Notes under the pieces: model-generated | Told to the model about the DNA's origin: nothing | The model's database searches: none | What the model saw: the letters and a program-made list of their open reading frames with translations, nothing else | Assembly: GCA_045602985.1 (NCBI GenBank) | Contig: JAZULH010000020.1 | Location: 11,610-75,609, forward strand | DNA: 64,000 nucleotides | From: Acutalibacteraceae bacterium | GTDB lineage: Bacteria; Bacillota; Clostridia; Oscillospirales; Acutalibacteraceae | Direction: 5' to 3' | Made by a program: the position numbers and the translations under genes | Part shown: positions 1 through 64,000 of the stretch, piece by piece | Layout of the letters: each line of letters starts with the position of its first letter | Position numbering within the stretch: the first letter of the stretch is position 1

Positions 1-222
1 TTTGAAAATATGGTTGCTGATTATATTGAGGAAACAGGTAATCACGTAATGTACAGAGTTACCCCTGTTTTTGTAGGGGATGAGCTCGTTGCAAGGGGCG
101 TTCAGATGGAGGCTTACTCTGTTGAGGATGAAGGTGACGGCATTTGCTTCAATGTTTTTTGCTTTAATGTTCAGCCGGGTGTTGTTATCGATTACGCCAC
201 AGGTGAAAGTGAATTGGAATAA
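1..222 (+). CDS. C-terminal fragment of a DNA/RNA non-specific (EndA-like) nuclease; 5' end lies outside the window
   Basis: The frame of ORF 10..222 stays open to base 1. The tail YRVTPVF...ARGVQMEAYSVED...FNVQPGVVIDYATGE matches my memory of the C-termini of secreted Firmicute non-specific nucleases. A hairpin terminator follows. Confidence 0.5.
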   Translation, partial: FENMVADYIEETGNHVMYRVTPVFVGDELVARGVQMEAYSVEDEGDGICFNVFCFNVQPGVVIDYATGESELE

Positions 223-233
223 AAATAAATACT

Positions 234-270
234 GCCATAAGCTCAATGGGTGGGCTTATGGCGGTTTTTT
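234..270. terminator. Bidirectional intrinsic terminator between convergent genes
   Basis: Stem gccataagc (234-242) pairs with gcttatggc (254-262), followed by TTTTTT. On the other strand a T-rich tract also follows. It overlaps the stop codon of the minus-strand HAD gene. Confidence 0.8.
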
Positions 271-910
271 ATGCCAACAAATCTTCGGGTTTATTTAAAA
301 TATGTGTAGCTCCTGCATCCGTCAGCTCCTGAAGGGTTCCGAAGCCGAAAACTGCTCCTGCGCTGTCAATACCAACGGCATTTGCGCCGTCGATATCGTA
401 GAATCTGTCACCTGTCATAATTACGGTTGATTTATTGGGATTGCCGAAATAGTCCAGGCAGGCAGTAATTAAATCTTGCTTGCTTGAGTGGTTGTTGCTG
501 AAGCTTTCTGCGGAAACGAAATCATAGTATTTATAAATATCGTGGTGTTGTGATATTTCATCAACAAATTGTCGTGGCTTGGATGAGGCGACTGCAATTT
601 TTTTGCCTCTGCTTTTTAATTCTTGTAGCATTTGCGGTACACCGTCATAAAGCACGGATTCTTCTGCTGCCTTTACTCTGTATCGCTCCCTGTATTTTTC
701 TATAAGCCATTTTGCATCTTCGTCATTTACACCGTATAGTGTTTTGTAGCTTTCAAAGAGGGGCGGACCTACAAAAAAACGGAGTTTTTCTCTGTCATTT
801 TCCTCGATTCCATAGCATTTTAACGAATAGATTACAGAGTTGAAAATGCCTTCCGTTGTGTCACAAAGAGTTCCGTCAAAGTCAAAAAGATAAACATCAT
901 AGTCCTTCAT
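269..910 (-). CDS. HAD-superfamily hydrolase (phosphoglycolate phosphatase-like, subfamily IA)
   Basis: The N-terminal motif LFDFDGTLCDT (DxDxT) is present. The later SSK and GDRxxD motifs are typical of HAD-IA phosphatases. Length is 213 aa. Confidence 0.85.
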   Translation of the reverse strand: MKDYDVYLFDFDGTLCDTTEGIFNSVIYSLKCYGIEENDREKLRFFVGPPLFESYKTLYGVNDEDAKWLIEKYRERYRVKAAEESVLYDGVPQMLQELKSRGKKIAVASSKPRQFVDEISQHHDIYKYYDFVSAESFSNNHSSKQDLITACLDYFGNPNKSTVIMTGDRFYDIDGANAVGIDSAGAVFGFGTLQELTDAGATHILNKPEDLLA

Positions 911-1071
911 ATAATCACCTGTGTATATTCTATAACGCTTTGGCTTAAATGTAAAGCACAGTTATAAAATATGTGTTAAAATAAGGCATATTTTAGCGTA
1001 ATTTACTATTGAAACTATAATTTGTGTGATGTAAAATTAATGGTATGTAATGTAAGAAAGAAGGCGTCTTT

Positions 1072-1548
1072 ATGGCAGAAGAATTAAAGAATAAAATAGA
1101 TGCTTTTCTGGATAAATACGTTAATCCGGAGGAAAGTCTTATTGCTCTTTTGCAGGATGTTCAATCTATTGAAGGATACATATCCCGTCAGGCTGTAGAG
1201 TATGTTACCGAAAAAACGGGTATACCCTCCAGCCGTATTATGGGTGTGGCATCCTTTTATGCAGGTTTTCGCCTTAAGCCCGTGGGTAAATACAGGGTTA
1301 TGGTGTGTATGGGTACTGCTTGTCACGTTAACGGGGCAGAGCGTATCGGCGATACAGTCAAGCGAGTTCTTGGAATTGAAGAGGGCGATGTTACCGATGA
1401 CGGACTTTTCTCTTGGGAAGAGGTTGCTTGTCTGGGTTGTTGCAGTATTGCTCCGGCCATGATGATTAATGATAGGGCGTATGGTAAACTGACTCCTGAT
1501 AAGGTTCAGTCAATTATTGATTCCATCCGAAAGGAGGAACAACAATGA
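1072..1548 (+). CDS. NuoE/HydC-like 2Fe-2S thioredoxin-fold subunit (StnA/HndA-like)
   Basis: 158 aa. The Cys pattern CMGTAC...CLGCC is typical of the NuoE family. ATGA overlap with the next gene suggests translational coupling. Confidence 0.9.
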   Translation: MAEELKNKIDAFLDKYVNPEESLIALLQDVQSIEGYISRQAVEYVTEKTGIPSSRIMGVASFYAGFRLKPVGKYRVMVCMGTACHVNGAERIGDTVKRVLGIEEGDVTDDGLFSWEEVACLGCCSIAPAMMINDRAYGKLTPDKVQSIIDSIRKEEQQ

Positions 1549-3299
1549 GAATTCTTTTGGGTTACGGCTCCTGCGGTATTGCTTCAGGTGCTGATAATGT
1601 GCTGAATAGCATGACAGAGATTTTGTCGGGTTCGGACATTTCTGTAGAAAAGGTGGGCTGTAACGGACTTTGCTTTGCTGAGCCTGTTTGTGAAATCATA
1701 ACAGATGACGGCAAAAGTATACTTTACGGCAGGCTTGATAAGGAAAGCGGTAAGGCTCTTGCCGAATCTGTTATTAACGGTAATCCCATGGTTGAAAACA
1801 GACTCACTGCAGAGGAGCTTCGTTTTCTTGAAGGTCAGACCCGTATCGTTTTATCGGGCTGTGGTAAGGTTAATCCCGAAAGTATTGATTCCTACATTGC
1901 AGGCGGCGGCTATAACGCCTTGAAAAAAGCATTGGATATGGGTTCCGATGGTATTATAAATGAAATTAAAAAATCAGGCTTGCGCGGCAGAGGCGGTGCA
2001 GGCTTCCCCACTCATATAAAATGGCAGGCTGCAAAAAACTCTCTGTCAGATGAAAAGTATGTTGTTTGTAATGCGGATGAGGGAGATCCCGGTGCGTTTA
2101 TGCACAGAGCAGTTCTTGAGGGTGACCCCCACAGAGTGCTTGAGGGTATGATGATTGCCGGTATTGCCGTTGGTGCCGAAAACGGCATTATATATGTCCG
2201 TGCGGAGTATCCTTTGGCAGTTAAACGCTTGCAGAATGCCATAGATGAGATGCACCGTAACGGTATTTTGGGTAAAAATATTTTCGGTAGCGGTTTTAAT
2301 TTTGATTTTTATATTATGATGGGTGCAGGTGCGTTTGTTTGCGGTGAGGAAACTGCTCTTCTTGCATCATTGGGCGGTAACAGGGGAATGCCTGTTACAA
2401 AACCACCCTTCCCTGCTCAAAAGGGATTCAGAAAACAGCCCACCAATATTAACAATGTTGAAACATTTGCAAATGTCAGCTGGATAATAGAAAACGGCGG
2501 TGAAGCCTTTGCTGCTATGGGTACTGAGGGCAGTAAGGGTACAAAGGTTTTTGCCCTTGCAGGTAAGGTTAAAAGAGGCGGACTTGTGGAAGTTCCTATG
2601 GGTCTTACAATAAATGATATTGTTTTTGGTATATGCGGCGGCATCAAGGATGATGCTTGTGTCAAGGCTGTCCAGATGGGCGGTCCTTCAGGTGGTTGTA
2701 TTCCACGTGATATGCTGGATACAGTTATAGATTACGAAAATATTGCCGGAACAGGTGCTATTATGGGCTCAGGCGGTATGATTGTTATGGATGAAAATAC
2801 ATGTATGGTGGATATGGCGAAGTTCTTTATGGACTTTACAAGCAAGGAAAGCTGTGGTAAATGTGTTCCGTGCCGTATAGGTACAACACGTATGCTGGAA
2901 ATTCTTAAGCGTATTTGTGACGGAAATGGCGTGGCAGAGGATATTGATACCCTTGTTGATTTGGGTGAAAGCATAAAGGTTGGTGCTCTTTGCGGTTTGG
3001 GTAACTCTGCTCCCAACCCTGTGCTTACCACAATCAAGTATTTCAGAAATGAGTATGAAGCCCACATAATCCGTAAGGAATGTCCTGCAAAAAAATGTAC
3101 ATCACTTATCAGATTTGAAATAGATGAGAACAGGTGTAAAGGTTGTTCCCTTTGCAGCAAAAAGTGTCCTGTAGAGGCTATCAGCGGTCAGTTGAAAAAT
3201 CCTTATGTTATAGATAATTCCAAATGTATTCGTTGTTCGCAATGTCTTGATAACTGTAGGTTTGGTGCAATTGTTAAAAAGAGTGGAGGGGTGCAGTAA
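1545..3299 (+). CDS. NuoF/HydB-like NAD(H)- and FMN-binding iron-sulfur subunit (StnB/HndC-like)
   Basis: Contains GLRGRGGAGFPT (FMN/NADH site) and the SCGKCVPCR 4Fe-4S motif. There is an N-terminal thioredoxin-like domain and a C-terminal 2x CxxCxxCxxxCP ferredoxin domain. Confidence 0.9.
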   Translation: MRILLGYGSCGIASGADNVLNSMTEILSGSDISVEKVGCNGLCFAEPVCEIITDDGKSILYGRLDKESGKALAESVINGNPMVENRLTAEELRFLEGQTRIVLSGCGKVNPESIDSYIAGGGYNALKKALDMGSDGIINEIKKSGLRGRGGAGFPTHIKWQAAKNSLSDEKYVVCNADEGDPGAFMHRAVLEGDPHRVLEGMMIAGIAVGAENGIIYVRAEYPLAVKRLQNAIDEMHRNGILGKNIFGSGFNFDFYIMMGAGAFVCGEETALLASLGGNRGMPVTKPPFPAQKGFRKQPTNINNVETFANVSWIIENGGEAFAAMGTEGSKGTKVFALAGKVKRGGLVEVPMGLTINDIVFGICGGIKDDACVKAVQMGGPSGGCIPRDMLDTVIDYENIAGTGAIMGSGGMIVMDENTCMVDMAKFFMDFTSKESCGKCVPCRIGTTRMLEILKRICDGNGVAEDIDTLVDLGESIKVGALCGLGNSAPNPVLTTIKYFRNEYEAHIIRKECPAKKCTSLIRFEIDENRCKGCSLCSKKCPVEAISGQLKNPYVIDNSKCIRCSQCLDNCRFGAIVKKSGGVQ

Positions 3300-5617
3300 T
3301 GAGCAAGGTTACAATATTTATCAATGGTAAAGAATACTGTGCCGATACAGAAAAAACTCTTCTTGATAACATTCTCGACAGCGGTGTGTATCTGCCCCAC
3401 CTTTGCCACAACAAAGAGCTGGAAAGCTACGGCGGATGCGGTTTGTGCCTTGTTGAGCTTGAAGGCAGTCGCAAGCCGTTGAGGGCTTGCTCGCTTAACG
3501 TAAGCGAGGGTATGAGGGTTACAACCTCCACACCTGAGCTGGAAAAAAGCAGACGCGCAACTCTTGCACTCATAATGTCAGACCACGGCGGTGACTGTAA
3601 GGCGCCTTGCTTTATGGCTTGCCCCACACACCAGGATGTGCAGGGCTATGTGGGTCTTATTGCCAACGGCAGGGTTCAGGAGGCACTTGAGCTTATAAAA
3701 CAGGATAATCCGTTGCCTGCATCCATAGGCAGGGTCTGTCCTCATCCTTGTGAAGAAAAGTGCCGCAGAAAGCATCTTGAGGGCGCAGTTTCTATATGTG
3801 CGCTCAAGCGTTTTGCCGCGGATTCAAATGTTGATTATGTGCCCGATTGCGAGGCACTAAACGGCAAAAAAATTGCTGTAGCAGGTGCAGGACCTGCAGG
3901 CCTTTCGTGTGCATATTTTCTTGCACGCAAAGGATACAGTGTTGATGTTTTTGAGGCGCAGGAAAAAGGCGGAGGTATGCTCCGTTACGGCATACCTGCA
4001 TACAGACTTCCTGAAGCCGTCCTTGATAAAGAAATTGAATGTATAGAAAAAATGGGTGTTAAATTCCACTATTCACAAAAAATGGGCAGGGATTTTACAA
4101 TAAGCTCCCTTAAAAGCAGCTATGATGCTGTTTTTGTTGCTACAGGTGCCTGGCGTTCTGTGAGCCTTGGCTGTCCCGGCGATGATGCACAGGGTGTTGT
4201 CGGCGGTATTGATATGCTTTACAGAGCTGCAAAGGGCGAAACCTTTACACTCGGTAAAAGGGTGTGTGTTGTAGGTGGTGGTAATACAGCTATTGATGCA
4301 GTTCGCACATCTGTAAGGCTTGGGGCTGAAAGTGTTACCCTTATATACAGACGCACGGAGAAGGAGATGCCTGCAGAGATTGAAGAAATACGTGATGCTA
4401 AGGCAGAGGGTGTTCAATTCCGTTTCCTTGCAGCTCCTGTTGAGGTTGTAACACAGAATGGCAGGGTAACCGGCATAAAGGTTCAAAATATGGCACTCGG
4501 TGAACCTGACTCAAGCGGCAGGTGTACACCTGTGCCCATTGAGGGCAGTACAGAGGTTATTCCCTGTGATACCGTTATTTCTGCAATAGGGCAGAGGGTT
4601 GCAGGGGAGGATATAGACCTTGTGGAGCTTACCCGTAAATCAACCATAGCTGTTGATGAATTGACATATATGACATCAGTAGACGGCGTTTTTGCTGCAG
4701 GCGATGTTATAAACAAGGGGCCTGATATTGCTGTCAAAGCGATTGCAGGTGGTAAGTATGCTGCTCGTTCAATTGATTGTTACATTAAGGGTATTCAGGT
4801 TCCTGCACAGCTGCCGGATTACTCTGTGAACAAGGCATTTGACCCATCATCGTTACAGGGTACAGGTTTTGTTGGCAGGAACGAACAGGTTATGGCAGAG
4901 CCTTGTGAAAGAAAAGGCGATTTTCGTGAGGTTGCAAGCACATTTACAGAGCAACAGGCCTTAAGTGAGGCGTCCCGCTGTCTTGAGTGCGGTTGTATGA
5001 GCGTTTATTCCTGTGTGCTTTTGCCCTTAATGCAGAGCTACGATGCTTTATCTGTATCCTTTAAGGGTAAGGTAAGGCAGTATGCCAAGGATAAAAGTCA
5101 TCCGTTTATAATCAGGGATAACAACAAGTGTATACTTTGCGGTCAATGTGTAAGGGCATGTAAGGAGATTTCCGGTACAGAGAATCTTGGGCTTCTGGGC
5201 AGGGGATTCGGAACAGTGCCTGCAAGTGCCTTCGAGTTACCCCTTAATGACAGCAAGTGTATATCCTGCGGAGCCTGTGTAAATGTTTGTCCTACAGGTG
5301 CTCTGGTTGCGGTTTCACCTGCAATTAAAAATCCTCCGCTTCCCTTTGAGGAAGAAAGCTATACCTGCAGACTTTGTGAAAATGCCTGCGGTTTTACACG
5401 ACATATGGTACACGGAAGAACCATAGCAATGATACCGCAAAGATTAGACGAAAGCTGTTCTTTGGGCGTATTTTTACCTGTTGTCAAGGATAACGCTGAA
5501 GGTGCTTTAAGTGCAGATAAAAAGGATTTGATGAAGAAAAAGCTGTGCGGAGATTTGGGAAAATATACAGGCAACGATGTGACAGAGCTTTCATTTGATG
5601 AATTGGTTGTACTTTGA
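3299..5617 (+). CDS. Fusion protein: NuoG/HydA-type N-terminal 2Fe-2S domain, GltD/NfnB-like FAD/NAD(P)H oxidoreductase, and C-terminal 4Fe-4S ferredoxin module (StnC-like)
   Basis: N-terminus has CHNKELESYGGCGLCLVE...AC. The GltD signature CPHPCEEKCRR is present. Two dinucleotide folds are seen: AVAGAGPAGLSCAY and VVGGGNTAIDA. The C-terminus has CILCGQCVRAC and CISCGACVNVCP. No H-cluster or molybdopterin motifs are present. TAATG overlap with the upstream gene. Confidence 0.85.
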   Translation: MSKVTIFINGKEYCADTEKTLLDNILDSGVYLPHLCHNKELESYGGCGLCLVELEGSRKPLRACSLNVSEGMRVTTSTPELEKSRRATLALIMSDHGGDCKAPCFMACPTHQDVQGYVGLIANGRVQEALELIKQDNPLPASIGRVCPHPCEEKCRRKHLEGAVSICALKRFAADSNVDYVPDCEALNGKKIAVAGAGPAGLSCAYFLARKGYSVDVFEAQEKGGGMLRYGIPAYRLPEAVLDKEIECIEKMGVKFHYSQKMGRDFTISSLKSSYDAVFVATGAWRSVSLGCPGDDAQGVVGGIDMLYRAAKGETFTLGKRVCVVGGGNTAIDAVRTSVRLGAESVTLIYRRTEKEMPAEIEEIRDAKAEGVQFRFLAAPVEVVTQNGRVTGIKVQNMALGEPDSSGRCTPVPIEGSTEVIPCDTVISAIGQRVAGEDIDLVELTRKSTIAVDELTYMTSVDGVFAAGDVINKGPDIAVKAIAGGKYAARSIDCYIKGIQVPAQLPDYSVNKAFDPSSLQGTGFVGRNEQVMAEPCERKGDFREVASTFTEQQALSEASRCLECGCMSVYSCVLLPLMQSYDALSVSFKGKVRQYAKDKSHPFIIRDNNKCILCGQCVRACKEISGTENLGLLGRGFGTVPASAFELPLNDSKCISCGACVNVCPTGALVAVSPAIKNPPLPFEEESYTCRLCENACGFTRHMVHGRTIAMIPQRLDESCSLGVFLPVVKDNAEGALSADKKDLMKKKLCGDLGKYTGNDVTELSFDELVVL

Positions 5618-5662
5618 GGATGTTTTGGTTATATTTATATATAATAAAAAACAAATTATGTG

Positions 5663-5691
5663 TTGACATTCGCTTTCAATTGTAATATAAT
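5663..5691 (+). promoter_or_regulatory. Consensus sigma-70/SigA promoter for the cohesin-like gene
   Basis: TTGACA (5663-5668), 17 nt spacer, TATAAT (5686-5691). Confidence 0.75.
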
Positions 5692-5775
5692 CTATTCAGG
5701 CTATAAGTGTCGCTATACCTATGCCCACTCATATAGCACGGGTTTTTCCCAAATTCATATAAAAGGAAGATATAA

Positions 5776-6834
5776 ATGAAGAAAGCACTTGCGATTTTTC
5801 TTTCCGCGCTTCTCATCTGCATTATGATTGCACCGATGGGTGCCGCGGCAACAGGTCCGGCTCTCACAACCAAGGTTATCGAGGGCGAGTATTCAAAGTC
5901 AGCAAATGGTGTTGCGGCTGTTACAGCAACCACATTTACAATTGTTGTTACAGCTCCTCCGGTTGAGAACCTTACAGGTGTTAACCTTTACTTTGAGTAT
6001 GATCCCGCAATCCTCAAGGTTAAGAGTGCAGGCTTTGCGGCAGACACTGACGGAACAAAGTTTTTCTCAGGTCTTGAGGTTACAGGTCCTAAAGCTGGCG
6101 TTGACAATCAGTACGCTTTCGCTTGGATTCCCTCAGGCAGCGGTGTTTCAAAGGCAGAGGCAAGAGACCTTCTCTACATAACCTTCAATGTTCTTGATAC
6201 AACAAAGGCACAGACTCCTGTATACCTTTACATTGATGAGTTCCGTACAGATGATGCCTCAGCGGATAACGACATCACTTCAACAGTCCTTTTCAATAAC
6301 AATATAGTTAATTTCAACTATCCTGAAAATACTCCCCCTGCAGAAACTGCTCCCGTTATTAACGGCACTACAGCAGAGGGTGAGGGCGCAACAGCCGGCG
6401 ATATCAACGCTCTTCTTCAGGTTATCAGAGATTTACTTGCAGGTAACGGCGTTACATTTGCAGACTTCTCAGATGCAATTGCAAACGTTCTTGGTAATGC
6501 TGAAATTACAGATATCGTTGAACAGTTGGTTGACGGCGATATGAACATTGCAGATGCATTCGCAGATTTCCTTAAGTCAATTGGTCTTGACTTTGATTCA
6601 TTTGAAGATATTCTTAATAAGATTATTGAGTTTATTATGGGTCTCTTCAATAGTGACGATAGTGGTGAGGATGAAACGACAACTGCTCCTGCAGGTAACT
6701 CATCAACAACTGCAGCAGGTTCATCAAGCGGTTCTGTAAACACAGGCGATAAGGGTGTTGCTCTTGCCGCAACAGTTTGTGTAATCTCAACTGCAGCATT
6801 CGTTCTCACAAGAAAGAAAAAAGACATTATTTAA
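5776..6834 (+). CDS. Secreted, C-terminally anchored cohesin-domain-like surface protein
   Basis: Signal peptide MKKALAIFLSALLICIMIAPMGAAA. The ~150 aa beta-rich domain with LYFEYDPAILKVKS and ITFNVL motifs resembles cohesin modules. An acidic helical region and a Ser/Thr linker follow. The C-terminus is VNTGD, a hydrophobic helix, then RKKKD. Confidence 0.6.
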   Translation: MKKALAIFLSALLICIMIAPMGAAATGPALTTKVIEGEYSKSANGVAAVTATTFTIVVTAPPVENLTGVNLYFEYDPAILKVKSAGFAADTDGTKFFSGLEVTGPKAGVDNQYAFAWIPSGSGVSKAEARDLLYITFNVLDTTKAQTPVYLYIDEFRTDDASADNDITSTVLFNNNIVNFNYPENTPPAETAPVINGTTAEGEGATAGDINALLQVIRDLLAGNGVTFADFSDAIANVLGNAEITDIVEQLVDGDMNIADAFADFLKSIGLDFDSFEDILNKIIEFIMGLFNSDDSGEDETTTAPAGNSSTTAAGSSSGSVNTGDKGVALAATVCVISTAAFVLTRKKKDII

Positions 6835-6863
6835 TCGGAATCGCAAGTTCGTAATTAAATAGT

Positions 6864-6899
6864 AACACCGTTCGGGTTATCCGAACGTTGTTTTTGTTT
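6864..6899 (+). terminator. Intrinsic terminator of the cohesin-like gene
   Basis: Stem aacaccgttcgg pairs with ccgaacgttgtt (one mismatch), with a T-run at 6888-6895. Confidence 0.75.
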
Positions 6900-6929
6900 C
6901 TTTTATATTATGTTTGATGCTATGAGGGT

Positions 6930-6965
6930 AAAAAAACAGGCGTTGCGGTTTTATACGCAACGCCT
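6930..6965 (-). terminator. Intrinsic terminator of minus-strand gene 6977..7855
   Basis: Stem aggcgttgcg (6938-6947) pairs with cgcaacgcct (6956-6965). The A-run at 6931-6936 is a T-run on the minus strand. Confidence 0.8.
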
Positions 6966-6976
6966 TAATTCTTTTA

Positions 6977-7855
6977 TTACATACCCAGCATGGATGAGAA
7001 CATATTCTTTTTCTTTTCCTTTTTGGGCTTGTAAAGGGGAGGGTTTTCCAAGCGCATTTTTGCACTTTTACTTTTTCTGAGGTAGTTGATTATTTCAGTA
7101 ACAGGCTCGTTCATAGTGTCGCTGAAGTAGCTCTTAGCATTATCAATAAGCTCGGGATTTTCTGCAAGTGAAACACCTAAGATTGTAACACCAACAAGGC
7201 TCTGTGTGTCGTTTGTGCCATCCTCGTAAATATCGTTCAGCAGGTTGAAAAGCTTGCGCATTTTAACCTTGTCATTTTCGCGGATTGTTTCAATAACAAC
7301 AGCATTGCCGTGGTTTACAAAGAAATCCTCTGCAAGGAACTCTCCGTAGGTTTCGATATTGAGCTTGTACTCGTTGCGAAGCTCGGGATAAATAGTGGTG
7401 AAACGACTGCCAAGGGTATTGGCATCGTAAGACAAAGCACCACTTTTTGCCTGTGTGCGGGAAACAGGGGTGGGCAGCTTTTTGCCTGCCATTGAGCTTT
7501 TATTTGAAAAGTTCTTTTCAAAGGTTTCAATATATTCTTCAAAAATATATTTAAGGTCACGTTCCTCGAAGGAATCAAGCTCCAGAAGTGAAAGTGAAAT
7601 TCTGGGCATATCATCGTCCGGGGCATCGCTTTCGTCTGCACGGGCAAGGAAGAGGGCAAGCTTGTCGTTTTCAAACTCAATACGTACACGACCCTTTTCG
7701 CCACGGTACATAATTACAGATTTGTTGCCGATTGTGGCAATAGGAAGGTCAGGCTTCTGAACTCCCTCGGGGTATTCAACGGCAAAGCCCAAGTCGGTCA
7801 ATGTGCCCTCAATACCCTTCATAATAAGATTAAGCGCATAATTTAATTCAAGCAC
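6977..7855 (-). CDS. Hypothetical cytoplasmic protein (acidic, Lys-rich C-terminal tail)
   Basis: 292 aa ORF with its own terminator. It has no TM segment and no motif I recognise. Confidence 0.65.
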   Translation of the reverse strand: MLELNYALNLIMKGIEGTLTDLGFAVEYPEGVQKPDLPIATIGNKSVIMYRGEKGRVRIEFENDKLALFLARADESDAPDDDMPRISLSLLELDSFEERDLKYIFEEYIETFEKNFSNKSSMAGKKLPTPVSRTQAKSGALSYDANTLGSRFTTIYPELRNEYKLNIETYGEFLAEDFFVNHGNAVVIETIRENDKVKMRKLFNLLNDIYEDGTNDTQSLVGVTILGVSLAENPELIDNAKSYFSDTMNEPVTEIINYLRKSKSAKMRLENPPLYKPKKEKKKNMFSSMLGM

Positions 7856-7935
7856 TGTTAAGTACCTCGCATTTCTTTAAAATCCAATAGATTATAGCAT
7901 ATCTTAATATGTTTGTCACTATATATTTTTTAAAC

Positions 7936-10086
7936 TTATTTTATACCCTTCATTGTAAGGGAAATTCTCTTTTTTTGCGGTTCAACAGCCAGCACTTTAA
8001 CCTTAACAACCTCGCCGACCTTGAGAACCTCTGACGGATGTTTGATGTATCGGTCACAAATCTGGGAGATGTGAACAAGACCGTCCTGGTGAACGCCGAT
8101 ATCAACAAAAACACCGAAATCAATAACATTACGGACTGTACCTGTAAGCTCCATACCTTCCTTCAGGTCGTTCATATCCATAATATCCGAGCGCAACATG
8201 GGCTTCGGTAAATCATCACGGATATCTCTGCCTGGCTTTTCAAGCTCACCAATAATGTCCGTAAGAGTGGGAATACCAACCCCACATTCCTCGGCTGCTT
8301 TTGAGAGTCCGTATTCTTTTACCTTGCCACCGATTCCGCCTGCACCCTGAGCGGCAACATCCTTTTGTGAGTAGCCAAAAATTTCAAGTAGCTTTTTGGC
8401 GGCGTCGTAGCTTTCGGGGTGGACCCCTGTGTTATCAAGGGCAGTTTTGCCACCCGGTACTCTGAGGAAGCCTGCACATTGCTGATATGCCTTGGGGCCA
8501 AGACCCTTAACCTTTTTGAGCTCGGTACGGGCATTAAAGCTGCCGTTTTCCTCGCGGAAGGCAACAATGTTTTTGGCAATAGTTGCATTGACACCTGCAA
8601 TGTATTTTAACAGGGAAACCGATGCGGTATTAAGGTCAACACCAACAGCATTAACACAATCCTCAACAACACCTGTAAGGGATTCATCCAATTGTGCAGG
8701 CGGTACATCGTGCTGGTACTGTCCCACACCTATACTACGGGGTTCAATCTTAACAAGCTCTGAAAGCGGGTCCTGTAAACGGCGTGCAATAGAAACAGCT
8801 GAGCGAACTGAAACATCAAAGTCCGGGAATTCCTCTGCGCCTAATTTTGATGCAGAGTATACAGATGCACCTGCCTCGTTAACAACCATATATGATACAG
8901 GTCGTGAGGATTTTTTGATAGTGTCTGCAATGAAAATTTCACTCTCTTTACTTGCAGTACCATTGCCGATTGATATACAGTCAATTTTAAATTTATCAAT
9001 AAGCTCAAGAACACGCTTTTCGGATTCTGCAATTTTTGACTGAGGGGGAGTGGGGTAAATAACCCCTGTGAACAGCACTCTGCTGTTGCCGTCAACAACA
9101 GCAAGCTTACAACCGGTTCTGTATGCAGGGTCAACAGCAAGAACGGTTTTACCCTTGATTGGCGGTTGCATAAGCAAGGGCTTAAGATTACTGCCGAACA
9201 TTTTTATTGCCTGTTCATTTGCTTTTTCTGTAAGATTATTTCGTATTTCATTTTCAAGTGATGGGAATATTAGTCTTGAATAAGCATCCTTAACAGCATC
9301 AATGCAGAAATCGGTGGATGAACTGCCGCTTTTAATAAATAACTGATTAAGAAGTGAAAGTGCGGTTTCTTCCTCAACCTGAACCGATACCTTGAGTATA
9401 TTTTCCTTTTCTCCGCGGTTTACTGCAAGTATGCGGTGTGCCGGGATTTTTGCAACAGGCTCGCTGTAATCGTAATACATACTGTAGACGCTGTCTTCCT
9501 CGGTTTTAGCGACAGATTTTATAACACCGCGCTTGTTAATAAGGTCTTTGAGCACCTTTCGTGCCTCGGGAGAGTCAGAAACCTGCTCTGCGATAATATC
9601 CGATGCGCCCTGCAAAGCTTCCTCAGGGGCGTTTACTCCCTTTTCTTCGTTAACATATTCAGCGGCAAGCTCTAATAGGTCAACGCCCTTGAGCTCAAAG
9701 GAAAACAGAACATCTGCCAGAGGCTGTAAGCCTTTTTCCTTGGCAACGGAGGCGCGTGTTTTACGCTTTTGCTTGTAGGGACGGTAGATGTCCTCAACCT
9801 CGGCAAGTGTGATTGCCTGAGCCACCGCCTCTGTGATTTCATCTGTGAGCTTGCCCTGCTCTTCAATAGAGTTCAGAACCTCTTCTTTACGCTTTTTGAG
9901 GTTTCTGAGGTAAGTGAGACGGTCATTGATTTCGCGCAGCTTCTGGTCATCGCATGAGCCTGTCATCTCCTTGCGGTAACGGGCGATAAAGGGAATGGTG
10001 TTTCCGTCATCAATGAGCTCCACAATGTTTTTTATGTGGAATTCACTTATGCTGAACTCTTGTTGTAATACGTTTAAAATTTCCAT
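7936..10086 (-). CDS. tex: Tex-like transcription accessory protein (YqgF/HhH/S1 domains)
   Basis: N-terminus has ...IPFIARYRKE.TG. The C-terminal S1 domain reads G.V.NV.DFGVFVDIGVHQDGLVHIS. Start is placed at MEILNV (ATG 10086) behind AAGGAAG, rather than the longer track ORF. Confidence 0.9.
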   Translation of the reverse strand: MEILNVLQQEFSISEFHIKNIVELIDDGNTIPFIARYRKEMTGSCDDQKLREINDRLTYLRNLKKRKEEVLNSIEEQGKLTDEITEAVAQAITLAEVEDIYRPYKQKRKTRASVAKEKGLQPLADVLFSFELKGVDLLELAAEYVNEEKGVNAPEEALQGASDIIAEQVSDSPEARKVLKDLINKRGVIKSVAKTEEDSVYSMYYDYSEPVAKIPAHRILAVNRGEKENILKVSVQVEEETALSLLNQLFIKSGSSSTDFCIDAVKDAYSRLIFPSLENEIRNNLTEKANEQAIKMFGSNLKPLLMQPPIKGKTVLAVDPAYRTGCKLAVVDGNSRVLFTGVIYPTPPQSKIAESEKRVLELIDKFKIDCISIGNGTASKESEIFIADTIKKSSRPVSYMVVNEAGASVYSASKLGAEEFPDFDVSVRSAVSIARRLQDPLSELVKIEPRSIGVGQYQHDVPPAQLDESLTGVVEDCVNAVGVDLNTASVSLLKYIAGVNATIAKNIVAFREENGSFNARTELKKVKGLGPKAYQQCAGFLRVPGGKTALDNTGVHPESYDAAKKLLEIFGYSQKDVAAQGAGGIGGKVKEYGLSKAAEECGVGIPTLTDIIGELEKPGRDIRDDLPKPMLRSDIMDMNDLKEGMELTGTVRNVIDFGVFVDIGVHQDGLVHISQICDRYIKHPSEVLKVGEVVKVKVLAVEPQKKRISLTMKGIK

Positions 10087-10152
10087 GGAATCTTCCTTTA
10101 TATAATAGTATAACAATAATAACATAAATCAGGCAAAAAGTCATTATATAAG

Positions 10153-10181
10153 TTGAATAATATTTTTTTATCTGTTATTAT
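10153..10181 (+). promoter_or_regulatory. Candidate SigA promoter for gene 10203..10754
   Basis: TTGAAT (10153-10158), 17 nt spacer, TATTAT (10176-10181). Confidence 0.5.
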
Positions 10182-10202
10182 GATTTGAAGGGAGTGAGTA
10201 TA

Positions 10203-10754
10203 ATGAAGGTTCTGGCAGAAAGGTCAGATAAAATATTTATATGGGGGCCTATTGTTATGCTTTTGTGCATACTCGTTTTTTCGAACAGGTCTGTTTTTAT
10301 GGGTAGTCTTAAGGGTAGGTACATTGTTTACTTTTGTGTAACGGTGTTCGGTTTAGTCTGTTTTGACTTGTGCCACAGAATCACCGTTCCGAAAATAATA
10401 ATAGAGTACGATGACTACGGTATATATGTGTATAAGCATAAAAAACAACAGCCCATAACTTTGCGCTACAGCGATCTGAAGGGTGTTTTGATTATGGAGG
10501 GTGTTAACGATAGTTATGAGCTGAATGAAGGTGTCAGCGTTGACAGTCCTTCAACAGGTATGTTACGAATACAGTCAACCCAGGGCTTAACAACATTGTA
10601 CGGCATTAAAAATGTACGACAGGTTGGTGATCAGCTTAAGCAAATGGTTGATGACTATAACCGGAAAGCAATGGAACATTATGAAGCTCGCATTGAACAG
10701 ATGAAAAGGCAAAGAGAGCTGGAAGAATTGCAAAAACATGACCCAAATACGTAA
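10203..10754 (+). CDS. Hypothetical membrane protein (2 TM segments plus a C-terminal coiled coil)
   Basis: ATG at 10203 lies behind GAAGGGA. Two hydrophobic helices are followed by a soluble domain and a charged helical tail. No family recognised. Confidence 0.65.
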   Translation: MKVLAERSDKIFIWGPIVMLLCILVFSNRSVFMGSLKGRYIVYFCVTVFGLVCFDLCHRITVPKIIIEYDDYGIYVYKHKKQQPITLRYSDLKGVLIMEGVNDSYELNEGVSVDSPSTGMLRIQSTQGLTTLYGIKNVRQVGDQLKQMVDDYNRKAMEHYEARIEQMKRQRELEELQKHDPNT

Positions 10755-10871
10755 AAAAATAGTTTTGTTCACAATTTGTTTACAAAGTTGTGAAATTAAT
10801 GCAACATTGTTGTGTTATATAATAGATAGACAATTTGATTGCTTAATCATTTCATTTTCTCTTTCCAAAGA

Positions 10872-10916
10872 TTTGAGCCCTCGCCAGCAAAATGGTGAGG
10901 GCTTAAATCTTTTTTC
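10872..10916 (+). terminator. Intrinsic terminator (ends gene 10203 or a small untranslated transcript)
   Basis: Stem tttgagccctcgcc pairs with ggtgagggcttaaa (G-U wobbles), followed by tcTTTTTTc. Confidence 0.7.
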
Positions 10917-10980
10917 GGGTAAATTGGTTTAGTTCATTTGGCGCAACCCTGTACATAATTGTTTACTGAATTTATTTTGC

Positions 10981-11020
10981 AGAAAAATACAGGAGCACTT
11001 CGTGTTGAAGTGCTCCTGTA
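10981..11020 (-). terminator. Intrinsic terminator of the minus-strand glycyl-radical operon
   Basis: Perfect 14 bp stem tacaggagcacttc (10988-11001) pairs with gaagtgctcctgta (11007-11020). The minus strand then reads ATTTTTCT. Confidence 0.85.
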
Positions 11021-11031
11021 TTATGGTTTAA

Positions 11032-11682
11032 TTACAGGTTTTTAACATAGCGTACAACCTTTTTCGGAACCTTCAGGGTGTCAGTAACAGCATCCTTTCT
11101 GAAGATTATATCAAGGTAGAACATTTCATCGTGCTTGACAATCGCTTTTAGGAGTTTTACAAGCTTTTGGGCATACTCTTCATTACCCTCCTTAAGAGCA
11201 ACGATTAAGGAACCGATGTGCTCATATATTCTGTCATTCATCAGTCCTAAATTAGGTTCACCCAATGCATACCGCCATTCTTTTTCCAGTTCGTCCGAGT
11301 ATGTGAAATCATCACGCAGAATAAGTGATTTCAGCATTACGGAATGATTACCCTCGTTGATGGTGTTGTTAAGAGTGTACTTTTCGTAACAGGTATATGC
11401 TTTTACAAAATTTTCTTTATACAACTCGTACAATTGTCCGAGACAGTAATAAACCTTGGCTTTGTAATTTGAGTCGCTGACATCAAAGTAATGCTGTGTT
11501 GCATATATCAATATGGTTTCTGCAGCGGTTAAGTTCTCGTTATCGCCACGTTTCATAAGCTCTGTGGCAACATTTACAACTATTTCACACTTGTCTTCGT
11601 TAAAATAGTCCTTTAGTGCCTCAAAAAATCTGCCGTTGGTTTCTGCAGTCCAGAAGGGTTCCTTCAAAAGCTTTTCTATCAT
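11032..11682 (-). CDS. Hypothetical all-helical (TPR-like?) protein, last gene of the glycyl-radical operon
   Basis: 216 aa, separated by 3 nt from the upstream gene. The composition is helical-repeat-like (YYCLGQLYELY..AY.CYEKY). No catalytic motif recognised. Confidence 0.7.
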   Translation of the reverse strand: MIEKLLKEPFWTAETNGRFFEALKDYFNEDKCEIVVNVATELMKRGDNENLTAAETILIYATQHYFDVSDSNYKAKVYYCLGQLYELYKENFVKAYTCYEKYTLNNTINEGNHSVMLKSLILRDDFTYSDELEKEWRYALGEPNLGLMNDRIYEHIGSLIVALKEGNEEYAQKLVKLLKAIVKHDEMFYLDIIFRKDAVTDTLKVPKKVVRYVKNL

Positions 11683-11685
11683 AAA

Positions 11686-12744
11686 TCACACCTCCGGCGG
11701 AATGCAGGCTGCCAAGGTAAGATTCGTTTTTGATGTTACCTTGAATTTGTTGTTACAGGAATATGGCATAAAGAAATAATCGCCTTTTTTTAAGGCTTTT
11801 TCGTAATTTTCACCACAGAGTGTGCCGTTCCCCTCTGTTACAACATATACGCAAGGGGCTGCAAGGAGCTCTGTTTCACCATTATTTATAACATATCTTT
11901 CGACGCTGAAGCATGGGGTATCGTACCTGCTTATAAGGCTTTCCTTCTTGCATCCGTCGGTTTCGTATACAACAGACGGAATTTTTCTGCATTCATTTTC
12001 TACCCTTGAAAGATTGTAGGAGTAATCGAAAACAGAAAGGGCGGTTTCCTTATCAAGACCGATATACATCTCGTTATCGGAGAGCTTGTAATCACCGCAC
12101 CAACGCTCCGGCTGTATTGTAAAGTCGGTGGGCTCCTGAACCTCAAGGATGAGGCATCCGTAGCCGATTGCGTGTACCGCCCTTGCAGGGATGAAATATA
12201 CATCGCCGGGCTTTACCGGAATTTTATTAAGGAGCCTTTCCATGGCGGATTTGTCAGTTTCGCTGTCATTTACTGCTTTTTCAAAATCTTCAGGTGTAAC
12301 ATCATCTTTAAAGCCGAAATAAATACAAGCACCCTCACGTGCACCAAGCACAAGCCAGGACTCTGCTTTTCCGAATTCGGAATTAAAGTTTTTTCTTGAA
12401 AAGGCTTTGTCGGGGTGAGCCTGTACAGGCAATCTTATGGCAGAATCAAGCGCTTTTACAAGCACGTCAAGACCGTTTCTGTTGCCAAGCATTAACGCTT
12501 TTTCTTTAATCAACAATTCGTCAAAATGTATGGATGTTCCCTCGATTGTGGAAAGACCCTCGTATGGGTCTGTGCTCCCTTCGTTAAGTGCCTTTGTTGA
12601 AGAGCAAATCCACTCCTCGGGATAAAAACCGTCGGTGCTGTCATCACCAAAAAAATCAGAGAAAAGCTGACCGCCCAGATATACTCTGAAAACTCTGTTT
12701 TTTTCAAAGAAGACAGGATTGTTTGCTAATTTTACAGTATCCAT
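11686..12744 (-). CDS. Class I phosphomannose-isomerase-like cupin (sugar-phosphate aldose-ketose isomerase)
   Basis: Metal-ligand motifs of type I PMI are present: VQAHPDK, AESWLVL and RAVHAIG. Length is 352 aa. Confidence 0.75.
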   Translation of the reverse strand: MDTVKLANNPVFFEKNRVFRVYLGGQLFSDFFGDDSTDGFYPEEWICSSTKALNEGSTDPYEGLSTIEGTSIHFDELLIKEKALMLGNRNGLDVLVKALDSAIRLPVQAHPDKAFSRKNFNSEFGKAESWLVLGAREGACIYFGFKDDVTPEDFEKAVNDSETDKSAMERLLNKIPVKPGDVYFIPARAVHAIGYGCLILEVQEPTDFTIQPERWCGDYKLSDNEMYIGLDKETALSVFDYSYNLSRVENECRKIPSVVYETDGCKKESLISRYDTPCFSVERYVINNGETELLAAPCVYVVTEGNGTLCGENYEKALKKGDYFFMPYSCNNKFKVTSKTNLTLAACIPPEV

Positions 12745-12747
12745 AAT

Positions 12748-14109
12748 TCACCTCAAAAGTGCATCGCCTGATGCTTTAATATCGCTGAAAAAACCGCAGG
12801 CAGCACCGCTGAAAACACAGGCACCCACAGATGCCTCCTCAGAGTGCAGGGGGAGTTGTGCGGTTAAACCAAAGTCTTTTTCAAATATCTGTCGCCATAT
12901 ATGACTTTTGCGTAAACCGTTACCTGAACAAACAAGCTGTACAGGAGTGCCTGTAAGCATATTTTCAGCGGAGGAATACATTTCAAAAAGCTCTTTGGAA
13001 ACGCCCTTGAGTACACCGCAGATAAGGTGCTGTGGTGTGAAATTATCTGCACCGATATTCTCAATAAAGCCACGCTTTTCGGGGCTTTGACGAGTACCGC
13101 AGAATTCACAGCTTACTGTCAACGCATCCTTTAAATCAAAGACACCCTCTGACAATGAATCCATTTTCTCGTAAAGCTTGTGGGAATTACCGTCAAGCAT
13201 ATCTGCACATAATGTGAAAAAGCTTTTTAATATGGCATAAGCTCTGCCGCCGCAAAGGGATGAGCCGACAAAAATATAGTCACCATCAGTCAGTGGTCTA
13301 ACCTCACCGCAGGGAGGCGCAACAATACTTTTTGTAATAAATGAAACCTGACTGCCTGTGCCTACGTTTACAAGAACTGATGTTTCCGGCTCTGCAACAG
13401 AACCCAGGAAGCTTGCCTGATTGTCGCCTATGGCAATACTTACAGGTATGTTATCAGGTAAAAAGTCACATTTTGTTGTGCCTGCAACAGATGTATTACT
13501 TATAACCTTTGGTAAAAAGTCTTTGTCTATACCTGCGATTTCAAGTGCTTTTTCATCAAAGCAAAGATTTTTCAAATCAAAGAACCCCAGGCTTGCACCG
13601 TCACTTGCGTGTGTAACGGGTGAGGTGTTTGTAAGAAGTGCCACAAGATAATCGTGGATAGTGGTAAGCATTACGGCACTTTCAGGCACAAGTTTATTTT
13701 GGATGTTATAAAAATGTGTAGTAAGTCCGAAGCCTGTGGATGCCTTTATGCCTGTAATCCTCGTAAGATGTTGTGCATAAGTTTCATTATTGTCAAACAA
13801 TTCGTTGCCTCGTTCATCCTGCCAGATCATAAGTGGCGAGCAAGGTGCATTGTTTTTGTCTAGATACAGTATGCCGTGCATTTGTCCCGTAACACCGATT
13901 GCATCGGGAACAAGCTCTGCGGTTACATCGGCAACGGCTTTTTTTACTGTATCAATTATTTTTTGGGGATCCTGGAGCCTCTCAAAGCATTTACCCTCCA
14001 AGAAGCTGTCGTTTTTGAGTGTACAGCTTTTTATAACTGCTTTACTGTCAGTATCCAGCATTAAAGCGGTTACGGTGGTTGTACCTATATCTATACCTAA
14101 TATCTTCAT
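12748..14109 (-). CDS. FGGY-family carbohydrate kinase (sedoheptulokinase/ribulokinase-like)
   Basis: N-terminal ILGIDIGTTTV phosphate-1 motif. Also VTGQMHG and a later VNVGTGSQ ATPase-fold motif. Length is 453 aa. Confidence 0.85.
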   Translation of the reverse strand: MKILGIDIGTTTVTALMLDTDSKAVIKSCTLKNDSFLEGKCFERLQDPQKIIDTVKKAVADVTAELVPDAIGVTGQMHGILYLDKNNAPCSPLMIWQDERGNELFDNNETYAQHLTRITGIKASTGFGLTTHFYNIQNKLVPESAVMLTTIHDYLVALLTNTSPVTHASDGASLGFFDLKNLCFDEKALEIAGIDKDFLPKVISNTSVAGTTKCDFLPDNIPVSIAIGDNQASFLGSVAEPETSVLVNVGTGSQVSFITKSIVAPPCGEVRPLTDGDYIFVGSSLCGGRAYAILKSFFTLCADMLDGNSHKLYEKMDSLSEGVFDLKDALTVSCEFCGTRQSPEKRGFIENIGADNFTPQHLICGVLKGVSKELFEMYSSAENMLTGTPVQLVCSGNGLRKSHIWRQIFEKDFGLTAQLPLHSEEASVGACVFSGAACGFFSDIKASGDALLR

Positions 14110-14112
14110 AAC

Positions 14113-16479
14113 TCAGCACACAACTGCAGTAGATGCAGGATCAAGACGTCGGATAATATCCTGTTGAATTGCGGGTGAAAGGTCGAGGAAGTTTACGAAT
14201 GTGCCGTGAATACGCATAATATATACTCCGCTTGGGGCGTATTTCTTGGGCTCTGCAAGAACCTTTTTGAGAATTTCTGCAGTTGTTACGTTAACATAAA
14301 GGTAGAAGGGAGCAACATTTTCGTTAAGCTCGTTAAAGAAAAGGGGCTTCATAACCTTATCGCGGAACTCAACACCCTTGCCCTCGTAATCATCACTTGA
14401 AAAATATTTCGGGTCAATGCCGAAGTGGGATGCATAGCCACCACACATTTTGTTGAATGGTAATTTCATAAGACTGAGTGTGCGGAAGCCCAAACCGTTC
14501 TGCGCCTCGCCGTAAAGAGGGTCAACACCGTAATTAAGCATATCACGGGATTTTCTGCCACAGGGCAGAGCGCCTACCCAATAGCCGTACAGAAGGTGGG
14601 TCGAGGGGGTTGAAAAGTCGGGACGGAAGTTATTGCCCAGATAGTTTTTCTGTGCACGTACCATATCTGCAATTTTGTTTGTAAGTTCTGCAGTTTCAGC
14701 ATCAACCAATTCATTGTTGTTGCCAAACTTGGGAGCTGAAAGAAGATATTCACGAAGTTCCTCGTAGCCTTCAAAGTTGTTTTTTAGGGCGTCAAGGAGC
14801 ATTTGTGCATCCTGGGGACGTTCTTCAATCAATTTGTCAATAGCAATAAATGAATCGGCAACAACGCTTGTGCCGTGAATAAGGCATCCGCTGCCATTGT
14901 ACTTTGTTCCCTGGTGGGTAATATTACGGGTATCATATCCTGACTCAATACCACCCATAACAGTACTCAGGAAGGGTACGGGCAGGTGGGAAATTGCTTT
15001 TGATGCACCGTTTGCGGCCTTCACCATTTCATCGCAGAAATACTGTGCATTTTTGTAAAAGCGTTCTCTTATATTTTTGAGTAAATCAAGTGCATCTGTG
15101 CTGTCACATACTGTGCCGATTTCATTACCTGTGATAAGTGATTTACCGTCATTGAGTGTAAGCTCAAGAATTTTGCCAAGATTGAACCAACTGTTTGTTG
15201 TGTTGGCGTTGTCCTTGCCCATAATTAGGGGCTCCTGACAGCCTGCAATTGAGGTGTCCTGAATATCATCAATATCAACACCTGCTGCTGAAAGCACCTT
15301 AAAAAGAGAATCATCGTTAAAGAATGATGGTGTAAGGCAACCTGGTGTGAAAAGGAATCTGCCCAACTCCTCATAAAGCTTTTGTGGAGTGTTTTTGTGG
15401 AGCTTGACTGAAAGTATGGGCTGCGGAAGATTCATATCGTAATATGCATCTAAAAGGGCATAGGTAGAGTCATTTGTAAGGTCATTGCCATCCTTATCTC
15501 TGCCGCTTACAATAAGGTTTTGTGAGATAGCCCAGCTTCTGTCACCAACATTAAAAAATACAAGAAAATGCTTGAAAAGGGAGGCTGTTTCTTCCCTTGA
15601 CAAACCATCGTTGGCTCTGTAAGGCTCGAAAATTCGGTCAGCATTACCAACTGAAAAGGCAAAGGGGTTAGGCGCCTGCTCCAGGCACATAATCTGCCAT
15701 AAAAGGATAAAGCTCTGCAATGCCTCGTAAAGTGTTTCAGCACCGCTTTCGGGCACCTTTGCAAGAGTTTGTGAAAGGAGCTTTAACTGTTCTTTTCTTT
15801 CACTCTCTGCAGTGAGTAATTTTTCATCTGCAATAGCCTTGTATCTGCTTGCAAGGATGATTACACATTCAAGTGCAATTTTCATTGCTTCGTAATTCTC
15901 ATTTTGCTCGGGGGTGGCGTTTTTCTGCTTTTCCTCGATATCAAGAATCATCTTTTTTACACCGTGCTTAAGAGCATATCTCATATCGGGAATAAGATGA
16001 CCCGTAACCTGCTCAATAAAATATGCAACCTCGCCTGTGTGCTTTTCGCAGGCCTTGTAAACCTCTGAAAGTGATTTTACATAGGGTGTTTCTTTATCAA
16101 GATTTCTTAAAGCATCAATACGCTCCTGGGGGAATTCCTCGGTAGCATCAATATCATCGTATACAGCGGTGGGATCGCAATAGCCTGCAAAGGTTTCTAC
16201 ACGGAAGGAGGGGTTAATAAGTGCATAGCTGCGGGCAAAGGCATCACGCTGAGTGCCTGCAAAAACAGCGTTATCACTTATTGATAAGGGTAAAACCTTA
16301 ATTGCCTGACGGAATTTTTCTGCAGCCTTGAGCATCGGTGAAAGCTCGCTGTATTGTGCATCGTGTTTCTGCTCGGTTTCTTTAATGATAAACCAGCCTT
16401 CAAGGTGGTTTATGGCACGCTCTTCTTTAAAAAGGGCGTTAGCCATTTCTGTGGTTTTTTGCGGGTCGAATTTATACAT
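14113..16479 (-). CDS. Glycyl radical enzyme of the eliminase/dehydratase class (C-x-E Cys loop); substrate unknown
   Basis: The C-terminal glycyl-radical fingerprint is VYIMRIHGTFVNF (Gly codon at 14203-14205). The Cys loop is SIAGCQEPLIMG (Cys codon at 15238-15240). Size (788 aa) and adjacency to an activase fit. Start is placed at MYKFD (16479) behind GAGGTGA. Confidence 0.9.
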   Translation of the reverse strand: MYKFDPQKTTEMANALFKEERAINHLEGWFIIKETEQKHDAQYSELSPMLKAAEKFRQAIKVLPLSISDNAVFAGTQRDAFARSYALINPSFRVETFAGYCDPTAVYDDIDATEEFPQERIDALRNLDKETPYVKSLSEVYKACEKHTGEVAYFIEQVTGHLIPDMRYALKHGVKKMILDIEEKQKNATPEQNENYEAMKIALECVIILASRYKAIADEKLLTAESERKEQLKLLSQTLAKVPESGAETLYEALQSFILLWQIMCLEQAPNPFAFSVGNADRIFEPYRANDGLSREETASLFKHFLVFFNVGDRSWAISQNLIVSGRDKDGNDLTNDSTYALLDAYYDMNLPQPILSVKLHKNTPQKLYEELGRFLFTPGCLTPSFFNDDSLFKVLSAAGVDIDDIQDTSIAGCQEPLIMGKDNANTTNSWFNLGKILELTLNDGKSLITGNEIGTVCDSTDALDLLKNIRERFYKNAQYFCDEMVKAANGASKAISHLPVPFLSTVMGGIESGYDTRNITHQGTKYNGSGCLIHGTSVVADSFIAIDKLIEERPQDAQMLLDALKNNFEGYEELREYLLSAPKFGNNNELVDAETAELTNKIADMVRAQKNYLGNNFRPDFSTPSTHLLYGYWVGALPCGRKSRDMLNYGVDPLYGEAQNGLGFRTLSLMKLPFNKMCGGYASHFGIDPKYFSSDDYEGKGVEFRDKVMKPLFFNELNENVAPFYLYVNVTTAEILKKVLAEPKKYAPSGVYIMRIHGTFVNFLDLSPAIQQDIIRRLDPASTAVVC

Positions 16480-16489
16480 AAAAATCACC

Positions 16490-17236
16490 TCAGGTGTTAA
16501 TAAGTTTCAGATTTCTGTTTTTTATTTCACAGGCCAAAAGGGTTACATCTTCAGCTGTTGTAAAGCCCTCGGTAACTGTATAATCCATATTGAGCTTTTT
16601 GTATTTTTCTTTACCGAATTCGTGATAGGTGAGTATTTCAAAGGCAATATTTTCTCCTGTGCCTGCGTTTTGCAGCTCTGTGAAAAATTCACCGAATTCA
16701 AAAGCGTTCTCTTCACCACAATTAAAGTAGTGAACTAATGGTACACGCACTAAAAGGGGCTTGCCTGTGCGAGCTCTGTGAATAAGATTATTTTTGATAA
16801 TTTCAATATCTGCGCCTAAAATTTCCCGGCATTTTTCGGATGATGGGGTTTTGAAATCGGCTATCATATAGTCAATCGTGCTGAATAATTCTTCGCAGTC
16901 CGTAAGTGATGCATTTGTTTCAATACAGGTGTGAATACCGTTTTTTTGCAATTCCTTTATAAGAGCAAGGACAGACTCCCTTTGACAAGTGACCTCGCCA
17001 CCTGTAAGGGTAACACCGCCACCGTCAATGAAAATCATTTTTACAGAAGCGGCCTCCTTGACAATATCTGCAATTGCCATCTTTTGGGTATTGTCGGTGA
17101 GGGTTAAGCCCTCGGGGTTAGAGCACCAGGGACATTTGAGGTTGCACCCGGCAAGGTGGTAAACAAGGCGGTTCCCGGGCCCGTCCTGAGAATAGTTGAA
17201 GCCCTTCTGGAATATGTAAATATGACTATTGCCCAT
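16490..17236 (-). CDS. Glycyl-radical enzyme activating enzyme (radical SAM, PflA-like short form)
   Basis: Contains CNLKCPWCSNPE (CX3CX2C) and the GGVTLTGGE SAM-binding motif. Start is placed at MGNSH (17236). Confidence 0.9.
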   Translation of the reverse strand: MGNSHIYIFQKGFNYSQDGPGNRLVYHLAGCNLKCPWCSNPEGLTLTDNTQKMAIADIVKEAASVKMIFIDGGGVTLTGGEVTCQRESVLALIKELQKNGIHTCIETNASLTDCEELFSTIDYMIADFKTPSSEKCREILGADIEIIKNNLIHRARTGKPLLVRVPLVHYFNCGEENAFEFGEFFTELQNAGTGENIAFEILTYHEFGKEKYKKLNMDYTVTEGFTTAEDVTLLACEIKNRNLKLINT

Positions 17237-17270
17237 TAAATCCACCACCCTTCAGATTAATTAATTATAT

Positions 17271-17299
17271 ATTATAACACTAATATAATCATATTTCAA
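17271..17299 (-). promoter_or_regulatory. Near-consensus SigA promoter of the glycyl-radical operon
   Basis: The minus strand reads TTGAAA (17299-17294), 17 nt spacer, TATAAT (17276-17271), about 30 nt upstream of the activase start. Confidence 0.7.
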
Positions 17300-17353
17300 T
17301 CAGAAACAGGGGATTGGGAGTGGATATTTTTTAAATGAAAAAGCCAAAAGGAC

Positions 17354-17402
17354 TTGTTACAAAATGGTAACAAACGATAAATTTTTATTGACAAACGATA
17401 AA
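17354..17402. promoter_or_regulatory. Operator-like inverted and direct repeats in the divergent intergenic region
   Basis: Inverted repeat TTGTTAC-N6-GTAACAA at 17354-17373. The exact 12-mer ACAAACGATAAA occurs at 17370-17381 and 17391-17402 (21 nt period). The second copy overlaps a TTGACA at 17388-17393. Confidence 0.45.
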
Positions 17403-17436
17403 AACGGATGTATTTTTTGTGCAAGGAGATGATTTT

Positions 17437-17883
17437 ATGAAACATTCCGAAAAATCTATTAACTTGACACTTATCCTTGCTTTCGGTTTAAGTGCATTTT
17501 TTGCAATAATGCTGTTTATGGCGCCACACGTGTTTACAATTTATTGCGATGCTGCCCATAAAAGCGAGGGTGCATTGAAGGCCTTGATAGGTGTTTTTTA
17601 TGCCTGCACACCATCTGCAGCAGTTACTTTGTATTGTACCGTAAGGTTTCTTTTTAATCTTAAAAAAGGGGAGGTGTTCACAAGACAAACGGTTAAATAT
17701 CTCAAAATCCTTTCATATATGTGTCTGTCCGTAATTCCTTTGTCTTTGCCGCTTTGTTATTATTTCCTGGCAGGATTTCCCATACCGGCATCAGCAATGT
17801 GTATGTGGTTGTTCCTGAGGGTGCTTAAGAATGCGTTTGAATACGGAACTGATATAAAAAATGAAAATGATTTGACGGTGTAA
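17437..17883 (+). CDS. DUF2975-like 4-TM membrane protein
   Basis: ATG at 17437 lies behind AAGGAG. It has four hydrophobic helices. It is immediately followed (2 nt) by a small XRE regulator, the usual partner of this family. Confidence 0.65.
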   Translation: MKHSEKSINLTLILAFGLSAFFAIMLFMAPHVFTIYCDAAHKSEGALKALIGVFYACTPSAAVTLYCTVRFLFNLKKGEVFTRQTVKYLKILSYMCLSVIPLSLPLCYYFLAGFPIPASAMCMWLFLRVLKNAFEYGTDIKNENDLTV

Positions 17884-17885
17884 AT

Positions 17886-18095
17886 ATGGGAATAATTGTG
17901 AATCTTGATGTAATGTTAGCAAAAAGAAAGATGTCTTCGGGAGAGCTTGCTTCGAAAATCGGATTGACACAGGCTAATTTGTCAATTCTGAAAACAGGCA
18001 AGGCAAAGGCTATAAGGTTTTCTACCTTATCTGCAATATGCAAAGAGCTGAATTGCCAACCCGGAGATATTCTTGAATACTCTTTGGAGGATTAA
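17886..18095 (+). CDS. XRE/Cro-family helix-turn-helix transcriptional regulator (YozG-like)
   Basis: 69 aa, with the HTH segment MSSGELASKIGLTQANLSILKTGKAKAIRFSTL. Confidence 0.85.
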   Translation: MGIIVNLDVMLAKRKMSSGELASKIGLTQANLSILKTGKAKAIRFSTLSAICKELNCQPGDILEYSLED

Positions 18096-18097
18096 TT

Positions 18098-19777
18098 ATG
18101 AACAATTCACAAAATAACAATACTCCCGTTTGTTATAACACATACCCCGGTTATAATAACGGCTGTAACGGTTTTCCGTTACCGACAAAACTGACTAAAA
18201 AGCACCATAGCATAACAAAATCTGATCTTGCAGGTTTTCTTATATCCTTTGTGCTTATGTTTGTTGTATTCCGTGTGGGTATTTTCAACGGCTTTAACTT
18301 CGGCTTTTCAATAAGCGTAACTCTGTTACTGAGCCTTGGCTTTATCTATGTATGGAACAGCAACAAAAAGAATACGGTTTTTTCTTTATTGATGTATTTC
18401 CTGTCTGTTGTACTTATAGCTTCTTATTCCTTTAATAATGACGGATTTATTAAGTTTCTGGGCTTTATTTTCCTTTTGTTCTCTACCTCGCTTGCCCTCA
18501 GCGGTATATCCGGCAATGTGAATGTTAAAGGAAGCACATATCTGCTGGCAGTGGATTCTGTTTCTGTTGCATTCAAATGCTTTTTTACAAAATTTGCCCT
18601 GATGGTGCGCTCATTCAGGGAACACCTGAAGACATCAAAATCAAATGCCTTTGTAAGCACTGTGTTAGGTGTTGTGGTTGCTTTCCCTGTGATGTGCCTT
18701 GTTATGGGGCTTTTGTCTTCATCAGATGTGGCATTTGAGTCATTGGTAACTATTATTGTTGACAATGTGGCTACATTTGTATTTGCTTTGATTTTATCGT
18801 TGTTGTTTACGCCCTTTATTTTTTCCCACTTTTTTGCGTTGAAAAAGGGGGAGGGAATACGTAATGCCCCTGTAAAGAGGATTAATGCGCGTCTGTCTTC
18901 TATTACCGCAAACACATTCCTTATAATGATATCTGTTGTTTATTGCGTTTACCTGATTTCACAGCTGGCATACATAACAAAGGCTTTTGCTTTTTTGTTA
19001 CCTGAAGGGTACTCAGCTTCGCAGTTTGCAAGGGATGGCTTTTTCCAGATGGGAGCTATTGCAGTCATTAATCTGTTAATACTGACATTAACAATGATTC
19101 TTATTAAAAGAAAAGAGAATAAAAAAGTATCTGTTTTAACTAAGATATTGTTGACATTCCTTTGCTTGTTTACTGAATTTTATATTTCAACATCATTCAT
19201 TAAAATGGTGAAGTACATTTCATTGTACGGCTTGACACGTTTGCGTGTTTTAACAAGCGTGTTTATGATTATGCTTGCAGTAATCTTTTTTGTGTTGCTT
19301 GTGCGCTTGTACATCAGAAAAATACCGTATATCAAGGTCATTACCTTTGTTTGTGCATTGACAGTAATACTGATTTCTGCAGTAGACATAAATACCGTAA
19401 TTTCAGAGTATAACTATAAGGCCTACAAGGAGGCAAAAATTCATAGAATTGATGTAGAGTTGCTTGAATCACTTGGGGTTAATGCTTTGCCTGTGCTTGT
19501 TCAGCTTGCGGAGGATAAGGACCCTGATGTTGCATTTGAGGCAAAGGGTGCAATCCTGCATTTGTCCGAAGATATATACATTCATCCTTTTGATAAGGAG
19601 CTGGAGGAGGAGCAACCTCTTTCGGAGAGGGCTTTATACAGTGATGTTTTTGATATGAATGTAATCAGAAAAAGAGCAAAGGAGAGCCTTGATGAATTTA
19701 TAGAAAAGAATCCCGATTTCCTTGCAGAGTACGATAATGAGTTCCTTGCACGAAGTGAAATTGCGGTAGCGGAGTAA
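18098..19777 (+). CDS. Large multi-pass membrane protein (DUF4153/DUF4173-like) with a C-terminal soluble helical domain
   Basis: 559 aa with about 10-12 predicted TM helices. It starts 2 nt after the XRE gene. The family name is from memory only. Confidence 0.7.
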   Translation: MNNSQNNNTPVCYNTYPGYNNGCNGFPLPTKLTKKHHSITKSDLAGFLISFVLMFVVFRVGIFNGFNFGFSISVTLLLSLGFIYVWNSNKKNTVFSLLMYFLSVVLIASYSFNNDGFIKFLGFIFLLFSTSLALSGISGNVNVKGSTYLLAVDSVSVAFKCFFTKFALMVRSFREHLKTSKSNAFVSTVLGVVVAFPVMCLVMGLLSSSDVAFESLVTIIVDNVATFVFALILSLLFTPFIFSHFFALKKGEGIRNAPVKRINARLSSITANTFLIMISVVYCVYLISQLAYITKAFAFLLPEGYSASQFARDGFFQMGAIAVINLLILTLTMILIKRKENKKVSVLTKILLTFLCLFTEFYISTSFIKMVKYISLYGLTRLRVLTSVFMIMLAVIFFVLLVRLYIRKIPYIKVITFVCALTVILISAVDINTVISEYNYKAYKEAKIHRIDVELLESLGVNALPVLVQLAEDKDPDVAFEAKGAILHLSEDIYIHPFDKELEEEQPLSERALYSDVFDMNVIRKRAKESLDEFIEKNPDFLAEYDNEFLARSEIAVAE

Positions 19778-19797
19778 TATGATGTAATAAAGTGTTT

Positions 19798-19843
19798 TTG
19801 CGGTCTGCCTTTCTTAAACGGAGAGGAAGACCGCAAATTTTTA
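19798..19843 (+). terminator. Intrinsic terminator
   Basis: Stem ttgcggtct...cctttc pairs with gagagg...agaccgcaa, followed by ATTTTT. Confidence 0.8.
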
Positions 19844-19890
19844 AAAAGTATTGTTACGGAAACTGCAGACAGGCGACGAACAATAATTTT

Positions 19891-19919
19891 TTGCATTTAT
19901 TGTTTCTTTATGATAGAAT
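19891..19919 (+). promoter_or_regulatory. Candidate SigA promoter for the GDPD gene
   Basis: TTGCAT (19891-19896), 17 nt spacer, TAGAAT (19914-19919). Confidence 0.55.
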
Positions 19920-19948
19920 AAATTATATCCTTGTTCAGGGGTGAATTT

Positions 19949-20782
19949 ATGAAATTCGATTTATTTGAAAAAGCAAAAGAAAATATAATTGTGGTTGCTC
20001 ACAGGGGTGCTTGTGGGGGTAATATTCCATGTAACACTCTTACTGCCTATGAAATTGCCCTTAAGCAGGGTGCGGATATGATAGAGGTTGATGTGAGTCG
20101 CAGCCGTGATGATAAGCTGTTTATATTCCACCCGGGTATGGAGGAAGACCACTTTAATAAAAAGATGAATTTCAAGCGTATGAAATTTGCGAAAATTTCA
20201 AGAGAGCGTTATGTCAACTTTGACAATTCTGTTACCCAGTTCGGTGTGGCAACCTTTGATGATTTTCTTGAACAGTTCAAGGGCAGATGCTTTATAAATA
20301 TTGACAAATTCTGGGATAATCCCGAAATGATTTATGAAGCAATAAAGCGCCATAATATGCTTGAACAGGTGCTTGTTAAAAGCAAGCTTTCGCCCGATAT
20401 CATCAAAACAGTTGAAGATTTCTGCCCTGATGTTGCATTTATGCCCATTGTAAGGGACGAGCATCCGTACCACGGGGAGCTTATGAAGCGTAATATCAAT
20501 TACATCGGTGCAGAGGTGCTTTTTGAGAATGAGAGCTCATATATGGCAAGCCCTGAGTTTATTGATATGATGCACCGTGACGGTAAATTGGTTTGGGTTA
20601 ACTCCATAATTTATGATTACAAGGAACAGCTTGCAGGTGGTCACAGTGATGATACCGCTTTTACCGTGAACGAGGATTACGGTTGGGGCTGGCTTGTTGA
20701 CAGGGGCTATGATATGATACAAACCGATTGGGCTTTAATGCTTATAAACTACCTTAAAGAAAGCGGTAAATATTATAAATAA
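19949..20782 (+). CDS. Glycerophosphodiester phosphodiesterase (GDPD) family protein
   Basis: VVAHRG...NTL.AYE.A...GADMIEVDV....D..L.IFH matches GDPD catalytic motifs. Start is at MKFDLF (19949) behind AGGGGTGA. Confidence 0.8.
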   Translation: MKFDLFEKAKENIIVVAHRGACGGNIPCNTLTAYEIALKQGADMIEVDVSRSRDDKLFIFHPGMEEDHFNKKMNFKRMKFAKISRERYVNFDNSVTQFGVATFDDFLEQFKGRCFINIDKFWDNPEMIYEAIKRHNMLEQVLVKSKLSPDIIKTVEDFCPDVAFMPIVRDEHPYHGELMKRNINYIGAEVLFENESSYMASPEFIDMMHRDGKLVWVNSIIYDYKEQLAGGHSDDTAFTVNEDYGWGWLVDRGYDMIQTDWALMLINYLKESGKYYK

Positions 20783-20868
20783 AATTATTCGTTAAAATTG
20801 ACTAAAAAAAGCGGAAATTTTCTCTTTAAAAACTACGCATTTTAGAGTATAAAAACCGCACCGTTCTA

Positions 20869-20898
20869 TTGACACAAACGGGGCGGTTATGATATTAT
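20869..20898 (+). promoter_or_regulatory. Candidate promoter of the pyr operon
   Basis: TTGACA (20869-20874), 18 nt spacer, then TGaTATTAT, an extended -10 (20890-20898). Confidence 0.55.
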
Positions 20899-20902
20899 TA
20901 TT

Positions 20903-21022
20903 AAGGTCTTTAAGTCGGTACAGAGAGATCGGCAAGATGAATGTTAAATATATTGGGTACAGGTAAAACTGTATCAATGTTTTTGTGTGTTCAGCCTTGC
21001 CATACGCAAGGCTTGTTTTTTT
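20903..21022 (+). promoter_or_regulatory. PyrR-type transcription attenuator (binding loop plus terminator) in the pyrC leader
   Basis: CUUUAAGUCGGUACAGAGAGAUCGGC resembles the PyrR binding-loop core (..UUUAA..GUCCAGAGAGGCU..). Downstream, the hairpin agccttgc (20993-21000) pairs with gcaaggct (21006-21013), followed by TGTTTTTTT. Confidence 0.6.
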
Positions 21023-21047
21023 ATATTCAATACGGAAAGTGATTATT

Positions 21048-22277
21048 ATGACACAGCAACTCAAAGCCAAAACAATAAAGTTTGCCTCAGCAGGTATGGG
21101 TAATGTGCCTTTTTATAAAGGCGTTGCGGAGCATTTGTCTGCTGATGATAGCCTTTCTGTTTTCAATTCTGACAGATATATTATTTTTCCCGGTTTTTGC
21201 GATGTGCATGTGCATTTTCGTGAGCCGGGTTTTTCTTATAAAGAGACTATTGAAACAGGGTGTAAAGCATCTGCCCGCGGCGGATACACTGCAGTATGTA
21301 CCATGCCTAATCTGGACCCCGTTCCGGATTGTGCCCAGCATCTTAAAATACAGACCGATTTAATAAAGGCAGATGCCTGCATAAATGTTTATCCCTATGC
21401 TTCGATTACTGTCGGGCAGAAGGGTGAAGAGCTTTCGGATATGGAGTCTATGGCAGATTGTGCATTTGCTTTTTCTGATGATGGCAAGGGTGTGCAGAGT
21501 GACGATATGATGAGGGCGGCAATGCTCAAGGCAAAATCATTGGGTAAAATGATTGTTGCTCATTGTGAGGATAATTCCCTGCTGCGCGGCGGCTACATCC
21601 ACGATGGTGTGTATGCTAAGGAGCACGGTCATAAGGGTATATGCAGTGAGAGCGAATGGAAGCCAATAGCAAGAGATATTGAGCTTGTTAAGGAAACGGG
21701 CTGCAGCTACCATGTGTGCCACATATCAACAAAGGAGAGTGTGGATATTATCAGGAAGGCAAAAGCAGATGGTGTGGATATCACCTGTGAAACAGGTCCT
21801 CACTACCTGGTGCTTGATGATAATGACCTTGAAGAAAGCGGTGCCTTTAAAATGAATCCGCCACTTCGCTCTGAAGAGGACAGACTTGCACTTATTGAGG
21901 GTATTAAGGACGGCACTATTGATATGATTGCAACGGACCACGCTCCCCACTCAAAGGAGGAGAAGAGCAAGGGTCTCCAAGGTAGTGCGTTCGGTATTGT
22001 GGGTATTGAAACTGCCTTCCAGGTGATGTATACAAACCTTGTAAAAACAGGTGTTATAACACTTGAAAAGCTTGTCGAGCTGATGGCGGTGAATCCCCGT
22101 AAAAGGTTTAATATCCCACTTGGTGTTGATTACACGGTATGGGATTTGAAAAAGAATACAACAGTTAACCCGTCAGATTTCCTGTCAAAGGGCAAAGCAA
22201 CTCCCTTTGAGGATATGCCTGTGCAGGGTGAGTGTGTGTTGACCGTGTGTAACGGTAAAGTAGTTTATAAATTGTAA
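21048..22277 (+). CDS. pyrC: Dihydroorotase
   Basis: Contains DVHVHFREPG (metal His pair), later CHIS, and ATDHAPH. Start is at MTQQLK (21048), downstream of the attenuator terminator. Confidence 0.9.
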   Translation: MTQQLKAKTIKFASAGMGNVPFYKGVAEHLSADDSLSVFNSDRYIIFPGFCDVHVHFREPGFSYKETIETGCKASARGGYTAVCTMPNLDPVPDCAQHLKIQTDLIKADACINVYPYASITVGQKGEELSDMESMADCAFAFSDDGKGVQSDDMMRAAMLKAKSLGKMIVAHCEDNSLLRGGYIHDGVYAKEHGHKGICSESEWKPIARDIELVKETGCSYHVCHISTKESVDIIRKAKADGVDITCETGPHYLVLDDNDLEESGAFKMNPPLRSEEDRLALIEGIKDGTIDMIATDHAPHSKEEKSKGLQGSAFGIVGIETAFQVMYTNLVKTGVITLEKLVELMAVNPRKRFNIPLGVDYTVWDLKKNTTVNPSDFLSKGKATPFEDMPVQGECVLTVCNGKVVYKL

Positions 22278-22320
22278 TTTTTAGAATTTTGAATTATATG
22301 TTTTTCAGGAGGTTTCTCGT

Positions 22321-25300
22321 ATGGGAAAGAGAACGGATATCAAGAAGGTTTTGATTATAGGCTCAGGTCCTATTGTTATCGGTCAGGCGGCAGAGTTTGA
22401 CTATGCAGGCACTCAGGCTTGCCTTGCACTTAAGGAGGAAGGCTATGAGGTTATTCTCGCAAACTCCAACCCTGCCACAATTATGACAGATACTACCATT
22501 GCGGATAAGGTTTATATGGAGCCCCTCACTTTGGAGTATGTTGCGAAAATTCTCAGATATGAGCGTCCCGATGCGATTGTTCCCGGCATCGGCGGTCAGA
22601 CAGGTCTTAATCTTGCTATGCAGCTGGAGAAAAAGGGTATACTTAAGGAGTGCGGCGTAGAGCTTCTGGGTACAAGCAGCGAAAGTATTGAGCGTGCCGA
22701 GGACCGCGAGCTTTTCAAGGAGCTTTGCCAGTCAATAGGTGAGCCTACAATCCCTTCAGAAATTACATACAGTCTTGAAGAGGCGCTTGCTGCAGCGGAC
22801 AGAATCGGTTACCCCGTAGTTGTTCGTCCTGCATTTACTTTGGGTGGTACAGGTGGCGGATTTGCCGCAGACAGAAATGAGCTTATTGAGATTGGTACAA
22901 ATGCCTTCAAGCTTTCACCCGTTCATCAGGCGCTTATTGAAAAGAGTGTTAAAGGCTACAAGGAAATTGAGTTTGAGGTTATGCGCGATTCCAACGACCA
23001 CGCCATTACCATCTGCGGTATGGAGAATATTGACCCTGTCGGTGTGCATACAGGTGACTCTCTTGTTGTGGCTCCCATCCTTACACTTAATGACCACGAC
23101 CTCAAGATGCTCAATGACAGTGCTATCAAAATTATCCGTGAGCTTAAAATTGAGGGCGGATGTAATGTTCAGTTTGCCCTTAATCCTGAGACAAGCGAAT
23201 ATTTCCTTATAGAGGTTAACCCGAGAGTTTCCCGTTCATCTGCCCTGGCATCCAAGGCAAGCGGTTATCCTATTGCAAGAGTTACTGCAAAAATTGCGGT
23301 AGGTATGGCTCTTGAGGATATTACAATTGCCAATACAACAGCGGCATTTGAACCCCGTCTTGATTATATTGTTGCAAAGCTTCCCCGTTTCCCGTTTGAT
23401 AAGTTTGCATCTGCAGCAAACACCTTGGGTACACAGATGAAGGCAACAGGCGAGGTTATGGGTATCGGCTCAAACCTTGAAGAGTGCCTGCTTAAATCTG
23501 TTCGTTCACTTGAAACAGGTGCATACCACTTCCACCTTCCCAAGTTTGACCCTATGACAGAGGATGAGCTTGTTGCTTATCTTGCTGAGTTCAAGGATGA
23601 TACAATTTTTGCTGTAACAGAGCTTATTCGTCGCGGTATGTCACTTGAAAAGCTTCACGATATTACAAAAATCACAACATATTTCCTTGAGGCATTCAAG
23701 AGAATTGTTGATATGGAAAATAAGCTTAAGGCAAATGCAGGTAATAAAGAGGTTCTCCTTGAAGCTAAAAAGATGGGCTTTGGTGACAAGTTTATTGCCA
23801 AGTTCTGGGGACAGAATGAAATTGATGTTTACAATCTCCGTAAGCAGGAAAATATGTTCCCTGTATTCCGTATGGTTGACACTTGCCATACAAACGCATA
23901 TATTCCTTACTTCTATTCATCCTACACAGACAAAAATGACTCTGTTCTTACAGATAAAAAGAAAATTGTTGTTATCGGTGCAGGTCCTATCCGTATAGGT
24001 CAGGGTGTTGAGTTTGACTACTCCACAGTTCACGCTGTTACAACCATTAAGAATTCCGGTTACGAGGCTATTATTATCAACAATAACCCCGAAACTGTTT
24101 CAACAGACTACACAACTGCAGACAAGCTCTATTTTGAACCCCTAACACCCGAGGATGTTATGAATATTATTGAGTTTGAAAAGCCTGACGGAGTTATTAC
24201 CTCACTGGGCGGTCAGACTGCTATAAATCTTGCCGAACCCCTTATGAAACGCGGCGTTAAGATTATCGGTACGGATTGTGATGCAATTGAGCGTGCCGAA
24301 AACAGAGACAGCTTTGAGAAAATACTTACAAACCTTGGTATTCCTCAGCCCAAGGGCAAGGCAGTTACAAAAATTGAAGACGGCATAAATGCTGCTAAGG
24401 AAATCGGTTATCCTGTACTCGTAAGACCAAGCTTCGTGCTGGGTGGCAGAGCAATGCAGATTGTTGCTAACGAGGAGCAGCTCAGACACTACCTCAAAAC
24501 CGCTGTTGAGATTGATGAGGACAAGCCTGTGCTTGTTGATAAATATATTCAGGGTAAAGAGGTTGAGGTTGATGCTATCTGCGACGGCAGAGATGTATTT
24601 ATTCCCGGTATTATGGAGCTTGTTGAAAAGACAGGTGTTCATTCGGGCGACTCCATAAGCGTTTATCCCTCATTCAGTATTTCTGATAAGGTTAAGGGTA
24701 TTATCCTTCAGTATGCAAAGAAGCTGGGTCTTGGCATCGGCATTATCGGTCTTTACAATATTCAGTTTATTGTTGATGAAAAAGATGATGTTTACATTAT
24801 TGAGGTTAACCCCCGTTCATCAAGAACAGTTCCCTTCCTTTCAAAGGCAACCGGCTACTCCCTTGCAGATATCGCAACTGAGGTTATTATGGGAAAAACT
24901 CTTAAGGAGCAGGGTATATTTGATATTTATCCCCAGGAGAAGAATCGTTGGTATGTAAAAGTACCCGTATTCTCCTTCAACAAAATACGCGGTCTTGACG
25001 CTTACCTTTCACCTGAAATGAAATCAACAGGTGAGGCTATCGGTTACGACAACAAGCTTAACCGCGCTCTTTATAAGGCGCTTCAGGCATCGGGTATGCA
25101 TTTACAGAACTACGGTACCGTTTTTGCTACAATTGCAGATAAGGATAAGGATGAGGCACTTTCACTTATCCGCCGTTTCTATAACCTGGGCTTTAACATC
25201 CAGGCAACTGAGGGAACAGCCAAGTTCTTCAAGGAGAACGGAATCCGTACTCACGCGCTTAAGAAAATCAGCGACGGTAGTGATGAGATACCTGAGGCTT

Positions 25301-25494
25301 TGCGCCAGGGTCACATTGCTTATGTTATAAATACAAAGGATATTGGTTCAACAGGTTCAGCCAACGACGGTCTTGAAATTCGCCGATATGCTATTGAAAA
25401 TAACGTAAATATCTTTACCGCCCTTGATACCGTTCGTGTTCTTCTTGATGCACTTGAAGAGTCTACAATTACAATTTCAACAATTGATGCTTAA
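22321..25494 (+). CDS. carB: Carbamoyl-phosphate synthase large subunit
   Basis: 1057 aa with duplicated ATP-grasp halves (GSGPIVIGQAAEFDYAG and GAGPIRIGQGVEFDY) and a C-terminal MGS-like domain. Confidence 0.95.
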   Translation: MGKRTDIKKVLIIGSGPIVIGQAAEFDYAGTQACLALKEEGYEVILANSNPATIMTDTTIADKVYMEPLTLEYVAKILRYERPDAIVPGIGGQTGLNLAMQLEKKGILKECGVELLGTSSESIERAEDRELFKELCQSIGEPTIPSEITYSLEEALAAADRIGYPVVVRPAFTLGGTGGGFAADRNELIEIGTNAFKLSPVHQALIEKSVKGYKEIEFEVMRDSNDHAITICGMENIDPVGVHTGDSLVVAPILTLNDHDLKMLNDSAIKIIRELKIEGGCNVQFALNPETSEYFLIEVNPRVSRSSALASKASGYPIARVTAKIAVGMALEDITIANTTAAFEPRLDYIVAKLPRFPFDKFASAANTLGTQMKATGEVMGIGSNLEECLLKSVRSLETGAYHFHLPKFDPMTEDELVAYLAEFKDDTIFAVTELIRRGMSLEKLHDITKITTYFLEAFKRIVDMENKLKANAGNKEVLLEAKKMGFGDKFIAKFWGQNEIDVYNLRKQENMFPVFRMVDTCHTNAYIPYFYSSYTDKNDSVLTDKKKIVVIGAGPIRIGQGVEFDYSTVHAVTTIKNSGYEAIIINNNPETVSTDYTTADKLYFEPLTPEDVMNIIEFEKPDGVITSLGGQTAINLAEPLMKRGVKIIGTDCDAIERAENRDSFEKILTNLGIPQPKGKAVTKIEDGINAAKEIGYPVLVRPSFVLGGRAMQIVANEEQLRHYLKTAVEIDEDKPVLVDKYIQGKEVEVDAICDGRDVFIPGIMELVEKTGVHSGDSISVYPSFSISDKVKGIILQYAKKLGLGIGIIGLYNIQFIVDEKDDVYIIEVNPRSSRTVPFLSKATGYSLADIATEVIMGKTLKEQGIFDIYPQEKNRWYVKVPVFSFNKIRGLDAYLSPEMKSTGEAIGYDNKLNRALYKALQASGMHLQNYGTVFATIADKDKDEALSLIRRFYNLGFNIQATEGTAKFFKENGIRTHALKKISDGSDEIPEALRQGHIAYVINTKDIGSTGSANDGLEIRRYAIENNVNIFTALDTVRVLLDALEESTITISTIDA

Positions 25495-25558
25495 TTGAAT
25501 ATGTGGGTGAGGCTGCTTCTGCAATCGGTAGTAGCACACTCGCGCTGATGAGGTTACT

Positions 25559-26293
25559 ATGAAACAATCAATTTTTAAAATCACCTGTCAAACCCAATTG
25601 ACAGATACGGTTTATAAAATGTGTCTGCAGGGTGATACCGAGGGTATTAAATGCGGACAGTTTGTTAACATAAAGCTTGATGGTCTTTACCTTCGCAGAC
25701 CGATTTCAGTCTGTGACTGTGAGGGCGATAATCTTACAATTATCTACAAGGTGGTAGGTAAGGGTACAGAGCAGATGGCAGGTATGGGAGCAGGTCAGGA
25801 GCTTGATGTTCTTACAGGCCTTGGTAACGGTTACGATTTAAGCCTTGCAGGGGAAAGACCTGTGCTTATAGGTGGCGGTGTTGGTGTTCCGCCAATGTAT
25901 ATGTTGGCAAAAGAGCTTGTTGCACAGGGCAAAAGTGTAAGCGTTATTCTGGGCTTTAACACAAAGGCGGAAATCTTTTGTGAAGAGGATTTCAAGGCTC
26001 TCGGCTGTGATGTTACGGTTGCAACCGCAGATGGCTCATACGGTGTAAAGGGCTTTGTTACGGATGCTCTTGAGGGTATGGATTATTCGTATTTTTATAC
26101 CTGTGGTCCCGAGCCTATGCTTAAAGCACTTTTTAAGGCTACTGCTACAAGCGGTCAGTTTAGCTTTGAGGAGCGTATGGGTTGCGGTTTTGGTGCTTGT
26201 ATGGGTTGCTCGTGCAAAACCGTTACAGGCTACAAGCGTATATGTAAAGAAGGCCCCGTGCTTAAAAAGGAGGAAATTTTATGGGAAGATTAA
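25559..26293 (+). CDS. pyrK: Dihydroorotate dehydrogenase electron-transfer subunit
   Basis: FAD/NAD ferredoxin-reductase fold with a C-terminal 2Fe-2S motif CGFGACMGCSC. It overlaps pyrD. Confidence 0.9.
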   Translation: MKQSIFKITCQTQLTDTVYKMCLQGDTEGIKCGQFVNIKLDGLYLRRPISVCDCEGDNLTIIYKVVGKGTEQMAGMGAGQELDVLTGLGNGYDLSLAGERPVLIGGGVGVPPMYMLAKELVAQGKSVSVILGFNTKAEIFCEEDFKALGCDVTVATADGSYGVKGFVTDALEGMDYSYFYTCGPEPMLKALFKATATSGQFSFEERMGCGFGACMGCSCKTVTGYKRICKEGPVLKKEEILWED

Positions 26294-27192
26294 GTGTTGA
26301 CCTTTGCGGAATTACCCTTGATAATCCGATAATTCCTGCCAGCGGAACCTTCGGCTTCGGTTACGAATTTGCAGAGCTTTACGATATCAATATATTGGGC
26401 ACATTCTCCTTTAAGGGAACGACAAAGGACCCTCGCTTCGGTAATCCTACGCCTCGTATTGCCGAATGTAATGCCGGTATGATAAACGCAGTCGGTCTGC
26501 AGAATCCCGGTGTGGAAAAGGTTATAGGCGAGGAGCTGCCCAAGCTCCAAAAATGCTTCGATAAAAAGGTTATGGCGAATGTCAGCGGCTTTGCTGTTGA
26601 GGATTATGCCTATACTTGTGAAAAGCTTGATAATTGTGAGCAGGTAGGTTGGCTTGAGGTTAATGTAAGCTGTCCTAATGTTCACGGCGGAGGAATGAGC
26701 TTTGGTACAAATCCTCAGGCGGCGGCAGAGGTTACTGCGGCTGTTAAAAGGGTTACAAAAAAGCCTGTTATTATTAAGCTTTCGCCAAATGTTACGGATA
26801 TTGTGGCTATTGCCAAGGCCTGTGAGGATGCAGGTGCTGACGGCATAAGCCTTATAAATACACTTCTTGGTATGCGAATTGATCTGAAAACCAAGAAGCC
26901 TGTTATTGCAAACAAAATGGGCGGTTTTTCAGGTAGTGCCATTTTCCCTGTGGCAGTTCGTATGGTGTACCAGGTTGCAAATGCAGTTAACATTCCCGTA
27001 GTAGGTATGGGTGGTGTTACAACTGCGGAGGATGTAATTGAGCTTATGCTTGCAGGTGCTACTGCCGTTGAGGTAGGCGCCGCAAACCTTATCAATCCCT
27101 ATGCCTGCCGTGATATAATAAACGATTTGCCGCAGGTTATGGATAAATACGGTATAAATAATCTTAAAGATATAATCGGAGGAGTAAAGTAA
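26281..27192 (+). CDS. pyrD: Dihydroorotate dehydrogenase catalytic subunit (class 1B)
   Basis: Contains NPIIPASGTFGFG, NAVGLQNPG, NVSCPNV and the GGV..AED motif. Confidence 0.95.
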   Translation: MGRLSVDLCGITLDNPIIPASGTFGFGYEFAELYDINILGTFSFKGTTKDPRFGNPTPRIAECNAGMINAVGLQNPGVEKVIGEELPKLQKCFDKKVMANVSGFAVEDYAYTCEKLDNCEQVGWLEVNVSCPNVHGGGMSFGTNPQAAAEVTAAVKRVTKKPVIIKLSPNVTDIVAIAKACEDAGADGISLINTLLGMRIDLKTKKPVIANKMGGFSGSAIFPVAVRMVYQVANAVNIPVVGMGGVTTAEDVIELMLAGATAVEVGAANLINPYACRDIINDLPQVMDKYGINNLKDIIGGVK

Positions 27193-27893
27193 TGGGTAAA
27201 GACGTAATTGTTGCTTGCGATTTTGCAAGTGCAGAAAAAGTTTTTGAGTTTCTTGATAAGTTTGAGGGCGGCAGAAAGCCCTTTGTAAAAATAGGTATGG
27301 AGCTTTTCTATGCAGAGGGTCCTGCCATTGTTAAGGAGATTAAAAAACGCGGTCATAAGATTTTCCTTGACCTTAAATTACACGATATCCCCAATACAGT
27401 AAAAAAAGCAATGGCTGTGCTTTCTAACCTTGATGTTGATATATGCAATCTTCACGCATCAGGTACATGCCGTATGATGGAGGCAGCAATTGAGGGCCTT
27501 ACTCGTGAGGATGGTACAAGACCTTTGCTTATAGCAGTAACTCAGCTTACCTCCACAGACCAGGAGAGTATGGAAAATGACCTTCTTATCAAGGAGCCTA
27601 TTGACAAGGTTGTTATGCACTATGCACACAATGCAAAGCTTGCAGGTCTTGACGGTGTTGTTTGCTCACCCCTTGAGGCGGGCAAGGTTCACGAGGTTTG
27701 CGGAAGCGACTTCCTTACAGTTACACCCGGTGTGCGCTTTGCTGATGGTGATGTTGGTGACCAGAAGCGTGTTATGACTCCTGCACAGGCAAAGGAAATC
27801 GGTTCGGACTACATCGTTGTGGGTAGACCGATTACTGCTGCAGAGGACCCCGTTGCCGCATATACACGTTGTGTAGCAGAGTTCTGTGATTGA
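27192..27893 (+). CDS. pyrF: Orotidine-5'-phosphate decarboxylase
   Basis: Contains VACDF, FLDLKLHDIPNT and VVGRPIT. TAATG overlap with pyrD. Confidence 0.95.
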   Translation: MGKDVIVACDFASAEKVFEFLDKFEGGRKPFVKIGMELFYAEGPAIVKEIKKRGHKIFLDLKLHDIPNTVKKAMAVLSNLDVDICNLHASGTCRMMEAAIEGLTREDGTRPLLIAVTQLTSTDQESMENDLLIKEPIDKVVMHYAHNAKLAGLDGVVCSPLEAGKVHEVCGSDFLTVTPGVRFADGDVGDQKRVMTPAQAKEIGSDYIVVGRPITAAEDPVAAYTRCVAEFCD

Positions 27894-27930
27894 TTATAAC
27901 GAATGCTGAAAATATAAAGGAGATTTATTT

Positions 27931-28584
27931 ATGGAAAGCTACAAGAGAGAGTTTATTCAGTTCTTAGAGGGCGCAGGCGTGCTCAAGTTCGGCGATTTTA
28001 CTGCAAAAAGCGGTAGAAAAATTCCTTATTTCATTAATGCCGGCGATATTAAAACAGGTGAGCAGATTTGCAAGCTCGGTGAATTTTATGCAAAAGCATA
28101 TTTTGAAAAGGTGGGCAATAAAAAGACAGTTCTTTACGGACCTGCATACAAGGGTATTCCCATTGCTGTATCTGTTGCTGTTGCACTTGCCAAAAACGGT
28201 CTTGATGTGCCTTTCTTCTTTAACCGTAAAGAGGAAAAGGATCACGGTGAAGGCGGTGTGTTTGTTGGTTACAAGCCTCAGGAGGGCGAGGAAATCGTTA
28301 TTGTTGAGGATGTTATCACAGCAGGTACAGCCATCCGCGAGAGTATGAATATTCTGTCAGGACTTAAGGGTACAAAGGTTGCTGCAACATTTGTTATGGT
28401 TGACCGCAAGGAAAAGGGTCAGACAGAAAAATCTGCTATGGCAGAGGTTGGTGAGGAATTCGGTTTCCCTGTATATTCAGTTGTTGACGTTTATGATATT
28501 ATCGAATACCTTGAAGAGGATGAAAAAAACCACGAAAATGTTGAGCGCATCAAGAAGTATCTTGAGGTAAACGGTGCTAAATAA
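27931..28584 (+). CDS. pyrE: Orotate phosphoribosyltransferase
   Basis: PRPP-binding loop VIVEDVITAGTAIRE and an N-terminal FGDFT.KSGR motif. Confidence 0.9.
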   Translation: MESYKREFIQFLEGAGVLKFGDFTAKSGRKIPYFINAGDIKTGEQICKLGEFYAKAYFEKVGNKKTVLYGPAYKGIPIAVSVAVALAKNGLDVPFFFNRKEEKDHGEGGVFVGYKPQEGEEIVIVEDVITAGTAIRESMNILSGLKGTKVAATFVMVDRKEKGQTEKSAMAEVGEEFGFPVYSVVDVYDIIEYLEEDEKNHENVERIKKYLEVNGAK

Positions 28585-28602
28585 TTTTAGGAAGTGAATT
28601 GA

Positions 28603-29523
28603 ATGAGAAGTCTTATTGATATTCTTGATTTTTCCGTTGAAGAGCTTGATGCTTTGATTGCATCGGCTAATGATATTATTAAAAATCCACAGGCTTATTC
28701 CGAAAAGTGCAAGGGCAAAAAGCTTGCCACACTCTTTTTTGAGCCTTCTACAAGAACACGACTTAGTTTTGAGGCGGCAATGCTTGAGCTTGGCGGTAGT
28801 GTAATTGGTTTTTCAGAGGCGAACAGCTCCTCTGCCGCTAAAGGCGAAAGTGTTTCCGATACTGCCAAAACTATCAGCTGCTATGCTGATATTATCGCTA
28901 TGCGTCACCCGAAGGAGGGTGCCCCTCTTGTTGCGGCACAGAGTGCAAGCATACCTGTAATCAATGCAGGCGACGGTGGTCACAACCATCCCACACAGAC
29001 ACTGGCGGACCTTCTCACAATCAGTCGTGAAAAAGGCGGTTTTGAAAATCTTACTGTAGGCTTCTGCGGTGACCTTAAGTTCGGCAGAACAGTTCATTCA
29101 CTTATTACAGCCCTTTCAAGGTACAAGGGTGTTAAGGTTGTGCTCATATCACCTGAGGAGTTGAAGCTCCCCAGCTATGTAAAAAAAGATATCCTTTCTA
29201 AAAACAATATCCCTTATGAGCAGACAACTGACCTCGAGAGTGTAATGCCTCAGCTTGATATTCTTTATATGACACGTGTTCAGCGTGAGCGTTTCTTTAA
29301 CGAGGAGGATTATCTCCGTCTTAAAGACAGTTACATTCTTGAACCGAAAAAACTCAGAAATGCAAAATCAGACCTTTGTATTATGCATCCGCTGCCCCGT
29401 GTAAACGAAATTTCCGTTGCAGTAGATGATGACCCGAGGGCTTGTTACTTCAAGCAGGTGCTCAACGGTAAGTACATTCGTATGGCACTAATTCTCAAAT
29501 TGTTGGAGGAGGCACAAAAATGA
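28603..29523 (+). CDS. pyrB: Aspartate carbamoyltransferase catalytic subunit
   Basis: Contains [17 protein letters not shown] and HPLPR motifs. Confidence 0.95.
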
Positions 29524-29936
29524 ATGTAGATTCAATTACAAACGGCTTTGTTATTGACCATATTATTGCCGGCAGAGGTATGCGCATCTATGAGCTTTTG
29601 GATCTTGATAACCTTGATTGCTCCGTTGCCATTATTAAGAATGTTACCAGCAAAAAGCACGGCAAAAAAGATATTATAAAAATTGATGCGGCAATACCCA
29701 TTGATTTTGATGTTATAGGTTATGTTGACCCGGGTGCAACAATCAATATTATCCGTGAGGGCAAGCTGGTTGAAAAGCGTTTTATTGAGCTGCCTGAAAC
29801 ACTTACAAATGTTATCAGATGCAAAAATCCGCGTTGCATAACAACAACCGAGCAGGAGATAAATCACATCTTCAAGCTCACCGACAGAAACAATGGTATA
29901 TACCGTTGCTTTTATTGTGAAACAAAGGCAAAGTGA
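29520..29936 (+). CDS. pyrI: Aspartate carbamoyltransferase regulatory subunit
   Basis: 138 aa. The C-terminal Zn motif is CKNPRC...CFYCE. ATGA overlap with pyrB. Confidence 0.9.
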
Positions 29937-29997
29937 GCTATTGGCAAATTGCCCATAAAATAGCAGTCAAACAGGCTTTAATTATAACTTTCGCGCC

Positions 29998-30026
29998 TTG
30001 ACACTGTGTTTTATAAATGTTAAAAT
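29998..30026 (+). promoter_or_regulatory. SigA promoter of the pur operon
   Basis: TTGACA (29998-30003), 17 nt spacer, TAAAAT (30021-30026). Confidence 0.7.
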
Positions 30027-30039
30027 TACTGTGTTATTA

Positions 30040-30184
30040 AAAGTCTTTTTCTGTGACTGACGGAGTGATGGAATTAACCATGGAGGAACAGAAAAATACC
30101 GCCTTATATGCGGTATACGTAAGACTTTAAGCCGACCGTCTGGGCACGCCTGTTCGTTGTTGGATAGGTGCGCCCTTTTTGTTT
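30040..30184 (+). promoter_or_regulatory. ZTP (pfl-motif) riboswitch with terminator expression platform
   Basis: The 5' subdomain ucuGUGACUGaCGGagugAUGGaauuaaCCAUGGaGgaACAGa and the 3' element CCGaCCGUCUGGGCA (30132-30146) match the conserved ZTP motif as I remember it. An outer helix pairs aaagtctt (30040-47) with aagacttt (30121-28). The GGGCA overlaps the terminator stem, gggcacgcct (30142-51) with aggtgcgccc (30166-75), followed by TTTTT. Confidence 0.75.
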
Positions 30185-30211
30185 TATTTTTCCCTTGAAA
30201 GGATTGTTGAT

Positions 30212-30706
30212 ATGAAAAAAGTTGGTATCGTTATGGGTAGTGACAGCGATTTACCCGTAGTTGAAAAGGCTGTAAATACACTCAGGGATTTCGGCGTACC
30301 CTTTGAGGTTCACGTTTTTTCTGCTCACAGAACACCTGAACAGGCAAAGGATTTCAGTGCCAATGCCCGTGAAAATGGTTTTGGTGTGCTTATTGCGGCG
30401 GCAGGTATGGCGGCTCATCTCGCCGGTGCTGTTGCAGCAAATACAACACTTCCCGTTATAGGTATTCCCATTAAATCTGCTAATCTGGGCGGTATGGAGG
30501 CACTCCTTTCAACAGTGCAGATGCCCTCCGGTATACCCGTTGCAACAGTTGCTATTGATGGTGCAGTTAACTCAGCCCTTCTTGCTGTTGAAATACTTTC
30601 ACTTTCAGAGCCCGAGCTTGAAAAGAAGCTGGCAGAAAAAAGAGCGAAAGACACTGCAGCTGTACTTGAAAAGAATAAGGCTGTTGAAAATAAGTTTAAT
30701 TCATAA
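30212..30706 (+). CDS. purE: Phosphoribosylaminoimidazole carboxylase/mutase PurE
   Basis: Contains [19 protein letters not shown] and GMAAHLAG. Start is at MKKVGIV (30212), downstream of the riboswitch terminator. Confidence 0.95.
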
Positions 30707-30761
30707 AAATATCGGGAAGCAAGCTTTTCTCGGAATTACGGTATTTTAGAAGAGGTGTATT

Positions 30762-32186
30762 ATGGGCGGTTTTTTCGGTGTGGTATCAAAAAATGATGCT
30801 GTGCTTGATACTTTTTTCGGAGTGGATTATCATTCACATCTGGGTACGCGCCGTGCAGGTATGGCGGCTTTTGATTCGGAAAAAGGTCTTCAGCGTAAGA
30901 TACATAAAATAGAAAACTCACCTTTCAGAACAAAGTTTGAAAAAATACTTGATGAAATGACAGGTACAAGTGCCATTGGTTGCATCAGCGACAGCGATGC
31001 CCAACCCTTGCTTATGCGCTCCAATCACGGACTTTATGCTATAAGCACAATCGGCATTATAAATAATGAAGATGATTTGGTTAACCAGTATCTTTCCTTC
31101 AGCGGCGGTCACTTCGGTGCTATGACAAGTACGGGTATAAACTCAACAGAGCTTGTTGCAGCAATGATTGACCAGAAAAGCAGCTTTGCAGAGGGTATAA
31201 CCTTTGCGCAGGATGTTATCGAAGGTACGGCATCCATTCTTATCCTCAAGGAAAACGGCAATATTATTGCCGCCCGTGATAAGCTGGGCAGGATTCCCGT
31301 GCTTGTGGGCAGGCGTGACGATGCTTACTGTATTTCGTTTGAGGACTTTGCATATAAGAAATTAGGCTTTGAGGATTACAAGGAGTTGGGTCCCGGAGAG
31401 GTTGTTGAAATTACAGCCGAGGGTGTTGAGGTTCTTGTTAAACCCCGTAAGACTAAAAAAATATGTGCCTTCCTCTGGTCTTATTACGGTTATCCCACAT
31501 CATGCTATGAGGGTGTTAATGTTGAGGTAATGCGTTACAAAAACGGTCAGATTATGGCACAGACAGATAAAGCGGCAAATGTGGCACAAGACATTGATTA
31601 TGTCAGCGGTGTTCCCGATTCAGGTACACCCCATGCCATAGGCTATTCTAATGAAAGCAACATTCCCTTTGCCCGTCCGTTTATTAAATATACTCCCACA
31701 TGGCCCCGCAGCTTTATGCCATCCAATCAGCGTGAACGCAGCAGGGTTGCCAAAATGAAACAGATTCCTGTTCACGATCTTATTAAGGATAAAAAGCTGT
31801 TGTTTGTTGATGACAGTATCGTAAGGGGCACACAGCTCAGGGAAACTGTTGAATTCCTTTATGAAAACGGCGCCAAGGAGGTTCATATGCGATCCGCTTG
31901 TCCGCCTATTATGTATGGCTGCAAATTCCTGAACTTCTCGCGCGGTACATCCGACCTTGACCTTATAACCAGGAGCACCATTTTGGAGCTTGAAGGCGAG
32001 CAAGGCTTTAAATATCTGGATGAGTACAGCGATGCATCCACAGAGCGCGGAGCAAAAATGCGTAAGGCTATTTGTGAAAAGCTTAATTTTGCATCCCTTG
32101 AATTCCAGTCTCTGGAAGGCATCATAAAAGCAATCGGTTTGCCTGAGGATGAGGTTTGCACCTATTGCTGGAACGGTAAAGGCTAA
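30762..32186 (+). CDS. purF: Amidophosphoribosyltransferase homologue lacking the N-terminal nucleophile Cys
   Basis: PRTase loop LLFVDDSIVRGTQLRE. Cys ligands for a 4Fe-4S cluster are present (KKICAF, ACPP, CTYCW). The N-terminus is MGGFFGV, where canonical PurF has (M)CG. An in-frame TAG at 30747-30749 precludes upstream extension. Confidence 0.85.
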   Translation: MGGFFGVVSKNDAVLDTFFGVDYHSHLGTRRAGMAAFDSEKGLQRKIHKIENSPFRTKFEKILDEMTGTSAIGCISDSDAQPLLMRSNHGLYAISTIGIINNEDDLVNQYLSFSGGHFGAMTSTGINSTELVAAMIDQKSSFAEGITFAQDVIEGTASILILKENGNIIAARDKLGRIPVLVGRRDDAYCISFEDFAYKKLGFEDYKELGPGEVVEITAEGVEVLVKPRKTKKICAFLWSYYGYPTSCYEGVNVEVMRYKNGQIMAQTDKAANVAQDIDYVSGVPDSGTPHAIGYSNESNIPFARPFIKYTPTWPRSFMPSNQRERSRVAKMKQIPVHDLIKDKKLLFVDDSIVRGTQLRETVEFLYENGAKEVHMRSACPPIMYGCKFLNFSRGTSDLDLITRSTILELEGEQGFKYLDEYSDASTERGAKMRKAICEKLNFASLEFQSLEGIIKAIGLPEDEVCTYCWNGKG

Positions 32187-32219
32187 ACAGTATTCAATGA
32201 AAATATATTAAGGAGAAAA

Positions 32220-33272
32220 ATGATGAATAATTCAAGATCAGAAAGTTATGCAGCTGCAGGTGTTGATATTACTGCAGGTTATAAAGCAGTTGAGCTTATG
32301 AAAAAACACGTTGCCAGAACCCGTAATGAAGGCTCATTGGATGATGTGGGCGGTTTCGGCGGTTGCTTTGACCTTGGTTGTGCTGCAGGAATGGAGCACC
32401 CCATATTGGTTTCAGGCACAGATGGCTGCGGAACTAAAGTTAAGCTGGCTATTCTTATGGATAAGCACGATACAATCGGCATTGACGCAGTTGCTATGTG
32501 CGTTAACGATATTATTTGTGTCGGTGCAAAACCCTTGTATTTCCTTGACTATATTGCTTGTGGTAAAAATATCCCCGAAAAAATTGCAGAAATTGTAAGC
32601 GGTGTTGCTGAAGGATGCGTTCAGTCCGGCTGTGCTCTCACAGGCGGTGAAACTGCAGAGCATCCCGGCTTAATGCCTGTGGAGGATTATGACCTTGCAG
32701 GCTTCGCAGTTGGTATAGTAGACAAGCCGAAAATGATTGATAACAGTAAAATGGCTGTTGGTGATGTTGTAATTGCACTTCCTTCAACAGGTATTCATTC
32801 AAACGGCTTTAGCTTATGCCGTAAGGTTTTTGATATTGATAACAATAATCCTGAACTCTATGTAGAGCGTGAAGAGTTGGGCGGTAAAAGTATTGCGGAG
32901 GCTTTACTTGTTCCTACAAAGATTTATGTTAAGCCTGTTCTTGCTCTTTTGGAAAAGGTAAATGTGAAGGGCATTTCCCACATTACAGGTGGTGGCTTCT
33001 ACGAGAACATTCCACGTTCAATTCCCGACGGATTATGTGCAAAGATAGACAAATCTGCAGTTAAGGTTCTTCCCATCTTCAATACAATTGCTGAATGGGG
33101 AAATATTCCTGAGCGTGATATGTACAACACATATAATATGGGTGTTGGTATGAGTATCGTTGTTCCTGCAAATGAAGTGGAGCTTTCACTTGAGGTGCTT
33201 AAGGATAATGGTATTGATGCTTATGTAATCGGTGAAATTATTGAATCCGATGACAAAATTATTCTTGAATAA
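32220..33272 (+). CDS. purM: Phosphoribosylformylglycinamidine cyclo-ligase (AIR synthetase)
   Basis: Contains YAAAGVDI, DGCGTK and DLAGFAVG motifs. Confidence 0.95.
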   Translation: MMNNSRSESYAAAGVDITAGYKAVELMKKHVARTRNEGSLDDVGGFGGCFDLGCAAGMEHPILVSGTDGCGTKVKLAILMDKHDTIGIDAVAMCVNDIICVGAKPLYFLDYIACGKNIPEKIAEIVSGVAEGCVQSGCALTGGETAEHPGLMPVEDYDLAGFAVGIVDKPKMIDNSKMAVGDVVIALPSTGIHSNGFSLCRKVFDIDNNNPELYVEREELGGKSIAEALLVPTKIYVKPVLALLEKVNVKGISHITGGGFYENIPRSIPDGLCAKIDKSAVKVLPIFNTIAEWGNIPERDMYNTYNMGVGMSIVVPANEVELSLEVLKDNGIDAYVIGEIIESDDKIILE

Positions 33273-33305
33273 TTAAAAACATTATTAATGAAAGAGGGTT
33301 TTAGA

Positions 33306-33935
33306 ATGCCTAAAAAGAACATTGCAGTTCTCGTTTCGGGGGGCGGTACAAACCTACAGGCACTTATTGATGCACAACACAGGGGTGAGCTCGGTAACGG
33401 TGAGATTACCTGTGTTATAGCATCAAAGGCTGACGCGTATGCTCTCACAAGGGCAACAGATAACGGCATTAAAACCCGTACACTTATAAGAAAAGATTAT
33501 GAGGATATTGCCTCGTACAGCAAGGCGATGCGCGATGTCCTTGTTGAGGAAAAGGCAGATTTAATCGTCTATGCAGGCTTTATGACCATACTTGATGAAA
33601 ATGTCTGCGATGCTTTTCCAAACAGAATGATAAATGTTCATCCCGCACTTATCCCATCATTTTGCGGCAAAGGCTTTTACGGTCTTCATGTTCACGAGTG
33701 TGCTCTCGAAAAAGGCGTTAAGGTGTCAGGTGCAACTGTACACTTTGTAACAGCAGAGTGTGATGCAGGCCCAATTATTCTGCAAAAGGCTGTTGAGGTG
33801 TGTGAGGGTGATACTCCCGAAACACTCCAGAAACGCATAATGGAGCAAGCAGAGTGGAAAATACTTCCCAAGGCTGTACAGCTTTTCTGTGATGATAAAA
33901 TTCAGGTTGTGAACGGCAAAACAATAATCAAATAA
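33306..33935 (+). CDS. purN: Phosphoribosylglycinamide formyltransferase
   Basis: Contains IAVLVSGGGTNLQALID, NVHPALIPSF and GATVHFV. Start is at MPKKN (33306). Confidence 0.9.
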   Translation: MPKKNIAVLVSGGGTNLQALIDAQHRGELGNGEITCVIASKADAYALTRATDNGIKTRTLIRKDYEDIASYSKAMRDVLVEEKADLIVYAGFMTILDENVCDAFPNRMINVHPALIPSFCGKGFYGLHVHECALEKGVKVSGATVHFVTAECDAGPIILQKAVEVCEGDTPETLQKRIMEQAEWKILPKAVQLFCDDKIQVVNGKTIIK

Positions 33936-33955
33936 TACTTGAAAGGACAGATAAT

Positions 33956-34672
33956 ATGGAAATCAGAAATCTTTGTGATGAGCTTAATTCTCTCCCTTAC
34001 CACGGCAGGGGAATTATTATCGGTAAAAGTGCAGACGGCACAAAGGCGGTAACTGCATATTTTATTATGGGCAGGAGCGAGAATAGTCGTAACCGTGTGT
34101 TTGTTGAAGATGGTGAAGGCATCAGAACACAGGCGTTTGACGAATCAAAAATGGTTGATCCTCACCTTATTATCTATGCTCCCGTCAGAGTATTAGGTAA
34201 TAAAACAATTGTTACAAACGGCGACCAGACAGATACAATATATGAGCTTATGGACAAGCAGATGACCTTTGAACAGGCACTGCGCACACGCGAATTCGAG
34301 GATGATGCTCCTAACTTTACACCCCGTATTTCAGGTATTATCCATCTTGAAAACGGTGATATGAATTATGCAATGTCTATCCTTAAATCTGCAGACGGTG
34401 ACGGTTCATCCTGTCAGAGATACACATTTGCATACTCAAATCCGATTTGCGGTAAGGCAAAGTTCATTCATACATACAAGTGCGACGGTAATCCCTTGCC
34501 CAGCTTTGAGGGTGAACCAAAAACACTTGAATTGCCTGATGTTGATATTGATACATTGACCGACACTATCTGGACAAATCTTAACGCCGATAATAAGGTT
34601 TCTCTTTTTGTAAGATACATTGACCTTGCAACAGGTAAGTACGAGTCAAGAATTGTTAATAAGAATAAGTAA
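33956..34672 (+). CDS. PurO-type (archaeal-like) IMP cyclohydrolase
   Basis: 238 aa. YHGRGIIIGKS.DG...VAYFIMGRSENSRNRVF resembles the PurO family. It sits immediately upstream of an AICARFT-only PurH. Confidence 0.75.
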   Translation: MEIRNLCDELNSLPYHGRGIIIGKSADGTKAVTAYFIMGRSENSRNRVFVEDGEGIRTQAFDESKMVDPHLIIYAPVRVLGNKTIVTNGDQTDTIYELMDKQMTFEQALRTREFEDDAPNFTPRISGIIHLENGDMNYAMSILKSADGDGSSCQRYTFAYSNPICGKAKFIHTYKCDGNPLPSFEGEPKTLELPDVDIDTLTDTIWTNLNADNKVSLFVRYIDLATGKYESRIVNKNK

Positions 34673-34684
34673 GGAGAAGTAGCA

Positions 34685-35869
34685 ATGAAAGAGTTTGAAT
34701 TAAAATATGGTTGTAACCCCAATCAGAAGCCTGCAAAGATTTTTATGGCTGACGGCAGTGAGCTTCCTATAGAAATCCTTTGCGGCAGACCGGGCTTTAT
34801 AAATTTCCTTGATGCTTTTAACAGCTGGCAGCTTGTTAAGGAACTGAAGGAGGCTCTCGGTCTTCCTGCGGTTACATCCTTTAAGCACGTAAGCCCTACC
34901 TCTGCAGCAGTAGGTATTCCGCTTTCAGATAAGCTCAAAAAGGCTTGCTTCGTTGATGATATTGAGGGTCTTGATGATTCTCCCCTTGCTTGTGCTTATG
35001 CCCGTGCAAGAGGTACAGACAGAATGTGTTCATTCGGCGATTGGGTGGCACTTTCTGATGTTTGTGATGTTACTACCGCAAAGCTTATACAGCGTGAGGT
35101 TTCTGACGGTATTATTGCTCCCGGTTATGAGCCCGAGGCATTGGAGATACTTAAATCAAAGAGAAAGGGTAATTACAATATTGTTAAAATTGATCCAGAT
35201 TATGTGCCTGCTCCCATTGAGCACAAGCAGGTTTATGGTATTACCTTTGAACAGGGCAGAAACAATTTTGAAATCAACCGCGGGCTTCTCACAAATATTG
35301 TTACAGAAAATAAGGATATGCCCGAGGGTGCGGTGCGTGACCTTATAATTGCGCTTATTACACTTAAATACACGCAGTCAAACTCCGTTTGCTATGCAGT
35401 TGATGGTCAGGCTATCGGTGTTGGTGCAGGTCAGCAGTCAAGAATTCATTGTACACGTCTTGCCGGTACAAAGGCAGATACATGGTTCCTTCGTCAGCAC
35501 GAAAAGGTTCTTAACCTTCCCTTTAAGGATACCTTGGGAAGACCTGACCGCGACAATGTAATTGATGGATATATCAATAAAAATGAAGAGGATGTTTGTG
35601 CAGACGGCAACTGGCAGAAGTATTTCACAGAACAGCCTGCACCTCTTACAGATGAGGATGTAAAGGCATATTTTGCAACGATTGACGGTGTTGCTTTAGG
35701 TTCAGACGCTTTCTTCCCCTTTAGTGATAATATTGAGCGTGCAAAACGCAGCGGTGTTAAATATATTGCAGAGCCGGGTGGCTCAATCCGAGATGACGTT
35801 GTTATTGAATGCTGTAACAAATACGGTATTTCTATGGCTTTTACAGGAATGAGATTATTCCACCATTGA
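34685..35869 (+). CDS. purH: AICAR formyltransferase (PurH C-terminal-domain-only protein)
   Basis: LKYGCNPNQ..A, a long AICARFT domain, and the C-terminal FTG.RLFHH. There is no MGS-like IMPCH domain. Confidence 0.9.
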   Translation: MKEFELKYGCNPNQKPAKIFMADGSELPIEILCGRPGFINFLDAFNSWQLVKELKEALGLPAVTSFKHVSPTSAAVGIPLSDKLKKACFVDDIEGLDDSPLACAYARARGTDRMCSFGDWVALSDVCDVTTAKLIQREVSDGIIAPGYEPEALEILKSKRKGNYNIVKIDPDYVPAPIEHKQVYGITFEQGRNNFEINRGLLTNIVTENKDMPEGAVRDLIIALITLKYTQSNSVCYAVDGQAIGVGAGQQSRIHCTRLAGTKADTWFLRQHEKVLNLPFKDTLGRPDRDNVIDGYINKNEEDVCADGNWQKYFTEQPAPLTDEDVKAYFATIDGVALGSDAFFPFSDNIERAKRSGVKYIAEPGGSIRDDVVIECCNKYGISMAFTGMRLFHH

Positions 35870-35883
35870 TAGAGGTTGATTAA

Positions 35884-37152
35884 ATGAAAATAATGGTTGT
35901 AGGTGGCGGTGGTCGTGAACACGCCATTATAAAAAAGATTAAAGAAAATAAAAATGTAACCGAGATTTTTGCACTCCCCGGTAACGGCGGTATGGCACAG
36001 GATGCAACCTGTGTAGATATCGGTGCAAAGGATATTGAAAAGATTGTTGACTTCGCAGTAGAAAATAAAATTGATTATGCTGTTGTAGCCCCTGATGACC
36101 CGTTGGTTTTGGGTTGTGTTGATGCACTTAATGAAAAAGGTATTCCTTGCTTCGGTCCTGAAGGCAAAGCGGCAATCATTGAGGGTAGTAAGGTTTTCTC
36201 AAAGAACCTTATGAAGAAATATGGTATCCCTACAGCGGCATACGAAGTTTTTAATGATATGGAAAAAGCCCTGGCATATCTTGAAACTGCTCCAATTCCC
36301 ACAGTTATCAAGGCTGACGGTCTTGCTCTAGGCAAGGGTGTAATAATAGCAAACACCCGTGAGGAGGCAAAGGTGGCTGTTGTTTCAATGATGCAGGACA
36401 AAATGTTCGGCACCAGCGGTGACAATATTGTTATTGAAGAATTTCTTACAGGTCCTGAGGTATCTGTGCTTTCCTTTACAGATGGCAAGACTGTTGTTCC
36501 TATGATTTCGTCAATGGACCATAAGAGGGCAGGGGATAATGATACAGGTCTTAACACAGGCGGTATGGGTACAGTAGCTCCCAATCCGTATTACACCGAG
36601 GCAATAGCCGCGGAGTGTATGGAAAAGATTTTTGTGCCCACCATTGAGGCTATGAATAAAGAGGGAAGAACCTTTAAGGGTTGTCTTTATTTCGGTCTTA
36701 TGCTTACACCGGCAGGTCCTAAGGTTATTGAATATAACTGCCGTTTCGGTGACCCTGAAACACAGGTTGTTTTGCCTCTGCTGGAAAGTGACTTGCTTAC
36801 AATAATGCAGGCAACAACAAACGGCACACTTGCAGAAACTGAGGTTAAATTCAGCAAAAAGAGTGCTTGCTGTGTTATTATGGCATCTGAGGGTTACCCT
36901 GTTGAGTATAAAAAAGGCTTTGAAATGACTATCCCTGCTGAAATAAACAGCAATGTTTATGTGGCAGGTGCAGTCCTTAAGGATGGAAAGCTTCTTACAA
37001 ATGGAGGCAGAGTTTTAGGTGCTACCGCTGTTGAGGATAGTTTGAAATGCGCTATTGATTCGGCATACGCCCTTGTTGAGAAAATCAGTTTTGGTAACGC
37101 ATTTTACCGTCGTGATATAGGTGCAAAAGCACTTGCGGCTATAAAGGAGTAA
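35884..37152 (+). CDS. purD: Phosphoribosylamine-glycine ligase
   Basis: MKIMVVGGGGREHA, an ATP-grasp core, and the EYNCRFGDPE motif. Confidence 0.95.
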   Translation: MKIMVVGGGGREHAIIKKIKENKNVTEIFALPGNGGMAQDATCVDIGAKDIEKIVDFAVENKIDYAVVAPDDPLVLGCVDALNEKGIPCFGPEGKAAIIEGSKVFSKNLMKKYGIPTAAYEVFNDMEKALAYLETAPIPTVIKADGLALGKGVIIANTREEAKVAVVSMMQDKMFGTSGDNIVIEEFLTGPEVSVLSFTDGKTVVPMISSMDHKRAGDNDTGLNTGGMGTVAPNPYYTEAIAAECMEKIFVPTIEAMNKEGRTFKGCLYFGLMLTPAGPKVIEYNCRFGDPETQVVLPLLESDLLTIMQATTNGTLAETEVKFSKKSACCVIMASEGYPVEYKKGFEMTIPAEINSNVYVAGAVLKDGKLLTNGGRVLGATAVEDSLKCAIDSAYALVEKISFGNAFYRRDIGAKALAAIKE

Positions 37153-37157
37153 GAATA

Positions 37158-40100
37158 ATGGTATTTAGAGTTTTTGTTGAAAAGAAAAAAGAACTTGCTA
37201 ATGAAGCAAAGTCACTTTTAGGTGATGTACGCACTCTTCTTGGTATTGAAAGCCTCGAAGATGTTCGTGTGTTTAATCGTTACGATGCCGAAAACATCAC
37301 AGAGGAGCTTTTTGATTATGCAACCAGAACAGTTTCCTCCGAGCCTCAGCTTGATATTGCTACTGCTGATATTGATGTGGACGGTGCAACAGTTTTTGCG
37401 GTGGAGTTTTTGCCGGGTCAGTTTGATCAGCGTGCAGACTCAGCAGCTCAGTGTATTCAGATTATTTCACAGGGTGAGCGTCCCACTGTTAAAAGTGCAA
37501 AGGTTTATGCTCTTTATGGTAATATTTCTGCCGAAGAGCTTGCAGAAATAAAAAAATATGTTATTAACCCTGTTGAGGCACGTGAGGCTACACTTGAAAA
37601 GCCTGAAACACTTGCTATGCAGTATGAAATCCCCACAGAGGTTAAAACTCTTGAAGGATTTATAAATCTTGACAGAGCAGGTCTTGAGGACTTTGTTAAA
37701 GAATACGGTCTTGCAATGGATGCTGACGATATCGCATTCTGTCAGCAGTACTTCAAATCCGAGGACCGCGATCCGACCATTACAGAAATCCGTATGATTG
37801 ATACATATTGGTCAGACCATTGCCGCCACACAACCTTCCTTACTGTTATTGACAATGTGGAGTTTGAGGACGAGCTTTTACAGAAAACCTATGAGGAATA
37901 CATTGCTACACGTGAGGAGCTTGGCAGAACAAAGCCTATCTGCCTTATGGATCTTGCAACAGTTGCAGTTAAGTACCTCAGAGTAAACGGCAAGCTCGAC
38001 AAGCTGGATGAGTCAGAGGAAATTAATGCTTGCACCGTAAAAATCAATGTTGATGTTGATGGTGTTACAGAGCCCTGGCTCCTTCTGTTTAAGAATGAAA
38101 CCCATAACCACCCCACAGAAATTGAGCCCTTTGGCGGTGCGGCAACCTGCATCGGTGGTGCAATCCGTGACCCCCTTTCAGGTCGTGCATATGTTTATGG
38201 TGCAATGCGTGTTACAGGTGCGGCAGATCCCCTGAAGCCCGTAAGCGAAACAATCAAGGGTAAGCTTCCTCAGAGAACAATTGTTACAACTGCTGCTGCA
38301 GGATATTCTTCTTATGGTAACCAGATTGGTCTTGCAACAGGTATTGTTGACGAAATTTACCATCCCGGCTATGCTGCAAAGCGTATGGAAATCGGTGCTG
38401 TTGTAGCGGCTGCTCCCCAGGAGAATGTTCGCCGTGAGTGTCCGGATCCCGGTGATATCGTAATTCTTCTTGGTGGCTCTACAGGTCGTGACGGCTGCGG
38501 TGGTGCAACAGGTTCATCAAAATCACACACAGCAACATCACTTGAAACCTGCGGTGCAGAGGTTCAGAAGGGTAACGCTCCCGAGGAGAGAAAGCTCCAG
38601 CGTTTGTTTAGAAATAAAGAAGCAACTCTTATGATTAAGCGTTGTAATGACTTTGGTGCAGGCGGTGTTTCTGTTGCTATCGGTGAGCTTGCAGACGGTC
38701 TTAAGATTGACCTTAATGCAGTTCCCAAAAAGTATGAGGGTCTTGATGGAACAGAGCTTGCAATTTCCGAATCACAGGAAAGAATGGCTGTTGTGGTAGA
38801 GAAGGAGAATGTTGAGCGTTTCCTTGAGCTTGCAGCAACAGAGAATCTTCAGGCTTGCCCTGTGGCAGAGGTTACTGCTGATCCCAGACTTGTAATGACC
38901 TGGAACAATAATGTTATCTGCAACATCAGCAGAGAATTCCTTAACTCAAACGGTGCTGATAAGCACGTTGATGTTGTTACTGCAAAGCCTGAAAATTACG
39001 ATAAGGCTGTAAGCGGTACATTTACAGAGAATATGAAGTCAATGGCAGATGACCTTAACATCTGCTCAAAACGCGGACTTTCAGAGCGTTTTGACTCAAC
39101 TATCGGTGCAGGTACCGTGCTTATGCCATTTGGCGGTAAGTATCAGCTTACACCTATCCAGGCAATGGTACAGAAAATTTCTGTAGAAAAGAAGCACACA
39201 GATGATTGCTCACTTATGTCTTGGGGATATAATCCCTTTATTACAGAAAAAAGCCCCTACCACGGTGCATACCTTGCTGTAGTAGAGTCTATTTGTAAGC
39301 TTATTGCAACAGGTGCAAAGTTTGAGGATGTTTACCTTACATTCCAGGAATATTTTGAGCGTGTGAATAAAGAGCCCAGACGTTGGGGTAAGCCTCTTGC
39401 CGCACTTCTCGGTGCATTCAAGGCGCAAAAGGAGTTGGGCGTTGGCTCAATCGGCGGCAAGGACTCAATGAGCGGTACATTTGAAAATATTGATGTACCT
39501 CCCACGCTTGTTTCATTTGCCGTTACAACCGAAAAGGTAAAAGACGTTGTTTCACCTGAATTTAAAAAGGCAGGCAACAAGGTTTATATTATTAAGCCCG
39601 AGTTGGATGAAAACGGACTTCCCGTTACATCATCATTACTCAGCGTATTTGATAAAGTATGCGCACTTCTTCGTGAGGGTAAGGCTGTTTCCTGCTATAC
39701 ACCCGGTATGGGCGGTATTGCTGAAGCTGTTATGAAAATGGCTTTCGGTAATGGTTATGGCTTTGATTTCAACGACAGTCTTACAGTAAATGAGCTCTTT
39801 GGTTATAACTATGCTTCATTCATTCTTGAGGCAACAGAGGATTTAGATGCGGAATTTATCGGTACTGTTACCGATAAGGCAGTATTCACCCTTGGTAGCG
39901 AAAGCCTTGATTTAACAGATGTTCTCAGCATTTATGAGGATAAGCTGGAAAGCGTATACAGCTGTAATATTGCAGACACAGGCACAAAGGTTGAAAACTT
40001 CTCCTTTGCGGCAACAGAACGCAAGGCTCCTGCAATTAAGGTTGCAAAGCCCAAAATTCTTATTCCTGCATTCCCCGGTACAAACTGCGAGTTCGATAGT

Positions 40101-40844
40101 GCAAAGGCAGTGCGTGATGCAGGTGCTGAGCCTGAGATTATTGTAATCAAAAACCGCACATCTGCAGGTATTACCGCAAGTGTTGAGGAATTTGCAAGTA
40201 AGCTCAAGGACGCACAGATGATTTTCATTCCCGGTGGCTTCTCCGGTGGTGATGAGCCTGATGGTTCAGGTAAATTTATTACTGCTTTCTTCCGTAATGC
40301 GGCAGTTAAGGATGGCGTTACAGACCTTCTTGAAAACCGCGACGGTCTTATGTGTGGTATATGTAATGGCTTCCAGGCACTTATTAAGCTTGGTCTTGTG
40401 CCTTACGGTAAGATTATTGATACCGATGAAAATTGCCCCACACTTACATACAACACAATTGCACGACACCAGTCAAGGATTGTAAGAACCCGTGTTGCAT
40501 CCAACAAGTCACCTTGGCTTGCACTTACTGAAGTTGGCGATGTTTACAATGTGCCGATTTCACATGGTGAGGGACGTTTCCTCGCAAGTGAAGAGCTTAT
40601 CAGAAAGCTTGCAGAGAACGGTCAGATTGCTACACAGTATGTGGACCTTGAGGGCAATGCCACAAGTGATGTTCACTTCAATCCCAATGACTCAATGTTC
40701 GCGGTTGAGGGTATTACATCACCCGACGGCAGAGTGTTCGGTAAAATGGGTCACAGCGAGCGTATAGGCGAAGGTCTTTATAAGAATGTGCCCGGCAACT
40801 ATGATATCCATATGTGTGAAGCAGCGGTTAAGTATTTCAAATAA
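37158..40844 (+). CDS. purL: Phosphoribosylformylglycinamidine synthase, single-chain large form (PurS/PurL/PurQ fused)
   Basis: 1228 aa with ETHNHPT and the C-terminal glutaminase GICNGFQ...SHGEGRF. Confidence 0.95.
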   Translation: MVFRVFVEKKKELANEAKSLLGDVRTLLGIESLEDVRVFNRYDAENITEELFDYATRTVSSEPQLDIATADIDVDGATVFAVEFLPGQFDQRADSAAQCIQIISQGERPTVKSAKVYALYGNISAEELAEIKKYVINPVEAREATLEKPETLAMQYEIPTEVKTLEGFINLDRAGLEDFVKEYGLAMDADDIAFCQQYFKSEDRDPTITEIRMIDTYWSDHCRHTTFLTVIDNVEFEDELLQKTYEEYIATREELGRTKPICLMDLATVAVKYLRVNGKLDKLDESEEINACTVKINVDVDGVTEPWLLLFKNETHNHPTEIEPFGGAATCIGGAIRDPLSGRAYVYGAMRVTGAADPLKPVSETIKGKLPQRTIVTTAAAGYSSYGNQIGLATGIVDEIYHPGYAAKRMEIGAVVAAAPQENVRRECPDPGDIVILLGGSTGRDGCGGATGSSKSHTATSLETCGAEVQKGNAPEERKLQRLFRNKEATLMIKRCNDFGAGGVSVAIGELADGLKIDLNAVPKKYEGLDGTELAISESQERMAVVVEKENVERFLELAATENLQACPVAEVTADPRLVMTWNNNVICNISREFLNSNGADKHVDVVTAKPENYDKAVSGTFTENMKSMADDLNICSKRGLSERFDSTIGAGTVLMPFGGKYQLTPIQAMVQKISVEKKHTDDCSLMSWGYNPFITEKSPYHGAYLAVVESICKLIATGAKFEDVYLTFQEYFERVNKEPRRWGKPLAALLGAFKAQKELGVGSIGGKDSMSGTFENIDVPPTLVSFAVTTEKVKDVVSPEFKKAGNKVYIIKPELDENGLPVTSSLLSVFDKVCALLREGKAVSCYTPGMGGIAEAVMKMAFGNGYGFDFNDSLTVNELFGYNYASFILEATEDLDAEFIGTVTDKAVFTLGSESLDLTDVLSIYEDKLESVYSCNIADTGTKVENFSFAATERKAPAIKVAKPKILIPAFPGTNCEFDSAKAVRDAGAEPEIIVIKNRTSAGITASVEEFASKLKDAQMIFIPGGFSGGDEPDGSGKFITAFFRNAAVKDGVTDLLENRDGLMCGICNGFQALIKLGLVPYGKIIDTDENCPTLTYNTIARHQSRIVRTRVASNKSPWLALTEVGDVYNVPISHGEGRFLASEELIRKLAENGQIATQYVDLEGNATSDVHFNPNDSMFAVEGITSPDGRVFGKMGHSERIGEGLYKNVPGNYDIHMCEAAVKYFK

Positions 40845-40868
40845 AAACATTGAAATAACAAAGCAAAT

Positions 40869-40915
40869 GGCGTTCTGTCTCTCGGGTTTAAGAGAGGCAG
40901 AACGCCAAAATTTTT
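40869..40915. terminator. Intrinsic terminator after purL (possibly bidirectional with mntP)
   Basis: 15 bp stem ggcgttctgtctctc pairs with gagaggcagaacgcc, followed by AAAATTTTT. The reverse strand is followed by ATTTGCTTT. Confidence 0.85.
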
Positions 40916-40946
40916 AAAGTATTCAATAATCAAAGAAGTCAAGCCA

Positions 40947-41522
40947 TTATTTCAGTATGCCGAGTCCTTCAAGCAGGATTTTAAGTCCTAATATAATAAG
41001 TATCAGACCGCCTGCAAATTCGGCTTTTGATTTATACTTTGTACCGAATATGTTGCCGATTTTAACTCCTACGGCGGAGAGTGCGCATGTAATTACTGCA
41101 ATGAGCACAAATGCAACGTACACAAACCAAGAGGGATTAAAGGGCGTGAATGCAAAACTGACACCTACTGCGAGGGCATCAATGCTTGTAGCAATTGCCA
41201 TCGGAAGCATTGCCTTGATACCCAGGGAACAGTCAACACATTCCTCCTCCTTGCCGAAGGATTCTTTAATCATATTTGCACCGATGAGTGCCAGCAGAAC
41301 AAAGGCAACCCAATGGTCTATTGACTGTATTTTTTCTGCGAAGGTGCTTCCCAATAAATACCCGAGAAGTGGCATAAGCCCCTGAAATGCACCAAACCAC
41401 GCACCGACAATAAGGCAGTTCTTTACCGTGATTTTTTTTAGTGCAAGACCTTTACAAAGGGCTACTGCAAACGCATCCATTGAAAGGCTGACTGCAAGTA
41501 TTACAGCATCTAATATACCCAA
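40947..41522 (-). CDS. mntP: Manganese efflux pump MntP
   Basis: ILDAVILAVSLSMDAFAVAL (DUF204 repeat), repeated as AIATSIDALAVGVSF, with 6 TM segments. A TTG start at 41522 behind GGGAG is preferred, because a consensus promoter lies inside the longer 226 aa track ORF. Confidence 0.8.
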   Translation of the reverse strand: MGILDAVILAVSLSMDAFAVALCKGLALKKITVKNCLIVGAWFGAFQGLMPLLGYLLGSTFAEKIQSIDHWVAFVLLALIGANMIKESFGKEEECVDCSLGIKAMLPMAIATSIDALAVGVSFAFTPFNPSWFVYVAFVLIAVITCALSAVGVKIGNIFGTKYKSKAEFAGGLILIILGLKILLEGLGILK

Positions 41523-41556
41523 AATACAACAGCTCCCATAGGAAAATAGGAATTCA

Positions 41557-41585
41557 ATTATAAAACTCTTTTTATAAGTTGTCAA
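41557..41585 (-). promoter_or_regulatory. Perfect-consensus SigA promoter of mntP
   Basis: The minus strand reads TTGACA (41585-41580), 17 nt spacer, TATAAT (41562-41557). Confidence 0.75.
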
Positions 41586-41592
41586 CTTATAA
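41572..41592. promoter_or_regulatory. Perfect 10-1-10 palindrome (candidate operator) centred on the mntP -35 element
   Basis: TTATAAGTTG t CAACTTATAA. It abuts the -35 (41593) of the divergent hydrolase promoter. Confidence 0.55.
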
Positions 41593-41621
41593 TTGATTTG
41601 AATCATCAAGTGTGTTATTAT
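41593..41621 (+). promoter_or_regulatory. Candidate promoter of the alpha/beta hydrolase gene
   Basis: TTGATT (41593-41598), 17 nt spacer, TATTAT (41616-41621). Confidence 0.5.
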
Positions 41622-41665
41622 TATCATAAGTTCCGTCTGACTTAAAGAAAAAACGGGTGATTTTT

Positions 41666-42637
41666 ATGGATAAAGTGAAAAATATTTTTTATAACCTTTT
41701 GCAGATTATAAAAAGGATAAAGGTATGGCGTATTGTTGCACTCGTTGTGATTGTTGCAGTATTGTACCAAGGGATTACGACGGTTATGATGTGCAAGGTT
41801 GTGCTTGATTGGAATACGTTTTCAAAATCTCCGCAGGCAAGCGAAATTATATTAACAGAGCTTTCTGACCCTAAATATAAGGCGTGGCTTAAGGCCTCGG
41901 CGAAGGATGAGTATATTGAAAGCGATGGCTTGAAGCTTCATGCACTCAGTCTTGCGGATAAAAAGCTCTCCCACAGCTATGTGGTAATATGTCATCCTGC
42001 TACCTGCAGCTCTGAGGATATGGCAGAGTACGCTTATCACTTTTACGACCTGGGATTTAATGTGATTATGCCCGATGCCCGCGGTTGCGGTCAGAGTGAG
42101 GGCGATTTTGTTACATTCGGAGTAAAGGATGCTGAAGATTTGCCCCTTTGGTTTAATAAAATTACAGATATTGATCCGCAGGCGAGTATCTTTCTGTTTG
42201 GTATAGGTATGGGAGGTTCCGCTGTTTGTCTTGCAGCGGGCGAGGAGTTACCCCCTAATGTTAAAGGTATAATCGAGGATAGTGGCTTTAATGACCTGGA
42301 GGGCGTTTTTAAGGAGAATATTAAAAAGCTTTATAATAAAAGTAAGTTCCCTTCAGTACTGATTGCTGATATATATTTCAAATCTGTTCAGGGGTGGAGC
42401 TTTAAGGATGTAGCTGTTGCTGACAGTGTGGCTAAGGCAAAGGTTCCTATGTTATTTATTCACGGCGGTGATGACAAAATTGTACCCGTGGATCAAAGCA
42501 ATGATTTGTACGAAATATGTCAGACAAAGGGCTCTGACCACCTGTATATGACAGGTGCCGCCCATTGCCGTCCTATGCATACTGATCCCGAAAAGTATTG
42601 GCGTATTGTTGACGGTTTTTTACTTGAAAATATGTAA
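41666..42637 (+). CDS. Membrane-anchored alpha/beta-fold hydrolase homologue (COG1073-like) with Gly at the nucleophile position
   Basis: N-terminal TM helix. The alpha/beta core has HGGDDKIVP (Asp) and GAAHC (His). The nucleophile elbow reads GIGMGG instead of GxSMGG. Confidence 0.75.
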   Translation: MDKVKNIFYNLLQIIKRIKVWRIVALVVIVAVLYQGITTVMMCKVVLDWNTFSKSPQASEIILTELSDPKYKAWLKASAKDEYIESDGLKLHALSLADKKLSHSYVVICHPATCSSEDMAEYAYHFYDLGFNVIMPDARGCGQSEGDFVTFGVKDAEDLPLWFNKITDIDPQASIFLFGIGMGGSAVCLAAGEELPPNVKGIIEDSGFNDLEGVFKENIKKLYNKSKFPSVLIADIYFKSVQGWSFKDVAVADSVAKAKVPMLFIHGGDDKIVPVDQSNDLYEICQTKGSDHLYMTGAAHCRPMHTDPEKYWRIVDGFLLENM

Positions 42638-42641
42638 TATA

Positions 42642-42705
42642 AAGGGAGTGTAGATCAGCAGTGTCAGATTAACGGACACCCGATTTACACACCCTTATTT
42701 TATAT
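42642..42705 (+). terminator. Long imperfect hairpin terminator
   Basis: Arms aaggg/gtgta/gtgtc pair with gacac/tacac/ccctt, followed by ATTTTAT. Confidence 0.45.
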
Positions 42706-42748
42706 TTGTTTAATTTTTCAGAAATGCAGTTTTATTTTATAAAATCCC

Positions 42749-42777
42749 TTGACAAACACCGACTACTCTGTTATAAT
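42749..42777 (+). promoter_or_regulatory. Perfect-consensus SigA promoter of the ylxM-ffh operon
   Basis: TTGACA (42749-54), 17 nt spacer, TATAAT (42772-77). Confidence 0.75.
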
Positions 42778-42830
42778 GCACACCTGTAAAGTTAAAGTTC
42801 TTTACACCACTTTGTGAAAGGAGAAGCACT

Positions 42831-43193
42831 ATGGCAAAAAATCTTGATGTAGTTTTACTTGCTGATTTTTATGGTGAAATGCTTACCGACAATCAGCGCA
42901 AGTTCATTGAGTATTACTATAATGATGACCTTTCACTTGCTGAAATTGCCCAGAATGAGGGTATTACAAGGCAGGGTGTGCGCGACGCTGTCAAGCGTGC
43001 GGAAACTCAGCTTTTTGATATGGAAAAAAAGTTGGGCTTTGCAGAACGTACCCGGAAAATTAACGAGGCGCTTGCCGATATTGTAGAAAGCACCGAAGTT
43101 ATAAACACATATAACATGAATGTTTCACTCTCCCGTGAGGTTAACGACGCAGTTGTACGTATCAAGTCCGTTGTTGACTCTCTCACTGAGTAA
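42831..43193 (+). CDS. ylxM: YlxM/UPF0122 putative DNA-binding (sigma region-4-like) protein
   Basis: LLADFYGEMLTDNQRKFIEYYYNDDLSLAEIA...GITRQGVRD, in the conserved position upstream of ffh. Confidence 0.85.
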   Translation: MAKNLDVVLLADFYGEMLTDNQRKFIEYYYNDDLSLAEIAQNEGITRQGVRDAVKRAETQLFDMEKKLGFAERTRKINEALADIVESTEVINTYNMNVSLSREVNDAVVRIKSVVDSLTE

Positions 43194-43207
43194 AAGGAGG
43201 TTACACC

Positions 43208-44587
43208 GTGGCTTTTGAAGGACTTTCCGACAGACTCGATAATGCCTTTAAAAAGTTAAAAAGCAAGGGTAGCCTTACCGAATCTGATGTCCGCGAGGCT
43301 ATGCGTGAGGTTCGACTGGCTCTTTTGGAGGCCGACGTTAACTATAAAGTTGCCAAGGATTTTACAAATTCAGTAACAGAGCGTGCCATTGGTGCCAAGG
43401 TTATGGAAAGCCTTACACCTGCACAAATGGTTATCAAAATTGTTAATGAGGAGCTTACTGCCCTTATGGGTGGTACTCAGGCAAGGCTTGCTTCAGCACC
43501 GCATCCGCCAACTGTTGTTATGATGTGCGGTCTTCAGGGTTCAGGTAAAACAACCCACAGTGCGAAAATTGCCCTTAAGCTTAAGGAGCAGGGTCACAGA
43601 CCTCTTCTTGTTGCTTGCGATATCTACCGTCCTGCGGCTATCAAGCAGTTGCAGGTTGTTGGTGAACAGATTGATGTTCCCGTTTTTGAAATGGGTACTG
43701 AAAATCCTGTGAAAATTGCCACCGAGGCCATTAAAATGGCTAAGGATAACGGTTATGACTACGTTTTTCTTGATACTGCAGGTCGTTTGCATATTGACGA
43801 ACAGCTTATGCAGGAACTTAAGGATATTAAATCAACTGTAAAACCCCACGAGATTCTTCTTGTTATCGACTCAATGCTGGGTCAGGATGCTGTTACGGTT
43901 GCATCATCCTTTAATGATGCACTCGGTATTGATGGTCTTGTGCTGACAAAGCTTGATGGTGATACACGTGGCGGTGCCGCACTTTCTGCAAGGGCGGTTA
44001 CAGGTAAACCGATTAAGTTCATCGGTGTCGGCGAAAAGCTTCAGGATCTTGATGTTTTCCACCCCGACAGAATGGCAAGCCGTATTCTGGGTATGGGTGA
44101 TGTGCTTTCACTTATTGAAAAGGCAGAAACAGCCCTTGATGAAAAGAAAGCAGAAGAGCTCGAAAAGAAGCTTCGTCAGAACAAGCTTGACCTTAATGAT
44201 ATGCTTATGCAGTTCGAGGAAATGAAAAAAATGGGCCCTATGAAGGACCTTATATCCATGATTCCCGGACTTAACAAAAAAATTAAGGACACCGATGTTG
44301 ATGACAGACAGATTGACTACACAATGGCAATTATCCGTTCAATGACAATGAAGGAACGTGAAAATCCCGATATTATCAATCCGTCACGCAAACGCCGTAT
44401 TGCTGCGGGCTGCGGTATGCAGGTTGAGGATGTTAACAGACTTCTTAACCAGTACCGTTCAATGCAAAAGCTCTATAAACAGCTTAACGGCAAAGGCTCT
44501 AAAAAAATGATGAAGCGTATGCAGCGCATGGGTATGGGCGGAGGAATGCCCGGCGGTATGGGCGGCATGGGTGGATTCCCGATGTAA
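43208..44587 (+). CDS. ffh: Signal recognition particle protein Ffh
   Basis: GLQGSGKTT and DTAGR GTPase motifs, with a Met-rich M domain and tail. GTG start behind AAGGAGG. Confidence 0.95.
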   Translation: MAFEGLSDRLDNAFKKLKSKGSLTESDVREAMREVRLALLEADVNYKVAKDFTNSVTERAIGAKVMESLTPAQMVIKIVNEELTALMGGTQARLASAPHPPTVVMMCGLQGSGKTTHSAKIALKLKEQGHRPLLVACDIYRPAAIKQLQVVGEQIDVPVFEMGTENPVKIATEAIKMAKDNGYDYVFLDTAGRLHIDEQLMQELKDIKSTVKPHEILLVIDSMLGQDAVTVASSFNDALGIDGLVLTKLDGDTRGGAALSARAVTGKPIKFIGVGEKLQDLDVFHPDRMASRILGMGDVLSLIEKAETALDEKKAEELEKKLRQNKLDLNDMLMQFEEMKKMGPMKDLISMIPGLNKKIKDTDVDDRQIDYTMAIIRSMTMKERENPDIINPSRKRRIAAGCGMQVEDVNRLLNQYRSMQKLYKQLNGKGSKKMMKRMQRMGMGGGMPGGMGGMGGFPM

Positions 44588-44656
44588 GTTTTCAAACACG
44601 TAAGTGGTTGATATAAATCAGTTTATTATTATTTTTACTTTTCGGAGGTAATTAAA

Positions 44657-44902
44657 ATGGCAGTAAAAATTCGTCTTCGCCGTATGGGCGCAAAGAAAGC
44701 ACCTTTCTATCGTGTAGTTGTAGCAGATTCACGTTATCCTCGTGATGGCCGCTTCATTGAGGAAGTTGGTTACTACAATCCTGTAGCACAGCCTGCAGAA
44801 ATCAAGATTGATGCTGAGAAGGTTACAAAGTGGATTCAGAACGGCGCTCAGCCCACTGATACAGTTCGCGATATCCTTAAGAAACAGAACATCATTAAGT
44901 AA
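44657..44902 (+). CDS. rpsP: 30S ribosomal protein S16
   Basis: [37 protein letters not shown]. Confidence 0.95.
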
Positions 44903-44916
44903 TTTAGGTGACGATA

Positions 44917-45150
44917 ATGAAAGAATTGCTCGAAACAGTCGCAAAGGGTCTTGTTGAGTCTCCCGACGCAGTCGAGGTCACTGTTGACGAACCCAATGAA
45001 GAGGGTGTTGTCGTTTATCATCTTCATGTCGGTCCCGACGATATGGGCAGAGTTATCGGCAAGCAGGGCAGAATAGCCAAGGCTATCCGTACGGTTATGC
45101 GTGCGGCAGCTGTCCGTAAAGATGTTAAGGTACAGGTCGATATCGACTAA
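44917..45150 (+). CDS. khpA: KH-domain RNA-binding protein (YlqC/KhpA family)
   Basis: Contains the KH motif MGRVIGKQGRIAKAIRT. Conserved position between rpsP and rimM. Start is at MKELLE. Confidence 0.85.
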   Translation: MKELLETVAKGLVESPDAVEVTVDEPNEEGVVVYHLHVGPDDMGRVIGKQGRIAKAIRTVMRAAAVRKDVKVQVDID

Positions 45151-45157
45151 AACAAAT

Positions 45158-45192
45158 GGGGGATGGTAATCATCCCCCTTTAGTTTATTTTT
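45158..45192 (+). terminator. Intrinsic terminator/attenuator after khpA
   Basis: Stem gggggatg pairs with catccccc, followed by TTTAGTTTATTTTT. Confidence 0.75.
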
Positions 45193-45208
45193 GTGAAAGA
45201 TTGATTTT

Positions 45209-45727
45209 ATGATTAAAGATTATCTTGAAATAGGACAGATTGTCAGCACACACGGTGTAAGGGGAGAGGTTCGTCTTAATCCTTGGTGCGATGGCCCTGA
45301 GTTTGTCAAAAAATTTAAAACCCTTTACCGTGATGATAAGGGACAGACATCCTTTAAGGTTATATCCTGCCGTCCCCACGGCAATGTTGCTGTTGTAAAG
45401 CTGGAGGGTGTTGATACTGTCGAGGCGGCAAGGGCATTGAAAAACACCGTGCTTTATATGAAGCGTACCGATGTTAAGCTGCCTGACGGCAAATGGTTTA
45501 TTAGTGAGCTTATAGGTTGTCAGGTGTTGGATGCTGATGATAACAGCCTGTCTTATGGCGTTATTACAGATGTGGATTCAGGTCTTGCAAACGATGTGTG
45601 GTACATAAAAACAAATGGCGGACAAGAGGTTCTTATACCTGCCATTAAGGATGTTGTTATCAGGTGTGATATTGAGAATAACAAGGTATACATCCGTCCG
45701 TTAAGGGGGCTTTTTGATGAGAATTGA
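45209..45727 (+). CDS. rimM: 16S rRNA processing protein RimM
   Basis: IGQIVSTHGVRGEVR, a PRC-barrel C-terminus, and overlap with trmD. Confidence 0.9.
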   Translation: MIKDYLEIGQIVSTHGVRGEVRLNPWCDGPEFVKKFKTLYRDDKGQTSFKVISCRPHGNVAVVKLEGVDTVEAARALKNTVLYMKRTDVKLPDGKWFISELIGCQVLDADDNSLSYGVITDVDSGLANDVWYIKTNGGQEVLIPAIKDVVIRCDIENNKVYIRPLRGLFDEN

Positions 45728-46451
45728 TATATTGACTCTTTTTCCCGATATGTGCGAAGCAGTAATGGGGGAGAGCATTGTCGGCAGAGCTCGTAAGGCA
45801 GGCAAGGTGGAAATAAATTTCCACCAGATTCGTGATTTTGCAATTAATAAGCATAATCAGGTGGATGATACTCCCTACGGTGGGGGTGCAGGTATGCTTA
45901 TGATGCCTCAGCCCATATATGATTGCTTTATGAATATTTGCGAACAGGCAGGAACACGTCCACACCTTATTTATATGTCACCTTGCGGTAAAACCCTTAC
46001 CCAGGAGCGTGTAAAGGAATTGGCAGAGCTTCCGAATATTGCTATCCTTTGCGGTAGATACGAGGGCGTTGACCAACGTGTTATTGATGAAATTGTTGAT
46101 GAGGAAATCTCAATTGGTGACTACGTTGTCACAGGCGGGGAAATGCCTGCAATGATACTTGCGGATGCTGTCTCCCGTATGCTGCCGGGTGTGCTTTCCC
46201 AGCCGGAGGGCTATATGGGTGAAAGTCATTATTCATCATTACTTGAGTACCCACAGTATACAAAGCCGCCTGTGTGGCACGAAAAAGAGGTGCCCGAGGT
46301 TCTGTCATCCGGTCACCACGCCAATATAAAAAAATGGCAACGGGAAAAGGCAATTGAACGTACCTTCCGCCGTCGACCGGAGCTTCTTGATAATGCAGAG
46401 CTTTCAAAAAAAGAAAGAGAGTTTTTGAATCAATTAAAAGAATCTGAATAA
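45714..46451 (+). CDS. trmD: tRNA (guanine37-N1)-methyltransferase
   Basis: Contains IDILTLFP.M, DDTPYGGG.GM, CGRYEGVDQRV and GDYVVTGGE. Confidence 0.95.
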   Translation: MMRIDILTLFPDMCEAVMGESIVGRARKAGKVEINFHQIRDFAINKHNQVDDTPYGGGAGMLMMPQPIYDCFMNICEQAGTRPHLIYMSPCGKTLTQERVKELAELPNIAILCGRYEGVDQRVIDEIVDEEISIGDYVVTGGEMPAMILADAVSRMLPGVLSQPEGYMGESHYSSLLEYPQYTKPPVWHEKEVPEVLSSGHHANIKKWQREKAIERTFRRRPELLDNAELSKKEREFLNQLKESE

Positions 46452-46456
46452 AATAA

Positions 46457-46510
46457 ATAACCCTTGACCGGTTTTCTAACTACCTGTCAAGGGTTATTTA
46501 TGTTCTATTT
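46457..46510 (+). terminator. Intrinsic terminator after trmD
   Basis: 12 bp stem ataacccttgac pairs with gtcaagggttat with a 17 nt loop, followed by a T-rich tail. Confidence 0.6.
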
Positions 46511-46702
46511 TAGTATCTAACATCTTTTTGTATACCTCTCTTTCATTGATTAGGCCGTCCCTTCCTCGCCGTTACTACATTTCCTGAATACTGTTTTTCA
46601 TTTTCCCGTAGGGGGGATTTTCCTTTATTCTGATGTAATCGTTCTTGAAAGTTCTGTCCTTCAGGTTTAACACCTTAAAACGCATTGTGTTTTAAACTTT
46701 AG

Positions 46703-46817
46703 TTGTACATGGGTACCACACTTTCGTTTTATATTTTATTTTGCGTTTTGTTTGTGCATTGGAATCACGCCTTTTATTTATTTTGCGTTTTTACTTGTAC
46801 ACCGGTATCACCCTTTC
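46703..46817. repeat. Three imperfect ~23 nt direct repeats interleaved with an exact 14 nt repeat (iteron-like array)
   Basis: TTGTACATGGGTACCACACTTTC (46703-25), TTGTGCATTGGAATCACGCCTTT (46752-74) and TTGTACACCGGTATCACCCTTTC (46795-817). Copies 1 and 3 are 19/23 identical. TTATTTTGCGTTTT is exact at 46736-49 and 46778-91. Confidence 0.7.
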
Positions 46818-46929
46818 TTCACCTATATAGTAGCATGGTTTTTTGTGGGTTTCAATTCGCATTTTTTATGAATGTTAAAGCCTGTGTTTATGCAAAACAC
46901 AGAAATTATTTCGAGGTTTTGTTAAAGTA

Positions 46930-46959
46930 TTGACAAAGTGTATATATTTTTGATATACT
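46930..46959 (+). promoter_or_regulatory. Strong orphan promoter-like element
   Basis: TTGACA (46930-35), 18 nt spacer, then TGaTATACT, an extended -10 (46951-59). Confidence 0.5.
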
Positions 46960-46969
46960 GTTTTTGTTG

Positions 46970-46994
46970 GCCGTTCGCAGAACGGCGTTTTTTT
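46970..46994 (+). terminator. Intrinsic terminator about 10 nt downstream of the orphan promoter
   Basis: Stem gccgttc pairs with gaacggc, followed by GTTTTTTT. Confidence 0.65.
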
Positions 46995-47171
46995 ATGCCT
47001 TTTTACGGTTTTTCGCTTAAGTGAATGAGTATTCGCCTACTTATTGGTTATGTTTAATAATATGTTTCTACAATTATTGTTAATTTGCACAAATCACAAT
47101 TCTTTTTTTTGCAAAGGTTTAGTGTTCTAACCGAATTATGGATTTTGTGGGAAAATGTTGGCTTTTTTTCG

Positions 47172-47199
47172 TTGACTAAAATTAAAATGGTGATATAAT
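47172..47199 (+). promoter_or_regulatory. Promoter of ptsH
   Basis: TTGACT (47172-77), 16 nt spacer, then TGaTATAAT, an extended -10 (47191-99). Confidence 0.65.
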
Positions 47200-47281
47200 A
47201 TAGTGAGTGATATGCATATAAAAATATGCTTTTTGCGACAGTTGGATTATATCAAAATAATTTGAATGTGGGAGAATTATT

Positions 47282-47545
47282 ATGTACGTTAAAGATGTAA
47301 CAGTTCAGAATCAGGTTGGTCTTCACGCTCGTCCGGCAACATTCTTCATTCAGAAGGCAAATGAGTTCAAGGCTTCAATTTGGCTTGAGAAAGAAGAAAG
47401 ACGCGTTAATGCAAAGAGCCTTCTCGGTGTGCTTTCACTCGGTATTATGGGTGGCACAGAGATTCGCATCATTGCAGGCGGTGTTGACGAGGAACAGGCA
47501 GTTAATGCACTTGTAGCACTTGTTGAAAGTGGTTTTGCTGAATAA
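47282..47545 (+). CDS. ptsH: Phosphocarrier protein HPr
   Basis: Both the His15 site (GLHARPA) and the Ser46 regulatory site (NAKSLLGVLSLG) are present. Length is 87 aa. Confidence 0.9.
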   Translation: MYVKDVTVQNQVGLHARPATFFIQKANEFKASIWLEKEERRVNAKSLLGVLSLGIMGGTEIRIIAGGVDEEQAVNALVALVESGFAE

Positions 47546-47563
47546 TTAAACTGTTAATTACGA

Positions 47564-47596
47564 AGCGGTGAAGGTGTCCCTTTACCGCTTTTTTGT
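47564..47596 (+). terminator. Intrinsic terminator of ptsH
   Basis: Stem aagcggtgaagg pairs with cctttaccgctt (one G-U), followed by TTTTTTG. It lies inside the over-long uvrC track ORF. Confidence 0.8.
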
Positions 47597-47618
47597 TGTT
47601 TTGAAGGTAGGTGAGTAT

Positions 47619-49451
47619 ATGGAACAACGTCTGCGCAGATTGAAGGATAAAGCCAATAAGCTGCCATTGTCACCCGGCGTTTATATTATGAAGGACAAGG
47701 ATGGCAAAATCATATATATCGGTAAGGCGAAGGCATTGAAAAATCGTGTCAGTCAGTATTTCGGTTCCCAGGAAAAACACCTGACAAAGGTTCGCCGTAT
47801 GGTGGAAAATGTGCAGGATTTTGACTATATACTTACTGATAGTGAGTTTGAAGCACTTGTCCTTGAGTGCAGTCTTATTAAACAAAATATGCCCAAATAC
47901 AACATTCTTCTGAAGGATGATAAGGGCTTCAGTTATATTAAAATAACACGTGGCTGGCGTAATATTTTTGCTGTTCTGCAAAAGGATGACCCAGATGCGG
48001 ATTATCTGGGACCTTATACTGCAGGCTTTTCTGTAACAAGGGCGGTTGAACAGGCTAAAAAGATATATAAACTGCCTACCTGTAACAAGGTTTTCCCCCG
48101 GGACGCAGGAAAAGGCAGGCCCTGCCTTAATTATCACCTTGGTCTGTGTTGTGCACCCTGCTCCGGTAAGCTCAGCTTAAAGGATTACCTGGAAAATGTG
48201 GATGCCGCATTGGATTTTCTTAAGTTCGGCGGTAAGGAAACGATAAAAAAGCTGACTGAGCAAATGGAAGCGGCTTCTGAGAATCTCGAGTTTGAAAAAG
48301 CTGCGAGGATAAGAGATACTATACGCAGTATTGAAAAGGTGGGCAGCAGTCAGAAGGTTGTATCATCTACTTATAAGGAGCAGGATGTTTTTGCTCTTAA
48401 TGTGATGGAGTCAAAGGCTTGCTTTGCGGTACTGCGCTTTAATGATCACAGCCTTTTTGATTCGGAGCATTTTTTCGCGGATGAAACAGGCTCTCCGGAA
48501 GGGATGCGTGCCGAATTTATTCTGTCCTACTATTCAATGGACAGGAGAATACCTCCTCGTATAGAGGTGGACGGAGAAGTTGAGGACAGCGAAAATATCT
48601 GTAGATACCTTTCACAAAGGCGAGGCTCTAATGTAACTATTGTAGTACCCCAAAAGGGGGAGCAGGCACGCCTGGTTGAGATGTGCAAAGCAAATGCAGT
48701 CCAGAAGCTTTCTGAAAAGTATCTGGGCAAGGACAGAAGCCGTGATGCGCTTGAAGAATTAGGGCTTATGCTTGGTATGAAAGAGGTTCCGCAATATATA
48801 GAGGCATACGATATCTCTCATACAGGTGGCAGTAACAACGTTGCAGGTATGGTTGTTTTTGAAAACGGAAAGCCTCTTAAAAGTGCTTACAGGCGGTTTT
48901 CTATAAAAGGCTTCTCCGGTCAGGATGATTATCGTTCAATGGCAGAGGTTATTGACAGACGTCTGACTGAATATAAAAAGCATTCGGATTTGGGCGAGCA
49001 AGACGGATTTGCCAGACTGCCTGATCTGATACTTCTGGATGGTGGCAAGGGGCAGGTTAATGCGGTCATTCCCGTAATGGAGCACCACGGCGTGGGCGTA
49101 CCGCTGTTTGGTATGGTTAAGGACAGCAAGCACCGTACCTCAGCCATTTCAACGGGTGGCGGACGAATCGATTTTAACGCACGCAAAAAAGCATTTAAGC
49201 TTGTTACCGAAATTCAGGATGAGGTTCACCGTTATGCTGTTGCATACCACAGGAAAAAACACACAAAATCTGCGCTTTCGGCGGCTCTTACCGAGATTAA
49301 GGGTATTGGGTCCGCAAAAGCAAAAGGCTTAATGATAAAGTTCGGTACATTGGAAAGAATAGGTAATGCTACCCCTGAAGAGCTAATGAGTGTAAAGGGG
49401 ATTACTGCGGAAAATGTTAAAGAAATCCAAAAAACATTCAATGGTGAGTGA
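47619..49451 (+). CDS. uvrC: Excinuclease ABC subunit C
   Basis: GIY-YIG N-terminus (PGVYIMKD..GKIIYIGKAK.L..RV..YF), UVR domain, and C-terminal (HhH)2. Start is at MEQRLR behind AGGTGAG. Confidence 0.95.
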   Translation: MEQRLRRLKDKANKLPLSPGVYIMKDKDGKIIYIGKAKALKNRVSQYFGSQEKHLTKVRRMVENVQDFDYILTDSEFEALVLECSLIKQNMPKYNILLKDDKGFSYIKITRGWRNIFAVLQKDDPDADYLGPYTAGFSVTRAVEQAKKIYKLPTCNKVFPRDAGKGRPCLNYHLGLCCAPCSGKLSLKDYLENVDAALDFLKFGGKETIKKLTEQMEAASENLEFEKAARIRDTIRSIEKVGSSQKVVSSTYKEQDVFALNVMESKACFAVLRFNDHSLFDSEHFFADETGSPEGMRAEFILSYYSMDRRIPPRIEVDGEVEDSENICRYLSQRRGSNVTIVVPQKGEQARLVEMCKANAVQKLSEKYLGKDRSRDALEELGLMLGMKEVPQYIEAYDISHTGGSNNVAGMVVFENGKPLKSAYRRFSIKGFSGQDDYRSMAEVIDRRLTEYKKHSDLGEQDGFARLPDLILLDGGKGQVNAVIPVMEHHGVGVPLFGMVKDSKHRTSAISTGGGRIDFNARKKAFKLVTEIQDEVHRYAVAYHRKKHTKSALSAALTEIKGIGSAKAKGLMIKFGTLERIGNATPEELMSVKGITAENVKEIQKTFNGE

Positions 49452-49508
49452 TTTTAAAGGGTTTTGTGTGAATTTGTTGTTTTTTGTCGCTTAAAAGCCC
49501 CAAAAAAC

Positions 49509-49537
49509 TTGACAAACACCACGATTTAATGTAATAA
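49509..49537 (+). promoter_or_regulatory. Promoter of rsmD-coaD
   Basis: TTGACA (49509-14), 17 nt spacer, TAATAA. It shares the 13-mer CTTGACAAACACC with the ylxM promoter. Confidence 0.55.
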
Positions 49538-49598
49538 TAAAATGATTTCATATATATGTTTGTATGGAAAAGATTTTTGCTTTTTAAGGAGCGTATTT

Positions 49599-50144
49599 AT
49601 GCGCGTTATAACAGGTTCGGCAAGGGGCAGACGCCTTAAAACCCTTGAGGGTGACAGCGTGCGTCCCACAACCGACAAGGTTAAGGAATCAATATTTAAC
49701 ATCATACAGTTTGATGTTGAAGGCGCCCGTGTTCTTGATATGTTCTGCGGTTGCGGTCAGCTTGGTGTCGAGGCTTTGAGCCGTGGTGCGGAATTTGCCG
49801 TTTTTACGGATATTTCCCGTCAGTCCATTGCCGTTACCGAGGAAAACCTTGAGCACACAGGCTTCAGAAATATTGCAAAGACTGTTGTTACCGATTCGTT
49901 ATCATACCTTGACAGAACGTCTGAGGTTTTCGATATAGCCTTCCTTGATCCCCCGTACAGGGCAGGTATTATGGAGGATGCAATCGAAAGGGTGCGTCTT
50001 CATATTGCAGAGGGCGGTATTATAGTGTGCGAGACTGATTCGCACGAGGTTCTGCCTGAGGATATTGAGGGCTTTGCTTCAAAGCGCTATAAGTACGGTA
50101 AAATTGCACTTACTATTTACAGAAAGGGTGCTTCAAATGGGTAA
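49599..50144 (+). CDS. rsmD: 16S rRNA (guanine966-N2)-methyltransferase RsmD
   Basis: MRVITGSARGRRL......RPT.D.VKE..FN, and the DPPY motif (FLDPPY). Confidence 0.9.
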   Translation: MRVITGSARGRRLKTLEGDSVRPTTDKVKESIFNIIQFDVEGARVLDMFCGCGQLGVEALSRGAEFAVFTDISRQSIAVTEENLEHTGFRNIAKTVVTDSLSYLDRTSEVFDIAFLDPPYRAGIMEDAIERVRLHIAEGGIIVCETDSHEVLPEDIEGFASKRYKYGKIALTIYRKGASNG

Positions 50145-50625
50145 GACCGTTATCTGTCCCGGTAGCTTTGATCCTCTTACTATAGGTCACCTTGATATTA
50201 TTAAAAGATCATCAAATATTTTTGACAAGGTTATTGTTGTGGTGATGCGTAACCTGAGCAAGGATATCGGCAGCTTTACCACAGAGGAACGTGTTGAGTT
50301 TATCAAGCGTTGTACAAAGGATATACCTAATGTTGAGGTGGATACTTACGCAGGACTTCTTGCTGATTATGCCCGTCGAAAGGGTGCTTCGGCAGTTGTT
50401 AAGGGCTTGAGGGCTATTTCGGATTATGACGATGAATTTCGTCAGGCTCTCACGAACCAAAAGCTTAATCCGGAAATGGAGACCATTTTTATGGTTTCAA
50501 ACGCTGAGCATATGTTTCTAAGCTCAAGTGTAGTTAAAGAAGTTTGCAAATTAGGCGGAGATATCACAGACTTTGTCCCTGCTGAAATTTGTGACGATAT
50601 AAAAAAACGATTAGGTAAGCTATAA
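50137..50625 (+). CDS. coaD: Phosphopantetheine adenylyltransferase
   Basis: CPGSFDP.T.GHLDII.R, with ISSS..KE near the C-terminus. It overlaps rsmD by 8 nt. Confidence 0.95.
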   Translation: MGKTVICPGSFDPLTIGHLDIIKRSSNIFDKVIVVVMRNLSKDIGSFTTEERVEFIKRCTKDIPNVEVDTYAGLLADYARRKGASAVVKGLRAISDYDDEFRQALTNQKLNPEMETIFMVSNAEHMFLSSSVVKEVCKLGGDITDFVPAEICDDIKKRLGKL

Positions 50626-50643
50626 ACGAAAGGAACGATTATA

Positions 50644-51198
50644 ATGAGCAACATCGAAACATCACTTGAAAATATTGACAGAATCCTTGCGGAAGCAAAG
50701 GCTATGCCTTTCTCAACAAAGCTTCTTATTGATGAGGAAGAACTTTCAAGACTTGTAGAGGATATTCGTTTGAATATGCCTGTTGAAATTACACAGGCAA
50801 AGAAAATTGCTCAGGAAAGACGTGATATTCTTAATGATGCCGAGGCACATGCTGAGGAGATCATTGACAAAGCACGTCAGAGAGCTGACATTATGATTGA
50901 ACAGCACCAGATTACCAAGGAAGCAAAGGCTGCTGCTGACGGTATTCTCCAGCAGGCAAGGGATGAGGCTGCTGCAGTTCGTGCAGAGGCTAAAACTAAT
51001 GCCCGCGAGATTATGGATAAGGCCGAAAGATGGTCAGATGATATCCGCAGAAGTGCAAGCTCTTATGTTGAAACAATTATCAGAGATACTGACGAAACTC
51101 TCACAAAGAGTGTTAATGAGGTAAGAAAACTCCGTCAGAGTGTTAGAGATGCTTTGTCACAGAATTCAGGTTCTGCAAAGCCTAAATTTGATGAGTAA
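50644..51198 (+). CDS. Coiled-coil protein (ATP-synthase subunit b/E-like heptad region); function unknown
   Basis: 184 aa, rich in A/E/K/R heptads (AQERRDIL.DAEAHAEEIIDKARQRA...). No catalytic motif. Confidence 0.6.
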   Translation: MSNIETSLENIDRILAEAKAMPFSTKLLIDEEELSRLVEDIRLNMPVEITQAKKIAQERRDILNDAEAHAEEIIDKARQRADIMIEQHQITKEAKAAADGILQQARDEAAAVRAEAKTNAREIMDKAERWSDDIRRSASSYVETIIRDTDETLTKSVNEVRKLRQSVRDALSQNSGSAKPKFDE

Positions 51199-51219
51199 TA
51201 TTAAGGTGAATATTGCATA

Positions 51220-53073
51220 ATGGAAAAAGAAAAGTTATGTTTACGCTGTATGAGGAAGATTGGCAACAGCAGTGTTTGTCCTTATTGCCGCAATGAAAAA
51301 AGCGGTCCGCAGAAGGACCCGTATCTTCCTTTGAAAACCGTTGTGGGCGGACGCTACCTTGTGGGTAAGGTTGTCGACAGCAACGGTGAAGGCTCTACAT
51401 ATAACGCCTTCGATATGGAGGCAAAGCGCCCTGTTACACTCCGCGAGCTTTATCCCAAGGGCTTGCTCTCCAGGGGTGAGGGTAACTATTGCCTCGTAAA
51501 TGTGGGTAAGGCCTCTGAGTTTATTGATGCAAAGGACGATTTCGTTAAGCTTTGGCGTAAGCTCTCTACCTTGACAGGCTATAAGGCACTTACTCCCGCA
51601 ACAGATGTTTTTGAGGATCTGGGTACTGTTTATGCAGTAAGTGAATTCCTCGGTGAGGGACAGACTCTTCGTGAGTATCTGCTTAATAAAGAACAGGGCT
51701 ACATCTCCTGGGAGGAGGCAAGGGTTCTTTTTATGCCCGTGCTTTCAGCTCTGGGTGAACTTCATGCCGCAGGCATTGTTCACGGCGGTATTTCTCCCAC
51801 TACTCTTGTTATTGATGCTAATGGCAAATTACGGATTACAGGTTATTGCATTTCTCCCATCCGTACCGAAAAAAGCTTTATGGAAAGCGAGCTGTTTGAT
51901 GGATATGCAGCTGTTGAACAGTACGGTATGAGCAGTGGCTTGGGTGCACACTCTGATATTTACGCTTTTGCTGCGGTGCTTTACAGAGCACTTATCGGAA
52001 GCACACCCATAAGTGCAGCATCAAGGCTCACTAATGACAAGCTTATGATTCCCGGTAAATTTGCCGAGCAGCTGCCTGCGTATGTTATTAATGCGCTGGT
52101 TAACGCTTTGCAGATTTTGCCTGATGACAGAACAAGCTCTGCAGAACAGCTCAGGGATGAGCTTTCAGCGTCACCTGCGGCTGCAGGTACAGCAGCAGAG
52201 GCTTATTCATCCGCTTATGCAACAATGGATGATATTTATTCAGACTCCATGTCATCCCTTGAACCCTTTGATGAGGTTGATGAGGAATTCGAGGAATATT
52301 CAAACGAACCTCAGGGTGTTAAGAAGAGTACGGTTGCCGTTCTGATTGTCAGCGGTATTCTGTTCCTTGCAATCCTTATTACGGTTGTGGTAGGGTTTGG
52401 TTCCAAGGATAAACCTGAAAACGACCTTTCAACAGAGGAAATTTCAGATACTGTTGAAGATACTGCCATGGAAGATACAACTGAGGATGCAGGTGTTATT
52501 GTTGTTCGTATTCCTGATTTCCGTGGTGAGGAATACGATGACATCAAGAACAACGATGAGTACAAGGGCGTATTTATTTTTAAAACAGAGTACGACGACA
52601 GCGAAGAGGACCGCGGTACTGTAATATCCCAGGATAAAAATGCAGGCAGCGAGATTACCTCTGAGGAGCCGATTACAATCAAGCTTGTTATCAGTAACGG
52701 GCTTTCAGTTCCCGACGTTGAGGGTGACAAGGTAGATAATGCAGTTAAAGAGCTGGAAGATTTAGGCTTCAAGAATATAAAGAAAGAAGCTGCTAAAAAG
52801 GCCTCCGATTCAAAGGAAGAAAATAGGGTTTACCGTGTTGCCTATGAGGATCCCGAAACAGGCGATTGGGCAGAAATTCCCGGTGACGGCAGATTGTCTG
52901 CAGGTGATACAATTATTCTGTATTACTACGCTCCGGCGGAAACAACTGAACCCGAAACAACCGAGAACAAAACTACTACCGAAGGTTCAGATGATTCTGA
53001 AAATACCGAATTAGAGGAAACGGAATCAGCAGATACCGAAGACTCCGGCGAAACTGCAGGTAGCGAGGAATAA
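51220..53073 (+). CDS. Membrane protein: N-terminal Zn-ribbon, degenerate Hanks-type kinase (pseudokinase) domain, TM helix, extracellular PASTA-like repeats and acidic tail
   Basis: CLRC...CPYC zinc ribbon. The kinase fold is recognisable, but the HRDxKxxN position reads HGGISPTT (51781-51804), DFG reads TGY (51838-51846) and VAIK reads VTLR. TM helix VAVLIVSGILFLAILITVVVGF. Two PASTA-like units, including LSVPDVEGDKVDNAVKELEDLGF. Confidence 0.75.
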   Translation: MEKEKLCLRCMRKIGNSSVCPYCRNEKSGPQKDPYLPLKTVVGGRYLVGKVVDSNGEGSTYNAFDMEAKRPVTLRELYPKGLLSRGEGNYCLVNVGKASEFIDAKDDFVKLWRKLSTLTGYKALTPATDVFEDLGTVYAVSEFLGEGQTLREYLLNKEQGYISWEEARVLFMPVLSALGELHAAGIVHGGISPTTLVIDANGKLRITGYCISPIRTEKSFMESELFDGYAAVEQYGMSSGLGAHSDIYAFAAVLYRALIGSTPISAASRLTNDKLMIPGKFAEQLPAYVINALVNALQILPDDRTSSAEQLRDELSASPAAAGTAAEAYSSAYATMDDIYSDSMSSLEPFDEVDEEFEEYSNEPQGVKKSTVAVLIVSGILFLAILITVVVGFGSKDKPENDLSTEEISDTVEDTAMEDTTEDAGVIVVRIPDFRGEEYDDIKNNDEYKGVFIFKTEYDDSEEDRGTVISQDKNAGSEITSEEPITIKLVISNGLSVPDVEGDKVDNAVKELEDLGFKNIKKEAAKKASDSKEENRVYRVAYEDPETGDWAEIPGDGRLSAGDTIILYYYAPAETTEPETTENKTTTEGSDDSENTELEETESADTEDSGETAGSEE

Positions 53074-53082
53074 TTTAATCAA

Positions 53083-53118
53083 AACAGGACAGAATTTGTT
53101 TTCTGTCCTGTTATTTTG
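53083..53118 (+). terminator. Intrinsic terminator
   Basis: 12 bp stem aacaggacagaa pairs with ttctgtcctgtt, followed by ATTTT. Confidence 0.85.
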
Positions 53119-53138
53119 GAAAAAATTAAAATAAACGC

Positions 53139-53167
53139 TTGACAAAAGCAGGCGTACCTGTTATTAT
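53139..53167 (+). promoter_or_regulatory. Promoter of infC-rpmI-rplT
   Basis: TTGACA (53139-44), 17 nt spacer, TATTAT (53162-67). Confidence 0.7.
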
Positions 53168-53169
53168 AT

Positions 53170-53318
53170 TTGAGCAATAAAGCAGAACTGTTCCGTTCTC
53201 ACCAAACGAGAGGTATTGTTTGGTCAATAGCTTAAGTGTTTAACGCAGTAGTTGCGTCAATTTGGCTTGAACGGAATTTTTCGTTCAGGCTTTTAATATT
53301 TTCAGGAGGTGCTTAGGT
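53170..53318 (+). promoter_or_regulatory. Structured leader of the infC operon (L20-leader-like attenuator candidate)
   Basis: The untranslated leader is about 150 nt. The segment ctgttccgttc (53190s) is complementary to gaacggaat, which also forms the hairpin tgaacg/cgttca followed by a T-rich tract. The position matches the Firmicute L20 autoregulatory leader. Confidence 0.5.
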
Positions 53319-53834
53319 ATCAGCAAGGAAAATCAGATCAATGAGGAAATCAGAGATAAAGAAGTCAGAGTTATTTCTGCAGATGGTGGTCAGGTGGGCA
53401 TTATGTCCGCAAAAGAGGCACTTGCTCTTGCAGAAAAAAGTAACCTTGACCTTGTAAAAATCGCCCCCGGCGCCAATCCGCCCGTCTGCAAAATTATGGA
53501 CTACGGTAAGTTCCGTTTTGAGCAGGCAAAGCGCGAGAAGGAAGCCAAGAAAAATCAAAAGGTTATGGAAATCAAAGAAATTCGTCTTTCCATGAACATT
53601 GACACAGGCGACTTTAATACTAAGGTTAACCACGCTATAAAATTCTTGCGTGACGGCAATAAGGTTAAAGTATCCATTCGCTTCAGAGGCAGAGAGATGG
53701 CTCACACAGATAACGGTACAGTTATTATGCAGCGTTTTGCCGAGGCTTGCGCCGAAAACGGTACAGTCGAAAAAGCAGCAAAGCTCGAGGGTCGTCAGAT
53801 GCTTATGTTCCTTGTACCAAAGGCATCAAAGTAA
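53319..53834 (+). CDS. infC: Translation initiation factor IF-3, with non-canonical ATC start
   Basis: In-frame extension of ORF 53394..53834 gives ISKENQINEEIRDKEVRVISADGGQVGIM..., matching the conserved IF-3 N-terminus. AGGAGG lies at 53304-09, about 9 nt before ATC 53319. There is no ATG, GTG or TTG in that interval. Confidence 0.8.
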   Translation: MSKENQINEEIRDKEVRVISADGGQVGIMSAKEALALAEKSNLDLVKIAPGANPPVCKIMDYGKFRFEQAKREKEAKKNQKVMEIKEIRLSMNIDTGDFNTKVNHAIKFLRDGNKVKVSIRFRGREMAHTDNGTVIMQRFAEACAENGTVEKAAKLEGRQMLMFLVPKASK

Positions 53835-53858
53835 TTGCAAAATTAAGGAGGATTTATT

Positions 53859-54056
53859 ATGCCTAAGATTAAAACACACTCAGGCGCTAAAAAGCGTTTC
53901 AAAATGTCCAAGAACGGTAAGCCGATTCGTGCACATGCTAACAAGTCACACATCCTTACAAAGAAGACAACAAAGCGTAAAAGAGGTCTTCGTAAAACTA
54001 ATGTTGCAGACGTTACAAATCAGAAGCAGATTAAACGTCTTGTTCCTTACAAATAA
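53859..54056 (+). CDS. rpmI: 50S ribosomal protein L35
   Basis: [15 protein letters not shown]....GK..R..A.K.H. Confidence 0.95.
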
Positions 54057-54078
54057 TTAATCACGGAGGTAACTTACA

Positions 54079-54432
54079 ATGGCACGTATAAAAGGCGCGA
54101 TCATGACTCGCAAAAGAAGAAATAAAGTTCTTAAGCTCGCTAAGGGCTACTATGGTTCAAAGAGCAAGCTCTTCAAAACAGCTAAACAGGCTGTAATGAA
54201 AAGCGGTAACTATGCATATATCGGTCGTAAGCAGAAGAAGAGAGATTTCCGTCGTCTTTGGATTACAAGAATTTCTGCTGCTTGCAAGATGAACGGCATC
54301 AACTACTCAACATTTATCAACGGTCTTAAGAAGGCTGGTATTGAGCTTAACAGAAAGATGCTCTCAGAGATTGCTATTGCAGATCCCGAAGGCTTTGCAG
54401 CCCTCGTTGAAAAGGCAAAAGCTGCCCTTTAA
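54079..54432 (+). CDS. rplT: 50S ribosomal protein L20
   Basis: MARIKG....[19 protein letters not shown], and RRLWI.RI.AA. Confidence 0.95.
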
Positions 54433-54444
54433 TAATCAATCAGT

Positions 54445-54480
54445 ACGCCCGGCCGATACGGTCGGGCGTTAGATGTTTTT
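54445..54480 (+). terminator. Intrinsic terminator after rplT
   Basis: GC-rich stem acgcccggcc pairs with ggtcgggcgt, followed by TAGATGTTTTT. Confidence 0.8.
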
Positions 54481-54487
54481 AGAGTGA

Positions 54488-55282
54488 GTGATTTTTACGG
54501 AGAAGATTACAAGTAAAAACAATGACCGAATCAAATTTGCGGTCAAAATCAAGGAAAAAGAGAGCTTCAGGCGTAGCGAGGGTCTGTTCCTTATTGAGGG
54601 TGCAAGACTCTGTTGTGATGCGGCATCAAGCGATGTTGCTATAAAAGAGCTTTTTGTTACTGCCGAGGCTTATTCAAAATACGGTGACTATGTGCGTTTG
54701 GTTGAAGATAAGGCTGAGCGTTGCTTTGAGGTATCTCAGGATGTGGCACAAAAGCTTGCTGATACCAAGAGCACTCAAGGTGTTTTCTGCCTGTGTAAAA
54801 TGCTTGACAAAAACACAAATATAGGTAAAATAAAATACAATGGGAAATATATAGCCTTAGAAGATGTTTCTAACCCGTCTAACTTCGGCGCAGTTGTCAG
54901 GACTGCCGAGGCTGTCGGGCTTGAAGGCGTTATAATCAGCGGTGGTTGCGATATGTACAACCCCAAATCCCTGAGAGCGTCAATGGGTTCTGTTTTCAGA
55001 CTCAATGTTATAGAAACAGAAAACCTGCCGGAGTTTTTAAAAGAGCTTGCAGGTGCAGGAATGTCTGTTTATGCAGGTGTACCTGACAGCAATGCGGCAA
55101 AAATAACGCAGGTCAGTATGGATGGTGGTGTTGTTTCCATAATCGGTAACGAGGGTAACGGCATTACTGCTGAAACTATGGATGCTGCAACAAGGCTTGT
55201 TACAATCCCTATGAAGGGTAGAGCAGAGTCCCTTAATGCTGCTGCAGCTGCTTCAATTATGATTTGGGAAATGATGAGATGA
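54488..55282 (+). CDS. TrmH/SpoU-family RNA 2'-O-methyltransferase
   Basis: The SPOUT motifs are present: NPSNFGAVVRTAEA, IGNEGNGI and SLNAAAAASI. A GTG start is assumed. Confidence 0.8.
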   Translation: MIFTEKITSKNNDRIKFAVKIKEKESFRRSEGLFLIEGARLCCDAASSDVAIKELFVTAEAYSKYGDYVRLVEDKAERCFEVSQDVAQKLADTKSTQGVFCLCKMLDKNTNIGKIKYNGKYIALEDVSNPSNFGAVVRTAEAVGLEGVIISGGCDMYNPKSLRASMGSVFRLNVIETENLPEFLKELAGAGMSVYAGVPDSNAAKITQVSMDGGVVSIIGNEGNGITAETMDAATRLVTIPMKGRAESLNAAAAASIMIWEMMR

Positions 55283-56490
55283 GTGTTTGTCCTGTTGAAT
55301 ATTGGATATGGCTACAAACTGCATTGGGTCCGGGTGCGCGTACTGATGAAATACTCGCTTATTTTAAAACACCGGAAAGGCTCTATCTTGCAGGGTCAGA
55401 TGAGTGGCGCTTGTCAGGTCTTTTTACTCCCAAAAAGATTGAAGCGCTGAAAATGAGCACCCCATCGGAAACGGGCAGGATTTTAAATGAGTGTAACCGT
55501 AGGGGTTACACTATAATCACTCCCGATTCAGTTTTTTATCCCGAAAGATTTAAGATGCTGGCAGATATGCCATTGGTTATATACGGGTCAGGCGATTGTT
55601 CCGTTATTAAGGATGAGGTCTGTATAGGCGTTGTCGGCACACGTGATGCAAGCACATACGGAATTGAAACTGCCCAAAAGCTTTCCTTCAGGTTGGCACA
55701 GGCAGGTGCTACTGTGGTAAGTGGCGGTGCCTTGGGTATTGATAGTGAGGCACACGCAGGTGCAATGCTGGCAAAAGGCAGAACAATGGCTTTTCTGGGT
55801 TGCGGTTTGTCCTACGACTATCTGAAGGAGAATGCCTCTCTCAGGCGTGCGATTACACGTTACGGTGCTCTATTCAGCGAATATCAGCCCTTTGCAGCTC
55901 CGTCAAGGACAACCTTCCCCATAAGGAACCGATTAATTTCAGGCGTTTCTTTGGGCGTTGTTGTTATTGAAGCAGGTGTTAAGAGCGGTTCCCTTATAAC
56001 GGCTAATAAGGCGTTGGATCAGGGCAAGGATGTTTTTGCAGTACCCGGTGATATTGTGCGCTCATCCTTTGATGGTGCCAATCACCTTATTCAAAATGGT
56101 GCCAAGCCTGTTTTTTCGGCGGCAGACATTCTGTGTGAATATACAAACATCTACGGCGATGTCATTGATATGGATAAGGCACGTGAGCCTGTGTCTGCAG
56201 TGGAATATGTGGAGTACCGCAAAGGTACATCGGGCAATACCTCTAAAAACCGACCTGAGCCTAATTCTCCAAAACAGAAGGTGCAGCCGGCAGAAAGAGC
56301 TCCCTTGGGCGATGACGTTTCTGCAGATGCAAAAATTGTTTACAGTGTATTAAGTGAAGCGCCTGTGCATATTGATGATATCGTAAGGGCAACAGGTTTA
56401 AAAATGAATATTGTACTCTCGTCATTGACAGAGCTTGAGCTTAACGGCGTTGCAGAACTGACGAGCGGTAAAAATTATAAATTAATCTAA
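55279..56490 (+). CDS. dprA: DNA processing protein DprA (Smf)
   Basis: VVGTRDAS.YG, VVSGGA.GIDS.AH, FP.RNR.ISG, and a C-terminal winged-helix tail. ATGA overlap with the upstream stop. Confidence 0.9.
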   Translation: MSVCPVEYWIWLQTALGPGARTDEILAYFKTPERLYLAGSDEWRLSGLFTPKKIEALKMSTPSETGRILNECNRRGYTIITPDSVFYPERFKMLADMPLVIYGSGDCSVIKDEVCIGVVGTRDASTYGIETAQKLSFRLAQAGATVVSGGALGIDSEAHAGAMLAKGRTMAFLGCGLSYDYLKENASLRRAITRYGALFSEYQPFAAPSRTTFPIRNRLISGVSLGVVVIEAGVKSGSLITANKALDQGKDVFAVPGDIVRSSFDGANHLIQNGAKPVFSAADILCEYTNIYGDVIDMDKAREPVSAVEYVEYRKGTSGNTSKNRPEPNSPKQKVQPAERAPLGDDVSADAKIVYSVLSEAPVHIDDIVRATGLKMNIVLSSLTELELNGVAELTSGKNYKLI

Positions 56491-56522
56491 TTCTCATTTG
56501 TTTATCGGAAAGGATGAATGAA

Positions 56523-58631
56523 ATGTCAAAACTTGTTATTGTTGACTCGCCTGCAAAGGCTAAAACAATCAAAAAGTATTTGGGTAATGACTATGATGTT
56601 GTTGCTTCTATGGGTCATGTAAGGGATTTGCCTGCGGCAAAGCTCAGCGTTGACGTAAAGAATGATTTTGCCCCCAAATATGCAATTATTAAGGGAAAGG
56701 AAAAGCTTGTCAAAGACCTTAAGGATAAGGTTCAGAACAGCGATGCAGTATATCTTGCAACTGACCCGGACCGTGAAGGAGAGGCAATTTCATGGCACCT
56801 TGCCACCATACTTGAGCTTGACCTTAAAAGCAAGAACAGGGTAAAATTTAACGAGATTAATGAAACAAGTGTTAAACGCGGAATCAGTAACCCGGAGGTT
56901 GTTGATATGGGCCTTGTTGATGCTCAGCAGGCTCGCCGCATTCTTGACAGACTTGTAGGCTACAGACTCAGTCCCTTTATTTCACAAAAAATCCGTCGAG
57001 GTCTTTCTGCAGGCCGTGTACAGAGCGTGGCGGTTCGTCTTATTGTTGACCGCGAGGAGGAAATTGCAAAATTTGTTCCCGAGGAGTATTGGTCAATCGA
57101 CGCAAAATTTATTTCCAACAGAAGAACCTTCGGTGCCGCCCTCACAGGTGATGCGAACGGTAAGGTTAAAATAGAGAATAAAGAGCAGGCTGACAGCTAT
57201 CTTGCGTGTCTTGACGGTGCAACATATACTGCAGATTCTGTTAAGAAGGGCACACGTAAAAAGCAGCCTTCACCACCCTTTATTACATCCTCAATGCAAC
57301 AGGATGCTTCAAGAAAGCTTAACTTCCAGGCACAAAAGACAATGAAGCTTGCTCAGGAGCTTTACGAAGGTGTTGAGGTTGAGGGTTACGGTGCAACAGG
57401 TCTTATTACCTATATGAGAACCGACTCTCTCCGCATTTCTGAAGAGGCACGTGCTGCTGCAAATCAGTTTATAACAGAAACCTACGGCAGTAAGTACCTT
57501 CCCGATAAACCGCGTTACTTCAAAACCCGTGCTAACGCACAGGACGGTCACGAGGCTATCAGACCTACAAATGTGGCTATAACACCTGCAATTGCCAAGA
57601 AAAGCCTTTCTAACGACCAGTATAAGCTTTATAACCTTATCTGGTGCCGTTATGTAGCAAGCCTTATGGCACCCTGTGTTCAGGATACCGTAAAGGTGGA
57701 AATCAAGGCTGAAAAAGCAGGCACAGATGGTTTTTGTATGTTCTCTGCAAGCGGTTATTCCATAAAGTTTGATGGTTTTACAGCCCTTTACGAGGATGCT
57801 GTTGAGGACGGTGACGGCGAAAGCGCAATCCCTGAGCTTAAAGCAGGTGATGTCCTTAAGCTTAAGGACCTTAAAGGTAATCAGCACTTTACTCAGCCTC
57901 CTGCACATTATACTGAGGCTTCGCTTATTAAAACATTGGAGGAAACAGGTGTCGGACGTCCCAGCACATACGCATCAATTGTAAGCACCATTATTAAGCG
58001 TGAGTATGTAAAGCGTGAAAGCAAGCTCCTTAAGGCTACTGAGCTTGGTTGTGCTACAACATCACTTCTTAAAGAGCGTTTTCCAAAAATTGTTAATACA
58101 AAATTCACCGCATCGATGGAAACAAAGCTTGATGAAATTGATAACGGAGAATGTAACTATAAGGAAATGCTCCACGAGTTCTATGATGGGCTTGAAGGCA
58201 CACTCGCAAAGGCAAAAAATGAAATGCAGGGTCAGAAAATCCAGCTTCAGGAGGATATTACTGACGTTAAGTGCGAAAAATGCGGCAGAAATATGGTTGT
58301 AAAAACAGGTAGGTTCGGTAAATTCCTTGCTTGCCCCGGTTACCCCGAGTGCAAGACAACCAAGCCCCTTGTTGAGGAAACAAATGCAACCTGCCCTGAG
58401 TGCGGTGGTAAGGTTATCGGTAAAAAATCAAAGCGTGGTTTCCAGTTCTATGGCTGTGATAACTATCCCAACTGCAACTTTATGACCTGGGATAAGCCAA
58501 CAGGTGAAAATTGTCCCAAATGCGGTAAATCACTCTTCAAGGGCAAGGGCGGTATTATAAACTGTCCCGACGAAAATTGCGGATATTCATTTAAAGCACC
58601 CCGCAAAAATGCAAAGAAAACACAGGATTAA
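56523..58631 (+). CDS. topA: DNA topoisomerase I
   Basis: TOPRIM region LVIVDSPAKAKTI..YLG, ATDPDREGEAI, the active-site region ITYMRTDS, and C-terminal CxxC zinc ribbons. Confidence 0.95.
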   Translation: MSKLVIVDSPAKAKTIKKYLGNDYDVVASMGHVRDLPAAKLSVDVKNDFAPKYAIIKGKEKLVKDLKDKVQNSDAVYLATDPDREGEAISWHLATILELDLKSKNRVKFNEINETSVKRGISNPEVVDMGLVDAQQARRILDRLVGYRLSPFISQKIRRGLSAGRVQSVAVRLIVDREEEIAKFVPEEYWSIDAKFISNRRTFGAALTGDANGKVKIENKEQADSYLACLDGATYTADSVKKGTRKKQPSPPFITSSMQQDASRKLNFQAQKTMKLAQELYEGVEVEGYGATGLITYMRTDSLRISEEARAAANQFITETYGSKYLPDKPRYFKTRANAQDGHEAIRPTNVAITPAIAKKSLSNDQYKLYNLIWCRYVASLMAPCVQDTVKVEIKAEKAGTDGFCMFSASGYSIKFDGFTALYEDAVEDGDGESAIPELKAGDVLKLKDLKGNQHFTQPPAHYTEASLIKTLEETGVGRPSTYASIVSTIIKREYVKRESKLLKATELGCATTSLLKERFPKIVNTKFTASMETKLDEIDNGECNYKEMLHEFYDGLEGTLAKAKNEMQGQKIQLQEDITDVKCEKCGRNMVVKTGRFGKFLACPGYPECKTTKPLVEETNATCPECGGKVIGKKSKRGFQFYGCDNYPNCNFMTWDKPTGENCPKCGKSLFKGKGGIINCPDENCGYSFKAPRKNAKKTQD

Positions 58632-59947
58632 TGATAATGGATAATAAAAAAGCTGTTGTAATCGGCGGTGGTCTTGCAGGTGTTGAGGCTGCAAAGCAGC
58701 TAAGTAAACGCGGTGTTAAGGTTACGCTTTATGAAATGAAGCCTCAGCGTTTTTCACCTGCCCATAAGACCGAGCAGTTGGCGGAGCTTGTATGCTCAAA
58801 CTCTCTAAAGGCAGAACGTCTCGGCTCTGCCGCAGGACTGCTCAAGGCAGAAATGCGATTGTTTGACTCTGTGTGCCTTAAGGCGGCAGATGTGGCTAAG
58901 GTTCCCGCAGGCGGAGCTCTTGCCGTTGACAGGGATGTTTTTTCAAAAGAGATTACAAAGGCAATCGAAGAGGATGAAAATATAACCCTTATACGCCGTG
59001 AGGTGACAGACATACCGCAGGATTGTGTTGTAGTTGTGGCGGCAGGGCCTCTGATGTCGGATGCATTAGCGAAAAGTGTGTCGGATATTTGCGGCAAAGG
59101 ATTTTTGTCGTTTTATGATGCCGCTGCTCCGATTGTTACTGCAGAAAGCATAGATATGGAAAATGCTTTTACACAATCCCGTTATGACCGCGGCGGTGAG
59201 GATGACTATATTAACTGTCCTCTTGATAAGGCACAGTACGAGGAGTTTTATGATGCTCTTATAAATGCAGAAAGTGCAGAGCTCCACTCTTTTGATAAGC
59301 GCAGGGATGTTTACGAGGGATGCATGCCTATTGAGGTTCTTGCTTCTCGCGGGAAAGATGCAATGCGTTACGGACCGCTTAAGCCTGTGGGTCTTACAAA
59401 CCCCAAGACAGGTCACAGACCATGGGCAAATCTTCAACTGCGCAAGGAAAATAAGGATGGAACAATGTACAATCTTGTTGGCTTTCAGACCAATCTTAAA
59501 TTCCCTGAGCAGAAAAGAGTTTTTTCGATGTTTCCTGCATTAAAAAATGCAGAGTTTGTGCGCTACGGTGTTATGCACAGAAATACATTTCTTAATTCAC
59601 CGGGTCTGTTATCATACGATTTCAGCCTGAAAAAGAGCCCCAATATATATTTTGCAGGTCAGATTTCAGGTGTTGAAGGTTATATGGAGTCTGCATCATC
59701 AGGAATTCTTGCGGGTTATAATGCTGCAAGACACATTTTTGGTGAGGAACCGATTCTTCTTCCGAAAATTACTATGATGGGTGCACTTTCTCAGTATATA
59801 TGCGATGAAACAGTGAAGAATTTTCAGCCAATGGGTGCCGCCTTCGGTATAATTGACCCCTTGGATGAAAAAATCAGAGATAAAAAAGAGCGCTATCAGG
59901 CGCTGGCAGACAGAAGTATAGAGTACTTCAAAACAATAAAGTTATAA
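58631..59947 (+). CDS. trmFO: Methylenetetrahydrofolate-tRNA-(uracil54-C5)-methyltransferase TrmFO
   Basis: VIGGGLAGVEAA, the ELVCSNS motif, and GQI.GVEGY.ES. It is in the conserved position after topA. Confidence 0.95.
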   Translation: MIMDNKKAVVIGGGLAGVEAAKQLSKRGVKVTLYEMKPQRFSPAHKTEQLAELVCSNSLKAERLGSAAGLLKAEMRLFDSVCLKAADVAKVPAGGALAVDRDVFSKEITKAIEEDENITLIRREVTDIPQDCVVVVAAGPLMSDALAKSVSDICGKGFLSFYDAAAPIVTAESIDMENAFTQSRYDRGGEDDYINCPLDKAQYEEFYDALINAESAELHSFDKRRDVYEGCMPIEVLASRGKDAMRYGPLKPVGLTNPKTGHRPWANLQLRKENKDGTMYNLVGFQTNLKFPEQKRVFSMFPALKNAEFVRYGVMHRNTFLNSPGLLSYDFSLKKSPNIYFAGQISGVEGYMESASSGILAGYNAARHIFGEEPILLPKITMMGALSQYICDETVKNFQPMGAAFGIIDPLDEKIRDKKERYQALADRSIEYFKTIKL

Positions 59948-59959
59948 TCCGAGGTAAAT

Positions 59960-60631
59960 ATGGGTATTTCAGAGTTTGAAAAGGTAATCGGTTACGAATT
60001 TAAAAATAAACAGCTTCTCGAAACAGCACTTACACACTCCTCATACGCTAACGAGAAGAATCTCAAGTATGACAACGAGCGTTTGGAATTTTTGGGTGAT
60101 TCTGTTCTTGGGTTTGTTACTGCCGAGTATCTTTTTTCACAGTTTGAGGCACGTCCGGAGGGCGAGCTTACTAAATTGCGCGCCGCAACCGTATGTGAAA
60201 AGTCACTTTTTAAATTTGCTGAAAAAATTTCATTAGGAAATTATATTTTTATGGGTAAGGGTGAGGAACATTCCGGCGGAAGAAACAGACCGTCAATTGT
60301 TTCCGATGCTTTTGAGGCAGTTATTGCCGCTATGTATCTTGATGGCGGTATTGATGTAGTCCGCCCATATATACTCGGTTTTATTTCCGAAGCAGTCAAG
60401 CGCGAAGCCAGCTTCAAGGATAACAAATCCCTCCTTCAGGAAGAAATACAGAAAAATAAGGGTAGTTCCATTGTTTATGAGGAGCTGGATGAATCAGGTC
60501 CTGACCATCAGAAGGTATTTACATTTGCCGTAAAAATAAACGGTGAAGTTGCAGGCACAGGTGAGGGCAGGAGTAAAAAGGAAGCCGAGCAGGCTGCGGC
60601 AGGTAATGCCCTTTTGAATCTAAAAAAATGA
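59960..60631 (+). CDS. rnc: Ribonuclease III
   Basis: The RNase III signature is NERLEFLGDSVL. The C-terminal dsRBD has KKEAEQ.AA..AL. Confidence 0.95.
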   Translation: MGISEFEKVIGYEFKNKQLLETALTHSSYANEKNLKYDNERLEFLGDSVLGFVTAEYLFSQFEARPEGELTKLRAATVCEKSLFKFAEKISLGNYIFMGKGEEHSGGRNRPSIVSDAFEAVIAAMYLDGGIDVVRPYILGFISEAVKREASFKDNKSLLQEEIQKNKGSSIVYEELDESGPDHQKVFTFAVKINGEVAGTGEGRSKKEAEQAAAGNALLNLKK

Positions 60632-61629
60632 AGCACGCCAATATTTCAATATTTGTACCGCATCTGGGGTGTCCGCACCAATGTTCCTTCTGCAACCAGA
60701 GAACAATATCGGGAACTGTTAAGGCACTTACTCCCCAAGAGGTTACAAAAACTCTGGAGCAGGCGGTTTGTGACGGACTGAATCCCCAAAACACGGAGGT
60801 TGCCTTTTTTGGCGGCAGTTTTACAGCCATTGAGAGTGAATATATGGTTTCCCTCCTTGAGGCAGCGTATCCTTTTGTTGAAAAAGGTCATTTTTGCGGA
60901 ATACGTATATCAACAAGACCTGATGCAATTGATGAAAATATACTAAGTATTCTGAAGAGGTATGGAGTAACCTCTATTGAATTGGGTGCACAGAGTACAG
61001 ACCCCGATGTTTTACAAAAAAACAGACGCGGTCACACTCGTGATGATATATTTAAGTCATCGGAGCTTATAAAAAAATCGGGTTTTTCCTTAGGATTGCA
61101 AATGATGACGGGTCTTTACGCCGATACAGATGAAAAGGCACTTAAAACCTGTCAGGATATAATCTCCCTGAAGCCTGATACTGTGCGCATATATCCCACA
61201 ATAGTCCTCGAAGGGACACACCTTGCCGAGCTTTATAAAGCAGGTGAGTACAAGCCTCAGAGTCTTGATGAGGCGGTATCTCTTTGCGGCAAATTGCTCG
61301 GTCTCTTTTATGACAATAACATCACGGTAATCCGTTTGGGCTTACACTCGGGCGGTAATGTGGAGGAGGGGTACGTAGCAGGCCCCTATCACCCTTCATT
61401 CGGTGAGCTGTGTCAATCGGCTGTTTATTTTGATTGCGCTGTAAAGTCGCTTGAAAAAATAAATTCCGAAAATAAAAATATAACCCTTTATGTCAACCCC
61501 TCGGAAATATCAAAAATGATAGGTCAGAAGGGTGTGAACAAGAAAAAACTGCAGGCTATGGGCTACATAGTAACCGTAAAGGGCGATAAATCAGTAAATA
61601 AGTATGAAATTAAAGTAGACGAAAGGTAG
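60628..61629 (+). CDS. Radical SAM protein (ELP3/HemN-like family) conserved between rnc and smc
   Basis: CPHQCSFCNQ (CX3CX2C) at the N-terminus and FFGGSFT. ATGA overlap with rnc. Confidence 0.85.
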   Translation: MKHANISIFVPHLGCPHQCSFCNQRTISGTVKALTPQEVTKTLEQAVCDGLNPQNTEVAFFGGSFTAIESEYMVSLLEAAYPFVEKGHFCGIRISTRPDAIDENILSILKRYGVTSIELGAQSTDPDVLQKNRRGHTRDDIFKSSELIKKSGFSLGLQMMTGLYADTDEKALKTCQDIISLKPDTVRIYPTIVLEGTHLAELYKAGEYKPQSLDEAVSLCGKLLGLFYDNNITVIRLGLHSGGNVEEGYVAGPYHPSFGELCQSAVYFDCAVKSLEKINSENKNITLYVNPSEISKMIGQKGVNKKKLQAMGYIVTVKGDKSVNKYEIKVDER

Positions 61630-61636
61630 AGAGTGT

Positions 61637-64000
61637 ATGTATCTCAAAACCATCGAAATGCAGGGATTTAAATCGTTCCCTGATAAAACCGTTCTCGACT
61701 TCGGTAAGGGTATAACCGCGGTTGTTGGTCCCAACGGAAGCGGTAAAAGTAACATATCGGATGCTATGCGTTGGGTTTTGGGTGAGCAATCAACCAAAAA
61801 CCTGCGCGGTTCAAAAATGGAGGATGTTATCTTCGGCGGTACCGATGCCCGCAGGGCTGTAGGTTTTGCTGAAGTAACCCTTAAGCTGGATAATTCCGAT
61901 ATGGCACTCAACAATCCCCAAAAGCTTGTTACCGTTACACGTCGCTATTACCGTTCGGGTGAAAGTGAATACAGAATTAACGGTGAGCAGGCAAGGCTTA
62001 AGGATATCCACGAATTATTTATGGATACAGGTCTTGGTCGTGACGGTTATTCTATGATTAGCCAGGGTAAGGTTGAAACACTTATTTCCGGCAAATCAGA
62101 TGACAGGCGTGATATGCTTGAAGAGGCGGCAGGTATTTCCCATTACAGATACCGCCGTGCAGATGCTATGCGCCGACTTAATCAGGCAGAAGAAAATCTG
62201 CTCAGGCTGAGGGATATTCTGACTGAGCTGGAGTCACGTGTGGGTCCCCTTAAGGTGCAGAGTGAAAAAGCACAGAAATTCCTTGAATATGCAGGGGAAA
62301 AGAAAAATCTTGAAATCGGTCTGTGGCTTTACACTATTGAAAAGACCAAGAATGACCTGCGTGAGTATGAAAAGAAAATTACAATAACCGAGGCACAGTA
62401 TAACGATGTGTGCAAGGTTCTTGAAGAAATAACACAAAAGATTGATAACGCTATTGCCGATTCTCAGAAAATTACGGTTGCTATTGATGAAATCAGGCGT
62501 GCATCTGCACAGCTTGAAGAACAAGCAGCGTTGTTGGAAAGTCAGGTTGCTGTTCAGGAAAATACAATAGAGCATAATAACGAAACTATTCAGCGTATAG
62601 AGCGCGAAAAGACGGAGGAAACCGACACCGACACCGAAATTGCCGAGCAGATAAATCAGGCAAAGGCATCTATTGACAGTCTTTCTGAGATTATCGCACA
62701 AAAAAAGGCGGTACTCGACTCTTTTTCAGGTGAATTGGAGCACCTCAGCGACGAAAACAGCAAGTCTGCTCAAAGAAGTGTTGAGCTGTCAGAGACAGTT
62801 TCAAGACTCTCTCTTGAAGTAGCAGATAACAGAGTTATTGTATCTACTGCCGCATCATCTGTGGAGGAAATCGAAAACCGCATCAAGGTTATAGATGAGG
62901 CAATCGAAACTCAGCAGCCTGTTATTGATGCCCTTGAAAAAGAGCGTGATAAGGTTGTTCAGGAGCTTGAAGCAGTTAAGGAACGCTCACAGGAGCTTAA
63001 TAATTCCCTTACCGGTATTGAGCTTCTTGCACAGAAACGTCTTGAAAAGTTAGATAAGCTTAAGGAAGAAGAAAATTCTTTAAGAAATGAAAAGCATCTT
63101 AAGGAATCAAGACTTGCAATGCTCTCCGACCTGGAGAAAAATATGGAAGGCTATCAGGGTAGTGTTAAGGCTGTAATGCGCGAGGTTCGTCGAGGTACCC
63201 TTAAGGGTATTCATGCACCCGTTTCGCAGGTTATCAGCGTAAGCGACAAATATTCCCTGGCTATTGAAACTGCCTTGGGTGCAGGTCTTCAGAATATTAT
63301 TACAGATACTGAGAATGATGCTAAAAAAGCCATTGGCTTCCTTAAAGAAAGTCATGCCGGCAGAGCAACCTTCTTGCCCATAACTGCTATTAAGGGCAGG
63401 GTCATGGAGGAAAAAGGGCTTGACGATTGCTACGGCTATATTAATCTTGCATCAGGTCTTGTGGATTTTGATGCAAAGTATAGGGAAATAATCAATTCCC
63501 TTTTGGGCAGAACAGTTGTTGCGGAGGATTTGGATGCCGCAATTGCAATTGCGAAAAAATATAACTATAAATTTAAAATAGTTACTCTTGACGGTCAGGT
63601 TGTTAATGCAGGCGGTTCGATGACAGGTGGTGCCAAACTGCAGAATGCAGGTATTCTCAGCCGAGGAAATGAGCTTGAAAGACTGAAAACCGAATGTGAG
63701 AGTGTTGCTGAAAAGCTTGGTATTCTTCTTAAGGATGTTCAGGCACAGCAGGAAAATTGCTCAGCTGTTACAGCGGAGCTTGACGGTTGCAGGGCAGAAA
63801 TTACCGCTTTGGGTGAGGAAAAAATCAGAATTGAGGGTGTGCTTGCACTCAAGAACGGCAACCTTGAAAATCTTGCAAATGCCCGCGAGCAGGCAAATGA
63901 AGAGAAGGCTCAGCTTAAGGAACGCATTAACTCTATAAACAGCGGTGTAGCAGATGCTCAGGTAAAGCTTGAGGAATTGCAGGGTCAGCTTGAAAATGCC
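61637..64000 (+). CDS. smc: Chromosome partition protein SMC (N-terminal 788 codons; 3' end lies outside the window)
   Basis: My own translation from ATG 61637 gives MYLKTIEMQGFKSFPDKTVLDFGKGITAVVGPNGSGKSNISDAMRWVLGEQS (Walker A). A coiled coil and the hinge follow (..GRATFLPI..). The frame is open to the window end, so it is absent from the ORF track. Confidence 0.95.
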   Translation, partial: MYLKTIEMQGFKSFPDKTVLDFGKGITAVVGPNGSGKSNISDAMRWVLGEQSTKNLRGSKMEDVIFGGTDARRAVGFAEVTLKLDNSDMALNNPQKLVTVTRRYYRSGESEYRINGEQARLKDIHELFMDTGLGRDGYSMISQGKVETLISGKSDDRRDMLEEAAGISHYRYRRADAMRRLNQAEENLLRLRDILTELESRVGPLKVQSEKAQKFLEYAGEKKNLEIGLWLYTIEKTKNDLREYEKKITITEAQYNDVCKVLEEITQKIDNAIADSQKITVAIDEIRRASAQLEEQAALLESQVAVQENTIEHNNETIQRIEREKTEETDTDTEIAEQINQAKASIDSLSEIIAQKKAVLDSFSGELEHLSDENSKSAQRSVELSETVSRLSLEVADNRVIVSTAASSVEEIENRIKVIDEAIETQQPVIDALEKERDKVVQELEAVKERSQELNNSLTGIELLAQKRLEKLDKLKEEENSLRNEKHLKESRLAMLSDLEKNMEGYQGSVKAVMREVRRGTLKGIHAPVSQVISVSDKYSLAIETALGAGLQNIITDTENDAKKAIGFLKESHAGRATFLPITAIKGRVMEEKGLDDCYGYINLASGLVDFDAKYREIINSLLGRTVVAEDLDAAIAIAKKYNYKFKIVTLDGQVVNAGGSMTGGAKLQNAGILSRGNELERLKTECESVAEKLGILLKDVQAQQENCSAVTAELDGCRAEITALGEEKIRIEGVLALKNGNLENLANAREQANEEKAQLKERINSINSGVADAQVKLEELQGQLENA

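Follow-up and report, generated by a model that had tools for sequence, protein, structure and literature searches.

A glycyl radical enzyme subfamily co-inherited with its own sugar kinase in a five-gene cluster of an Acutalibacteraceae bacterium

We report that the Acutalibacteraceae bacterium of assembly GCA_045602985.1 encodes an oxygen-sensitive glycyl radical enzyme (GRE) of an unstudied subfamily, almost always inherited with its own sugar kinase; its substrate is unidentified and there are no biochemical data. The window, that is the whole stretch of DNA analysed, is 64,000 nt long (contig JAZULH010000020.1, positions 11,610–75,609 of the forward strand). The genes, motifs and co-inheritance described below are directly established. 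On balance we favour (probability about 0.6) the reading in which the locus is a catabolic module, anaerobic and radical-dependent, whose substrate is a small neutral compound resembling a monosaccharide; a C5 ketose, aldose or pentitol is the most probable candidate, with a C6 analogue less probable. The chemistry inferred as most likely under this reading is a radical C–O elimination, coupled to the kinase, that acts on the phosphate of a small sugar or polyol, probably a C5 one.

The cluster consists of five minus-strand open reading frames encoding an activase, the GRE, an FGGY kinase, a phosphomannose-isomerase-like (PMI-like) cupin and a small helical-repeat protein (Table 1). The initial annotation had proposed these five genes, and all are present; it gave the gaps between them as 1–3 nt, which held only partly, since they measure 10, 3, 3 and 3 nt from the activase to the fifth gene. 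Ribosome-binding sites of the GAGGTG type lie 5' of the GRE, PMI-like and fifth genes. The promoter-like site precedes the activase ATG by about 35 nt, and its description as near-consensus held as a sequence match. As a class, however, such sites are not enriched (20 observed versus 20.3 expected in shuffled sequence), so that the promoter call rests on position and not on statistics, and promoter function is inferred from position only. The terminator, proposed as a perfect 14 bp stem at 10981–11020, was confirmed and is stronger than claimed, the hairpin folding as RNA with a dG of −26.4 kcal/mol. From the gene layout, the promoter-like site and the terminator, without transcript data, we infer that the cluster is a genuine operon, a single transcription unit flanked by a near-consensus promoter on one side and a strong hairpin terminator on the other. 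Dozens of species-level genomes repeat the same gene order, and the arrangement is therefore not due to chance. Housekeeping genes surround the operon, and the window encodes neither a transporter nor a regulator; salvage of an endogenous substrate remains possible. The operon is not accompanied by genes for a 1,3-propanediol dehydrogenase, an aldehyde dehydrogenase or a microcompartment.

Table 1. Features of the five-gene cluster (positions within the window)
Feature	Position	Strand	Length	Basis
Sigma-70-type promoter-like site	17271..17299	-		TTGAAA, 17 nt spacer, TG-n-TATAAT; 11/12 positions match, extended -10 TG
GRE-activating enzyme (radical SAM)	16490..17236	-	248 aa	Pfam Radical_SAM E 4.9e-15; Radical_SAM/Fer4_12 domains
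GRE, uncharacterised subfamily	14113..16479	-	788 aa	Pfam PFL-like E 1.9e-112
FGGY-family carbohydrate kinase	12748..14109	-	453 aa	Pfam FGGY_N E 3.8e-33
Class-I phosphomannose-isomerase-like cupin	11686..12744	-	352 aa	PDB 1qwr E 1.5e-20; MPI cupin
Clade-specific all-helical TPR-like protein	11032..11682	-	216 aa	AF2 model
Intrinsic terminator	~10986..11022	-		Perfect 16-bp stem, 5-nt loop, then UUUUUCU

The GRE, whose start codon is the same as in public databases, carries H161, a Cys-x-Glu loop (C414-Q-E416) and G759 in an RIHG glycyl loop. The Cys loop has one cysteine followed by Glu, as in eliminase/isomerase-type GREs, and GCQEP and R[IV]HG are kept in 157/157 orthologues. The AF2 model predicts a GRE fold (pLDDT 91, pTM 0.92), with best PDB matches at TM 0.79–0.86 and 18–24% identity. 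Identity is 19–24% to all characterised or solved GREs, including the glycerol and propanediol dehydratases, HypD, CutC, PflD, YbiW, IslA and HpsG. Scores are likewise far below cut-offs for the PFL2-3 subfamily model (252 versus 678 bits) and for the HypD, HpfG/HpsG and CutC NCBIfam equivalogs (164–209 versus 1000–1100 bits). The initial claim that this combination is not among the characterised GRE pathways thus held, and identity above 60% to a characterised enzyme, which would have refuted it, was not found. In the alignment H161 and E416 correspond to H164 and E435, which are catalytic in glycerol dehydratase. At H281, S282, Y339, D447 and Y640, substrate-contact residues of that enzyme, the GRE has Ser for the bulky Y339 and Y640, and F, A and T for H281, S282 and D447; these replacements fit a larger polyhydroxylated substrate. 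A search of the accessible literature returned no paper describing this enzyme.

We examined 112 evaluable related loci from Oscillospirales, Treponema and other anaerobes, with GREs 59–95% identical. The activase adjoins the GRE in all 112, an FGGY kinase in 110, usually from a dedicated subfamily, and the PMI-like gene in 81, so orthologues never linked to the kinase and isomerase genes, the other outcome that would have refuted the proposal, were not observed. The conserved core is therefore the activase, GRE and FGGY kinase, the PMI-like gene being lineage-dependent and the fifth gene clade-specific. The GRE–FGGY pairing is still seen at 42–49% GRE identity, in Armatimonadota and other phyla. 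The kinase scores 171–441 bits against GRE-linked FGGYs of Clostridia, Treponema and Armatimonadota, and at most 74 bits against E. coli XylB, GlpK, LsrK, FucK, RhaB and LyxK (at most 50 for FucK or RhaB). Its best NCBIfam model is XylB (135 versus a 380-bit cut-off), and it reaches 93 bits with the GlpK model (cut-off 590). By these scores and the linkage, the GRE-linked kinase forms a separate FGGY subfamily co-inherited with the GRE. Six loci have a xylulokinase-like enzyme as their only adjacent FGGY, which suggests that the pathway needs a pentulokinase-type activity.

Profile matches and motifs likewise bore out the initial assignments of activase, GRE, FGGY kinase and a PMI-like protein with intact QAHPD/E/H ligands. 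The activase starts at an ATG behind a GGTGG ribosome-binding site, giving 248 aa, where the open reading frame list instead begins at GTG 17248. It has a single CX3CX2C motif (C30/C34/C37) and no ferredoxin-like insert, and scores 152.9 bits against NCBIfam PFLE_PFLC, under the cut-off of 174. The PMI-like protein scores below the cut-off of TIGR00218 manA (76.9 versus 116.2 bits) and keeps its metal ligands Q108/H110/E128/H191, with QAHPD at 108, GKAESW at 125 and VHAIG at 190; Q.HP and GK.E.W are invariant in 88/88 orthologues. The fifth protein has only 181 homologues, none with a Pfam domain, and its gene is present in 54/67 close genome loci and merely 4/45 metagenome loci. Its AF2 model (pLDDT 89) predicts 11 helices, the best PDB matches being TPR proteins (E >= 0.026), and a role as accessory or scaffold is possible by inference.

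The gene neighbourhoods of relatives bear on the substrate. Pentose-type CUT2 ABC transporters lie within the operon in Pullichristensenella and Treponema, and relatives at 61–66% GRE identity have them in the same operon together with ROK/GntR regulators; the initial statement that there is no transporter is true for the window and fails for the family. The Treponema binding protein, from the locus of a 62%-identical GRE homologue, is 42.5% identical to AauA (PDB 9I1M), which binds alpha-D-ribulose with a Kd of 2 uM, and it retains all six AauA D-ribulose contacts (K37, W43, E118, H167, E196 and S223). Other binding proteins in related loci are ribose-binding-protein-like. Some loci encode ROK and GntR/LacI regulators, aldose 1-epimerase (mutarotase), Zn-ADH and mannitol-dehydrogenase-family enzymes (polyol dehydrogenases), and some encode GH51, GH127 and GH172 glycosidases, arabinofuranosidases being among the neighbours. 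Other contexts hint at other substrates, namely GH32 with SIS and RPE-like genes, a sulfatase, GH116/GH38 and O-acetylhomoserine sulfhydrylase. A deoxy carbon is the invariable outcome of GRE elimination. In a survey of 176 loci for aldolases, DeoC-like and FSA-like genes each occurred in 2 and AraD in one, and no LsrF, LsrG, FucA or RhaD homologue was present in any. As no aldolase or thiolase is consistently linked, though a deoxy carbon is expected, the downstream steps remain unexplained.

The closest functional precedent, left out of the initial list of known pathways, is provided by the sugar-phosphate GREs YbiW and PflD (review PMC13450708), isomerases of the 'anhydroglycolysis' of E. 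coli and Streptococcus (Ma et al. 2024, via PMC13450708, PMC12441222). These too are PFL-like GREs with a CxE loop, encoded beside an activase and a sugar-phosphorylating enzyme; a sugar-like substrate handled outside a microcompartment and ketyl-radical-driven C–O cleavage to a deoxy-ketose phosphate are presumed to be shared. They differ in that the PTS phosphorylates there and a dedicated FGGY kinase with a PMI-like isomerase is found here, in that FSA aldolase or GldA is not linked here (bar 2/176 loci), and in GRE identity (20–24%); the present family has its own pocket motifs (NPFAFS, AISQN, SGCLIHG and STPSTH) and a short activase without the ferredoxin insert. The glycerol/1,2-propanediol dehydratases (1r8w, 5i2g, 9rco) are, jointly with HypD, HplG and HpyG, among the best fold matches (TM 0.85–0.86) and have in common with the GRE the catalytic Cys and Glu, the His161 equivalent and the glycine loop, but identity is 22–24%, two contact tyrosines are serines in the GRE, and their systems do not have its obligate sugar-kinase linkage. 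The top PDB sequence match, Archaeoglobus fulgidus PFL2 (2f3o; E 6e-60, 206 bits), is likewise without assigned function, but is archaeal and 23% identical; no link to an FGGY kinase is known for it, its neighbourhood not having been examined. The Citrobacter D-ribulose (Rbl) locus and the Lsr AI-2 pathway resemble the loci in CUT2 transporter, FGGY kinase, sugar-phosphate isomerase and a C5 furanose-type sugar, but they include no radical enzyme and use kinases (RblK, LsrK) and isomerases (SIS, LsrG) from different subfamilies or folds, and none of the loci examined has an LsrF or LsrG homologue.

In the mechanism we propose, the radical steps are inferred from GRE enzymology and the kinase and isomerase roles from gene context. 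The activase, with SAM and a single [4Fe-4S] cluster, would generate a radical on G759, which would pass to C414 as a thiyl radical that takes a hydrogen from one of the substrate's carbinol carbons. E416 would deprotonate that hydroxyl, and the ketyl radical would expel a beta C–O leaving group (water, or a ring or ether oxygen) before C414 gives the hydrogen back, yielding a deoxy-keto sugar. The dedicated kinase would phosphorylate the sugar either before the GRE, in the position that the PTS has in the YbiW/PflD route, or directly afterwards. For the PMI-like metal enzyme we infer an ene-diol (aldose–ketose type) isomerisation, with either the substrate or the product in phosphorylated form; enzymes encoded elsewhere would perform the final C–C cleavage to central metabolites, and the fifth protein would be a non-enzymatic helical-repeat accessory confined to this clade.

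Two alternatives that retain a sugar-like substrate appear unlikely. In kinase-dependent anhydroglycolysis, the FGGY kinase, replacing the PTS, would phosphorylate 1,5-anhydroglucitol, 1,5-anhydromannitol or a C5 anhydro-alditol, and ring opening by the GRE would give a 1-deoxy-ketose phosphate, as with YbiW and PflD. No other sugar-phosphate GREs are known, and these two have the CxE chemistry in common; in two loci (L134 and L136; compare fsaA/fsaB beside ybiW/pflD) an FSA-like aldolase gene is found two genes away from the GRE, and GFO_IDH_MocA oxidoreductases, a family that includes anhydrofructose reductase, adjoin the GRE in three distant relatives. Against this, the GRE is no closer to YbiW/PflD than to other GREs, FSA is missing from 174/176 loci, 1-deoxyfructose-6-P and anhydro-alditols offer no role to a PMI-type isomerase, and the binding proteins of relatives resemble pentose/pentulose binders. 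A radical C–S lyase for a thio- or sulfo-sugar (such as 5-methylthioribose/-ribulose or sulfoquinovose/sulfofructose) is slightly less likely still; here the isomerase would make the ketose, the kinase phosphorylate C1 and the GRE eliminate methanethiol or sulfite next to a carbinol, like IslA/HpsG. C–S cleaving GREs are well established, O-acetylhomoserine sulfhydrylase, able to fix sulfide or methanethiol, directly follows FGGY in place of the PMI-like gene in three loci (L068, L070 and L072), the PMI-like enzyme could by inference take a 6-sulfonate as phosphate mimic, and the housekeeping surroundings without a transporter in the window suit salvage of an endogenous by-product. However, the ~190 loci examined showed no MTA nucleosidase, sulfoquinovosidase or sulfite exporter, and the MetY linkage is limited to those three loci of one subclade.

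The remaining two are very unlikely. An ordinary B12-independent glycerol/1,2-diol dehydratase with glycerol kinase, serving balanced glycerol or diol fermentation, would agree with the place of glycerol dehydratase and propanediol dehydratase among the best sequence and fold matches, with the equivalence of H161 and E416 to catalytic residues and with glycerophosphodiester phosphodiesterase genes nearby in three contexts. Yet identity is merely 24%, the five contact residues are all replaced, the kinase falls far short of the GlpK cut-off, the expected dehydrogenases and microcompartment genes are absent, and this reading does not account for the PMI-like gene, the sugar ABC transporters, the mutarotase or the glycosidases. 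In a fucose/rhamnose-type 6-deoxy-sugar pathway, the cupin isomerase and an FGGY ketose-1-kinase would feed the route, and the GRE would be a propanediol dehydratase acting on a lactaldehyde-derived diol. FucK and RhaB are indeed FGGY kinases, GH106 rhamnosidase-like and GHL6/fucosidase-like genes lie near some relatives, and the Treponema binding protein weakly matches a RhaS model; but linked genes for a class II aldolase or a lactaldehyde reductase are lacking (FucA and RhaD in 0/176 loci), the kinase scores poorly against FucK and RhaB, and the GRE shows no greater similarity to propanediol dehydratase than to other GREs.

The preferred reading, kinase-coupled radical elimination on a small sugar or polyol phosphate, has its own weaknesses: the C5 inference leans mainly on the one binding protein from the locus of the 62%-identical homologue and on generic pentose-type neighbours, and there is no evident task for a PMI-type isomerase once a deoxy product has formed. 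The initial proposal of radical dehydration or C–X elimination on a polyol, deoxy-sugar or anhydro-sugar, with phosphorylation and isomerisation, is nevertheless supported and is still the best reading, as an inference without biochemical data. The operon thus points to an undescribed anaerobic route by which gut bacteria would break down a small sugar or sugar alcohol.

The second gene of the minus-strand operon encodes a glycyl radical enzyme (GRE) with a PFL-like catalytic domain (Pfam PF02901, E = 1.9e-112) and the ten-stranded barrel fold. An AF2 model built from a 32-sequence alignment (pLDDT 91, pTM 0.92) matches its 50 closest solved GRE chains at TM 0.79-0.86 and 18-24% identity without preferring any; X-succinate synthases, decarboxylases, isomerases and eliminases are all among them. 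The catalytic apparatus is intact: H161 is present, C414 occupies the thiyl position of the Cys loop, aligned with C433 of glycerol dehydratase, and is followed by Q and E416, and the invariant G759 lies in the C-terminal glycine-radical loop RIHG (756-759). The motifs GCQEP and R[IV]HG are each found in 157/157 full-length GRE orthologues; Pfam PF01228 gives no match on this clade despite the glycine loop. Unlike the Cys-Cys of PFL, the Cys loop G-C414-Q-E416 holds a lone cysteine and a CxE, the combination by which a GRE review of 2026 defines the 1,2-eliminase/isomerase class (PMC13450708). By that definition the window GRE belongs with the 1,2-eliminases and isomerases, its glycyl radical and oxygen-sensitive activity being inferred. 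A second family motif, SGC[LM][IV]HG (Cys532/His535, residues 530-536), occurs in 156/157 orthologues and not in PflD or YbiW, the sugar-phosphate GREs of 'anhydroglycolysis'. We also observed that P0249, a representative protein of 746 aa from outside the window (38% identical to the window GRE by representative search, 36% in a MAFFT alignment), has an Asp in place of the Cys-loop cysteine (VVGDELP) and a changed glycine loop (RVPGA); judged from sequence alone, it is likely to be a catalytically dead GRE paralogue.

We then place this enzyme in its family. Across 1.84 billion proteins covered by the representative-protein search, relatives drop off sharply: representatives stand at 62, 55 and 43% identity and a few at 30-38%, beyond which only generic GREs align, over the C-terminal 620 residues only. 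The distinctive motifs are common to the members of the family. Among species-representative genomes, 397 stretches encode a relative; most of the best 80 (GRE identity 65-95%) come from MAGs of Acutalibacteraceae or other Oscillospirales, recovered from digesters and from the guts of ruminants, camelids and chickens. A metagenome scan yielded more than 573 further stretches, and the 80 that were kept (59-95% to the window GRE) include human-gut contigs. Neighbourhoods were counted only where the GRE had 1.6 kb or more of sequence on either side, which left 67 genome and 45 metagenome loci. An activase adjoins the GRE at every one (67/67 and 45/45; 112/112). A GRE-type FGGY does so at 66/67 genome and 38/45 metagenome loci, a xylulokinase-like enzyme being the sole adjoining FGGY at 0/67 and 6/45, while the PMI-like gene adjoins at 60/67 and 21/45 and the fifth gene at 54/67 and 4/45. 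The GRE-FGGY pairing is kept in more distant relatives (42-49% GRE identity), namely an Armatimonadota MAG and taxonomically unassigned metagenome contigs. In addition, GRE-linked FGGYs score 171-441 bits to each other across phyla, versus no more than 74 bits to E. coli XylB, GlpK, LsrK, FucK, RhaB and LyxK; these bit scores show that they form a subfamily of their own. Thus, from the neighbourhood counts, the distant pairing and the kinase subfamily, the conserved core consists of the activase, the GRE and a dedicated FGGY kinase. In Clostridia the PMI-like protein often joins this core as a fourth member, and the fifth gene is clade-specific. At three related loci of one clade (L086-L088, the P0474 clade; 67% GRE identity), the order AE-GRE-FGGY-PMI (AE, activase) is followed by genes for a cyclophilin-type PPIase, a weakly SecB-like protein and a family-less 476-aa protein, which stand where the fifth gene would be.

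The remaining proteins of the operon were characterised as follows. The kinase carries an FGGY_N domain (PF00370, E = 3.8e-33), and its D.GT[TS] motif is found in 69/69 orthologues; it falls below all NCBIfam specificity cut-offs (XylB, GlpK, GntK, LsrK, FucK, RhaB and AraB), XylB scoring best at 135 against 380 bits. The fourth protein is a class-I PMI-like cupin matching 1qwr (E = 1.5e-20), with which Q108, H110, K126/E128 and H191 align as the metal ligands and catalytic Lys; the Gln/His/Glu/His ligands and the Lys are invariant in 88/88 orthologues. Its score against TIGR00218, the manA equivalog, is 76.9 bits, under the cut-off of 116.2, and mannose-6-phosphate is therefore not assumed to be the substrate. 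The fifth protein has 181 homologues and no Pfam family, and family searches gave only two NCBIfam matches, far under cut-off (E >= 0.0035). Its confident AF2 model is all-helical, and Foldseek detects only generic, weak TPR similarity (E >= 0.026), so that no enzymatic role can be assigned. The activase has Radical_SAM/Fer4_12 domains with a single CX3CX2C motif (C30/C34/C37), and it matches GRE-activase models in two stretches only, the ferredoxin-like insert being skipped. It is short (248 aa) and lacks this auxiliary-cluster insert; the activases of more distant relatives (loci L083 and L093 and that of representative protein P0396) have Fer4 domains.

The five ORFs are consecutive, and ribosome-binding sites of the GAGGTG type precede three of the genes. 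Their GC content, 42.6%, is the same as that of the window. The five-gene minus-strand operon of the initial annotation held with small coordinate corrections only. Its gaps of 1-3 nt held in part, since we measured 10, 3, 3 and 3 nt with ATG starts, and its 14 bp terminator at 10981-11020 held in kind, with a longer stem and a shifted position (see table). The promoter remains a positional inference, because such sites are no commoner than in shuffled sequence. The flanks within the window are of housekeeping type (Tex, membrane DUFs, a GDPD phosphodiesterase and a pyrimidine-biosynthesis block), and neither a transporter nor a regulator was found in the window. The last-named block begins with genes for a dihydroorotase-like protein, an assignment checked on the homologue at the related locus L004, and a 1057-aa protein; it is likely to be a pyrimidine-biosynthesis cluster, so that the operon lies in a housekeeping region. 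In 21-35 related loci the operon is preceded by a conserved block of homologous ORFs. Elsewhere in the window, a NuoF-like protein adjoins a GltD-like protein, a pair that could possibly be an electron-bifurcating or NADH:ferredoxin-type oxidoreductase, with a weak cohesin-domain protein alongside.

Coordinates of features in the window and in related loci around GRE relatives (L-numbers)
Feature	Sequence	Position	Strand	Remark
Five-gene operon	window	11032-17236	-	
Activase	window	16490-17236	-	10 nt upstream of GRE; start most likely ATG 17236
GRE start	window	16479	-	ATG, 788 aa; database homologues begin likewise
SGC[LM][IV]HG motif of GRE	window	~14872-14892		
Sigma-70-like promoter site	window	17299-17271	-	11/12 positions matched, extended -10
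Terminator	window	~10986-11022	-	perfect 16-bp hairpin + U-run, dG -26.4 kcal/mol, downstream of operon
NuoF-like protein	window	1545-5617		Complex1_51K/NADH_4Fe-4S
GltD-like protein	window	5776-6834		Pyr_redox_2/Fer4_20
Likely pyrimidine-biosynthesis block	window	20985-29523		
GDPD phosphodiesterase	window	19931-20782	+	DUF4996 fusion
GDPD phosphodiesterase	L072	15028-15798		
GDPD phosphodiesterase	L086	3038-3697		
O-acetylhomoserine sulfhydrylase	L068	6094-7371		
O-acetylhomoserine sulfhydrylase	L070	13730-15013		
O-acetylhomoserine sulfhydrylase	L072	13683-15005		
Treponema CUT2 binding protein	L092	1242-2237		metagenome contig
Pullichristensenella CUT2 binding protein	L078	17669-18790		
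FSA-like gene	L134, L136	12455-13120	-	human-gut contig

Clues to the substrate come from the variable neighbours of related GREs. In Pullichristensenella (GRE 66%), the genes run from a ROK regulator through AE-GRE-FGGY to a CUT2 ABC transporter with all its components; in Treponema (GRE 62%), the order is VOC protein, CUT2 ABC transporter, FGGY, AE and GRE. The Treponema binding protein shares 42.5% identity with EHEC AauA (PDB 9I1M), which binds alpha-D-ribulofuranose with a Kd of ~2 uM according to the paper of that structure, and it keeps 6/6 of the published AauA contacts (K37, W43, E118, H167, E196 and S223). The binding components of the other transporters are ribose-binding-protein-like, those of loci L078 and L174 giving generic matches of this kind only. 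Recurrent neighbours include GntR/LacI-type and ROK regulators, aldose 1-epimerase, Zn-dependent polyol-type and mannitol-dehydrogenase-family dehydrogenases, xylulokinase-like FGGYs, a class II aldolase with a PfkB kinase, xylose-isomerase-like TIM barrels and EamA transporters. A GH51 alpha-L-arabinofuranosidase lies immediately 3' of the kinase in some relatives, and GH127, GH172 (DUF2961) and GH32 are the other glycosidase neighbours. At three loci the PMI-like gene is absent and an O-acetylhomoserine sulfhydrylase (TIGR01326, 599 bits, above cut-off) comes immediately after the FGGY, conceivably a tie to sulfur/methanethiol metabolism. A tblastn search of 176 loci for C-C cleaving enzymes (E. 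coli LsrF, LsrG, DeoC, FsaA/B, AraD, FucA, RhaD, SgbH/U and others) revealed sporadic matches only and no consistently linked aldolase or thiolase. Two genes downstream of the GRE, the human-gut contig of L134 and L136 carries a fructose-6-phosphate-aldolase-like gene (36-37% to E. coli FsaA/FsaB). Three contexts that are otherwise unlike have a GDPD-family glycerophosphodiester phosphodiesterase no more than a few kb away from the GRE operon; it is not kept among close relatives, and we rejected it as a conserved neighbour.

The nearest functional precedent is YbiW/PflD anhydroglycolysis, in which phosphorylation of the substrate by a PTS comes first, ring-opening by the GRE then yields 1-deoxyfructose-6-phosphate and an FSA aldolase acts next (PMC13450708). 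The present system is alike in outline. However, its GRE is only 20% identical to YbiW and 24% to PflD, no nearer than to other GREs, the window holds neither PTS nor FSA, and FSA-like genes occur in only 2/176 related loci; we therefore rejected membership of that system. The best PDB sequence matches are A. fulgidus PFL2 and glycerol dehydratase (E ~1e-60 to 1e-55), and a glycerol or propanediol dehydratase system would accord with the latter. Of the glycerol dehydratase residues, however, the window GRE keeps only the equivalents of H164, C433 and E435, whereas the further glycerol-binding residues H281, S282, Y339, D447 and Y640 give way to F, A, S, T and S in the PDB alignment. Inferred from this alignment alone, the replacement disfavours a C3 diol and favours a larger pocket. 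As no 1,3-propanediol dehydrogenase or other dehydrogenase gene was found in the operon either, we rejected this reading.

Assignment to a characterised GRE of another kind (HypD, CutC, HpsG/HpfG, PFL, TdcE-like enzymes or decarboxylases) fails, since no NCBIfam cut-off is reached: the best score, to the PFL2-3 subfamily model, is 252 against 678 bits, and further scores are those of HypD (209 against 1100), HpfG (186 against 1000), PRK09983 (172 against 1109) and CutC (164 against 1050). A C-N or C-S lyase equivalog is rejected on the same ground. Pfam, NCBIfam, the PDB sequence search and Foldseek of the AF2 model agree in yielding no equivalog and only ~20-24% identity to all. As for sulfoquinovose, a 2026 review of its metabolism cites no sugar-acting GRE and no cupin or FGGY enzymes, and neither a sulfoquinovosidase nor a sulfite exporter was seen in any related locus examined; this idea was rejected. 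In the full-text literature searched, no paper joins glycyl radical with FGGY; GRE papers touching polyol, ribulose, sugar kinase or anhydroglucitol exist, and none describes this enzyme. We thus classify the system as a new GRE subfamily with a new pathway architecture, within the known GRE superfamily.

On balance, we favour, at a probability of about 0.6 for the general mechanism, a catabolic or salvage module in which the private FGGY would phosphorylate a small neutral sugar-like molecule and the CxE-type GRE would transform it, these activities being inferred by analogy. As in characterised CxE GREs, the C414 thiyl radical would take a hydrogen from a carbinol carbon and E416 would deprotonate; beta-elimination would expel water or a ring/ether oxygen as the leaving group, and the hydrogen would be given back to leave a deoxy-keto product. 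The PMI-like enzyme may catalyse an ene-diol isomerisation of a phosphorylated compound, either the substrate or the product. Several features of relatives favour a C5 ketose, aldose or pentitol: their binding proteins of D-ribulose and ribose type, the way in which xylulokinase-like kinases interchange with the GRE-type FGGY, and the polyol dehydrogenases and arabinofuranosidases nearby. This preference is inferred from relatives at 59-66% GRE identity and falls short of a demonstration. Against a tidy pathway, no C-C cleaving enzyme is linked, and a PMI-type isomerase beside a GRE that forms a deoxy carbon has no evident job. The radical GRE sugar pathway proposed in the initial annotation is supported, its substrate unresolved, and is extended here by the cross-phylum co-inheritance of GRE and kinase and by the pentose-type context. 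Its claim of novelty held, with ~20-24% kinship and no equivalog; so did the linkage of GRE and kinase in orthologues (an FGGY at 110/112 loci; PMI-like gene at 81/112). Its list of known GRE pathways held in part, the YbiW/PflD precedent having been left out.

A bolder reading, which we consider unlikely, is that the GRE and its private FGGY constitute a new GRE reaction class, a radical fermentation of pentose, pentulose or pentitol without transketolase, phosphoketolase or net NADH burden. A pentitol 5-phosphate, for example, would be dehydrated to 2-deoxyribose 5-phosphate, which would give glyceraldehyde-3-phosphate and acetaldehyde; or a pentulose 5-phosphate would be dehydrated to a 1-deoxy-diketopentose phosphate, as in phospho-AI-2 chemistry, which the PMI-like ene-diol isomerase would then rearrange. 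If this were true, a radical C5 route would be widespread in Clostridia of the herbivore and human gut, in Treponema and in other anaerobes.

Among the reactions of gut microbes with the greatest consequences, several are due to GREs, such as the formation of trimethylamine, H2S and p-cresol and the use of hydroxyproline. The present family, of some 3,500 members, is abundant (397 genome stretches and at least 573 metagenome stretches) and phylogenetically broad. The kinase inherited along with the GRE gives it an unusually clean functional handle, to which an isomerase is often added and, in some lineages, a transporter with a binding protein similar to a D-ribulose binder; a modest set of sugars and their phosphates would therefore be enough to test the substrate directly. 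Returning to the favoured catabolic or salvage module, its confirmation would make it the second radical sugar pathway after anhydroglycolysis, and it could reveal by what route a sugar or sugar alcohol poorly served by conventional pathways is consumed by strict anaerobes in the rumen, the hindgut and the human colon.
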